Assembly: GCA_051362555.1 (NCBI GenBank)
Contig: CM120641.1
Span: forward strand, 10,106,001 to 10,170,000
Length of the DNA: 64,000 bases
From: Lingula anatina
Lineage: Eukaryota > Animalia > Brachiopoda
Direction: 5' to 3'
In this document: positions 1 through 64,000 of the stretch, piece by piece
How the letters are laid out: each line of letters starts with the position of its first letter
Position numbering within the stretch: the stretch's first letter is position 1
Program-made: the position numbers and the translations under genes
The notes under the pieces: model-generated
Told to the model about the DNA's origin: nothing
What the model saw: only the letters and a program-made list of their open reading frames with translations
Database searches by the model: none

Positions 1-630
1 ATCAAGTCCATATATCATTCTGTTGTTTGCACTTTATCAGGAGTATTCTTTTGGGACGATCAATATGTGGGAGAAAATGCCAGTTGATGCTCATACCAGA
101 CAAATATAGACAGAAGCCTGCCTAAAGTGCATCTACTGAATTCCTGCAGTCTGTTTATCATGTTTATCCACATTAGCTCATTATAATATCATTATGAATG
201 TTGTGGAGGTTGCTGTAGAATACCATACATGCAGCAATAACATACCCGAATACATACTAATTCAAGTACATTTGGTTTCTGTCTTTATTGTTTTGATGAA
301 AGTCTATGATATGAATTAAACGAGGATTTCTTTTTCTCAGGAGCATATTTCTTCTTAGGAAATGATCTATGCAGTAGAGTGTTAATAAATAAGGATACTG
401 GGAATTGCTTTAGCTGTGTATGTTCCAAGGCTGTGGGCACAGTTGTGTTGAATGCAGGTACTGGGAGTCAAATTATCCAGCCGGCTGTTCCAGGAAAAGG
501 GCACACATAAGATTCTATATATATCCTACATATTACACAGTCGGGATGTTCACCCCACTTTGCATACAGGCGTATTGGAAGATATTGACCAAAATGCATG
601 TACTAGTATGTTAGATATTAACAGAGTATA

Positions 631-3600
631 ATGTTTACTGTGTGGTCAGTATTGGTCATCTATCAGGCAGATTATTTTGTGGATGCTGAGGCAGATACAG
701 CTGAGAGTGCCTGCACATCTGCTAAGGAGGAGAAGCTGAGGTAAGGGATTACTGGCAGTGGCAGTGGTAGCTGACTCTTTTTGGATGTTTTGTTTACAAA
801 TAGAAACCCATCTATATTACCAGGTAATGCAGTTTGCTGTATGTAAACTCTCAGGTTAACTCTATTAGTTTACCATAATGATTGTTATTATGTAAAAGTT
901 GACAGGTAAGGCATTTATAGATTTATCTAAACAAATGGATGTCTGCTTCAGTGCTTTTTATTTAAGCAGATACATGGTTTTGCAAACTTAATTAGATAAT
1001 TTCCTGTGTGTTTAATTTTCAGTAAAGCTATTGAACCTCTGTTTCATTCTTTGTGCTATGAAAATGTTTTTAATGACAGTGTTTTTATTCAAGTTGCTTG
1101 GTTATCAAATGGATGTGTGCTTTTGACTGGAAGAGGAAGCCATGTCATTTATTGATTTCATGTTAAAAGGATAACAACTCTTCGTATGAGATCCATCTTT
1201 CACAATAAATACCTTGTAAACAATTCATAGAAATATAATAAATTCTATTTTACAACCAAAATGGTGATAATTGCAATTATTCCGGAACTTGTGCTTGCCA
1301 TCGGACCATGTGACCTCCATAGATGGTTGCCCTCTGTAATAATCTCTTAAAAATTAATGAATAATAAAAAAAACAACAAAAAAAAAAATTTAGAAAAAAA
1401 AAAACAAAAAAACAAAAAAAAAACAGACTTACTTCAAATGAAAGGGATTCATTAATCATTGGGAAGTATGGGAAAATTGTCGTTTAACCCCAGGAAAATC
1501 AGTTTTTTTTTTGCCAAAATGAACAGTTGTTATCCCTATGAAATATGTTAATGTTGTATTGTTCTGGTGGATCAGTGCAGATGCACCTACAGAACTATCT
1601 TTGAAAAAAGAAGACAATAAAATAGCAAGATGTTTCTGGCTGCAGCCAAAGCTACCAGTGTTTCCTATTAAGCAATAACATATTTTGCATATATGAGCCA
1701 GGATGATTGATATCTCTGCAGTCAGTCAATAGGTTGGTGTACCTGGATATGATTTTTTCCCAAAGGAATGTGTAAACAAGGAATCAGCGCATTGTAGTGT
1801 ATTAGTTTATGCTAATTAGACTGTCTTCAAGGATTTTTTCCTTTTAAGGTCTGCTGACAACAACATGTCTGGAATGTTACTAGAATTCATTCTTAGGAGA
1901 TAGAAGTTTATGGCATAGGTTTTCATTCTCTCTCAGAATTATTTCCAATACTCAGAACACTTTTTTTGATATAATGTTTTGCATCTATTGTAATTTGTAG
2001 CAGTGCCATTTCTTGGTCTCAATAAAATTAATAATAACAAAAAGTGACAGTGTTTCAATGTTTTCTGATCTGATCGTAGCTATTTGTTAAGAGAAATAGT
2101 TTTTATCAGTTTGATTAATATTGTTTAAAATTATAAATTTAGAGAAAGTACATTGAAAAAAAAACTGCTGAAATTAGTATTAAAGTAATATGATACATCA
2201 ATTTCATTATATCATTCAAGTAAAAAACAAATTGGTGGGCAATGCAAAAAAAAAAAAAAAAAAAACCTGTTCGAAAAGATGGCCTTATCTGCATGTATGT
2301 ATTTTATAACATGATTAAAGGGCATTGTAATACTTTTGTAATATTGTTGTTATTTAACTTAAAGGGATAATAACTCTTCGTTATGGCCAAAAAATGAATT
2401 TTCCTAGAGTAAACAACAATTTTCCCATACTTACCAATGGTTAATGAATCCATTTCTACATTCAAAGTTAGTCCCTGTTTTTTTTTCTAAAAAGTTTGGT
2501 TTTTTGTTAAAATCTCTTAAGAGATTATAACAGAGTATAGCCATCAATCGAGGTCATGGGTCTGAAGACAAGCTCAGATATCAGAATAATAGCTATAACT
2601 CCTGTTTTTGTCGTAAAACAGAATATGTTATATTTCTATGAGTTATTCACACTGTTTTTATTGTGAAATATAGACCTCATACGAAGAGTTATTATCCCTT
2701 TAACTAACATTTTCAATATTGCAAAATGCATTTACATCAACTAAAGCCTCTGGAAAACTTTTAATGGCCGTCAGCAAATGTTCTTGAAGTAAAAAGGATA
2801 TCATTCCAGGCACTTGATTCCAAGTCTTAATAAACAAAATACTTATACTTGATAAATTGGCATACGTATAGCCCATGCAGTGAGTTAATTGGATGTAAAG
2901 AACCCTTTGTTATGAGATGAAAGGAAATTTTACGATGGCAACAAATTTATTGGAATGACGTCATTGTACTTTACTCATTTCAATGTATTGTTGTTTTTTT
3001 TTTTTTGAGATAAATATAAGGGTGGATCTATGGCAAAAAACAGTGAGTGGTCATACTTTAATGTCTACATTGATGAAATCTGAAAGACTGTAGGCTATAT
3101 TCTATATCCACTGACACAGTGACACAATGGACCTTGGAAAAAATCATGATTGTTTTCTGTACCAAAGAAAATGGCTTCAGCTGTATAATGCATTCTTTTG
3201 TATGGTTAAGTGCTGGCATTTTGCAATCAATTCACATGCCAAATAAAGTGCTTTAGAGTAGACCTGAAAACTAGGATTATTGAGCTTCGATTATTCGCAG
3301 TGTCATGATAAGTAGGCATAGGCACTCTATATATAAACACCTATGTATTAAATGAAATTGAAAATGTATAATGACATCAGTGTCAGCTTTGGTATGTTTA
3401 TATATATATATTCCATTTTTTTTTAAAATACATATTTTTATTTATTTTCACTAGATTTAAGACTCTTTTCACATTTATAAAGGTTGATCTTTCTCAGGCT
3501 TTGTAAACTTGAGTATTAGCCAACTCCATAGAAAGGCTTTCCTATCACTTATAAATAAAAACATTAACATTTAAAGCACCTTGAAACTTTTAGTGGTTTT

Positions 3601-6600
3601 GGTTTGACTTGGAGTTTGATTGATTAAGGTATGAAAACAATAGGTAGTGCATTATACATTTGAATATCTTTGGTGTGTTCGTTGTATCCTTGATGAGGAC
3701 CTTTTAAATATAAGTACAAACTCAATACTGTTAAAAAGCATCCTGAAGTAATGGCTTTTTTATGCTTTTAAACTTTGGGTACAGGTAAAGGTGTGTGCCT
3801 GTCTTACCTGCCAGGTATTTCATCATGCAGTGTACATCACTGAAGACTCCAGTTCAGTCTACGTTCCCAGTCACACGTAGACCTGTGCACAGTTTACATA
3901 ATATCACAACAATTCGTTTTAAGCTTACACAGTGAGGTTGTTTAACTGATAAGGTTTAGATCAGCCAATCAAAAGCCAATTTACTTTTCAGCATAGGTAA
4001 CATTACTGATTAAAAATTGTGGAGAATTTTTTTGACACCCAATTTTTAGTGAATAGCATGTTGTACAAATACCCCACACGGTTAAGCTTATCTTTTGCTA
4101 TAATTTACATATTTCATTACTAATTTTTTTCAATATTTTGTTATTCATACCAAAGCTTTTATAGTAATAAAATGGTGAAATGTTCATTTTTTGGAATAAT
4201 GTATCTCCAAACAAATGCTCTTTTTATGTATTTTGTGCCACATGTAGAAAACAATTATGAATAAATATTTAAAGCTGTGGCACCTGGATATTATACAAGA
4301 TTTGAATAACCTACAGAAATAAAGGTGACTTTGTCAACCCTGAACTCTTCCAATCTGTTATCGGGGACTGCTCCTGACCAGTTTGTGTCATACAGCTGTG
4401 TATAAAAGGGGATTGTACAATTTTAGAAAAATCATGATGATTTTAGCCACAAAATGTGCAGGCATTCAACTTGTACTGCTGGGGGAAAATGTACTTTACT
4501 GGGGTAAATATCTGTAAATTTTATAGATTATGTGTTTTGCTCTACATATAGATTTTTTCCAGTATATTATGATTTATTGCAGTCTGCAACATTAAGCAGT
4601 GGTCCTATGCCTGCGGCCAGTAAAATTTTGTGCAGACCAGCATATTTCTTAGCATGTGTGAATTGTACAAGTTTGCATTAAGTGTCTTTTTAAGTTTTCA
4701 TAAGAGTTTTCAATTTGATTTTTTCTGAAATGTAATCATTACATGATGATTGTAAAAAAAATGAAAAAATCAGTCTTGTCAACACTAGTTTTAATGCTTG
4801 CATCTACATTTCGGACCAGGAGATTTTAGGAAACCGGTGGTCAAGTGGCCAGTAAGCTGAAACTTATATACACCATATTTTTTGGGGGGAAATTGATAAG
4901 AGATAGGTTACTCTTAAAATTTCCTTTTAAATTGAAATAGGTAAGGACGTAAGGAGCAGCTTGCTTGCTTGCAATTATTTATTAATAATCTTGTATTAGT
5001 TATCACAATCATGTATTTTATGACGTGATGATACCAGTAGAACATTTTTGTTATTCAACTTAAGTCAGAATGTATGTATGCATGGTGATTGAATTATTCA
5101 TATTTATTACGGCATAATGTTGTCTTATCTATACATCAATCCTCAGCCTGTGACAGCATATGCGTAGGCCAAGGATGACCATCTGTCTGGGCCCAGTGAT
5201 GTCATATTGTCTGTACATCAATATATGACATTCCATTCTAGGACTGTTTGATTTTCACACTAATCACAGCTATTGAGTTCCTATTGAATTTTTTTCAACT
5301 CGAAGGCATGCAAGGGATTGGTGGCTTATTGACTAACACAGACGGCTTAAATTCGCTGGAATGGTTGTGTTAAGTCAGAATTTCCTCGAGAAATGTCAGT
5401 TTTATAGCAGTATTGAGTTTTTCTCCTGTTTTACCTCGTTTCACCAGGTATTGATTTGCTGTACTAGAAGTGAACTGTCGGACCTTAGCTGGCATACCCA
5501 GCTAGGAGACTTATTACAGACATGATAGTAGAAACATCATTTATTATTTCTGGATGAATCAGCTGTTCGCCTAATTATAGGAATACATTATGCTCAGTGA
5601 GCCACCATAACAAATTGATTTTTAGTTTTATAACCAAGAACTTGGTTGTCAGAGCTGATATTGTACACATGTGGGACATAGGACTGCACATATTGGATAT
5701 TTTGGAATCTTTGAATTTCTGAAATAGGTATTTCCTGGCATAATCAAAGTAAAGGTCGACTCATCAGAGCCAAAGGATGTTCTTTTCCTAAGGTAGGAAT
5801 GTTTGGTCTGACTATTCTTTATAGGTCTACAAATCTAAGAACATAAAATAATATTTTCATAGTTAGCAGAAATATTATATGACCTTCAAAATTGTGCAAT
5901 CATGTATAGGTTTGGTTTAAACAAATGTGCATCTTTTTATTCACATGCATATGCAGAATGCGTGCAAAATGAGTAAAAATAGTTATGATATTATATTGTT
6001 TAAAGAAAGTACTAAGCAAATTTAGCGTACTTGCGAATCATCTATCCCTCATCTATCCCTCTCTGCACTTGGATTCTACTTTTAATAGAGTTTATAAAGG
6101 ATAATTTTGTCTAAAATGACAGGCCAGTCATTATATCCAGACGATCATCATCCTAGACTCTGATGGTAATATCAACATCCGGTATGCTTCAGAAAGAAAA
6201 ACTTATTTAAGGGTTTTAACCATTTTGAGGTGTATGTTAGGTTTTATAAGAAGCTGCAGATGACAAACATCAGAATTTGGGGGATTTTCAACCTACCAAG
6301 TGCACCTTTGACAACAGAAATTAAATTGGCTGCCAGTATCACCACACATTATCTGTTATATTTGCCTAGACTGCTAGGCTGAACATAATGGTTAAATATC
6401 TGATATTATGGAATACAGAATTTATACATTATTTATCAGTGTGAAGAGTATTTGGAAATATTGACATAATGCTAATAAGACAAAAGGGATTATATCACTT
6501 GTAAGGTCCTGATAAGATTAAACCATTTGCACACTTAGTCATAATTACCACGTCTGCACTCAAATAATAAAATTACAGAAATTATTAATTTATTTTAGTA

Positions 6601-9600
6601 CAAATGTTTCACAGCAAATGGAAATATTATATTTTACATCTATATATAAAAGATATTCTTATACACATAGCTTTATGGCTTATATATTAATTAGGGTTAT
6701 GATTGTGATTCTTTGACCGCAGATCAAATATGACTGTCCCACCTGAAAGCATACTGCGTAATCCCCTAGGGTATCTATTCAGTGTCTAACAGGGTTATTA
6801 TGTGGCAAGCTTTATAGTTGGCCAGCCATATTTGATCTGTGGTTCAGTTAGCCCTGGGATCAACTTGTTCTGAATGTGCCCATACAGTTTTTTAAAAAAT
6901 CATTTGTTGACAGTTAAGATGCATCTATTGTAACTTTTCTCTTTCTAATTATCGTCCTAATCTTGATAATCTGCAGCTACATCTATCAGGCCTTTTCTCC
7001 TGTAACCTTTCCTTGTGACATTTTGACATTAGAATAGATAATAGCAGCAACTGGAAATATCATCAGCCCTTAATTACCCCATTAATTATAAAATATCTAA
7101 AAGTGCTGCATATAAAGCAATCTATTGGTCGTCAAGACTTGTGACATCAGTGAGATTTTATCTTTGACTCTTCTTTTGATGAGATGAAAGTCATCCTAAC
7201 TGACTGAGATTTCATATAAAGTAGATTTATGTTGAAAAAGGTGAAAATTACATTCAAGGTGTTTGAAAAAGCAAAACTAAAACTTTTATCAAGTAGTAAA
7301 TAGATAACTGTTCTATTTTAATTTCCTGATGCCCAAGCGCTGACACCAAATATATTGTTATCTGATTTTATCTTTGTGATGCTTTGCTTTTCATCACAAC
7401 CTCATAGAGCACAGTAGATAAAATTTATGAAATGTAAAAAAACTGATAAAAATACAACAAACTAAATTTTTTCAGTGCCCGAGGTGATTATTAAAAGCTT
7501 AAAAGTGATGTACAAACAGGTCCATCCAATAGAATTACTGGTTTATATTTACCTTTTATTAATGATTGTGATGCAGCTTAATGCACTTAAAGTTTCCTAA
7601 AGTGTGTTTTGGTACATGAAGTAATGCACGTTCACAGACCAATTTATCTTTAACTGTTGAACACCTTTGATATGGTAATAAGATGTAAATTATAGTCTCG
7701 CCTGCCACCTGTAATCTTATAATACAAGTATGGTGGTGGATATCCACGATAAGTAAGAGTGCCATTATTATATTTGTAAATTTCTTTCTTTTTATTTTTT
7801 TAAAAATTTTTGTCCAATTTAGTGATAGTTTTGTCATTTGTTCTTCTAAGCTAGTATGTGTGCCATTGTTTGTCAGGTAGGTGTACAAAGACACTGTGTG
7901 CACAATAGAAGGTAGGAACTTTTAACAGCTGGCCAAATAATTGTCAACATCAGGGCAGCACAAAATTAAATCAAGTTCAGAGAGCAATGAAAAATTATTG
8001 GCATTTTAGAAAACAACGTATAATCACTTTTGTGCTTGGCAAATATAAAAATAGATGAACAATATTATATATTTATGTTGCTATCACTCTTAACACGATA
8101 AGATAAAGTTTCATTTAGTTAATTGTTATGGCAAGCATGTCATTGTGCAATTTTAGTTCCAAAAATGAAAAAATATTAATAGCCATTTTGAACTTGTTCC
8201 AAAATGCTCCAAGATATCTGTACAGATCAATAGGCATTATTTCCATGTTTGTATTACCTAGTGATAGCGGATCAAAATCTCAAAGTTTTTAACTGCAAAT
8301 ATACAATTAGCCCTCTTTAAAACAAATATTTATTCTCTTCACTTATTTTTGCGTATGTTTAGAGTAGACCTAGACACTCACAAGGCAGACAGTCAAATGT
8401 TTGTATGACATTTCTATGGTTTCTTAACTGATATTTCTGTTACTTATATGCCATTATCCAACATTTCTTTTTGATAATTTATACCTATACAACTGTTTGC
8501 ATATTAGTATACAGGTACCCCTTTTTCCAACAACCTATAAATTATACAGAATAAATTCAATAATCAACAAAGAAACAACAAGGACACACAAAGGTGGGGG
8601 AAAGCCCATGCACTCTACAGTAATCCTATTTGTTGATTTTTCTTTTGTTGGGTTTTGGAATGAATGAACAAACTTAAATGTGAAATTTGAATGAAAATTC
8701 TAATGGTTGTTTTGACATGGACTTTGAGTCGACCTTACCCTCTGAGAATTCATAGACACGTTCATCTAGACAAAATGACATCACGTTTTGTTATGGGTAC
8801 ATGAAGGACTAAATAAGCTGGAGGTCCTGCACAGATACATAGATTATGTAGGTATTTAGTTCAGAGATCATGCTTTTCCAACTGGCCTTTGTTTAAGTCA
8901 GACGACATTGACACTTTTGTTTCAAGGTGATTGTAGCCATGCTCCAATATGATTGTGGAGTGCACGTGTATGGTGCCATTAACCACAAGCACGGTTTCAC
9001 TTGATACCTCATTTTCTCTTTCTGCCACATATGAATTACCAGGACTTTCATTATGATTTGATCTGATTTTATCAGATACATGAAGTCAAAATATAATTTT
9101 TGTTGAGAAATTCATTGATTAATAGATGAAACGTAAGGTTGCTATGCGAAGGAGCTCATTATTTTCTTTTTTTTTTTTATTCCACAGAACCCAGGGCATT
9201 GTCAAATTAGGCAATTTTATTTCCTTTCCTAGCAAATTAACTGTTCTAGGCCAGTGCTTAATGTTTGAAGGACAAAAATAATTTGGTTTGACTCAAAAAA
9301 GGGCTGATTAGTCATATTCCTATATATATAAACAAGCACATTCAACCACTTATGACACTATTGTGTATTTATTTATTTATTTATTTAATTATGATTACAA
9401 CAACACTGTTCTATCTGATCTATGCCCCACATCTTCAGTACCTGGTCTTCCATTGCAAGTTATGGGGTATGATTGAAAAGAAATTATAAGACAAAACATT
9501 TCATTTTAGGGGCACCAGCAGCACTGTACCATACCTTGCCACCCCTACAGATTCCAGCCTTGGTGCCAGTGCCAGTGCCACTACTACTCCTACAACTACT

Positions 9601-12600
9601 CCACCGACTACTACAAGTCATATTGACTGTGGCACCTGCCCTGCAGGTGTCAACTTGTGCTGCCCCGACACTGGCAAACTGGAGCTGAATGACAGTAACG
9701 ACAAATCAGAAAAGTTCTGTGAAGATGATCATTGTCGAGAGACAGAAGCAGAAGATGGTTTAATGAATCATCATAAAGAGGCTGGCACGTTAACAGGTAA
9801 GGAATTTTTGTTTGTTTATGAATGACAGCATATGGCACAGGCAAGTATCCCTTTAAAAAAGGCGGTGGGGGCATGGACATAATGAGAGACTTTTTCTCAT
9901 TATGTCCATGGTGGGGGTTAAATACCTTAGTGATGTCCTGGTATCATTTAAGATGGTGTACTGAGATGTCATCAAGGTAAATTGAAGTTTAGTAGTGTGT
10001 TTGGTACTCTGGATAATTAATTAAGAAATTCTTGTGTTTAGCCTATAATTGATTCTTCAACCTACAATACATGAAAAACATGCCTATGTAAATAAATTTT
10101 TGAAGACGAATAATCTTAAAAGTGATAGAGCACTCTACATATATTTGTAAAATGTGACACCCTAGATCGATGTAAAATGTGACTCCCTAGATCGATGTAA
10201 AATGTGACTCCCTAGATCACTCTATATAGAGAGAGAAGCTTTCATAATGAAACTGGTCTCGTTACCGTATTCTCTTTCTTATCAAAATATAACTGATAGC
10301 TATGAAAAAACAATTTTCCTAAAATGAAGTAATTTTTCTTCAGTCAACGGCTAATTATTGAAATAGTTTTTACCTCCAATATTTTGATTTATATTATATT
10401 TATATTATGATCTTCATCAGGGAATGAGGCTATCCAGGTGAATGTGTTCTGTTAGACATCAAAATATTGGAGGTAAAAGCTATTTCAGTATTATGCTGTT
10501 GACTGAAGGAAAATTACTTCATTCTTATACCATAGCGCAGCTGATGAAATTCTTTTCTGAGAGTTTATGGTCTTTTTGATACCTTTTTGATAAGGGACTG
10601 ACGTAAAAATCTGTTGAAGTTCAGATTTTGTCTAGGCAGTCATTGTATTAGAGGTGACACAGCCATTGCAGTATCATCTCAACCAAGTGATGAAAATCAC
10701 AAAGAGGGTGTGATGAGGCTTCTTACACAAATGATTTAAATTTAATCATTGATCCCCCAGATATGTGTGCATAATAATAGAATATAAATGAAACATAATT
10801 TTTGAAATTATTTCAGAACTATGAAATTGCAATTATCTCTCTTATGTTTTTCTCAGAAGTTGAAGACTTTTTACCATATGTATGTATACTTATATAATAC
10901 TCCAGTACTACCAGTGTCGCCCTGTTGTTAATAAATGTACTGTCCAAACTTTCACACTGAGTAACCAAGCAGTCAAAAGACTAGCCCCTGGCCAGTGGGC
11001 TGCTTATTCCTAAAACTAACATGTTATTATATATCCTTTCTTTTATATACAGTACTGTACCATGGCACAGTGGAAATAAATCATGCTATATTGATATAAA
11101 GCACAGGCAGCTTAGCTCATTTCATATAATTAGAAAGGAGTGAGAGAAAAAAAGAGAGAGAGATAGCAGAGTATTCTTATATATCAAAGTTCAAAGCATT
11201 ACAAATCTTATCACTGCTGCAGCATGGAATTCCATATGCAGACCAGAGTGTTATTGGTTTGAACATATTGACCTTTAAGTACTGATATGTATTATGTAAA
11301 GCAGCACGGTGTCTATGTGTAAGTGAGCTGGGGTTTTGATTTCCCTATCACCATGTGAACATTTTCTCCCAAGTTGCAGGAATATCTCATTACTTTTGGC
11401 ACATAGATGTGATTTGTAAGTAAACTGCATTCCTTGATTACTTTTTATTGATTGGGTAGCTGGCTTCCAGCCAAACCTTATTAGGGGTTATTTCCATTCT
11501 TACTGTATAAATGTGAATATCTAATAGTATAACCATTCAAGTGGGAAAAAGGATTTCATTTATGATGCTATTATGCTGTAAAAATTTTATGAAATTCACA
11601 TATAGAATCTGGTTCAAGAACAGTGCTGATACCTTATGCAAACATCAAGGAAAAACCCTCTCCGGTGTTTTTTGTAATATGTGATGAGTACGTGCTGCCA
11701 TCTTTTGAGAAAGCTGAAACTAAACTGGTTGTATATACCAAGCTTGTGCAATAAATAATGCCTCGAAAAAGTGAATCAATCGAATGACACATAAAAGGAA
11801 GTGTTATTGAAATGAATCGTCAATAGCTTCTACAATCTTTTGAAGGTCACAAATGAAATTTATCACACTTAAAGAATTAGGGTAAATACAGGTGGGTTGG
11901 ATGTGATAATGTGCTTTGAGAGTTGATGTTTGTTAGTGCTGATGCAGGGACGCTGCCACAGGTATGAACTGATTCATAGCACAGTCAGTAAAATTGATAT
12001 ATGTATATTGAACAGTGATTTTTTTGTGTGTCATGTTCTTTGAAAATTTGTTGGAAATAAAAACACATCTTGTATCTAACTTCAGTTGGAAACAGCTCCT
12101 CTCGCCTTGACCAACTAATGATTATAAAACAAATAGTTTGTATCCAGGTTCCTTTGTTCCAAAATCTGATTTTTGAGTCACAATAGTAATATATTGGCAA
12201 AAATTTTGAAACATTTTTTCCACAGCCACACTTAAGTAAATTATCTTAAGCGTATGTCATAATGTCATATGCTAACACAACCTTTAGTTTTTAAACTATT
12301 TATGATAAAAGAACGGCATCCAAACTGTGATGACATATATACAGGGCAGAAAAAACGAACCAAAGCTGAAACTTGCCCAGGCTACCAACTTTGGTATACT
12401 GTACAGCAGGGGTTTACTCTCATCCCTGAGATATTACTGGGGACTGTTAGTAGATTAGTTTATAGTTAACACAGAGGAATGATTCAGGTTATGCTTAGGT
12501 GAGACAATCCAACATTAACACACGTAATGTTGGAAAAGAATGTATAAAGAGGGGTTTAGAATCCTGGCAGTTCTGATGGTTCGCTAACTTCTGTATACTC

Positions 12601-15600
12601 AGTCACAGAAAACTGGGATTGATTTTCTGATGAAACCTCTCATTGGCCCTGGGGATTATGGTTTAGTTCTATGCTGTGGAGTGGGTTTTTGTGTTTGTAG
12701 AAGGTCTGGGTTGTGCAGGAAATTCACTGTTTTACGTTGGTTTATACAATAAGATAAAAATATAACACATTAATATTGCAGATGTAATTTTGTACTTAAC
12801 TGATAGGAGAGTAAAAATGATACTTGAATCAAAGTAAATGGCATTTTTCATTGTTAACCTCTTGACTGCCAGTTCAGTTCGTTAATTTTTTTTAGGTAAG
12901 ATGAAATAATATGAATAAATGTAGATAATTTCAAAACTCACCAGATCCATTGTCAGTGTTTACTGCAATCTGAAATGCCAAATAAATAAGTTATTTACTT
13001 AGGTTTGAAAGTTAGGTATTGAACATTGAACCACTGTAACACAAAAATTACATAAATAACCAGAAAATGAGAATGATTATTTATCTCAGTCAGGATATTT
13101 AAAGCAATTTGCTACCATCTGAAAAAAGCATCCATGCAAAGAAATTTTTATCTGTAAGAATACATTGAAAAAATGACTGTGTAGGACAGTAGTGATGTTG
13201 TGACACTTCATATTTTGTATCTAAAAAAACCCTAAGATTGCGTCTTGTCACGCATATTGATTTTCCTCTCTGTGTACATACATGATTATAAAACTTATTA
13301 ATGTACAGGTGGTGTATCATAGACATGTTGTTGCATAATGAATAGTTTCTCAAAGATTGCCATTGATATGGATGTCTATCAGGTGAATAATAGGAATGAG
13401 TGCAATAATTGATGGATAACCCTAGTTATTGCAAAGGTTTTCTGATAAATTCTGCACAGAATTGCATTTTCATCGTTGAAGAGATAGCATGTTTTAAGTG
13501 AGTTGAATTTTATTGAATGGCCATGTCATATTTACAGTGGTGCTTAGACTAAGAGGGAATTAATAGATGTCACATTACATATTGAAATTAGACAATAAGA
13601 ATTGATTGCTCTGCTCATGTAAGGGATCAAATGAAACAAAAAGTAAGGGGAAGTTTCAGACTAGACCATAAATCAATGCCATTCCCATTCAAGCTAAGTC
13701 ATTGTTCTAAACATTGTTATACATAGGTGAAGGTAAGCCATGGCATCATTTCTTCTGTCCCTTGATCTTTAGCACAAATTGTCGTCACAAAGACAGCAAT
13801 ACTAAGTATTCTCATTATGTCTCTGCAAAGGCCAGTACGAATTGCTTTTCGTAGAAAATTGGGTCCAGGGAATGTTTTTAAATGAATAAGCCTAAGCTGC
13901 TAGAGATCAATATACATGTATTGCCGCAGTCTGCAGACAAGTGCTTGCAGGAGGCACGTGGTCACATTCCATGAAATTGGGCCAGCTGCTGTACTTGGAC
14001 GCAAGTTCATAGATACATTTCATCAGATGGTTGGACGTACATGAAGCAAATTCAAGGAATTGTTAACATTGTGGACATCTGATTTCATTGAAATTGTGTA
14101 TCTAGTCTACAGTGAAGTCCTTGGCTTATCTGGATGTTATTGGTACCGATAAGAATACAACAGATAGGTTCTATAGCTGCTAAATAGGTACACCATATGT
14201 AAGTTTGAATTAGTTAAGGTCACTGTTTGGAGTTTCTTGACTTTCAGAGGAGGTAACGCTGATGCAATTTATAAAATGGCTTCTTTAAGAGAAAAAAATC
14301 TGATAAGTATCAGATAAATTGGATAGATAACATAAAAACATTTGTGGTGCAATTCTTTTTTTTTGCTCTAGAATAAATGTTTCAGTTTTTTAAAATTGGG
14401 TATGTAGTATTTTTGTGCCAGAATAGATATTTTGACAGAACTGATTATGGGATATATATGGCACTCAGTGAGTCATTGTATTGATTTCTGAGAAACTTCC
14501 ATTGTTGTTCATACAGCACATCCCGTCGGTCATTATCAGTTTCATGCATAAGAAATGAATAATAGAACTGTACTCAGCTGCCAGAGTATAGATTAAAACT
14601 TTTCACATTTGAAAATGAAGTGCAAACTAGGAGAGACAGATAAAAACTTATTTTCAGTCCTGTATTATTTAAATGTGAAGCATAATTTTATTAAATCTTT
14701 CAGATAGTGCTCATCTACATGACTATTTGCCCTTTTTATGCTGTTGTTATGGTAACACATTTGTTCTAAATGGTCGGTCTCATTTCAGACGTGTGTAATG
14801 TTGGAAACCTCCCAGAAGTAGAGATATTGAGTTTGATTGAGGAGAAAATACCCAAGTATAGGCTGCGAGCGGACACCATTACATCATTTGCTGGCTACGA
14901 GAACGAGGATTGGATCCAAACCCCCATTATACCTCATGACATAGAGCTAGATCTCACTGAGGAACAGATAGAGGAGACATTGAAGTATTTCGGTAAGAAG
15001 ACTGATTTGGCAATTGATGTGTTTCACACTGGCATTAGTTTTTCTTAACAGCTGAAGTTTCAAGAACTCTGGCCAGACTGGGTACATTATCCCTATTTTA
15101 GACTCAGTGAAAATGTATGCTATTTTAATTTTTTGTATCAGTAAATTCTACAGCTTACTTAATTAATATTTATATATTTTGTTATGAATACATTTTGTTA
15201 TATAATGATCCTTTATAGTTTGTAAAGGTGAGTCTGGTGTAACTTCTCACTGAGTGCAGTAGATGTTACGGGTGGCACCATCTTTGAGTAAGCTGTCACA
15301 AGCGTGCAGGAAGCCATAGCAGTAAACTGGTTTGATTAGAATCTCAGTCTTTTTGAAAGATGAGACAACTATTAAACTCAAATGCTTTTGCTGTAGGTAA
15401 ATTGGCACACACTCGTTTAGACCCTTCACACATCATGCCTTATACATATAAGTATTGAAACACTTAGACTGGTCCTAATTTTATGTTACAGGGATTTTAC
15501 TCCCTTTCACAAGTTCATTCCATGTAACATCTTACAGCTTGGAAGCCCCAGTGTAAGAATAAAAAATAACCTGGTTAACTGGCTGTGTTGAGCTCTGTTC

Positions 15601-18600
15601 AGAAAGCTCTGTGCAGGTGACACTCTTGCATAATACCAGGCTATTTAGTTACATTAATCTCCCTTAGTATTTCGATACCGATACTTGAAATGCACAACGT
15701 GAAAAGGGCCTTACCCTCCTGTGACATTGCTGGTCATTAGAACACATACACAGTATTGATCCAGGTCAGAATGTTGCACCCTGCTGGTTTTTATGGAGTC
15801 ATGCATACACAAATGCCCTATGAGTCTATATATCAGCATATATGTTACATATCTCATTTCAAATGACCTGTATCCTAGCAAGAAAAAATTGACACATATT
15901 TGTCAGTGGATGATACCCAATATGTACTATGTGAAAAATAAGATATATATATAAAATCAGGTTTACGTAAGGACAAACTTAAACTAGCTTTGGTATAAAT
16001 GCCATCATCAGAGGACCAGATCCCCAGGTAGGGGACATGGAGTTTGCATGTATAGGAATATAATATGGCAGGCCGCAGATAGTCTTGTGTGTATGGTGAT
16101 GTCAGGTGTTCTGTTTGTGTCAAAATTAGTCCTGTCGAAACACATGGAAGAACTGACCTTTTTCCTGATTGTGACATGCATTTATTAAATGGACGGATGA
16201 CCTCGCTGTCCCTTAAGGCATGCAGTGTTCATGACTTGACCAATAGAAATCCCACTTTAGATGCTATCTACATGTATATTTACCATGGAACGTGGTTATA
16301 AGTGTTGTAGTCTGTTAGATGATGTGTCTGTTGGAGTATTGTATTATGAGACACATCGTGTAAACCACTTCTGTGATAATGTGAAAACTGTGACAACGCA
16401 TGTGAGGAATTAGGGATATATTGTAAGTAAACAATCAATGATGTTAGTCATTCCTGTACTATATGCACTTCTTGGTGATATGTTTTGAATGCCATATGAC
16501 TAAGAAGTTGGCTTAATCTGAAGTTTCTTTTCTTTTTTGCTAAAACTTGGTGCCTTTATGTGTATGGCACTGGGCAGGAGTCTTTATTATTATTATTTTT
16601 TTTTTTTGTATTTCATGATTTGGTACATTGGTTATGTAAGCAGCTAAACTTTAAAATATCCATATAGCACGCAATTATTACCTTCTTACCTGAGAAGAAT
16701 GTTAACTGTCTTACAGGTGTTAAGGTGGTCTTGCCCCAATGGAAAGGAGGTTCCTCTCAGACCAGGTTCCATAAAAATTATCCACCCGAATTTAACATCT
16801 TATTCTCCGTTTTCCTTGATGTAGTTTTCTTTAAAGAAGTAACTTCAGTTGGCGATTTAAGCTAGAGCAGATATAGCTCATTTGCCTCCTGCTAGCGTTT
16901 CTTTCTTTGCATGGATTGTCAGCAATCAATTGACAAAACATTTGCTTATGCAAGGCCAGCTTGACCACAATGCCTTCAACAAGGCACTAGGGCTGGGCAC
17001 TGCCTGTGACGTAGCTGGGTAGTTTAAATAAGGGAATAGTGGTATTTATGTTTGGGGAGATATTGTACATTTTACGCACAAAATATGACTGCTCAGTATG
17101 GAGAAGAAAATAAAAAAAGGTGAGCAATGTGAGTTATTGGAAGTGTTAAAGGGCAGTCTTGAAGCCAGTGATTTAAAAGGGGAGATTCTTTTTCTGAAAA
17201 GGTGGGCCCTTTTTGTCCATAATTGCATAGCATCTAGATCAGATTTTGATTTAGAGGAGATATCTGGGCCAAAAGGGCGATTCTTTCAGTAAATCTCCCC
17301 CCTCCCCCCTTTCCAGACAGATGTATAAAGAGTAACTTAATATATAATACAGGCACTTTTTGTTGCTGTCTTTGAAGGATTTAGAGACCATTCCCAGATC
17401 CTATCGTACTAACTTTGGACAGAGCTATCTCCAAGGGGATTCTCACTTAATTGCAATTAACTTATGTGTCTTAGACATCTGTCATGTCTACTGAAGCTGA
17501 TCATCATTCCTCTTCATCCCGTGTGGGACATAAGGCCACACTGCAGCTGATAGGGGGTAATTAACTATGGTTTAGCAGCTTTAGTAGGCATTCCAGACAT
17601 CTCAGCCACTTAAGCTGAAAGCAATTTAGTGAAAAACCCTGTGGACATGGACCGATCCTGTTAGATCAATCTAAGGATGGGAACCAAGTCCTAGATACAA
17701 CAGGATGCTCTTGCCATTCACATTGGGAAGTGGAGCGGATGAGCACATCTAACACAATGGAGGCATCTGGCAAAAGTTGGTTTGGAAAACAACATTGATT
17801 TATTCTTATAATAATGACTGAGAATGTCATTAGGCCTCTCACTGAAGTTTCCATGCATTGTACTCAAGAAGAGAATGAAATAATTTTTCTGCATACTTAT
17901 GGAAGTGAACTTTGTGACAATTAGCAGTAGAAATGACTCTGCAGTAGGTGGTTATATATTTTAAATATAAGTGCAATTAAAGAAAAGCTTTTATATGCTT
18001 AGAGTTGGATTTTATGGCATTATTTGTATGAACGGCCCCTTTTCAGTGCAGGATTACACTTACATGAATGTATTCTTTGATTATTTTGTTTCTTTTGGCA
18101 TAATGCCCAACTCAGAAAAATACAATTGATCTGCAAACCTGGAAGGTATTATTTGATTGTTACGAAGAGTCATACATTTGTAACCTAAGAAAATTGCATA
18201 ATTTATCCATGCTGTTATTCTTAAAATCTTGCAAATACTTGGGCTTTTGAACTTGTGAAAGCAATTTTGTTTATTCTTGATAACTGCTGAAAAATTGCCA
18301 CCAAAGCTATCTAGATATCAGCTATAGGGAGTTTTCTGCTGCACTGTCGAGGCATGCACAATACCTGTTATTGATTGGTACATTTCATTCAACAAACAAT
18401 AGAGACGACAAAATCGCTTGCAAAACAAGGTAAAGCTGGAGGCCTTGTAGAGGTTTACCTCTACTGGCCAGTTCTGCAGTTAGCATTTATACCAGTAGAT
18501 GATGCTGCGTTAGTTATTTTTAACTCCCATTTATCTGTAGCTGGGGAAGCTATATCTGATAATTTCAGCATACTTGCGCAGAAGAGCATCGGATGAGGTG

Positions 18601-19930
18601 TAGAAAAAATAAGTGCAACAGCAGTAGTAAAACTTGATAAATAAGATAACCCCATGGAAGATGATGTAGAGCTATGGCAAATGGAAATTACTATGAATTA
18701 GACGAGTACCTGTATGAGAGGTATGGATTGTATGACCCATACTGCAGTATAGGGAATCTGAATGACCATAGGGAAGCAAACCTTCTGTGTAGTTTATATA
18801 GTGAAGGTAGGTGAACATTTACATAATATGCTGCCTGAAATATCTCTGAATAACTGAGTAGCATGGCATGAGCATGGTATATCAAGTGTGAGTTTAACAT
18901 GTTTTTTTTTCTTATGAATATAAATTGAACTGCATTCCATTTTTAAAAGCCTAGGGATGAAAATATGCCTTGTGTATTTTGCATTAAAAAATTCAATTTT
19001 TTTGTCAAGTCATTATTTTGGAATATTACATGTTATAATTGGATCTGTAGCATTTTAACACTACAGTTCTAGGTAGACGATTTTCTAGATGTTCCTAAAA
19101 CATTGTACAGGGTTAACTAGAAGCTTTTTGTTGTTGCGAACTATATACTTTTGAAATCCAATCTTGTTAGATTAAGAAATGTAGTTAACAGTATTGAACA
19201 TAGTTAACACTGAAAATGAATTGTTATGGCCTAGAAATCTTCTGGTTTTGTCACATATAACTAATATTAACATGTTTGATAGACTTGTTAGTGCTCTTCA
19301 TATATGTATCTATAGTTCCATTAGCTGAAACAGTAATTTTGACCTTTTCTTATATTCTCGTGCTGCCTGTGATGGCTTGCAGCAGGAACTCCATTAAATA
19401 TTGATTCCCAATGGCCACATCTCTTGTATCATGGTTATGAAAGCCTACCTATTAGCTTTGATTAGTACAGTGTGAAATGAGATCAATTAGGTATGTTTCT
19501 CCAATAAACAATACCTGTCTGTTGAATTGTGTAATCTCTGTCTCAATCATATTGACCACTGCATGGAATCCTTATGTAGTTGATTTTGAAAAATGAAATA
19601 TTGGTTATGTACATGCCGTTTATCGCTAAGATTTTATCCATTTCATTCTTTTGTTTGCGTCAGTGTAATAGTTTAAGTATCTAAAGTTTTAATGATTATT
19701 TGATACATGTGAGCCGTCTGGTTAGTTTGAAAGTAAGAAATTATGGATCACTCTCCAGATATTTGGAAGGGTGAATACTAGTAGCTTCTATTTAAAATAG
19801 TTATCCCCCATCACGTTTCCTGGCATGATCTGCTTCAAGTAGTGCTAATAATAAGTAAAAACAGTCACGTTTTACTGCTGCAGCCATATTTCCCTAAAAT
19901 TAAAAAGTTATGCTGTGGTTGGCAAAATAA

Positions 19931-19981
<51 letters not shown>

Positions 19982-22900
19982 ATGAACAAATAAAAGAGTT
20001 AAAATTCAGTTTTAAAAAATTCTCCTCTTAAATCTATGAAAAATCATGAAATTCTCTTACCTGGTCCTCATATCTGTCTACAGTAGGTCTCCACAGTTTC
20101 TTCATTGAGGCAGCATGTCCTATTACAACATCTATGAAGACTGGGAAAGTTTAGTTTCCAGACTGTTTTTTTTTTGCACCTGTTACATATACTCAAGACG
20201 TCTTGCTTTTAGATATATAATGTGCCATTTGCTTAGTGCATTAAAGCAAATCCTGTCGTCCCAATACTTCTTGATGGCAATTCTATGTATGTCCTTGAAT
20301 CTTACATCATTTAAAAGAAATAATGGATGTTGTTAACATTCTACACTGGAATAAGATGTGCCTGCCCTCATGTATGTTTAAAAAACCAGTCCATCTTTGG
20401 ATGCTGACAGGTTAGTGCTATAAATTAAAATCAAATTCAACTCGGAGGTGGAAGTTCCCATTGATTGGCTGAAGAAGCTTACCTATAAGCGTGGTGCATA
20501 CTGATATCTTGTTTTTGACAATTTAGGGCCATATCAACATAGTTAAGGTCATTGGTGTTTATAAAAAGACATTTTAAAGCAGTTTATTGCACAGCAGGTA
20601 GTTTCCCACCTTGGAGTATCAACGTGTTTTCAAAATGGAATGGGGACATTAGCATGATTATAGATAAGGCTGGGTATGAAAGGTGTTGCAGCGGTGTTAT
20701 TGAGACAGTTGACATGTTTTTTTAAATTGGAAGAAGTCAGAAGGAGCAGCTCAATCAATGTTGTTGTGTAACCGGTTACTCCACATGGGTAACTGAATAA
20801 GCTCTGTGGGGGATTACTGCGGTTCCACAGAATGTTTATTGGTAAAAGGGGACACCTATTTAGTTTTCACAATGACAATTTAAGGGATATGTGAATTTCA
20901 GGACAATCCCTGTGGGTATGGTTGAACGCATGTTGTTTTTCCAAAATACGTGCAGTTTTGCATGTGCTGCAAAAAGAGCTCACATTTGAGCACAAATGTG
21001 TAAAGCAAGGCTATAGAATTTAAAGTGTGCACAATATGCATGACTGCAGTAACAGGGGATAGATTAATTTGTGGCTGTGACACCATCCTAAAACAAAAAA
21101 TTAAATTGAGTGTATGGAAACTACTGTTTCTTGACTACTATTTTGCCATGGACATTTGTGTTTGGGAAATAAGATTTGAATAATGGAGGTGAACAACAAC
21201 ACACCACCTACTCTAGACATCATTTGCAGTGATGATATGGACAAACAAAAGTACCTTTCCAGTTTGTCAGAAAATGTCTGTCTTTTCATGGAAAATAACA
21301 ATGTCATAGCAGAGAGTGAGAACAGTGTCAGCGGTAAGTCATTAAAGTTGAATTGATATAATGTTATATAAGAGAATTCAGAAAAATGTTTAAGCAGCCA
21401 GTGTAGTATGTAAACAGTGATACATACAATACCTGTTCGAATTTGACATGTTAATTTCCCAAAAAATTTCAATTATTATTTGGAGTAGGAAGTTATGATA
21501 TTTACATGATTAGTCTAAGCTGTAAGTATGATCAGGATATATTTTCAATAAATAATTGGTTGCACAAAACTGTATCATAAGAGGTACAGAGGCGCGTGTG
21601 TAATTTGAGGTTTAATATCTACAGACATGAAACCTATAATATATCCTCTGTAGATGCACCATAGATGTGCTAGCATGTGTAAAGCTGTGGTTGTTCAGCT
21701 GAATACTCATCTATCAGATTAATAGACATAAAGGTATGTAGGCCAGAACATTCCATACACTAGCACATGGTGTTGACTGGTTTATCAGGATTGGTGAGTA
21801 AAATGTACAGTTTCATATATAAAGGATGACATAGTGATAACAATGCTGTTGGAGGTGTTCATGGTTTGTGACTGATATTTATTTGTTTGACCTTATTATC
21901 AGAGGTAATTGAAAATTAACAGTTATTAACTAAACCTGTATACAGATACTACTGTGTGGTATGTATGTACATGTATATACCACTATGTGTGCTATTCGTT
22001 TGTCTCAATAAGTAGCAGTGTAAATAGGTCTAAATAGGTTTTTGCACATGGTTATAAGTTTGAGTTAATGGTAGTAAGTTAGTAACTGTATTTAGGTATT
22101 GGTAGTATATGTTATGATATCTGTATCTGTAGGATGTCTACAGTATGTTTGTAGACATACTGTAGATGCTGTGCAGGGCTGGTTAATATTTAATATGTCC
22201 AAGATATCTTTTCTTTTATTTGTGGACTTGGTAAAAAAAACATTGTCCCATATTATCACCCTTATTCTTGGCAGTGTGTATTGAAGCATAGGAATGTAGT
22301 TTGTGCATCATAACATGTCCATGTAGTTTTGCCCATGAAAAACTGCATGTACAAGGTAACAGACATCCCGGGGTCACATTTCAGGTGACATGTCTCCCGT
22401 TCCCCCATTTTTCAGGTAGGCAGTGCTTTCTTGATGATAATGGTTTATTGAGCACTAAGTGAGGTTCAGTTATATTAACATTGCTATAACTTGAAAAGAT
22501 GTAGATTTCTAGTAAGTGTTTTAATCAATCTGCTTTTTTTCCAGTCAGGAATCATGTGTTTGACTGGAAAAAATAAGACATGTTTGTTACCATGTACATA
22601 GCACATTAAAAAACATGGTGGAAAGTGGAAGTTTGCTGAGTCATATCAAGAAATAAATCAAAGCTATTATATATTAAATATTTCTAATTGTTATGCCAGA
22701 AGTAGTAATATATTGACCAAAAAGCATTCAGAGATGTCACGTGTATAACATGTTTTATGTTAATTTTCTTTTCACCAAGAAGAAGTTAAATATATAAATC
22801 TATCAATCAGTAAATAAATTAAGGTTCAGCTAAATAGTTATAAATAGCAAAATAGGATCAGGAACTAACTGAGGCTGTGTCTCCTGAAATGAAAACAGTT

Positions 22901-25900
22901 CAGGACAGTTCCATGTATACAGGTATTAGGAAGATAAGAAAAAGTTGTTGACAATATCAACAACTGGCTTACCTGGTGTAAGTGGTCCGTGTTGATATCT
23001 AGATCAATGATCTAGCTGTAATCTACAAAAGGGACATTGATTAAGAAGACTATTGATTTAAGTGGAAAAATAGAAAAATTGATATTAAAAAAAATTTGCA
23101 CAAGGTTACTATGTTGCATTAGCCCCAGTAAGTCTAAAAAATGCAGTGTGAAAGTACTTAAGCTTAAAAAAGTTACTTAGTTGCACCAGAAGAATTGTTT
23201 AGGTCATTTTTGGAAATTGTAAATGGTTTAATACAAGTCATTTCCCCAAATAATTATTTTATAGCACTGCAGGTTCTTTGATGATAATATAAATGCCTTT
23301 TGACAAAAACACAGATACTTATTTTGACAAAAGTAAGAACAGTTGCATTTTGATTAAAAAAAATCAATGCACAGTAGTAAGTGTTAGTTGGAAGGAAAAA
23401 GCCCAGGGTCTGTTGATACTGGGGAAAGTTTGTATCCATGGAGATGTCTGGAGCAAGATGCAATATAAATCAGCATATTTTTTTTAATGTGAATGTTATT
23501 TTCTTACAGTTAGCACTGTGATATAGTACATAATTGGTGTGTGATACTGCTGTTGTTTTATGCAGATTGCACCTTTATATATGCAGAATAGAAGTAATAA
23601 TTTTCATAGCTTTTTATTGGGATAATTGAAATAACACCAGAGGTGTTGCACATTGAATTTCAGGCAACAGATTTCCTACAATTTAATTGAAGGAGTATTT
23701 AGACGGAAACGAGATGAAGTTGTCTAAAGATGTCACTTACCAAACCTGTGTTATGTTTTGCAGATATTTATCTTAATACTTGAATAACACTTGAATTTGG
23801 CATCTTGTCTTTCCAGTCCTATGTTCGGAGCGTTTGACCCAGATGACAAGAACATACAATGATATTGAGGCTGTGACAAGACTACTTGAAGAGGTATACT
23901 TCTTACTGTGAACTTCGTTTTCCAAAAGTGACGTGATATCAAGTTGAAGCAATTCTAAGCATACAATGCATGGTGAATGTTTACCACCATCTGACAGTAA
24001 AAAGTTTTTTTCTTCCAAAACCTATGCATTTAATATACTTACAAAAGTTTACTGGATACCTGGAACCAAATTAGTAATAAGATATCTTACAGTGTTCTGA
24101 ATGAACTGTATGCAATTCTTATTTTTCCGCTTTTCGATCCCCCTCACTTACAAAGAAGATGTGATATATGACACAAACTGAAGTTTAGATTTTTTCTGTA
24201 AATGCTATCTCTGTATCTGTACTAAGTCTGACTAAGTGAGACTGCTTTGATTTCATGAGTACAACCACCCTTAATTTTGGCAAATATCCAATGCCAAGAA
24301 GAAATAAAGCTTTTTTCCCCAATAAAATAGCTAAAAATCTTTGTAATTTTTCTTTGACATTTAGAATATACTCTTATTTGTCATGCTACACCTTTTTTTC
24401 TTTTCTTGACATTTGCTTGACAATTAATTTTAGAGAATCCCCATTAGTATGATTGAAGGCACTGCTGTTTTAATTAGATTTGTGACATAACAAATGGAGA
24501 AAATAAAGAACCTATTAAATTTATTTTCTTGTTTTTATAGATAATATGTAAATCTGTTTATTTATAGACAGTTTTACATATATTGCTTATGTTATCATAA
24601 AAGTCTGCATTTACTTCTAGTTATGAACATTCTTGATTTAAATTGTATCTTTAAAAATGATAGTGGAATTGTTTACAGTTTGTCAATAAAGTAAATTTTA
24701 ATAATTTCACTTAAACCCCCAAATGCATTGATTTGAAAAAAATTAATTTTAAAGAATTTATCTTAAAGTTTCAATCATTTGTTTTATATTACAGAAAGAG
24801 AGAGATTTGGAGTTAGCAGCTCGTTTAGGTCAGATCCTATTAGATGAAAAGAAAGAACTTGCAGCAAAAAATGAGCACTTAGAAGAACAATTGGCTGCTA
24901 CTATTGAAAAAGTAAGTATACTGTAGATTTGTTATGTTGGTTCTTGATACTTGCATATAAACAGATTGATAGCTGTTGCTTTAGTTCTCATTTTCCATGT
25001 TTTAGTTTTCATTTACCATGATTTGTATCCTAAAATGTATTTTTTTTTTAAATTGAATTTAATTTTGAAAGTTACACGATAATTGATGAAAAAGATCATT
25101 GTAGGTCCTGTATTGCAGATGTTTTTTTTTTTGTTAGCTTTTCATATTAGAAAAAAAAACGTGAAATCATTATCTAAAGGCAGTCAAATGTTTAAGTAGT
25201 TAGTAAAACAAGCAAAATGTACCTTAGCAAACAGATCTGTCTCGTTTCATGTCACGTGTATCACCAACGTGCTGTGCGTAGGCAATTCTAATCACGCGTA
25301 AGTCCTTGAACCCATTGATTTGTTGGGCGGTTTCTCCAGGCAAGAAAAACACTCTAAAGTAGATGATAAAAAGATGCAAACTCATGGAAGATTATGGGAC
25401 TAGTGTTCCCATAGAAAACACTAAAAAAAAAACAAAAAACAAATTCAGACAGAAATTTGTCATAGCATTTGACCAACTTGTACATTGAAATAAAATAATG
25501 CAGCATGAGATGGCTCCATGTTGACAGTGGGAGGTTGCGAAGGAGGGGGGGGGGTTCATTGACGATGTTGTCATGAACACATACAAATATACCAAACAAC
25601 TATGAGGGTATGGTTCTTTTCATCCCCTTGCCCCACCCCTCTTCCATGTCCTCCCTTTATTTAAGTGCTGATTATGCCAATGATATACATCGTCCAGGTC
25701 TAAATAATTGAGATGACACCAAATATGTGGCGTACCTGACAGCAGTCACGTAGTCCTACGGCTATTAACATATTGATAAGATATAAGATTTCAACTGCCA
25801 AACTGACCCAGAAAAAAAGAATTTGTCTCGTACTGAGGGCACTGAGTATTCAGGGCTTGTGCATTTGTGAAACCTGTTTCTAGATAATTGGACATGTGTC

Positions 25901-28900
25901 ATAAGAAAGGAAATTATACGTCTTTTTGAAAGAGAACAAAAAAAATTTAAGACCAAAAAGTATAGGTATCATATATGTAATGAATTATAAATAATTCAGA
26001 AGTTATACAAAAGTTTTGATGAGAACCTTTTTGAGAATTTGTTGTTTTTTAAGGGAATTTTTTTTTTTAATTCATACTTCTAATGCATGTGCCCCTAATA
26101 GATAGATGAGAGCCGATATTGATTATGTCCAATGTTTGGTTCTGATTTGGAGTTTACAAAAAGCAAAAGGGATGAGGAAAAAATGCTAAATCATACAATT
26201 CCAAGATAATTGAATAGCTGGGTGGTTCTTTATACAATTAGTATATTTAACAAATATTGGCCAATAATTACCAAGATAGATGATAGGTTAACCTCATTAA
26301 ACTTTTTAAAAGGGATGAGGAAAAAATGCTAAATCATACAATTCCAAGATAATTGAATAGCTGGGTGGTTCTTTATACAATTAGTATATTTAACAAATAT
26401 TGGCCAATAATTACCAAGATAGATGATAGGTTAACCTCATTAAACTTTTTAGAGAAAGGATTACCCCACAAAAATGATAACAATAATGCAGTCCTGTTGG
26501 TATATCAGGACACTAATGTCAGATTGTGATTTTTTTAGCCACAATAGCATTAAATTAAGATGGAATTTCCTTTTAATTTAACTGTGCTAAAGGATGACAA
26601 TAATTATTTTATCCCCCCTCCTCTTATTATTACTAATATTATTTTTTCAGAATAAACAGTTGAGTCATGACATTTCTATGAAAGATGACCTCCTGAAGAT
26701 TTACACTCAAGATGGTGACACAGATTCTAATGGGTGTTCCCCTACGTAAGTTTACTTAAAAAGTGTTTGTCATCATCTTAATTTGCAAGAGATTGTTGTC
26801 TTTTTGTGATGTTTGTAAATGGAAATGTCCCACTTAGCATCAGCAGTATAAAAAACTACATTGAAGGATCTCTTTTGCACGATAATGCTACACATCCAGC
26901 AGTTAAAACAGGCTTTTCTTTTATTTGCAAATTTTATTCATGGCACCCCAGCTTTTGCATTCAGAGCAAACTTAAGTGTATGCAATTTATATTTTATTAG
27001 AAGTTACTTGTCATATTTGTCAAGATTCATTCCACCGGTGTATGTTTACTGAAACTATCTTTAGAAGACATAAATATTAGCACTGATAAGGTGTTGTGAA
27101 CCTAGTAAAAGATATTCTAGACAAAGATGTATTTTTCTGGTCATCATCACATCCTACTGCTATCATTACATCAAACAAATCTTTGTTTGTTGAGTACTTA
27201 GTCAAGATGTCGGCATTTTTTTTCTTACATCATGATCTGACTGTCCCTAGATATAGGCTCAATGTTAGGTATTGTCTTAGGCAAGAGGTGTTTGAGTTTA
27301 AACCTGTTAAAAGGTTGAGATAAGAGGTTTAATGTCCTAAAGCTACATTTAAGGTTTATAGAATTACAGAAACCTACTTTTTGGACATTTCCAGGAATTT
27401 CGTGATAGAATTTTCACCTTAGTTTGAAAATCATCATCGTCATCTTGTAAAATTATGAAAACGTAGATAATCATTGACCATTTACAGCCTTCAGTTAACA
27501 TATTATTTTTCATAAAAATTGCTGACTCACTATATTATGTACCCCTCCACTCTTTCTCCCCTCCAGCAAAGACAGGCAGGGGTTAAGTGCACACCTGCAC
27601 AACTTTGACACCTTACAGAAGAAACTGAGGTCAGTGGAGGAGGAGAACTTTCGACTCAGAACAGAGGTAATTATTATTTATTTTTTGTTTGGTTGTTTCT
27701 TAAACAGAGATGAATCACTCAGAATATTCAATTGATTAATTTGTCTAGATGCACAACAATTTATATAGGCTTTTCATATGCATGTAGTTGTCAGAATACT
27801 TTACAAGCTCACTACTTTCTTTAAGTATTAATATAAACATTTTGTTCCACTTTTTAGGCTGTACATTTAGAGACAGAAACCATCAATTATGAAGAAAAAG
27901 AACAGCAACTGGTCAAAGACCTGCTCAGGGAAATGGGTGCGTTTTCATATTAAAACAATTTATAAAAAGAACTGAACTATTGATATTTTAACTGATATTG
28001 CAGTGGAATATAGCAGTTTCAATTAGACATAATTGCTATTACAGGAGACAGAATATATTAACAGTGTTGCAACCAATGCAAAACTTTATTACATGTCAAA
28101 AAAAGATTAGATTAAGAAAATGAAGACAAGAAATTAATTTTACAGACAGATCATTAAAATATGCTGATGAATCAGCAGATAAAACCGTTAATCAACAGGC
28201 AAAGTTATAAGGTATATATAGTATACAAAAACCACAAACTACATCAACTTCTTGAAGATATATTTATGTTTTGATGTCCAGGCACCAAGGAGAAGGAGTT
28301 TGGTGCCTTGGAGGAACTCCTTGCCAGGAAGACGGAGGAGGCCATGCGGCAACAAGAAGAGATCACCAACCTGCTGGCTCAGGTGGTGGACATGCAGAAG
28401 AAAAATAAAGAGGTATTCACCTGAACATTCCTAGGAAGATCATTATGTATATGTGTTAATTGTTCATAAGAAAGTTGATGTTATTGTACAAAGTTTTATT
28501 GCAGAGAAAGGCATTGACTTAATAATTTAGATGATATGTTGAAGTAACATTTTGACAAATCTTGTTTCATTCTTATGATCAACAAAAGAAGAAACACATA
28601 GGTTAGTTTTATTTTTGTGTAGAAAATATGCAATTATTTGGAAAAATGTTGATATATTTCAGCTTGTGATAGAGAATGCAGAGCTGCAGAAACACCTTTT
28701 GGCTGCACAGGATGCACAAAAGGACCTCACAGAAGAGGTGAGCTTTTTTTAATGAAAATTTATTTTTAATGAAAATTTATAGTTATATGGCATGGTGTGT
28801 TGATTTATTCATTGGCCTAATTTGAATAAATCATATAAATGAATCCTATAAAATATTTTATTGATATGTTTTTTAACAGTAAGATTACGTCATGTTATAA

Positions 28901-31900
28901 ACATGGTTTATAAATTGATAACATAATTTTGGGTCCCCTTTTGACCTTTGTGATCAACTGTATCCTGTGTAAAGTAGGATATAACAGGGATGTTTAGACA
29001 AGATGTTGGAAACAAATTACACACTTTACCCATTTATTGCTCTCCAGTCTTCAGTAGTTGAAAGAAATCGGTCAAGTGTTGCTTGTGACATCATGATTTA
29101 TTTTTAATGCTTGTTTTGATCAAACAGAAAAAAAGGTAATATTTTAATCAGATATGTAAACTATTCATTTCTTTGCCTCATAAAAAAGCACAATTTCAAT
29201 CACATCATCATAACTTCATATTTAGGAATTAATAGCAAGAAAAGTTTCATATATAGCCTGTTAATTCTGGACATTATTTACAGATTCAAGAGCTTGATGA
29301 TAAATATCAAGAAACACTAGACATGCTTCATGCTGCCCAGGAAGATATTCGGCTGCTGCGCAGTAAGTCTCGTCCACGGGCCATGCGGCAGCACTACAGT
29401 GCATTCTCACCATACTTCCCTCGAGATTCCTTAGCCTCAGAGCTGGAGAGCAGCCTGAAGAATGAGTACCAGTATCCAGATGGGAACTCCCCATCAGATA
29501 GAAAGTGAGTGGCTGGTCACAGTATATTTGTGGTTATAACAAGACTATTCTATGCCAATACCTCAACCAGTATGTCAGTTTTTAATAGAACCTTTCCCTT
29601 TATTATTTTTTTAAAGATGACTTTTTATGTCAATGTTCTGTAATAATTGCAGTGATCACAACTGGCGTGTAATGCAGACATACAGGTATGCCAGGAGGGC
29701 TACCAGTCGCGGCCTGAGCAGTAGAAGTATGAGTCGAACCCCAGGATCTGGCAGCGAGTCCTGCGACTCCCCTGTCCCCACTTCCAGTCGGAGCTCCATG
29801 TATCTCTCTGAGGGAGAGTCCATACCTAATGATGGCTATGCAGCTGATTCGGACAGTACTTACGGGTAAGTGGGGTGTGTTCTTAAATGGATATTGTAAC
29901 AAATGTCTTCCTTTTGATAATTTTTCCACAGATGTCTTTGCATCAGCAGAAAAATGTGGGTGTCATATTTTTTGAAAATATTTTTCCTTTTGAAAGATAT
30001 GGTTTTTGAGCACACGAATTTTAGACTGTGTGCAGTTAGTCTTGGGAACAATTCAACAGTATTTTTTCACACTATCTACATTAAGTTTATGAAATTTAGT
30101 AAATAGGAAAATATTTTCATATTGCTGCAGGCAAAAGTTAAATGTCTTGCACATGTCAATATATCTATCCTTTTTATGTATTTAAAGATAAGAATTAGCT
30201 ATTAAACTTTGTCTTAATTTTTTGCACATGTGTCTTTTAGCTATCAATGGATGCTTTTTTATGAGTCACTTGTCATGATTTGACAATTAATTATTGAAGC
30301 CTTAATTGGTATTGTGTTCTGTTAATCTTCATTCCGAAATTAATTAACATAAAGCTTATACTGTGCATTTTTGTGTCACTTAAACCATAATGGTGTGTAA
30401 AACATTCAAATTAATAGGATTTTTGTTCTGTTCTTCATATCTGCTTTTACTTAGCCTCACTTATGATACCTACTGTGCTATCTTAAAGCCATGTGGTCTG
30501 CTATTATAAAGATATTTGCCCTATACATATACACAACATATACCTATATACATATGCACAAGCTTCTTCACTAAACCACATATTCAGTGCAGTGTGTTGT
30601 TCCATGTGTTAACCCCTTCCCTTGCAGTACATCAAGCAGTAGGACACAGTTAGGAAGGCCTGGGATTCCAGGTTCCAATGATCTGGAGACAGCTTTGAGA
30701 AGGCTGACACTACGCAGTCAGACGGAACAAGCTTATCTGGAGGGAGAGAAAGAGAGGAGGGAAAGGAGGTACATGCTGGATTCTCTCTATTGGTGTTCAC
30801 ATTATGTTTATTTGAAAATATTGGACTTGCGCTTGTTTTTTTTTTTTTGTTTTTTTTTTTGCCCTTAATATTACTTTTGATGTTGGTCTTGCTTCTGCTT
30901 CATCTCTGTTTGCAGACATTTATTGGTACTCTTCATCTTGCTATCTGATATCATATTCGAAGCATTGTGTATATTACATGTCAGGTGTATGGAAATATTA
31001 ATTGGTTTGCATTGCCTGCTTTACATTGAATGCTGCAGGGAAGTAGGATTATGCGCTGCTATCAAATATATTAAACACTATTTTTAGTGCAAGTCAGGTT
31101 TTCCTAAGTCTTACATACAGACATTCTTTGTTTCTTATAAACCTTTTAAGACTTCACCTTTTCTTACAACTTCACTGCTAATCCCTGAAGGTCAGTTGTT
31201 AGTCTTTTCACTGCCACTTATCCATATAAATGAAAAATTCTTTGTTATTTCCCCAGGACCAGTGGCGGCTCCTCCACCCCAACACAGTCTCACACTCCAG
31301 ACAGCCTGATGTCTGGGGGCAGTTTCTCTGGGATGTCTTCATGGTCTGGGTATGCACTACATGGCGGAGGCTATGCGCCTGGCTTCAGGATTCCAGAAAA
31401 ACTACAGATAGTCAAACCCATAGAAGGTAAGCATAAGTCATCTTATTTTTTCCTGTACTCTAACTCTAAGCTTGAATAATGTAGTCATTATCAAGGTGGC
31501 ATTTATGAAAGAGAGTTTTTTCTGCTGTTGACATTTTATATTTTTTACTGTGCTAATTAAGTTGCTATAACGGAAGCAAACAAACACAGAAATGCTTCAC
31601 TCAGATCTTACTTTGTTGCTGTCAGCTTGTTTCACGAAGTATTGCATATCTTTCTGCGTGGTTTAAGATGTAATATTTATATTTAAGCTTGCTCCCCACC
31701 TCCCACATTCCAGAGGCAGCCACACCTGTGTGTGTGTGATTTTTGAAGTGTGTCCTGAAGTTCAAAACTTTGGTGGTTTCTAGAAATGAGGAAGTTTAAG
31801 TGTTTTGCCTGTATATTGTAGGTTCAGCCACCTTGCACCAGTGGCAAAGGTTAGCCACCCCCCACTTGGGTGGGATATTTGAGGAGCGCCCAGGAGTGCA

Positions 31901-34299
31901 GACAAAAGGGGAGAGGAAGCTGGATATGGAAGAAGAGGTCTACAGTCTCAGTGACTTTGAGGAAGATGGTATGTATCACAAAGAAGAAAGTGCATTCCAG
32001 TTGAAGGAACATAAGCTCTGCCCTAAAATTAAAAAGGCTGCAGAAATTTAATGATTTTGACTGATTGAAACCATGATTGTCACATCAAAAACAGTTTATC
32101 ATTATCTGGTTATTGGTTTTGTATAAAGCATGTTCTTCAGCATGTTCATTTCCTCAATCTTTTTATTCTGAATTTGATAGTTTTGTTAACATCTTTGTGT
32201 TCTGTTTACTTTGAAAGATACTGCACCTTATTTTACTGTTATGCTTTTTAGTTTGGAGCACATCAGAGAGCTGAATTTCGATAGTTATCACTAAACTCAA
32301 GAAAAGCTTCCTAATATTATAACTGTGAATATTTTATATTTTCAATCTGACATCTTTTTGCACCTTTTCATATCATGCACATGTCACAAAGTGACACCTT
32401 TTTTTCGTCTTATTCATACAGATAGACATTTTATAACATCGAGTAGACTGTCAGACAGATCAGACAGGACTGTGGTAATTTTTCATGCTGTGTTGGTTTG
32501 GCTTTGCCTCGTAGAGTTCAATGCACATGAATATATACTGTTATCAACTTTGGCTGAGGTAGCTATGTTGTTTTACTGATCTTAGAAAATTGATATCGAC
32601 TGAAGCACAGTGGAAGTTTATATCACTTTTCTGAGGTCTTCAAAATGACATATTGTCCAAAAGCAAAAGGCATTCATTGTTTTGTTATATAATTTAATAC
32701 TTGAAAGATATTGCCAACAGTTGCAACATTGCTGTCATCTGTTTGCAAAAATGTTTTGTTTTCCCTGATTGTCAAAAAATGGTAACAACATAAGCATTCA
32801 ATATAGTTTGGTGATGGCGTCATCAGTAAATATTGAATAATATCAGACCTCAAATTTGTGGATATAAGACAATAATTATGTATTACTACCTGTGAATGAG
32901 GTGAAGGAAACCAGCTTTTTTATAGCTGCAGTACACAGCCAACTTATTTTGCTTAACAGGGTTTTTGGTACAACTGTTGTCCACATCTACCTTGTAAAAA
33001 GTATTATTTTCATATACTCATAGCTAGTAGTTAACCCTTTAAAAAATGCAATACTGAAATTTAATGCATGCACTCATAAAAACTAGTTTGCTGCATTTTG
33101 GGTGATCATATGTAGATAAACATCCTGCTTCTGAGCCTTTTAACTGTGATATGGTATTTAGGATATTCCAAGAAAGACAAAATTAAGTATTGAGTAGCAT
33201 TAAAAAAGTGAACAATATACAAAATATATTCCAAATATACCAAATAGAGCAATATTTATTTAAAATAATTTTTTTTATGTCTTAATATACCCGGTATATT
33301 ATCTCAAGCTATGAAATAAAGTTTGTAAAATGTAAGGGTTCTTCTTTGAGATCTTGCAGCTTCTTGTTTGCTCTTGAAATAGAGTATGTATATAGACATT
33401 TCCTTGCAGTATCTAATCATCAATGCTCATATTTTACTATCTTTTAGCTAACTTTTTACTAATCTTGCATTCTATTCATACTAGTCATTTTGCCTTTTTT
33501 GTGATTATGTTGCATTTCAAGTTAACATTTTTAGTAGCAGAATTTCCACACATGAATAAAGGAATCTGCTCTTCTGGGGTGTTAAAAAACCTAAATAATT
33601 GTGTACCTCTAAGTTGACAATTATTTACAGATATTTACTTTCTTTCTTGTGTGAGAAAATGATAAGAGATTTGGAGGGGCCTGTGCAAAGGGTAGCAGTC
33701 CTACTTGCAAACCCAGTGTTGCTTATAAAATGGCTTTTGGGTGGCTATTCAAAATTTGCTTTAACACCAGTCATGGGGCATAAGAGTTGAAGCCAGTACA
33801 CTTTACATGGAGAAACATTTTGGTTCACAAATAGTTACTGTTCAGATACATATAGAAGTTATTCTGACATAGTCAGATTTATAGATTTGTTTTGCGTGGA
33901 TATTCAATTCATGTTTGACAGTTTTATCATTTCCCTTTACTTCATATATTTTTCATGCCAATCAAAAACTTAATATTACTATAATATTCACCTATGATAT
34001 ACTTGTTATGTTATTTGTTATTGCAGAGGTCTGCAACCCCGGAAAGTGCTGTGAGCTTGCCAGCTTCACCTTCACACTCACAGACTCGAAAATCATCCAT
34101 CCTGACCAGAATTATGCCCCTGTGGCAGAAACTGTGGTCACCTCTAGGTAAAATATGTTAATAATCTTTGTATGCCACAATTAAGGAAACATGATAGGAA
34201 ATATGATCAGAAAATATGGAAATTTTCTATTTAGAATCCCTTTTCTGGAAGAAAAGAGGCCAACTGTAGGTAAAATAGCCATACCTTTAGATAAAATAA

Positions 34300-34363
<64 letters not shown>

Positions 34364-35377
34364 TGGTATGTTTGACATTAGTCAGAGAAAAGTGGAATCA
34401 AAATTGAATAATTTAAAAAATGTCCTTAAATTTTGGTTTTTAATTTTTTCTTCTCATCATACTTTACACAGTGCATATTGAATCTTGATAAATATTTTTG
34501 TAAGATGTTTATGTTGATTTGTAATCTTTTCAGCGCCAAAGGCTCAATAAGCTCTGTGTCTTCAGTGCCAAACCTACTCAGTCCACAGGGGAACAAAGGT
34601 ACTTCTACCTTCAGCATGTCACTGGGCCTTGCAGCCACACTGCAGGAGCGGGGCATAACAGCAGCAAAGACTTGGGAAGAAACACTTTTGAACCAACAAG
34701 GGAAACAGACACTTGGTGACAAGGATGGTTTGGACAAACCAACAGAAGGCAGCCCTATAAGATATAATTACTCTCTCAGCAACTTGCCAGGAAGATTCCC
34801 AAGTATTGTGACTGAGACAATTTATGATGCTACCAAGATGGCGTCTCGCTCCAGCGCCATCTATACTAGTGCAACAACGAATTGTACCTACAGCACCACA
34901 GCATCTGGACTGTCTTCCTTTCCTAGTCTTGGATCGATGATGTCTTCATCCGCCAGCACTGGCTCTTTAGCCAGCAGTTCTGTCACAAAACCAGCCTCAG
35001 CATTAGACCTTACTCATGTCAGTATCATGGATAAAATATTGAACATTGGTATCAGTAGAATAATGACATCAGACAGTAATGATGACATCAAAAAGGACTC
35101 CACAGGATCACACCATGATCCTCACAATTCCAAGCCCCCACTAGCACCTCTCAGTATTCAGATCGATTCCCCAACTGAGACCCAAGGGAGCAAAGAACCA
35201 TCTACTCCGCCAAACTCCCCAACATTCATGATCTCCAATCCGTTATTACAGCTGAATAAGCTTCAGTTTGCCAGAGGCCCCGAGCTTGGGATTTACGGAA
35301 GCATGCCTGGAGTTAATCCCAGGAAAATATCCAAATCCAAAACCCATGAAGAATTGGGAGCAACCGGTGGGCACTAG
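631..35377 (+). CDS. TRAK1: Trafficking kinesin-binding protein (TRAK/Milton), ~1043 aa. Exons: 631-740, 9510-9796, 14789-14992, 23817-23893, 24795-24911, 26651-26745, 27567-27666, 27858-27936, 28282-28412, 28663-28737, 29284-29504, 29653-29865, 30628-30768, 31257-31426, 31822-31968, 34027-34147, 34534-35377
   Basis: All junctions are GT-AG and phase-consistent. HAP1_N-type motifs: [67 protein letters not shown]. Milton-domain motifs: [74 protein letters not shown]. The first exon (631-740) is less certain than the rest. Confidence 0.95.
1167..1537. mobile_element. Older copy of the same MITE in the opposite orientation
   Basis: TTAA-AAGGATAACAACTCTTCGT start; the internal sequence is the reverse complement of 2363-2699. 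Confidence 0.75.
2363..2699. mobile_element. Kolobok-type MITE
   Basis: Perfect 19-bp TIR AGGGATAATAACTCTTCGT with TTAA on both sides. Confidence 0.85.
10146..10219 (+). repeat. Three tandem copies of a ~25-bp unit
   Basis: TGTAAAATGTGACTCCCTAGATCGA x3. Confidence 0.9.
10323..10523. mobile_element. Palindromic MITE-like element with ~65-bp imperfect arms
   Basis: AATGAAGTAATTTTTCTTCAGTCAAC...ACCTCCAATATTTTGAT pairs with ATCAAAATATTGGAGGT...GTTGACTGAAGGAAAATTACTTCATT. Confidence 0.75.
18674..18806 (+). CDS. TRAK1: Alternative first coding exon of TRAK ([44 protein letters not shown])
   Basis: ATG at 18674, 133 nt open, ends G|GTAGGT in phase 1, which joins exon 23817 to give SE-V-LCSERL. 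YYELD matches my recollection of the short vertebrate TRAK1 N-terminus. Confidence 0.8.
19925..19983 (+). repeat. (AAAT)n microsatellite
   Basis: Directly visible. Confidence 0.95.
21183..21333 (+). CDS. TRAK1: Second alternative first coding exon of TRAK ([50 protein letters not shown])
   Basis: Good Kozak context (ataATGG), in-frame TGA just upstream, 151 nt open, consensus donor G|GTAAGT in phase 1 compatible with exon 23817. Confidence 0.7.
26165..26450 (+). repeat. Exact 143-bp tandem duplication
   Basis: 26165-26307 is repeated at 26308-26450. Confidence 0.9.
34308..34358 (+). repeat. (TA)n microsatellite
   Basis: Directly visible. Confidence 0.95.
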
Positions 35378-36972
35378 TACATTACTGTTTATGAGTTAAA
35401 AAACAAAGAAATAAAATACACTAACTAATAGTTGATTGCACTATGTTAAGCAATAGGAAACCTTTGCCTATGGGGAAAAATATTGATATAGGATATTGTA
35501 AACATAGGAGACCCTGCAGTCTTACTTTCTTGCACATCAGTGTATTCTTTGCTATATATATATCCTGCACATGACTTTTTGTAAGCATATAATAAGGCAG
35601 TGAAAACTACTATTAAAGCAGATTTATCAAAAGACTGTAAAATAAGCAATTTTAATTCATGTGCACTGTTGTATTGTTTTACATGAGAGGTTAATGTGAG
35701 GTAATGATTGTGGATTTTAGACAACAAGAATGTCTCTAGTCATTTTATGTTTAACTTATCTATGCTTATGTTTTTGGTATCAGCAGGGTATGTCCTAATT
35801 TTTTTATGCATCTGCTTGAATTTTTATTATGCAAGATCATGCTACAATAGCTTTATACTTATTTGTATATTGCAAATTTTGTTGCAAGTGTAAATAGCTG
35901 TAAGTTTAAGCTTATCATTGTGGTGACATTTATCCCAGTTGTACAATTGTACATATTTCTGGAAGATTTTTATTTGTAAATGGTCTTACGTAGTTTTCTT
36001 ATTGTTAAATTTTGTTATCAGGGATAGGACCTCGAAGGCATTCCTGTCTCAAACTGAATGTGATACTTGCTAAAATGGATATTTCAGGCTCAGTTAGAAA
36101 CCTTGATTCAATTAAAAAAATATATTCCCTTTTCTTTTTTGGAAACGTAAATTCATTGGCACATTACTGTCAGAAAAATGACTAACAACTTATTTTCAAG
36201 GTCATGGAAATTTTCAAACTGCTCATCTGTGCTGTGCTTCTATCTTCAGTAGCAAAACGTGACTGCTGTATACTAGTAGAGTATAGCCTGAGATATCTTT
36301 CACTGGCCGTAAGTTGGTTAATGATTTTTAAAACATTAAGGGGCGTACTTGTAATCATGATATTCTTCATAATGAAGATTGATATATTTATATATTGTGA
36401 TTGTTTTCATCTTTTTGTCCTTTAGCTTTTCATATAGATTTTAAAATCCGGTGAGTTTTTCTGTTAAATCTTTGAACAGGGCAAGTATTGCTAAATACTT
36501 CATATATCCTTCAAAAGTTTTTGTGCAGAAATTTAGTTGAAATTGTTGTATTTAAGGCCAGTCCCAAAAGACCGTGGCATTGAATTTATAACCTGAATAT
36601 GTGCACTTTATTAATTGATTTGTGCAAAAAAGGTGGTTACTAATTTATTTTTTAATTTATTAAAATATGCACACAAAGATTTATTCTAGTTGAAACACCC
36701 TCAGCTTCCATCTATTTTAATACAGGATTTGTCAAGGTACCTTACTTAGTAAGTGCTTCTGTAGGTAGGGATATGTTTGGTGCTTCTTGGTGCTGTAAAA
36801 GTTACTGCTTCTCCTCTAACCAGCATGTTATGTTCAAAGTGTCTGTTGTTTGCAGAACTGGTAAGTTAATCATCATGTGTGACTGGCATATTGTTAATTG
36901 GTATATATAAATATAAATCTGTTGACCCAGTTCACAGAATCATTGCTGTAAACCTGCTAGAAATGAAGATTA

Positions 36973-37017
36973 AATAAACGATAGTAATAATTGCTGTTTT
37001 ACTGTCCTGCTTTTATT
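36973..37017. terminator. Candidate convergent polyadenylation signals for TRAK (+) and GHKL-RING (-)
   Basis: AATAAA at 36973-78 on + and TTTATT at 37012-17. The sequence is AT-rich, so chance matches are possible. Confidence 0.35.
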
Positions 37018-38003
37018 TAGTCAGTAGATGAGCAGAAAGGCAATTAATTGTGAGAGGCCCATTGTGGCAGAGATGACTGCATAACACTTCATAATATAAT
37101 GAGTACAAAGTTTTGTCTGAAAACCTTGGTGTATATGGTGAAAGTTTGTTTTAGGTCTGATAGATATGTAAATGGCTTCTGTAACTCAATTTCTACCTTG
37201 GCAAAACAGTGTCTTTCTTTTTTGTCAAATAATCCACTTTTTATATACAGATGCTATCTGTGTCTGTACCTGTACAGACATGCTGTCTGTATTAAGAACA
37301 AGGCCTATAATATATAATAATCAGATGAGATCAAAATTCATCTTTAACTAAATGAAAAAGCTCTTCCCTTCTTTTCAATGCAATGCAACTTTTGTGTTGA
37401 CAGATAAAATGTTATTTCTGATGAAATCTAGCAAACCAAAGCTCTTTCCACAGAAACACGGAATTCCACATTTTTTAATTCAATTATGATGGTTCCTGAG
37501 ATTTGTCAAGATCTGCAATAAAATCTGGGGGGTGGGTCCCATGATAAACATTCAGAGGGTTTTTTTTTTAACCTAGGCTAATGTCTGATCTAGGCATTAA
37601 AATACTTGTTAAGTCATGAATAACAAATACAAGAATAATTTCTTTTAGACACGACCAGTTTTGAATGAAAGCTAAAATGTACATATCAACCTGCACTTCA
37701 ACCAATGTTTAAAACTTAACAGCACACAGTACTGTTTCTTTACTGACAGAGCATTTCCCAAGTTGTACCTTCGTGTAGTACATGTACACATATATAACCT
37801 AAAATTAACCTACGAGCCAGCTTACAAACCATTCCATTTTAAATACATATATAAAAATAAATTTGCAGCCAGCTTACAAACCAATCCATTTCAGATACAC
37901 ACAAAAATAGAAATTGTAAAAATAATATCACATTTAGGAAAATCACAATATGTTAATCTTATATCATTATTGCTGTAAACCCACAGACATGCTGGATGAC
38001 GAT

Positions 38004-41000
38004 TCATTCATAAATCTTCATAACATTGGTCAAATGTCTATTACACACTGGACACACCCTAGTAGTGGTCAGTATGTGGTCAGCACAAGCTGCACAGGCC
38101 TGGTAATGTCCACAAGGCTGGAATGCACAGTCCTTTTTCTTGATTTTACAAATGGAGCACACAAACCTCTGGACCTAAAAAAAGTATAAAGACAAAAGAT
38201 AAATTACTTTATTGATGTTTATCATATAAAGGGATGAATCCCCTTAAAGCAATCTGCACATGTCTGAAAGTTACCAATAGTCACATTTTTATTCTGTAAA
38301 GCCTAATTTTTATATTTTCCACTTCAGACCTTAAAGACGATAAAACCTTTGTGATAAAAGTTGACCTGACACGTATCTAATGAGGTTATCACCTTCTCAG
38401 CCAAGGTGTAGCCATGCCATCTGGCAATTTCAAAAAATGTTTGTTGGATACATGATATAAGGTCAGGCTACAAAACATGTGATGTGAATTGAAAATAATG
38501 CCATGCCTGGTATTGTGAATGTCAGGAAGGCAGAAGCCATTAAACATTAAGAACTAAATCATTGAATTAAAAAATGGAATAAAACATCGAATCCAAGTGC
38601 AGAGACCAATCAAGCAATGAATAGTGACTAGAAGAAATCAATAAGAAAGGGGTTATAAGTGCTTAAATAATATATATTTCAATAAAGTAAGGGGCATTTA
38701 TTTTTGATCGAGTTTAAAATAACATTTTTCTTAATCAATATGAATTATTCACTTAAATATGAAGTTTTTTCTTGCTATCCAGTGCCCCTATGTTAAAGCC
38801 TGCTACTGCACATGCTCTACCTGCAAGTCCTCCATAAGAGTATCACACAGCTGACATAATGTCTCAAACTTCACCTTCTCATGGCTGTTTGCACCTTCAA
38901 GGTTTTCTTTAAATATCTCTTGTAGTGACCTAGTTCTGAAAAGTATTCATTATTTAAATGCAAAAAGTTTATGTTATCACTTTAAAATTATCCCTTTACT
39001 ACAAAAATTAGATATCTAGCTCCTTGTTCTTTTAAGAATATAATTAAAATAACACATTAATAAGTTGAGAAAACCAAAACCATGTTGCTACAGTTTCATT
39101 GAGTTTGACTGGATCTGATTATACCTGTTATTGTGTTCTTCTATCCAGTGTAACACTTCTTCAAACAGTGTTTGCTCCTTTATGTCCATAGCTTGGTGAA
39201 GTTCTTGTAACTGCAGCAAAATTATAATAATATTATAAATTCATTCCATGTTAACCTAAAACCATGAATATATACAAAAAAGAAAAAAAAACACTAGGTT
39301 TCTCAAACAGATATTTATGATGGATAATCTTTAAATTAAAGAGTGTAGTTTTGTTAACGAAAAGAAAGTATAGTTCCTATACTGCATATTTTTCACCCTT
39401 AAAAATACTGAAAGATCTGTAGAAAATAATTCAGATGGGACTTTAAATAAATTACCTTTTTATCAGATTTTTCTCTCTGTTGTTTTTCAAAATTCATGTT
39501 TCTTGCCATTTCCAGGTTATGATCTTCAGCTCTCTTTATCTGTTCCTCTAGCTGCTGGATCTTTCCCTGTTAGATAATTAATTTGGGTACAAGAAAATTA
39601 GAGCAAAATGATTAACTTAATGCATATGATTGGTCTCCTGTGTCATTCATGCTATCAATTAACACAACAATTTTTTGAACTTTTCAAAGGTAAGGGACAA
39701 TGTCAAGGCAGCAGAGCAGTTAAATGTACAGATATAATTAAAAGCAGAAACTAGAAAAGCACTCAGAGAGCAAAGACCTCTGCCAAGGTAACTCAACAAA
39801 CAAACAAACAATCAAACCAAAAACATAATTAATCTCCTTGGCAAAGGAAATAAATAATTTCTCTGTTCTACCCACAAAATCATAAAAATTTTCATTATGT
39901 TGGGAGAAATAATCTTACAGAATCTTGAAAAATAAACAGTAACAGTTTTACTTTACCTTGAGCTTCTTTTCGTAGTCTGCCTTAAGTTGCTGCTCAATAT
40001 TGACTCTCTGTATCTCATCTGACATCTGGTGTTGCTGGAATGTTTGCAGTTCTTGCTGGAGCTTGGTATATTCTACACGATGCTGATCTGAGATCTCTGC
40101 AATTTGTTGCTAGAAAAAAAAAAAACTCTTACAAATCTCAATTTGTCAATAAGTTCATTCCAAGATGGACATAAAACTATCATAACAAAAAGAAAGGTAT
40201 AAAATGTCAAAATAAAATAATTATTTGGAGAACCTGGGCATTGATCCCAGTACCTCTCACATGCTAAGCAAGCGCTCTACCATTTGAGCTAGATCCCCAG
40301 GTGAGATCCCCTACCAAGACTGGAGTGTTTTCCCATCTTTTTTTTTTTTCCCTATATTAATCTTTATTGAGTAGTACTTGCACTTTCCCTGCTTTAGTCT
40401 AGACATTATATAATGTATATCAAACTGTATATGGTAATCACTCTGCGGATTACTTCTTGTATTTGTATTTGATCATGCCCAGATGTAGGGCGATTGTCAA
40501 TAAACTTCTGAATCTGTTGAGTTAATGTATTAGCTGATAATAATGTTTTTGTGTAACTCGATGATTTTGCCAAATAACAAATGCATGATATGTGAATCTT
40601 AAAATATATCACAAATAATATACAAATAAATGACAAAACATATTGGAGAACCTGGGCATTGATCCCAGTACCTCTCACATGCTAAGCGAGCGCTCTACCA
40701 TTTGAGCTAGATCCCCTGATGTATTACCTGCTACTTCACAGGTGTTTCGTTCTCATATCTCGCCTGACTATTACTGATAACAACATAATGAGCTTGTTAT
40801 CTTAACAAGATATGCCATTTGTTTTCCTGAGGGACTCTTATAGCTTCCATCATGCCATATACTCTTAAACAAGTAAACAACCCAAGACTTCATTGTTTTG
40901 GAATCTGTAATTTTTTTTCAACACACACATTCAAAGTGAATAAAGATAATGTATTTTGAGAATGCATTATGGGGTTTTAAGCATGAAAGAAGTGAACAAG

Positions 41001-44000
41001 CCCATGTCCTGTTAAAAATGTACATTGCCCAAACATGTGTATTCTAATGATAACAGCCAAATAGAGTGAAACTGCACTCAAAATTATTATTTGAAGTTCA
41101 AAACACAATTACAGTGTATGAGAAATATATGTACGGTGACTTACTTTAAACTTTTGTGGCAATTTTTTTTCAGTGCTATTTCCACAAACAATGAGTGTAA
41201 TATCTAAATTATTCTCACATCACATGTGGTAATGACTCTATCTTTACAATGGGGTAAATTTTGAATTTTACAGATTCTGTATTTTTTAAGTCATAAATTC
41301 TTAAAATAAAAACATTCCTATTCAGTGGTGGCAGCAATATTGCAAAGGAGGCTACCATATACTATGGTATATGTTCTATTCTATACAGTAAAAGTACTAA
41401 AAACTGCTTCACGGAAATATATTTTTAATGATTCCATAACTATGTATCTAAAAGACTGATAATGTTTCCCCATTGGAAAGATTGAGTCATTGAAATACCC
41501 CTTTTTTTTACTACTCCAGTTACACATGTATGATAAATCAAGATTCCTTTACATGACCAAAAGATGTTTTGAAATAAATTACTCCAGAACAAACTTAAAA
41601 TTTGTTGCTTTTCATTCTTGCTTATCACCAAGACATACAAGTACCTATTTTGGCATGACACACACCATTCATTCATTCATTCATTCATTCATTCATTCAT
41701 TCATTCATAATTAGAATATGGTCCAAGTGTTGCAACAATACTTTTTTCTTTAAATCACATAAGTCACCTCTAATTTTGAAATCTCCTGTTGCAAAAAAGA
41801 TTCCCTCTCTTCACAGATTTTATGGCTTTGTTGTGCAGTCTGATCAGAGGGCATTGCACTGGTATTATGTATCTCTTGGCAAAACTTGGAACTTGACTTT
41901 GCTTGTTCACAAACCTGAAAAAAAAAACAACTAGATGTGTACACACTTCTGTCAAATACAGAATATATAAAAAAGGCAGGCATACATACAGAAAAACCTA
42001 CAAACAACAAGTCCCAATTAATGACAAGGAAGCAGTCAAAAGTACATACACATATAATAGACATAATTCTAAGCAGGAATCAACGTTGACAGTGCACAGA
42101 ATAATATCAAATGATAATTTACAGCAAAATCTAGCTTTTAATTGTATGCTACTGTTAATGTGGTCATTAAGAAAATTTAATTGTTAAAGACCTTAAGGAC
42201 CATGGGAATTTAAAGTCACAACTTGACAATAAGCAAAAAATTCACAAAAAAACTGCATAGCTTCAAGAAAACGGTATAAAAAGATGCTATTTGATCTCAG
42301 TCTGTATTTTGGTGGTATGAATTACCCAAGATTGAGAAAAATAAATCACATGGTTATCTAATGCTGTGGCTGGACATGATAATAGAAAAAGCATTGTCAA
42401 GAAGACCTTCCTACCTCCTGAGACACCTGTGTGAGGACAAACATCAGAGGGTGGTCCATTCTGTATGGCAGATAGCTCTGGAATGCCTGTATATTTTGCA
42501 CTGGTTTAGAAATCATGTCTCTCCTGAGTTGAAGAAAATTGTGACAAAGATGGACTTCTCTACACATGCACTGAAAGGAAAAAAGATGGGGATGTAATCC
42601 TTTGGTTACCTGACTCATGCATATGTATCAATTTGATGGATATAATTAATATAAAATGTCGTCAGGAAAGAAATATAAATAAGACTAAATTCATTTCTGC
42701 ATATATGTATTAATTTTTGGGATTATCTATATCTACTTCACAAAAGAAACTATTAATTCTTTTCTTTCAATATCAAGTCACATAATATATATTTCTACAC
42801 ATATTACCTTAGTGACCTGTGAAGAACATAGTCTACAGACATGGTGTGTTGTCTCAAGATCAAGAAACCATCTTGGCACATCTATAAAGCTCCCATGGCT
42901 TTTACATGGCTGAAAAAAATTAATAAAAAACAGAACCAACAACAACGGAATAAAAACTAAATCAGCTGTTCCAGAACATTTTCATGATATTGATATTTTT
43001 CACCTCATCAATTTTTATTGAATGATTTAATCAACTACTCTTCATTACAGCCAGTTTTACTTTCCTTAAATTTTCATATCATATATACATGTAGCTTTAA
43101 ATTTGATATACCCTCCCAAAAATTAAATGAAACAACTATAATAATATCTTGTTCTCCACAATCTTTTGATAAAAATATCTTTATTTTAAAACGTAAATGT
43201 TAATACATGTACAAGGTATATATTTATCACCTCCAGTACATTCTCAGGATGGTCAACCACAGAGATGCAGGCCAGGCTTAGTGTTGGCTCTGCCATCTGG
43301 GCAAGGCAAACGGCATGTTGCAAGACCTGCCTGTGTTCAGTAGAAAGAGTAGAGAAAGGAATGATAGTTCTGGATGCAGCCCTGTGGACAGCCAAAGCAT
43401 CAACCACACTCATGTGCTGTCCTGACTTGTATAAGATGTCCAACAAAGTCTGGTTGCACAGTACCACCTGTAGAGCAAAGATGTTTCATTTAGTTCTGGT
43501 CAGTCTCAAAATTGAACACGTTTAACGCGGATTACTGAGTTTTTTGAAAAAGAGTCAAAATGCTACAGAAATATACATGTATCTTCCATACTTATGTTAA
43601 AGTGATAGAAACCATGGCAACAGACTGCATATTATTGTATTATATGTACATATTCTAAAAATATCAAAGTCATACCTTTCTCTGCAATTCTTTTTTAATC
43701 ATATCAAGCTCTTCCTCAGTTGCTTGATTACTGACTGGAAAAGCTTCTTCTCCATATTCTCTGGCAATATATTTTTATAGATTTATTATATAAAATGATT
43801 AATTTACATGCCTTAAAAGTTTAAATCTGAACTTTGTGGGCAAGAAATATTTTTGTTTTGCTAATCAATTCAGATTTAAAGGGACAAAAAATAGGATTAA
43901 AAACGCCTTTTTAGTGCATGGATTGCTTCTTTTTTAACTTATCTGAGAACAATTGCTATGGGGAAAGCATAAAATGGCAGGTAAATGGCCTTAATCAATA

Positions 44001-47000
44001 TCGAAAAAAAGAATCATATTCACCGTCCACTTTCGAACCCCGGGCGTCAGCCATCTTGACACAGTTTGAAATAACGCGGCTTCTCGACTCAGATACGAGA
44101 TGTAAACAATGCAGACAGCATGTCGTTTCGAAGGTGAGCGTGGACGTGAAGGAGAAGAGGAATTGCTCACCGAATCTTTGCAGGTAAGCGAGTTATATTT
44201 ACCAAAAGTACTTTAAAATGGGAAGATGGCAGTGGAAATCAAAATGTCTGGCAGAGGAAGTTAAAAAGCGTAGATAACTGCTAATAATTAACGTTTCCTC
44301 GGGTAACGCACTCGCAGCCAAATCACTCGCACTGGATACGTACTACTAGTTATATGAAGCGAGATAGTGCACTTTACCCCTGAGGTGTATAGTTCTGTAA
44401 AGCAGGAGGAATACCCTTTTCTGCTCAATGTGGTCATCTACCAGTACTTACAGACTAACCTCACACCATATTCTCGCAGGGGAATCCCATGAGATATACA
44501 ATGTAACTCGAGTACTAGTGGGGTTAGAGGGTGTTCTTTGTACGGCACGTAACTACGTTAGCTTATTTGTAAATTTAATAATATTGTCAATGAATATGAT
44601 TATAAGGAATGATTTTTTAGCCTTTCAGAGGAGGAATTGGGTGATACACCCCTTCAAGCACGAGTGAAGAGATCAAGTATGTTTATAATTTTAGCAGTAT
44701 AACATGGGCGGATCCAGGATTATTTGAAAGGGGGGGGGGGGTCCGCGGATGCAAAGCCGACCCCCCCTAGTTGGCGTGGGGTCCTGGGCCTGCTTAAAAC
44801 TTTGGTATTTTAGAGGGTGAACAGTGCCATTTGGTATGGTTTAGCACTTTACTGTAGTAAATTAGCTAGTCAAAATTCTAATTCCAAGTGGGGAATATTA
44901 GTGTGATTTTTTTACATCAGTTCTTTGAAACCATGTGTGATTATGTTATTTCTTCTTGTGGCCTTTATGATTTAATGCAGCTGCAGATATTTAAATTTAA
45001 TTTTTTTTTTGCCATAATCAGACTTGCTTCTTTATAATAAGCTGGTTATCATGTAGTGATCATGCCCTCTAATTTGTTGATTTTTGTTAAAGAATAGTGC
45101 TGTTATGATAATATCAATACATTTTTTTCTTTATAACCATTTTATGTAATTTTACTATTACAGTGCCTCAAGTTATGTCTGGAAAACTCATACCAGGAAG
45201 CACTCCAATCTTACAATACTGCATCACTTCAATGTCGGTGTGACAAGTTGTGTAAAAGACTGCTACAAAAAATTTGCAGCGATGACCACATGATCCACCA
45301 CCTTTTACCAAAACCGAGTGAACAGTTTTATATTATAATGCCCATGTACATGTATTTAAAGTGACAAGACTGAGATCAGCGAGAGCCTCAAGGCCTTTAT
45401 TTTCTGTGCATTGTCAACTCTTCAATAATTTTATAATTTTGTCAAATACATCTAAAGATTCAATTCTAATGCAATACTTGAAAACTTTTTTAGAATATAT
45501 TTTAATGTCGAACATGTTTTTCTAAGAACTAGCCCTTTAGTAAATTAACATGTACTATCCAACTGTTATTATTAATTAACATATTGTTATGTAGAGATTA
45601 TGAATGAAATAAAAGTTTAAATATTGAAACATCTTTTATTTATATTTGGCAAAAATACAAGAATAAACAAAGTTTGCTACATAAGTTTGGAATTTGGCCA
45701 AATCATCTTTATTATTACCTGTCACATGTAATGAATAAGACATACACAGATTCTGTAAGCTAGAATGCATAATTATTTTCATACTCATTAATGCCATCTT
45801 CATAAATAAGCCTTCTATTCAAGCATTCACAAACTTTCACATTGTGCAGTACACATTATAGTATGATAACATTTTTGAGAGAGACTTATTAATAGCCAGG
45901 CTATCATGTTAAGAGTCTGATGTACATGCAGACCCATGAGGACTGCAGATCAACAAATTATCCCCCTCTCTGTCAGTGTATTGACTCATGTGAGCTGTCT
46001 CCATGCAAAGGGATGTGTCATAAGAAAGGACCAACCCAACTTACACAAACAAATTGTTTCATCAGTAAGATATTCACACATACTTTTCCAAGATGTGCAG
46101 GGAATAAATAGAAAGGTATAAATATTTCTTTAAAAAATACAGGCATAGCTTCCCTGCATGAATTCTAAATAATGGCTGAGTGGAGAATTGAATACAGGCA
46201 CAAGTGTTCACTCAAACCATTTTTGTAGGTCTTAAAAGAAATGACATGCAGTCATTTGCCAAATACAGAATTTTATGCTGTAACAAAGTCACAAAACTGC
46301 AACTGGTGATCTTACAAAATCTAACAACACACTGGTTTAAAATCAAGTTGAAATCACCAGTACCATATTCCATAATACATTTGATGTCATTTAGATTTAA
46401 GAAGTAAATGCTGGACCAAAATGGTTTATTCTCAATATCAGGCATGTGACTTAGGTTTGGGAGGAAAGACCACCTTGATTTCCAATCTGTCTGCATTATA
46501 GCATACATGTAAGTGCTAGATGGTTTGAAGTCAGCAGATTATGCTTTGTCACATTGGCAAGATGAGTTCACTGAATATATCCTGTAAGCAGCACTCGAAA
46601 GTCAGGAAAAGTCTCTCACTATCCAACTCGTCCCCGCTTTGGACCCTCAAGAAAAGTTCATCTTTTTTTGGTGGAGAGCCATGGAGTTCCTCTTCCATGT
46701 AAAAAACTCTTCTTCAGGACATCATACTGGCAGTTGCTCATAACCTTTAGGTCTAAAAAAGCAAATCAAAATAATAATAATAATAATTTATTAAGATTGC
46801 AACCCAGTGGGTTGAAGTTGTACATAGTGTTAAGAAAATTACAATGAAAATAAAGTGAATATTTGCTTGAATAAAACTGAGTTAAAAGACTGCTAATTGA
46901 ACTTTAAAATTATTGTACTTAGGATAAAAGACAACATAATACTATTGGAAATTTAAAGTGCATACGGAATAAAAGAGCATCAGAATCTGTCGGTCTTAAA

Positions 47001-49745
47001 TTGTGGCACTTTGTTACTATTGTTTGATCTTAAAAGACGATTGGATTGATCAATAAAGATGTGATTCAGTTTGTCAGAGGATTCAGTTATTTTGTAAAAG
47101 AAAGTTTTGCACAGATCTCTTCGTTTATCTAAAGTACACATATGCCAGGTTCAGGGTTTCATCATAGTATAGGTCAGGGAAAATAATCTTCAAAGCACGA
47201 GTTTGGTCAGTCTCTTAGAGTTTGCATTGCTCTATAGTTAGTCCAGGATGCCACACAGGGCAGGCATATTCTAGAATTGAGTGCACAATACTTTGGTAAA
47301 TCTTAGCTCGTTTCAGTTGACGGAGGAAATAGAGTCTTGCATTATGTTTACATTATGTGTTGCCAATTTGGAAAAAAAATTGATAAAAGATAAATCATGC
47401 ACCTATATGCCTAATATATGAGGAGTGAATATCAGTTTATTAAAATTCTGCTTACTCTAAAGACATGTTTAAGTCCCATGTTGGATCATCAGGATCCTTT
47501 AATTCCCTCTTCTTCAGCATCTTCCTCCTCTTCCATCTGCACTTCTTCCAGTTCAGGCATACCATAGGAAAAAGTTACCTTGATACTGCAACCAAAAAAA
47601 AAAAAAAAAAGCAACAGTACATAAAATAAGATAATCGAGTTTGAGAAAAATTATGTAAAAACATAACTGAAATAAGTATAAAACTCAACTGAAATAAGTA
47701 TAAATGCCATTTTTCTCAATATGATCACCTTAAATTATCTAGACTGTCATCTTCAACTGCACTAGTATTAACTACAGTACAACTTAATTTTGAAGTTTCT
47801 TGATCACTTCATATTGGTTTAATCTCCGAAATACTGGTTGGAAGTTAAAATTGTATGATCTAAATTATTACTCTGGACTATTTAATACATGAGAGATATG
47901 TACCAAACATAAACATGCAATATCCCCTTTTTGATTTATTTATTTTTAATGTAAAAAGGAGACAAATTGTCTTTAAAATATAATATCAAAATACTACTAT
48001 TTATTTTCACTTATAGTTGACATGCCATTTAACATTGGGTTAAACTTAGATACAATAACAGCTTCTGCACATTCATTTTGGGATTTAGATGCCTAAAGAA
48101 ATAGCATCTTTGTCATATGTCTTAATTACTGTGGTATGCCTAGATGTTAGAGGCACAAGAAATGTGCCCTCGGTAAGTCAAAAATTCGCCCTGGTCATTG
48201 TAATGTATATGTAATGAGACTAGTATCTCCCACCATGTCCGTTTTTATTTAAACTTTCTTTGCTCTATAAACTAACCCAAACCCTGTCAGAGTCGACATA
48301 TGAGCAACACTTGCAATTTCTGTCATCGATACCACTCATATTAGTTACAATTTCATGGCATATTTTGACAGACGAGCCTGACAATCGTTAAGATACACAA
48401 CGAACACACGTAAATAAACATAAATCTCTGTGCTTAATAAATATTTTCACTGGTGTCTTATCTCAAAGATAATTGTAAATGGTACTCACAAATCCAGTAA
48501 ATACTTCGCGGCCAGGCCATTCTTCGTATCCATGGCCACCCAAGCAGGTTTTCATCTGCCTTCTTCCTCGCCGGTGTTTATTGTTTGCCTGTCGTACATT
48601 TGCTGATACACTGTTTTACGCATGTTTTTTGTAAAGGCTGTTTCTTTTTTCTTTTTGTTATCTGTCTTCGCTTCTTCGAAGGACTCCCAGCATAACTGAG
48701 CCTCCTGTTTCACGTTGTCCTTTCCCGGCAGCTTGAACTGGTTTTAACTAGGTCGCAATACGAGAATCTCGCGAGATCCGGAAGTCTAGAGAGCTCAATT
48801 ATGAAAATGGAGGTGGTTGTTGGTAAACCTCCGCTTAAGCGGAGGTTTTCTTTTTATTGTATTTTCCAAAAATGTTACAGAGCGATGGCGAGTGCCGGGA
48901 ATGATAGATTAAAGGTTGGTAAATCGCGGAAAAGTAGTGTTAACCTCGGGATAAATCAGGATAAATCAATTTTGGCGCGAAAATCCTCTTTTGTGTCCTT
49001 TTAAGCGATACAAGAACAACAATATTTAGTTAAAACAACAACATGGTAATTTTGTGTCTTTGCTTGGGAAAAATTTTGGAGAACCTGGGCATTGATCCCA
49101 GTACCTCTCACATGCTAAGCGAGCGCTCTACCATTTGAGCTAGATCCCCTCATAGAGTAACCAGGAATATAACAGCTTTAGGTTCCTAGTTTGCATGACT
49201 TAAAATAATTACATAGTCAAAGGGCTAAGATGAACTATCCAGTAAATGTTATTACTTTTAACATGGCATTTTCCTTTTCATGTTTGGTTGAACACTAAAT
49301 TCAATTTATCTTTATCATATCTTTCGGGACAAATGACTTTAAGACTACATGTAAGTCATTAAACAGTTTGATTCCACTCATCTGTTACATGTGTTAATGT
49401 GTCAATATTCAATCATGTATACAATGTACACATAAGTTCATATCTCAAGCAATGAGAGGGGAGGGCAGGTTAACTGAGGAACAATATGGTTATATGTACC
49501 TCAGCATGACCAATTCTAGTACATTTAAATGTACCAGTATACATAATAGATTTATAAATTGTCTTCTACAAATAGTTGGTCTAAAGCAATTTCAATTAAA
49601 ACAGTGCTGGATGTGGCCTTTTACAGGTACTTACAGAGAAAATAGATTAGCCATCAACAGGGCCACATTGGAACTGGTATACTGACAAGCATGACGGACA
49701 TCTCGATGTTTGCTACACACAATACAAATAACAGTGATAACCGAA

Positions 49746-49797
<52 letters not shown>

Positions 49798-52793
49798 GTG
49801 TACATGTATATAATTAGCATAGAATACAACCTTACATACCAAAATCTTAGATCTGATAAAACTTAATACTAACTGCTGATACCAACAATTTATCAATTTC
49901 AGGTCTGCAAAACAAAGACTGAAAGCAATGGTATTACATCAAAGGTAGATTGACTTATGTAATACTTCTACCAGGTTTAACTTACTCATCCTTCAACAGG
50001 TGATAGTATTGCTGTGCTTTAGATGGATCCTTTTCAAGTACTTTGATCCACATGCAGCTTACCTGAAAACAATGCAGAAAAAAGATCAACTAAGCAGGCA
50101 CACTATAACAGTGGTTCCTACAGAGTTATAGTAAATACTGTTCAGGAATATTGGTCAAAAACTTTTTCACTCGTTTCTATTAAGTTGTGCTAATTCTCAG
50201 TTCTGTCTATATATTTAATTTGCCTCCATTGCTTCAATATCACGCAAAGTAATATATCATTATTATCATATAAAAAACTGTACCAGATGATCTATTTCAC
50301 TGGGCTTTGGTACTGCATTCCTGTCTCTGTCTATCTGTAGAGATATGAAGTCCACCCCAGATGACAGGTCCTCTTCTGTGAGGTCAGACACCCACACTCC
50401 TTTCACATACAACTGGCCAGAATTCACAGGGTCTAGTAACAATGTGCCTGGAACAAATTGGTAAAAATAATGAATAAGCATGGAGAAAGTTAAATTGTAT
50501 CTTAATGTCACTTTTCGGGCAGCTGACGTGATTTCCAGGAAGTAATTAAAAGTTATATTTTGTCAAATGACAAAGCAGTAACAGTTATTATTGTGAACAT
50601 ACAATCAGTTATTATGAAAAAAAATGTGAATGATAATTGAAGAGTTAAAAACTCACCTAATTCTGTTTTCACACAATTCACTGGGGGCTTCAGGAACAGA
50701 AATTTATCAACCTGAAGAATATAAGATAAATCTTTATGACAATTGTTCACTTGCAATCACTGTAGCCTAAGAGTTTCTAATCATTCGAACAGTCCAACTT
50801 CAGGGCCCCGTATCTCGAAAGCATCGCGCATTGCGACCATGCGCAAGCGTCTCGATTCCATAACTCGCCCATACTCATCCCATATAATACATTGTAGCCT
50901 ATTTAATATAGCTATTTGCAATATGCGATGTTTTCGAGATACAGTAAAGTGAACTATTTGAAAAGACATGTCTGCCACTGATGGTTTGTTTATACATTTT
51001 TTAGTAATTAAAAGATCAATGCTATTTGGACATTATACAATAAAACTCTGAAAAAAATTAACACTTACACATTGTTTCCACTCCTCTTCCTTCAGATGAA
51101 CAGTTGTGCATGTATCTGCTGCATCCAATTCAAAATTACTGCAGTAAATAATTTAGCGAAATAAGAATTTCAAACTTTTCAACTTTAAAATAAAAAATCT
51201 AGACAGATAGCATGGTGAATATTTAAGATTAAAACTAAAATAATGCCAACTTTTATCTTTCATTGTGTTATATTCTATTTCTACATTGTTAAAAATACCT
51301 CAAAGGATGGTTTTGGTTGGGTCCTGTCCTTCCTGGAAAAATAGGGAGAACAAAGAATTATAACTCTTTTGAAAGCACTCTGTTTAAGTACTGTACCTGG
51401 AGAACATTTCAGAAAATTAGGCAGTCTCAATTTCCTTTCTGGTTGTCTATTCTAACAGAATATATTCATTAGTAAAATCAGACATCAGATATACATGTAC
51501 CTATGGGTAAATCACTTTTTCAAATACAGTACATACCGTACCTGTAACATATACTGCTAAAACCTTTTCTTGAAAGTTAGGATCTTCTTGAAGATCAAAT
51601 CTCCATCTATCCTTATTTGTTTCCATAGTGACTAAGCGACCTTCACGAACTAAAGCTAGAGCACCAACTTTTAAACCCTCGCCAAACTGTCCTATAGTTT
51701 CTTTTTTATTGGCTTTATTGCTGTATCCCATCAAAAGAATCCTTTTATGCAGTGCAATGTGTCTGTTCACCATCTGCAGACGGCTGTTCACTCTGTCATA
51801 GCATAGCAATCCCAGCTGGTGCCTCTTGCCATCCTTAGGATGTTCTGCATAGGCTTCATAGATATCACAAAAATTTGCTTGTTTTGGCTGAAGGAAAAGA
51901 AGGAAAATTTTTAAGTGGAAACTGAGATAATACAGAACATCAAGGTCCATTGTCAAACAAAAACTCTGAATGTGAGTATGAGGTGTGAAGGTAAGGTGAA
52001 TTACCTTTAATAACATTGAATCTTAATTGCCTGTAACTCAAGTACAGTGAAAGACATATCATACACAATCCCTCTTGGTGTTACATGTGCATATGTAGCA
52101 TCAATGTGTAATTCTGGGGCCGTAGCGATAGTCCGAAGGTTCAATAGTCCGAAGGTTCATTGGTCCGAATGTTCACTATACTAGTAGAACCTTCGGACCA
52201 ATGAACCCTTGATTAAAAAATCGATGAAAATGTTACCACTTTTCGGACCAATGAACCTTCGGACCAATGAACCCTTGATTAAAAAATCGATGAAAATGTT
52301 ACCACTTTTCGGACCAATGAACCTTCGGACCAATGAACCTTCGGACTATCGAGACGCCCCCGTAATTCTAAGGGAAGGAGGTTGGAAATCTTACTTTATG
52401 AACGGAATAAGGTTTTATATTTCAGTGAGAAAGGTGGAAGATGGAGGGGAGGGGGGTACAGGTGGGGTCAGATTACAAAGCAGACCAGGGAGCGAGCGGG
52501 CTGAACTTTTGGGTGGGTTAATTGTTTGCTTTACAGCAAGTCCTACATGTAAGTACTAAAATCTTATAGATTTGATGTGACCTTTTTCAACATTATCAGG
52601 GCTCTACCTCTGAAAATTGTACGACTGGGTCCGATGAAACAGGGAAGTCCAGCTTGTCTGCAGTTTGGTAGACACCATCATGCCAGTTCTGGACAAGTTC
52701 TCGTACCCCTTCCCACATTTTCCACGTACTTGCATAGTTGGCTGTCAAAGTTAGAGAAATTGACTTAAAAGTCACGTCTATTGGATATGCCAT
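38004..52793 (-). CDS. GHKL (HATPase_c-like) ATPase - His/Cys motif - coiled coil - C3HC4 RING protein, ~790 aa. Exons (high to low): 52793-52608, 51887-51542, 51332-51299, 51138-51069, 50711-50657, 50447-50284, 50062-49986, 49712-49635, 43760-43676, 43467-43231, 42909-42808, 42570-42415, 41914-41768, 40109-39957, 39566-39456, 39210-39125, 38935-38821, 38174-38004
   Basis: 18 exons with GT-AG junctions in consistent phase, 2373 nt, no internal stop. GHKL motifs RELVQNWHDG and IGQFGEGLKVG. Q/E/K-rich heptads in exons 41914-38821. RING CSIC...PCGHYQACAAC...CPVC at the C-terminus. Confidence 0.85.
39750..39852. mobile_element. Minimal Helentron/DINE-like non-autonomous remnant
   Basis: ACTAGAAAAGCACTCAGAGAG start; inverted CTCTGCCAAGG / CCTTGGCAAAGG; (CAAA)n inside. 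Confidence 0.5.
40226..40298 (-). tRNA. tRNA-Ala(AGC), variant copy with one anticodon-stem C>T
   Basis: GGGGATCTAGCTCAAATGGTAGAGCGCTTGCTTAGCATGTGAGAGGTACTGGGATCAATGCCCAGGTTCTCCA; 73 nt, G3:U70 identity pair, anticodon AGC. Confidence 0.85.
40644..40716 (-). tRNA. tRNA-Ala(AGC)
   Basis: GGGGATCTAGCTCAAATGGTAGAGCGCTCGCTTAGCATGTGAGAGGTACTGGGATCAATGCCCAGGTTCTCCA; cloverleaf, G3:U70, T4 run shortly downstream. Confidence 0.92.
41667..41708 (+). repeat. (ATTC)n microsatellite
   Basis: Directly visible. Confidence 0.95.
44024..44110. promoter_or_regulatory. CpG-rich, possibly bidirectional promoter with a YY1-like motif (CAAGATGGC on the minus strand)
   Basis: GCCATCTTG at 44050-58, locally high CpG, ATG-plus-donor exon candidates leaving in both directions. 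Confidence 0.45.
44109..45613 (+). pseudogene. Spliced relic of the second transposon gene (KolX-like) or derived lncRNA (exons 44109-44183, ~44621/44629-44676, 45164-~45613)
   Basis: ATG exon MQTACRFEGERGREGEEELLTESLQ with donor CAG|GTAAGC; acceptors TTTCAG and TTACAG; AATAAA at 45608. No continuous ORF across the exons. Confidence 0.4.
45164..45430 (+). mobile_element. Degenerate CR1/L2-clade LINE ORF2 C-terminal fragment
   Basis: Translates CLKLCLENSYQEALQSYNTASLQCRCDKLCKRLLQKICSDDHMIHHLLPKP, like the post-RT tail of CR1/L2 elements. Confidence 0.6.
46500..48690 (-). pseudogene. Frameshifted relic of the N-terminal part of a Kolobok-like transposase gene (exons ~48690-48490, 47585-47456, 46752-~46500)
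   Basis: Intact GT-AG sites but stops and frameshifts. Fragments QTINTGEEEGR*...AAKYLLDF, DPDDPTWD and ERLFLTFECCLQDIF resemble motifs I recall from this transposase group (RINIG..F.RW...A.FLLD; KFIVFESCL.ELF). No DDE core visible. Confidence 0.55.
46768..47420 (-). mobile_element. 5'-truncated CR1/L2-clade LINE
   Basis: LYFLRQLKRAK..YQSIVHSILEYACPVWHPGLT..RALKIIFPDL..KTDRF..SFIPYAL with stops, followed by AATAAA and an (ATT)n tail at ~46790-46768. Confidence 0.85.
48767..48785. promoter_or_regulatory. TCTCGCGAGA palindrome (BANP/CGCG element) next to an ETS site CCGGAAGT
   Basis: Exact motifs in a CpG-retaining patch just upstream of the minus-strand relic exon 1. Confidence 0.6.
49077..49149 (-). 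tRNA. tRNA-Ala(AGC)
   Basis: Identical to the copy at 40644-40716, followed by a T5 Pol III terminator. Confidence 0.92.
49746..49797 (+). repeat. (ATT)n microsatellite
   Basis: Directly visible. Confidence 0.95.
50803..50944. mobile_element. Short TIR element (possibly Harbinger-like MITE)
   Basis: GTATCTCGAAAGCATCGC / GCGATGTTTTCGAGATAC inverted ends; CpG-rich relative to the flanks. Confidence 0.6.
52116..52361. mobile_element. MITE with 15-bp subterminal repeats, an internal ~66-bp duplication and an 8-9 bp target-site duplication
   Basis: GGGGC..CGATAGTCCGAAGGTTC / GAACCTTCGGACTATCG..GCCCC, flanked by GTAATTCT at 52108-15 and 52362-69. Confidence 0.85.
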
Positions 52794-54002
52794 AGCTTCA
52801 ATATGTCACTTAAACTAATTTTGAATGGAAGACGAACAGGTTCCATTTGGCCTCATTGATTTGACGGAAGACATCAAATATTTGTCTGCTATCAAGAAAA
52901 GCTACACTTTAACATGATTTATGTGCCACTAAAACGAGTAACTCATTATTCCATTAACTGAAAACAATGAAAAAAATTATGACAAAACGGACATATTTAC
53001 ACAAATTTAGATTGTTTTCCAATATATTTAGTTAAATTTTGGGGACCTAGTGGGGCTTATCTTGAAACGTTGACAGCAGATTTGGTGCATATTTCTCCGC
53101 CTATCACATCCGAGGTTAGTATGGAGCTTGCGGAATAAGCCGAGGATTGCCGATTGCAGTAGGTGTAGGTATATCACAATCCGCTAGGGGCGCAACAGTC
53201 GTAACTGTCCAGTGGCAGTGAAGTGTAAAACTGAAGTCGGCCTGCTGACAGCTCGCCTATGGCACCCCTTTTTTAAATCTCTCTTTTAGCGCCGCGTAAA
53301 AAAACTAATACAAGCCATTAACTAAATAAGCTGTAAATCAAAGAGTAAAATCCGGTCACGTGATTTTCCCGTGTTGCAGTCTTTGAGAAGTTTCAGTTCA
53401 GGGTGTTTGAAGTTTTGCCTCGACAAAATGCTCAAAAATGTCAGGGAAGTACTGGTTTCAGTTTTTTAAAATTTATATCGAATAAAGTTTATGAAATTTG
53501 CAATATTATGTAAAAAAAATCATGAAAATTAAACCATGCGAAGTATAGTTTATTTGATGCGCAATATTTATAGTGCTTGATCTGCACGGAAGCCATCCCA
53601 GCCATGTGCTTGTGCGGTCGCCAATTTGGGTTTGTTTCCGGGTCATTAGATTAACATACAGCCATAATTGCCCTAATTGGTCACAAGCAATTTTAGCTGC
53701 AGCTACCGCTGAGTGATCACCGCTGGTCAGTAGTGACAGGTTTTAAGCTGAAAAGTGTGGACACTTTTGGTGCATTTTTGCAGTTAAAAAACTTCAATAT
53801 CTTTGTTGCTTGTAGGAATATTAAAAAAATTCCAAGTGATTTCATCCGGTTTTTGCATTACCTTTCAGATGATATAAGTATTATAATTTTCTGATCAGTT
53901 TGAAAATTTTTCTGATATACCTAGTAGGTGGATAGTAGATGGATGTTAGCCAAAAAGTAGCAGAGAATTATCAACGTAGGTCCTGAAGTATAGTGCAATA
54001 AA

Positions 54003-54476
54003 CAGGGCCGTAGCCTCCGGGGGGCAGGGGGGGCAGTTGAGGTGCAAAAAAAAAAAAAAATTATAATAATAATCGCAAAGGTAAAAGAAAAATAATTGCA
54101 AAGTTGGTATCTGTGAGAAAATGCACTCATTGCCACAAGACAATCATTCAACAATCTGTTTACAAAGGTGTACTGTTTTTAGCCAACTCAGTTCATGCCA
54201 AAAAGCTCACCCTCCCTTAGGGAGCTTTCCCCCAGGCTGTTATCAGGCTATTGTTTACCCTGACTGTTTGCCCAACAAAGCTGGGAGGGCTGTTTTGAAA
54301 AAAAATGACTGTACTTATGGCAAAATGAACCCACAATTTCTGACTTCTGATTGAGCAAAAAATAACAGTTAAAATGCACCAGATGCCACATTATACATAC
54401 AGTTTTTAAAAATTTTCCACACCCCCTCGTGTCCACTTACTGCCCCTCCTGGCATTTTGCTCAGGCTGCGGCCCTG
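54003..54476. mobile_element. hAT-like MITE
   Basis: TIR CAGGGCCGTAGCCT / AGGCTGCGGCCCTG with GGGGCAG subterminal motifs. Confidence 0.75.
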
Positions 54477-54647
54477 ATAAATATAAGATGCTGTGTTTGC
54501 TAAATGATACGTTATTCTAGCAATTTTTCCTAGTGGTCATTTTTCTGTAATAGTGTTCTTGGATATTGTGTTGATGGCAACATTATCATTGCTGTATTGA
54601 CATCAAGCTGCCTGTTTACATCACGTGCCTTCAACACTGACATGATC

Positions 54648-54822
54648 GGTTACTTGTTGATACATCCCCGCACCGATACTCCCCCACAATTACAGATATA
54701 CTGAGGGGGATTATCGGTGTGGGGATCTATTGGTGTGGGGGAGTAACAGCGTGGGGGAGTATCGGTGCAGGGGAGTAACACTGCGGGGAAGAGTATCGGT
54801 GCGGGGAAGTATCGACATGACC
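54648..54822. mobile_element. MITE with ~30-bp TIRs and internal short repeats
   Basis: GATACATCCCCGCACCGATACT / AGTATCGGTGCGGGGAAGTATC. Confidence 0.7.
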
Positions 54823-56257
54823 CCACATCATCAGCATATGATGGGATGTAATGCCAACCCCTAAATACATGAAATATGTGGTTTCTTTTCTTGTACAAAC
54901 TGCAATAAATATATCATTGCCCCCCCCCCCCCTCCTCAGAACATCAAGGATGCAAACTTCAAAACTAAAAACTGTATAAATATTTTGTATTGTGCAAAAG
55001 TCGACATTTTTCAAAATAAATTTATTTTCTGATAAAGTAACAATAAAATCCTTTTCTCCTTGGCACTTTCCCAATGTTGTAAACCATCGTTATTGCCAAT
55101 ATTTATATACAGTTTTACTCAACCAGAACAGATTGGATCCAGACATTACTTCACAAGTAAAATTGTTGCATTAAAATGAAATCTAAATAAAAGAAAAGAT
55201 GTCTCTACCAGCTATGTTCCAGTTCATGTATCACAGTCAGCATGTTACCTATCACCACTTTGATACTGTCGAAATGTTTGGAAGTCCAACCCTAATAAAA
55301 ATGCACTCTTCAACTAATATATGCTTTTGTTTTTACATAGAAAGTAAAACATATCTACTGGTAAGTTTGTCATTTCTATAACACATCACAATTGCACTAG
55401 GAACAAAATTAAAAATTCCATAGAATAAAAGTTGTGCTAGAGAATCAAAAATAATTTCAGAAAATACTAGGCGAAAAAAAAAAAAACTGTCAGAAAAAAA
55501 ATAGACAAATAAAACGCTGTGTGTTTAACTTTAAACACTGATATCAATAATGATAAAATATTCATAAGTGGTTCTTTCTCCATTCTCTTGGGATAAATAG
55601 TATTAAGAAGTAAAAAATACACCAAATTCAGGAAACAAAAATAATTTTGTTGAACTCATTACTCTACAATTAAATATTATCACTGACTCTAAACTTCTTG
55701 GAAAAGTTAAATTCTTAAAAATTTCCTTATAAAAGCATAATTTTTGACTAATAAAGATATAATATAAAACTGACAAATCTTTTGATCTGAAAAATTTGTA
55801 ATGGGAGATGGAGTGTCCCATCATATCCTAATTAAAATATGTCATACAGCTGATTGTAATTTACTGACATTTCTGTAGAACTGAGATCTAGAATATAGTG
55901 GATAAAAGTTATACAATGTGCAAAACATATACACATTTTGAAGTAAAAAGCAACTGTTTTTTTAATACATCATTCTACAAAACTGGGCTGATATTCAACT
56001 CTGCAGTCTCAATTGTCGAGTTAAACAAATTCAGTTTAACTTAATCCTCTGGTGTGAACTGGTTTATTCTTTGTATGTCTGTCAAACAAAACCAGAGAGG
56101 CAAACAATCTGACATACAAAAATAAGCATCGGTTGGTCTTCATTCTCGTGATCAAAGGTCTGTTATTTGAGTATTTTATGCAGGTAACAATCTATTCGGA
56201 TTTCATTTGGAAACAAAAATTTCAAAAGGCAATCCCCCCTCCCAAAGGAAAAAAAAA

Positions 56258-59200
56258 TTAGGCATATTCATCTTTCAATGAACCATAACGTAAAGTAAAA
56301 GAAGCATAATTTGCCTGGCCCAGTTTTTCTCCTGCTCTGTAACTACCAAATAAAAACTTTCCAAAATCTGTACTTTTGAACCTCTGAAAAAGAGATGGCT
56401 TGTCTTCCTCAACACTTTGAAACTCAAAGCTGGCCACCTCAGGATCAATGGGCACCATCAGTTTTCGCCTAGAATACACTGTGTATCCTATGGCTGCTGC
56501 GATGATGAAAATCACCATTAGTGCAAATAATATAGGAACAAACTGGTTGACGGGCTTATAGTCTGGAAGGAAAATATCACAAATATCAATTCAGGCTGTC
56601 ATCTGGTGAGAATATCTCAAAATGAAATGATTATAAAAATAATTCTCATCCAAATGAACTGCGCAAGACTACCTAAATATGTGATTAAATACACTGTAAT
56701 TTTATAGTCCTGTGAAAAATGGTGCATGAAAGGCACAAATAACATATTTCATCATTCTACATTTAATCAAGTAAAATGTATACATACCAGGGGCATCCAC
56801 TTGAAGTGTATAATTACCACTCGTCACACTAACTTCATTTGATACAGTGAAATTCATCATATATTTGCCTCCTTGGTGAAAAACAATATTCAGCAGAGAA
56901 ACATCAAGTGTACACGTCTCCAAATTAGATGCTTGGTAGCAAGTGTTATTATCATCTCCTTTGTGTGCACAGATAGTTATATTCAGTGGAACACTGAAAA
57001 TATAGGGAAAAGACAAAATATTGTCACATTCATGTTTTACTATGGTGATATTAAGCATCAAAAATTGACAAGGAAGCACATATTTTTAAAAGTAATTAAA
57101 ACTAGAGGATCAGAGAGGCGATACCGCCTCCGGATATTGTACCACCAGCTGGAGTAAGCGCATTTGTATGCCCCCCCCCCCTCCTAAAAGGGACACCATC
57201 ACCAGTCTTGTGTTTGACAAGCTCTATAAGATGCAATCAACAAGAGTTCTCAAAATATGCAAAAAAATATAACTAAAAATGGTACAATCAAGCAGATTTT
57301 CGAATTGACTTGCATTTTCCTACCCTTGATCACTACTGTATTCTCTAGACAAAAGGCCTATTGGTTTTCCTTGAAATGTGTTGTCAATGGTGCATATATG
57401 CTGACAAAAGAGAAAACCTAGGGGAAACATGGGCACATCTCTGCTAGTTTTAAAGATATGAGAGGCAAGAAAATATGCAAAGCTAAGTTCATGGTGAAAA
57501 AGTAGGTCAAAGGTCAATTTCAATATCATAGTATATGAATTTCTATTCAAGTTCCATAGCAACCATGGGCATTTCTTTGCCAATTTTGCAGATTTAAAGG
57601 CCAGAAAACATGCAAAAGTAGGTCAAAGGTCAATTTCAAGGTCACAGATTGCTAGTGTATTACTTCCTATTCAAGTTCAATAGTAACTATGGACCTATCT
57701 CTGTCAGTTTTGAAGATAAAGGTGAGCAAAAATTTGCTAAGTTCAGTTCATAGTAAAAGGAAGGTCAAAGGTCAATTTCAAGGTCACATTTAGATTGCCA
57801 GTATATGACTTTCTATTCAAGTTCAATAGTAACTACGGACCTATCTCAGCCAGTTTTGGAGATAAAAGGAATGCAAAATTTGCAAAGTTCAATTCATGGT
57901 GAAAAGTAGGTCAAAGGTCAATTTCAAGGTCACATTTGGATTGCCAGTATATGACTTCCTATTCAAGTTCAATAGTGACTATGGACCTATCTCTGCCAGT
58001 TTTGGAGATAAAAGGGAAAGAAAATCTGCAAAGTTCAATTCATGATGAAAAGTAGGTCAAAGGTCAATTTCAAGGTCACACTTAGATTGCCAGTATATGA
58101 CTTCCTATTCAAGTTCAATAGTAACTATGGACCTATCTCTGCCAGTTTTGGAGATATAAGGGAACAAAATTTTGTAAACTTCAATTCATGGTGAAAAGTA
58201 GGTCAAAGGTCAATTTTAAGGTCACAATAAATTGCCTCTAATGACTTTCTATTCAAATTCAATAGTAACTATGGGTGTATCTTTGCCAGTTTTGCAGATA
58301 AAAGGGAACAAAAATTTGCAAAGTTCAGTTCATGGTAAAAAGTAGGTCAAAGGTCAAATTTAAGGTCACAGTAAATTGTCAGTATATGACTTCCTATTCA
58401 AATTCAATAGTGACTATAGACCTATCTCTGCCAGTTTTGGAGATAAAAGGGAAAGAAAATTGTCAAAGTTCAATTCATGGTGAAAAGTAGGTCAAAGGTC
58501 AATTTTAAGGTCACTGTTAAATTGCCAGTATGCGACTTCCTATTCAACTTTAACAGAAACTATGGACCTATCTCTGCCAGTTTTGGAATTATAAGGGAAC
58601 GAAAATTGGTAAACTTCAATTCATGATGAAAAGTAGGTCAAATGTCAATTTCAAGATCAGAGTAAATTGCCTCTAATGACTTCCTATTCAAGCTCAATTG
58701 TAACTATGGACCTATCTCTGCCAGTTTTGGAGATTAAACGGAACCAAAATTTGCAGTGTTAAGTTCATGGTAAAAAGTAGGTCAAAGGTCAATTTCAAGG
58801 TCACACTTAGATAGCCAGTATATGACTTCCTATTCAACTTTAATAGTAACTATTGACCTATCTCTGCCAGTTTTGGAGATAAAAGGGAACAAAAATTTGC
58901 AAAGTTCAGTTCATGGTGAAAAGTAGGTCAAAGGTCAATTTCAAGGTCACATCTAGATTGCAAGTAAATGACTTCCTATTCAACTTAAATAATAACTATT
59001 GACCTATCTCTGCCAGTTTTGGAGATATAAGGGACTAAATGTTACAATTCTGAGTTACATATTTTATGGCCGCTACTCCCGTGAAAATGCACTGATTGAC
59101 CCCAAATTCATGGAGATGAAAGATGACCCAAAGGGTAACACTTTCCAATATAATTATTGGTTAAGTCTGTGTAGTGTCTGAATAACAGTGCAAATAATAT

Positions 59201-62200
59201 TTTTTTTCGTAAAAAATTTCATTTTTTTTGAAAATTTTGGCCCATTTGACCTTGAAATAAAGGTCAAAGATCTAATCCAAGGGCATATTTGAAATCTACA
59301 CATATGACTTTTGGAAAGCCGTCTGTAGAAAATTTTCCCATAATTCCTTCCGTAGGGTAGATAATTGGCATTGAATTTTTAAAAATTTTGACAAGGGTGC
59401 ATTTCAACTAGCGTCACGCCCAGGTCAATGCACCGACTGAGACAAAAAAACCTGGGGGTTCAAGTTGAGGTTATATGTGACCTAAATCCAAGAGATGGGG
59501 ACAGGGGTCATTGCGGTCTAGGAGGAGAAGCGGTAACGGTGACTTGTATCCGGCGCCAGTACGCGGAGCCGGCGGAGCTTACGGAGCCGGCGGAGCCAAC
59601 GGAGCCGGCGGAGCCGGACGAGACGGGTCGGGACTAAAACCATGAGTATCGCCAGCGTACACGCTGGTGGTACTAACAACACAAATAAACAGCTAGTTAC
59701 TACTAAATAAGTAGTAAGAATGTGTCTTTTAATAAGTCTTAAAACAGAGCTAATGAAGGTGTCTAGTGTTTTAAGTGTACCACATACTTGTTGAGGGTGA
59801 AAGGAACAGGTCTTTCTATAGAGGCAAATGTTAAAACAACACTAGTCTCACCTTCCAGTACACGTTATCTTTCCAGAAAGCTTCTGTTCTGTCAAGAGAA
59901 TAGTGTCTAACTTCAAATCCAGGTTTCCAACAGCATCTGCAAATATAGGTGGTTATTTTATCAAATTCTTCTCATTTATTCTATATTTTGTCTGAAAATT
60001 GAATCAACAGGCAGGATACAGAATAATCTTCCTTTGCATTCTTCTTAAAAATGCTACACACTAAGAGCAAAGTATGTCAAAATTCAGCTTTATTCCAATA
60101 GTAATCTTTAAGCACATTTGGCCATTTTTTACTCAAACTGATATATATTAACATATTGTCAAAAAGAAATAACCCTAGAAAGATGATATTGCAGTTTTCT
60201 CATCAAACCGTCCAGCGGTCATTTGGACAACTGCCAGCACCACAGGATGGTCTATATTTTCAAAGACGGCTGGACGGCTTAAGGATTTTTTAAAAATATG
60301 ATGGCTTTGGGCATATTTTTGTAGGAAATAACAGGTGGTAATTTTGGATGACCTGTACCCCCAATCCTGGGAAAAGCCCTGTACTGCATTAAAAATAAAC
60401 TTCAGCTATCTAAAATTTGTAAGCAGCAGGAAAAATTACCTTTTAATACAAGGGACTTATTTGTCAACTTTGTCTTCACCATTTGTGTACTGTTTGTGTC
60501 ATTCAACATCATCACAACAGTTGTATTCAGAGTCATGAGCTGCTTTCCTGAACTTGTAAATATGTATGTGAAATTATTGTTTTTTTCATTGTCTTCATCT
60601 TTGTATATGCTAACCTCAGGATTCCAGTGGTAGAAATAAGACATGTTCAGTATTTCCGGATTAGTAAAATTGTCCAATGCCTTGGCATAAAATGTTACGT
60701 TTGTCCCTGTGGCAAAAGTTGTTCCATTATTCAGTTTAGATTTAACCTTCTGAGAAATTAATACATTGACATTGAGGAATTCTGAAATTAAAAAAGAATT
60801 TACATATATGAATGTAAACATCAACAAAGGATTGTAATGGAATGCGATATCAATCAAAAATAAAATAAGTGAGTTGCATCTGTAAAATCATAATGACTAA
60901 TAACCTAAATAACTAAGGGCAACATCTGGATTACTATATGTGTGGGTTAATTCCAATCAGGTTATCTAGAACTATGCACTGATAAAATCTAAAGTACAGG
61001 GCAACCTATTATTTTAATGTTATCTAGGCTACACACAATGCTGAACACAGTGTAAGAGTTTTGCATTGTTGTGGCTCTGTTTCTAATTTCAACAACCAGG
61101 GCTATGCAAGAAGTGGTAATAGTTCGAGATAAGCTCTTGGAATTTGTACAGCTTTGATGTCTTATATTAATTAAATGACAATGAACTTGTTTTCAGTGGC
61201 AGACATACTAAAATCAACCCTTTACATTATATATGAATGGAATCATATATAACACAAACATATAACGGTTCTTGATGATCTTGATGATTATAAAAATTCT
61301 TCTTAAATACTATTGTAATTTTGCAAAGGACCATTTATTAAATGACAACAGACAAATCAAACTAAAACGATGTCAATAGATTGCTTTACAAATAATAATA
61401 ACTACTATCTGTTTGAAAAAAAAAAACAAAAACAGGCAAATTTATAAACTTACATTTCATCCTGTAAAGAACTTACCTGTAATAGTAAATGATGTATAGT
61501 TTTGAGCAATAAGGGTATCATTAGTACCAACTTTCCGAGGCTTGTAAACCTGTACAGTCATATTATATGTTCCCGGTATAACATCAGGATTCCCAAAATA
61601 ATCTCTATAAAAAGAAAATCTTTTTCTTCTCTGTATTGGGTGGACAGTTTTGTCTGCTCCATCAGTCCATATATATTGAAAATAGGTTGGTTCTTTATCT
61701 GGGCTGTGATGAAGATTCACCAGATCAACATAAAATATTAGGGTTGAATCAAGAACTCCTATCTGGGTGCAACTGAGATGGAGTTCATAATCTGAAAAGA
61801 AAATAATATTCAGTGCTACTGGTTCTTCATTATGTATGTTTCTGATATTCATAATGCACACTTGATTAACTACATTTTAAAATATGTGTGTGAGGGGGAA
61901 TGGTATATGTGTACTGTATATTCATTAATTTTTTAGTCTGAGAAAAAATGTTTTTCCTATTTCAAAAGAGACTGTCACTTGCAACTTAGACCCAAAATCC
62001 AATACAAATACATTTGAAGTCCTACTGTGTCTGTCTGATTAAGTATGGTGCTACATGTATCTATGCCATCTATGATAAAAAAAATTGTCCATTACAACCC
62101 CGGTGTGCAATCACTAGGGCTTTTAACTTTATATATATGGCAGTGGTTGTTACAACAGTGGTTTGCTTTTTAATCATAACTACTACATGGTCTTCTGTGA

Positions 62201-63014
62201 AATATTATAAGGTTAATGTGTCACAAATGGGCAGGGAATATAACTCCAGACATCACAGTAAGAGACGTGATATGTTATCTTCATGTTAACTGATGAAATA
62301 TTGTCAATTGCACAGTCACAGTAGCACTCCTTCAACTGATTACCAAATACACTGGTCATGTTCTGATCACCTACCGGGTATTTATCATGCACTGCACCAT
62401 TATCACGGATCACTCTTAACGCACACCATTTATTATTAAAAATTATCAGGCAAAGTTTCTCATTTATTAATACTATGCAAATAATTTTGAATATCCTGGC
62501 TTTTGCACTACTACCGGCCGGGGCACATGTATTTGTGATAAGTATCTATTTGTATTACAATCATCCTGATACCAATACTAGTAATTTTATAACCCCATGC
62601 AGCTAATATAAATGTAGATCTATGCTAATTTTAATTGGAGAACACTGAACAATGAAACATTTGTCTGCTTCAAAAAATGAAAGGACACATTAAAGACTAC
62701 GTGTCTGAATTATTTATTAACATTAAAAAAAGGGTGACAAATGACAACGAGAGAAATTCGCTGTAGACTAGTATTATCACCTAAGTCAACCTATCATTCT
62801 TCTCAATGATGATTTAACAGCAGGTCAGATAGCATTTTTGATACTTCAATCATCGCTTTTATATGTACTCACCTACTGAACTGGTACGGCTATGGTTCTC
62901 TTGCATAAGTTGCGAAGAGGTCATGGTTCCCCCTAGGCTTAGTACTAGTACAGCCAGCATGTACGAGTGCATTTGAACAAGAGTAGAAAATGATAATAAT
63001 CCCTCGATTTTCAT
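56258..63014 (-). CDS. TMEM130: TMEM130-like (PMEL/GPNMB-related, PKD-type) type I membrane glycoprotein, ~464 aa. Exons: 63014-62873, 61791-61477, 60781-60440, 59936-59852, 56993-56788, 56562-56258
   Basis: Phase-consistent GT-AG exons; hydrophobic N-terminal signal (MLAVLVLSLGG); beta-rich ectodomain with many NxS/T sites and FTVSNEVS; TM segment FVPILFALMVIFIIAAAIGYTVY; cytosolic EVASFEF resembling TMEM130 EVADFDF; YGSL sorting motif near the end. Confidence 0.8.
57101..59674. mobile_element. Helentron/DINE-1-like non-autonomous element carrying an internal tandem array, in a TMEM130 intron
   Basis: Starts ACTAGAGGATCAGAGAGGCGATAC; sub-terminal inverted GTATCGCC plus hairpin CCAGCGTACACGCTGG at 59648-59667; GC-rich GGAGCCGGCGGAGC repeats near the end. 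Confidence 0.7.
57440..59030 (+). repeat. Tandem array of about 13 copies of a ~121-bp unit
   Basis: Recurring AAAAGTAGGTCAAAGGTCAATTTCAAGGTCAC...ACTTCCTATTCAAGTTCAATAGTAACTATGGACCTATCTCTGCCAGTTTTGGAGAT. Confidence 0.95.
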
Positions 63015-64000
63015 CTTCAGTTTACATCCTTGTAAATTACTCTGTTAACATTTTCTCTTGCTATATCTCTATTCAAATTGTCAAGACACAGTTACCTTCC
63101 ACAGCATTCTGCTTTCACGCATTCAAGCACCACTACTGCAGCCCGTTTTAAGACTTCAGAAGCTGAAGAGTTACATCAAAACAAAAGTGACTGTTTCACT
63201 CTTCAAACACGAAAGCGCCGAGGATTTGACGACAGGTGTTTGTTTTGCTACGTTACGCTACGTTTTGCTACGCGTTTCTCTGAAATTCTTTTAGAACCAA
63301 ATGGCAGCTGTGCTCTTCTAATAAACTCCAAACGACAAGGAGTTCTTCATGCAGGCACTGCAATATGTTGTTTTTTTAATGGCTGAGACTTCAAGTGTTA
63401 GCATTATGAATTGAATACATGCCTCACAGTGGATGTCATTTGCTGCACACCCAAGTTTGAGTGAGGTAATACTGAGAAAAAATATAACAATAAACATAAC
63501 AGACGTTGTCATTACATATTGGTATATTACACTAATCATCATACATGTAACATATTTGGCAAGAGTGATATCTTTCAAATTGCATTGAGGTAAACTGTTT
63601 TAGCACTATTGTAAGAAGTCTTTTTCTTAGCTTCTGTATTGCTTACTACACTGTATAAATGCCAGTCATTATGCAGTCTTTATGAAATATTTGACATATT
63701 GCACTAAATCGTTTTTTGTTGAGAGAAATGATGTACATGTAGGTCAATAAACTGATGATAGTTAAAGTAATAGAGATTTTGATATGTATTTTTGTTTATC
63801 AATTGAAGAATCTTGATTCCCATAGTCTGGTTCTACATTTGCTGCAAATTATTTTCAGAAGCCTTCACCCCTAGAAATAAAAATGAAAAATATTAATTAT
63901 AATAATTATTGATATTAATGAATAAATAGATTCTGGAGCAAGAAAAGGAAAGTCAAAATAGTGTATATCAAGCTAACATTTTAACATTTAAAGACAACCA

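Follow-up and report, generated by a model that had tools for sequence, protein, structure and literature searches.

The gene described here occupies 38004..52793 on the minus strand of the 64,000-nucleotide stretch of Lingula anatina DNA that was analyzed (the window). Its 790-aa product carries, in order, a phage-like GHKL ATPase, a protease fold predicted to be disabled, a coiled coil, and a C-terminal RING. This combination suggests a clamp that tags captured proteins instead of cutting them, and we consider it probable, if only by a little, that the protein works as an ATP-driven clamp, dimeric in form, which ubiquitylates the protein client it captures. All features given below lie on the minus strand.

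Gene structure and expression

The gene model draws on GT-AG boundaries, an open frame, orthologs, and RNA junctions. From high to low coordinate, exons 1-6 are at 52793-52608, 51887-51542, 51332-51299, 51138-51069, 50711-50657, and 50447-50284; exons 7-12 at 50062-49986, 49712-49635, 43760-43676, 43467-43231, 42909-42808, and 42570-42415; and exons 13-18 at 41914-41768, 40109-39957, 39566-39456, 39210-39125, 38935-38821, and 38174-38004. All 17 introns are GT-AG, and the spliced length of 2373 nt encodes 790 aa and a stop with no internal stops. End-to-end comparison with annotated single proteins gave 40% for Haliotis, 38% for Mizuhopecten, 33% for Oculina, 33% for Ptychodera, and 30% for Oopsacas, and the alignment to orthologs is continuous over the exon 8/9 junction.

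Four RNA runs were mapped against positions 41720-49060, where the junctions of introns 8-13 are testable. Spliced joints at introns 9, 10, 11, and 12 were found in 9, 6, 21, and 23 reads of run X12 and in 2, 2, 4, and 8 reads of run X18. In X18, five loose-end reads match the exon 8/9 junction (intron 8) at 27 of 30 letters, and ten match the exon 13/14 junction (intron 13) at 30 of 30. Thus all six testable junctions are supported by RNA, the read evidence going junction by junction, with no single read covering the whole gene. Expression varies by run, with an exon-bin depth of 3-14 in X12 and 0 in X15. The single gene of 18 exons and about 790 aa proposed in an initial annotation made from the sequence is borne out by the frame, the junctions, and the orthologs, and all six peptide motifs quoted there are found at 52763-50334.

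Intron 8 (5874 nt, or 5.9 kb) lies between the two halves of the gene and contains two other transcripts and one tRNA gene, as might be expected had the model joined two adjacent genes or a contaminant. We regard such an artifact as largely refuted and its residual probability as negligible: RNA reads connect exons 8-9 and 13-14, many species have an annotated full-length single protein, in some cases from transcriptomes, and the neighboring gene is TRAK/Milton. An Rfam scan of 37000-54000 returned tRNAs only.

The ATPase and transducer domains

Profiles, alignment, and a model of the abalone ortholog place the GHKL (Bergerat) ATPase at aa 10-215 in exons 1-5 (50703..52766). It contains a strap Tyr20, the N-box E32/N36/D39 (52700-52677), Asn103 in place of Asp at the G1 position (51767-51765), the lid residues G116/K120, and the G2 box G128xxGxG133xK135 (51692-51669). 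The transducer that follows (Hsp90 middle/S5-like; aa 216-310; 49988..50702) was assigned by fold matches and conservation, and is the most conserved region of the protein, at 35-72% identity to 11 named orthologs. It includes a D270-R-D-R273 loop (50331-50320), in which R273 is likely the gamma-phosphate Arg.

In profile searches, phrog_6077 matches exons 1, 2, and 6 collinearly (E 4.6e-8, 2.5e-19, and 0.0084), and exon 2 matches Pfam HATPase_c_3 weakly (E 0.061); the N-terminal 500 residues show no above-cut-off family in Pfam, NCBIfam, or PADLOC, and PDB sequence searches returned weak matches to MORC, topo VI-B, and TRAP1 (E 0.025-1.3). The abalone ortholog model (794 aa, pLDDT 86) resembles GRP94 (Z 13.8, rmsd 5.0, 249 aligned), TRAP1 (Z 13.3), topo II (Z 11.5), and MORC as its best structural matches, with a Foldseek E of 1.5e-9. 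The GHKL/Bergerat N terminus claimed in the initial annotation, for which it had named structural modeling as a check, is upheld by these matches, and the protein is, as also claimed there, not an ortholog of HSP90, MutL, topoisomerase, MORC, or sacsin. With Hsp90-family proteins as the top fold matches and a single gene copy in most named animals, the protein might be a self-contained chaperone and ligase that unites the functions of Hsp90 and CHIP in a single chain to serve general protein quality control. This is improbable: at 10-18% identity, the Hsp90 match extends over only the ATPase and a portion of the middle domain, the C-terminal, client-binding part is unrelated, and expression is missing in one of four RNA runs.

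Residue conservation was scored in 146 rows (27 eukaryotic, 89 large-phage-type, and 30 short phage). The catalytic E32 is present in 26/27, 87/89, and 30/30 of these groups, respectively, and N36, D39, G116, K120, G128, G133, and R273 in every row of all three. Eukaryotic rows retain the N-box ExxxNxxD (E in 26/27, N and D in 27/27) and the lid and GxxGxGxK box (G116, K120, G128, G131, G133, and K135, all 27/27). The G1 adenine-binding Asp, retained in seven of eight outgroup proteins, is absent: it is Asn in 27/27 eukaryotic, Asn, Thr, or Ser in 89/89 large-phage-type, and Ser in 30/30 short phage rows. Asn103 aligns to the MORC Asp in a weak match (E 0.025), and the GxG that follows the G1 position is lost in eukaryotic rows. 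This substitution, which the initial annotation did not include, is shared with sacsin.

Use of ATP is uncertain because, in yeast Hsp90, D79N abolishes ATP binding (PMC2132952), and because the eukaryotic rows lack the GxG. That result, with G1 Asp replaced in all 146 rows and a coiled coil that could dimerize the RINGs alone, would fit a constitutive RING ligase whose GHKL domain serves only as a nucleotide-binding scaffold for dimerization, or takes a different nucleotide from ATP; a 6-oxo purine such as GTP could be recognized by Asn103. We rate this as quite unlikely, given that the catalytic Glu, Mg-binding Asn, lid Lys, and transducer Arg are invariant or nearly so across the same 146 rows, and that the identical Asn occurs at the Asp79 position in all three repeats of sacsin, where it is modeled to retain the adenine contact (PMC9880540).

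For the favored clamp, a dimer predicted from abalone residues 1-400 with ATP/Mg reached a score of 0.76 versus 0.33 for the best of three controls, with contacts agreeing at 95% or above between runs and pLDDT of at least 85. Among microbial proteins, the dimer mark was passed by 21 of 30 solved homodimers and by none of 23 monomers; the figures for eukaryotes are 17 of 29 and 0 of 30. Since GHKL dimers are solved, the abalone pass may reflect memorized structures. In the predicted dimer, the N-terminal strap with its near-invariant Tyr would touch the lid of the partner.

The connector, pseudo-protease, and phage relatives

A helical and alpha/beta connector (aa 311-398; 43369..49987), assigned by phage homology and the five junction reads, runs across intron 8 and leads to a predicted Wss1-like pseudo-protease (aa 399-500; 42505..43368), a dead protease domain between the ATPase and coiled coil that extends the initial annotation. 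The model of the phage homolog (pLDDT 96.5) contains GHKL and Wss1 folds, and its C-terminal domain matches yeast Wss1 (Z 10.6, rmsd 2.8, 105 aligned) and SPRTN (Z 8.4); hhalign links the phage proteins into the aa 399-500 domain at 100%. Wss1 is outside the top 50 structural matches of the whole 794-aa animal model, so the assignment rests on the phage homolog, and the zincin fold seen there is predicted by homology for the animal protein. ESM Atlas returned no match above 0.81 with the pseudo-protease part as query. HExxH is found in 83/89 large-phage-type versus 0/30 eukaryotic proteins. Eukaryotes instead have a specific H466/C472/C479/C481 cluster (42846-42562; present in 24, 24, 24, and 23 of 27 rows, respectively), which is likely a new zinc site.

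The closest relatives are large-phage proteins of ~435 aa in the phrog_6077/MPN635_N family, with the same ATPase and a Wss1-like HExxH protease. Eukaryotic and phage proteins align in hhalign at 100% over 388 columns with 30% identity, and homology extends over ~460 residues. The ATPase, non-Asp G1 position, DRDR loop, and connector are common to both, as is, by prediction, the zincin-type domain, whereas eukaryotes lack HExxH and add the His/Cys3 cluster, coiled coil, and RING. The MPN635_N label is present on 23-78% of the members of the top ESM Atlas clusters, most of them Uroviricota (features score 0.97); the assignment to Pfam PF25856 (MPN635_N) uses precomputed labels. No tested function is described for this family, and the literature with "MPN635" amounts to one paper with a single mention. 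The initial annotation was thus correct in placing the protein closest to uncharacterized microbial proteins, although the fungi it included are not among the named matches.

The prokaryotic homologs examined lie in phage and mobile-element regions. Neither a recognizable defense island, which the initial annotation had proposed to look for, nor a conserved operon was found at 12 large-phage loci (Pfam matches for 25 of 114 neighbor ORFs) or at 10 cellular loci (67 ORFs). Large-phage neighbors are mixed (DnaB, integrase, PcfJ, RlaP, and TROVE), with TROVE/Ro60 in 2/12 loci and an ADP-ribosylglycohydrolase in 2/12. Giant eukaryotic viruses were considered as nearest relatives and rejected, as no such marker occurs among the 25 Pfam-matched phage neighbors.

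Genes for RadC, LexA, RuvB, RNase H, UvrD, and a beta-clamp are nearby in four of ten cellular loci, Wss1 is the best non-GHKL match of the phage domain, and MutL, MORC, and topoisomerases, which all clamp DNA, were matched as well. A genome-maintenance factor could be proposed from this, in which a GHKL clamp on DNA, with a Wss1-like fold that recognizes DNA-protein crosslinks or trapped proteins, passes them through the RING to the proteasome. We consider this unlikely: fold likeness alone shows no function, such neighbors are commonplace in mobile elements, those in large phages are mixed, and a core repair gene fits poorly with frequent loss. Wss1 and SPRTN crosslink proteases share the fold of the phage C-terminal domain, while the eukaryotic protein lacks their active-site HExxH; neither is known to carry a GHKL ATPase.

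The coiled coil and RING

The coiled coil (~aa 561-735; 38172..41824) was identified from the abalone model, coiled-coil matches, and composition. Abalone residues 553-711 form a single helix of ~160 residues, and E/Q/K/R make up 43-50% of 30-aa windows in aa 571-720. Pfam and PDB sequence matches identify aa 736-790 (38004..38171) as an IAP/MDM2/IDOL-type C3HC4 RING, with ligands C740, C743, C755, H757, C761, C764, C775, and C778, linchpin position Asn779, and tail Tyr789. Exon 18 matches zf-C3HC4_3 (PF13920) at E 3.6e-11 and 43 bits (cut-off 27), in agreement with the coiled coil and terminal C3HC4 RING first annotated. The best 60 rows of the PDB sequence search are RINGs only, led among the matches listed by cIAP2, cIAP1, XIAP, and MGRN1.

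All eight zinc ligands are in C3HC4 order in 49/49 family members, and 48/49 end in an aromatic tail (Phe/Tyr). The linchpin is Arg in 39/49 and Lys in 5/49; L. anatina lacks the linchpin Arg and has Asn, as found in 2/49. IAP-type RINGs require dimerization and a tail Phe/Tyr (PMC6349121). The C-terminal RING is a putative ubiquitin ligase. The likeness to IAP, MDM2, IDOL, and MGRN1 extends to the RING-HC type, a 12-13-residue tail with Phe/Tyr, and a helix before the RING, but the L. anatina protein has no BIR, FERM, or p53-binding part and carries a GHKL clamp upstream. The database name of the sponge protein, "Baculoviral IAP repeat-containing protein 7", reflects the RING alone. The ATPase is also fused to other ubiquitin-type domains, namely an N-terminal RING (P0190) and a B-box (P0310); a Pfam scan of seven full-length members revealed no TIR, LRR, or death domain.

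Distribution and origin

Full-length orthologs occur in sponges, a coral, molluscs, hemichordates, lancelets, an amoeba, and stramenopiles. In our trees, all copies from eukaryotes group together as a single clade. The family is also present in Stenamoeba, Platysulcus, and Florenciella and so is not specific to animals; its distribution is patchy, as initially annotated. Hemichordates have tandem paralogs, with four Glandiceps proteins on one scaffold and three Ptychodera proteins on one scaffold. No fungal, vertebrate, arthropod, nematode, echinoderm, or land-plant member is named among 75 eukaryote-type rows, an absence that carries little weight because the search was seed-limited and most of these rows are without names.

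Free trees (SH-aLRT supports only; four of eight outgroup rows were removed from the first by the motif filter) place the eukaryotic copies inside phages. An AU test with 41/61 rows did not support this nesting: phage monophyly was not rejected (p 0.655), and the constrained tree scored higher. An ATP-controlled zinc protease of phages and mobile elements is the likely ancestor of the family; the direction from phage to eukaryote is not proven.

Comparison with known systems

Other proteins share parts of this architecture. Sacsin has the GHKL domain, transducer Arg, and Asn at the Hsp90 Asp79 position (PMC9880540); Tiamat combines GHKL, an HExxH-less Wss1-like fold, and an effector (bioRxiv 2026.09.30.754977), and its paper makes no mention of a RING. 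Arabidopsis AT5G23110, with three sacsin repeats as its GHKL module and the same Pfam RING PF13920 (bioRxiv 2026.09.30.755639), is a separate precedent for pairing GHKL with a RING. Tiamat, NO VEIN, and sacsin are 1500-4700 aa, versus 790 aa here, and the L. anatina protein lacks their DUF3684/TPR solenoid or PD-(D/E)xK nuclease: Pfam found neither of these, nor a full sacsin repeat, in seven full-length members, and the abalone model shows no solenoid. TmtA and sacsin models matched ~65 ATPase residues of phage homologs, below cut-off, and the animal protein not at all. RNF213/mysterin offers a functional analogy, in that it unites a nucleotide-driven motor with an E3 module that acts in cell-autonomous defense, but it has an AAA+ motor, ~5000 aa, and an unrelated fold.

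No named gene with the GHKL-coiled coil-RING architecture was found, in line with the initial annotation. The full-text literature covered contains no description of the family; subscription papers and the Tiamat supplementary domain tables, which may list such proteins, lie outside that coverage.

Proposed mechanism and role

In the dimeric clamp that we favor, ATP binding would shut the N-terminal gate, and the pseudo-protease, stiffened by its new His/Cys3 zinc site, would hold the client uncut. The coiled coil would pair two RINGs, with the aromatic tail priming E2~ubiquitin in trans, and ATP hydrolysis would reopen the clamp. An early eukaryote would have exchanged cutting for ubiquitin tagging in a phage-derived ATP-controlled zinc protease. 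Counting against ATP gating of the RING, which the initial annotation had also proposed, are the ~160-residue coil between them and a full-model pTM of only 0.62 for abalone.

Among possible roles, clearance of a foreign or damaged protein complex in infection or stress ranks first. Defense is a real possibility that we hold short of probable, general proteostasis is doubtful, and DNA-protein crosslink repair more doubtful still. The hemichordate tandem paralogs, run-to-run expression differences, and parallel with Tiamat are hints of a defense function. More tentatively, the protein may represent a new E3 class with a GHKL clamp as the gate, a phage ATP-gated protease with its blade off and its pocket rebuilt around zinc, which would serve innate defense in animals from sponges to lancelets and in protists, possibly with a nucleotide other than ATP.

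In conclusion, this ancient and apparently undescribed eukaryotic family has its nearest relatives among phage proteins rather than bacterial defense genes, and it suggests that a clamp once used for cutting was turned in evolution to ubiquitylation. With its compact size, confident prediction, and clear residues for mutation, the protein allows the idea to be tested directly. If ATP does gate the ligase, this would be a new way of controlling an E3, and the outcome would give phrog_6077/MPN635_N, a large family, its first function.

Gene Model and Transcription

The gene at 38004–52793 on the minus strand had been read from sequence as a fusion of a GHKL ATPase, a coiled coil, and a RING, and its 18 exons do splice in frame through 17 GT-AG introns to 790 aa with zero stops. 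All motifs originally quoted lie on the minus strand of the window, exon 18 lies above the Pfam cut-off for the proposed terminal C3HC4 RING, and exons 1, 2, and 6 collinearly match phrog_6077, a phage family of unknown function. Because intron 8 is long (5874 nt) and harbors other transcribed units, a false join of two genes needed to be excluded. Reads of four RNA runs (X12, X15, X16, and X18) were placed on 41720–49060, which covers introns 8–13. Introns 9–12 are seen as read joints in X12 and X18, and among the loose ends listed for X18, five reads run from exon 9 to exon 8 (27/30 letters matching) and ten from exon 13 to exon 14 (30/30). The signal in the stranded run X12 is on the gene's own strand; depth per exon bin is ~3–14 in X12, 1–6 in X18, <1 in X16, and 0 in X15. 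The spliced model can be aligned over its full length to proteins annotated as single chains (24–40% identity), with no break at the exon 8/9 junction. These orthologs and the read joins across introns 8–13 support a single transcript for the ATPase and RING halves, as the initial annotation had supposed.

The gene lies tail to tail with a TRAK/Milton homolog (HAP1_N and Milton domains; about 9500–35400, plus strand), an ordinary animal setting, and contains three near-identical minus-strand tRNA-Ala(AGC) genes, one in intron 8 and two in intron 13. Intron 8 also holds an antisense spliced transcript (43925–45593, plus strand; joints near 44183–44621 and 44675–45163), which reaches about ten times the depth of the host exons in X12 and also occurs in X15, a run that shows no expression of the host gene; short ORFs only and no Rfam match make a long non-coding RNA its likely identity. 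Another transcript nested in this intron runs on the minus strand, like the host gene, at about 48800–45640; it is expressed in X12, X15, and X16 and has exon-like acidic stretches (48743–48490, 47574–47455, and 46750–45640) with nothing above the Pfam cut-off. A predicted multi-exon gene at 56261–63600 (minus strand) likely encodes a single-pass membrane protein; the four exons checked have no Pfam match, and one of its introns carries a tandem array of a 146-bp unit (57437–59040).

Predicted Folds and Conserved Residues

The phage protein is modeled (pLDDT 96.5) as a GHKL ATPase and transducer, matching TRAP1 (Z 12.8), T6 topoisomerase (Z 12.2), and MORC2 (Z 11.6), followed by a predicted zincin resembling Wss1 (Z 10.6, rmsd 2.8, 105 aligned). 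The model of the abalone (Haliotis) ortholog, 40% identical to the Lingula protein, has the same predicted order of elements followed by a 160-residue helix and a RING (pLDDT 86.4). Its best matches, GRP94 (Z 13.8) and TRAP1 (Z 13.3), argue for the Bergerat/GHKL N-terminus originally proposed, and its RING matches MEX3C, IDOL, MDM2, and BIRC7. Two copies of abalone residues 1–400 with ATP and Mg are predicted to dimerize (score 0.76 versus 0.33 for the best control; contact agreement between runs at least 95%, pLDDT at least 85). The mark applied was reached by 21/30 solved microbial and 17/29 eukaryotic homodimers and by 0/23 and 0/30 monomers, respectively; the score may owe something to solved GHKL dimers already known to the predictor. 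The predicted interface comprises an N-terminal strap (7–16, with a near-invariant Tyr), the lid (105–113, 125–127), and the DRDR loop (271–273), which we take to be what a closed GHKL gate should show.

Seven residues (N36, D39, G116, K120, G128, G133, and R273; Lingula numbering) are invariant in the 27 eukaryotic, 89 large-phage-type, and 30 short phage rows compared, and E32 is kept in 26/27, 87/89, and 30/30, respectively. The G1 Asp, retained in seven of eight outgroup proteins, is Asn in all 27 eukaryotic rows and Asn, Thr, or Ser in phage rows. Although D79N is described as abolishing ATP binding in yeast Hsp90 (PMC2132952), sacsin is described as carrying Asn at that position in all three repeats (PMC9880540), and by analogy ATP may still be used at the Asn-bearing site. 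HExxH is present in 83/89 phage-type and 8/8 outgroup proteins and in 0/30 eukaryotic ones. A eukaryote-only insert just ahead of the former HExxH helix carries H466, C472, C479, and C481 (24, 24, 24, and 23 of 27), likely a structural zinc site. RING zinc ligands are complete in 49/49 members and the C-terminal tail is aromatic in 48/49; the linchpin is Arg in 39/49 and Asn in the Lingula protein.

Phage Relatives and Eukaryotic Spread

When 1.84 billion proteins were searched with a profile, 639 matched at E ≤ 1e-30, and among the best 150 the tier directly under the eukaryotes consists of unnamed ~435-aa proteins. Relatives of these occur on IMG/VR contigs (140 found, 80 kept), one a complete 407-kb genome, and their large-phage neighbor genes include DnaB, integrase, thymidine kinase, ADP-ribosylglycohydrolase, and RlaP and TROVE/Ro60, the last two described as jumbo-phage RNA-repair genes (PMC7824862). 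A shorter form of 360–400 aa without the protease is found in cultured phages (77 records). A pattern-limited scan of 185,579 prokaryotic genomes yielded only 10 loci, more distant and in mobile-element-like settings; the ESM Atlas connects this domain with clusters labeled Pfam MPN635_N, most of them phage; and eukaryotic and phage profiles align at 100% probability over 388 columns. One bacterial member (L090:2709–5132, 808 aa) has an apparent second GHKL module upstream of HExxH. Free trees nest the eukaryotes among phage rows, but an AU test did not reject phage monophyly (p 0.655), so the eukaryotes may be either sister to or nested in the phage rows, and a phage donor is only a possibility.

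Named animal holders are four sponges (Oopsacas, Corticium, Dysidea, and Oscarella), the coral Oculina, gastropods, bivalves, three hemichordates, and lancelets; many further members are unnamed metagenome proteins. No vertebrate, arthropod, nematode, echinoderm, fungus, or land plant is named among 75 eukaryote-type rows, which speaks only weakly for true absence. Eukaryotic rows form a single clade (39/39, SH-aLRT 99), again under a mixture model (22/22, support 98), and in the 39-row tree animals sort roughly by phylum with the Lingula protein among bilaterians (98). This pattern suggests a single ancient origin followed by many losses rather than recent transfer into Lingula. The patchiness first proposed stands, but the family extends beyond animals: Stenamoeba, an amoeba, and two stramenopiles, Platysulcus and Florenciella, also hold the gene.

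In coral-like and glass-sponge-like genomic contigs (homologs P0009, P0020, P0027, P0032, P0034, and similar), the N-terminal ~500 residues are predicted from a single unbroken ORF, whereas the same region has 11 introns in L. anatina; early animals may have carried an intron-poor version of the phage-like part. In an annotated Argopecten protein (P0328), a 20-residue unit that includes DRDR recurs ~18 times; this is probably either a tandem array or mis-annotation at the exon boundary shared with Lingula intron 6.

Proposed Mechanism and Role

We infer that ATP would shut the N-terminal gate, with a protein client held on the predicted dead protease fold, while the coiled coil would pair the RINGs so that their tails act in trans, as described for cIAP1 (PMC6349121), and the client would end up ubiquitylated. 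Because phage and cellular relatives both have HExxH, its absence in eukaryotes is likely derived, tagging having taken over from cutting. Two unnamed eukaryote-type proteins (P0190 and P0310) link the same ATPase separately to ubiquitin-type domains, an N-terminal RING or a TRIM-like B-box and coiled coil. A defense role is hinted at only indirectly, by these fusions, the gene's patchy occurrence, its tandem duplicates in hemichordates, and a parallel with Tiamat, which likewise has a GHKL ATPase and a Wss1-like fold lacking HExxH (bioRxiv 2026.09.30.754977). Arabidopsis AT5G23110, described as an uncharacterized sacsin-repeat protein (bioRxiv 2026.09.30.755639), also has a GHKL module and a PF13920 RING and is a separate case. 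The eukaryotic GHKL-RING family, for which full-text literature searches gave no description, is real, ancient, and apparently undescribed, and sets known parts in a new arrangement.
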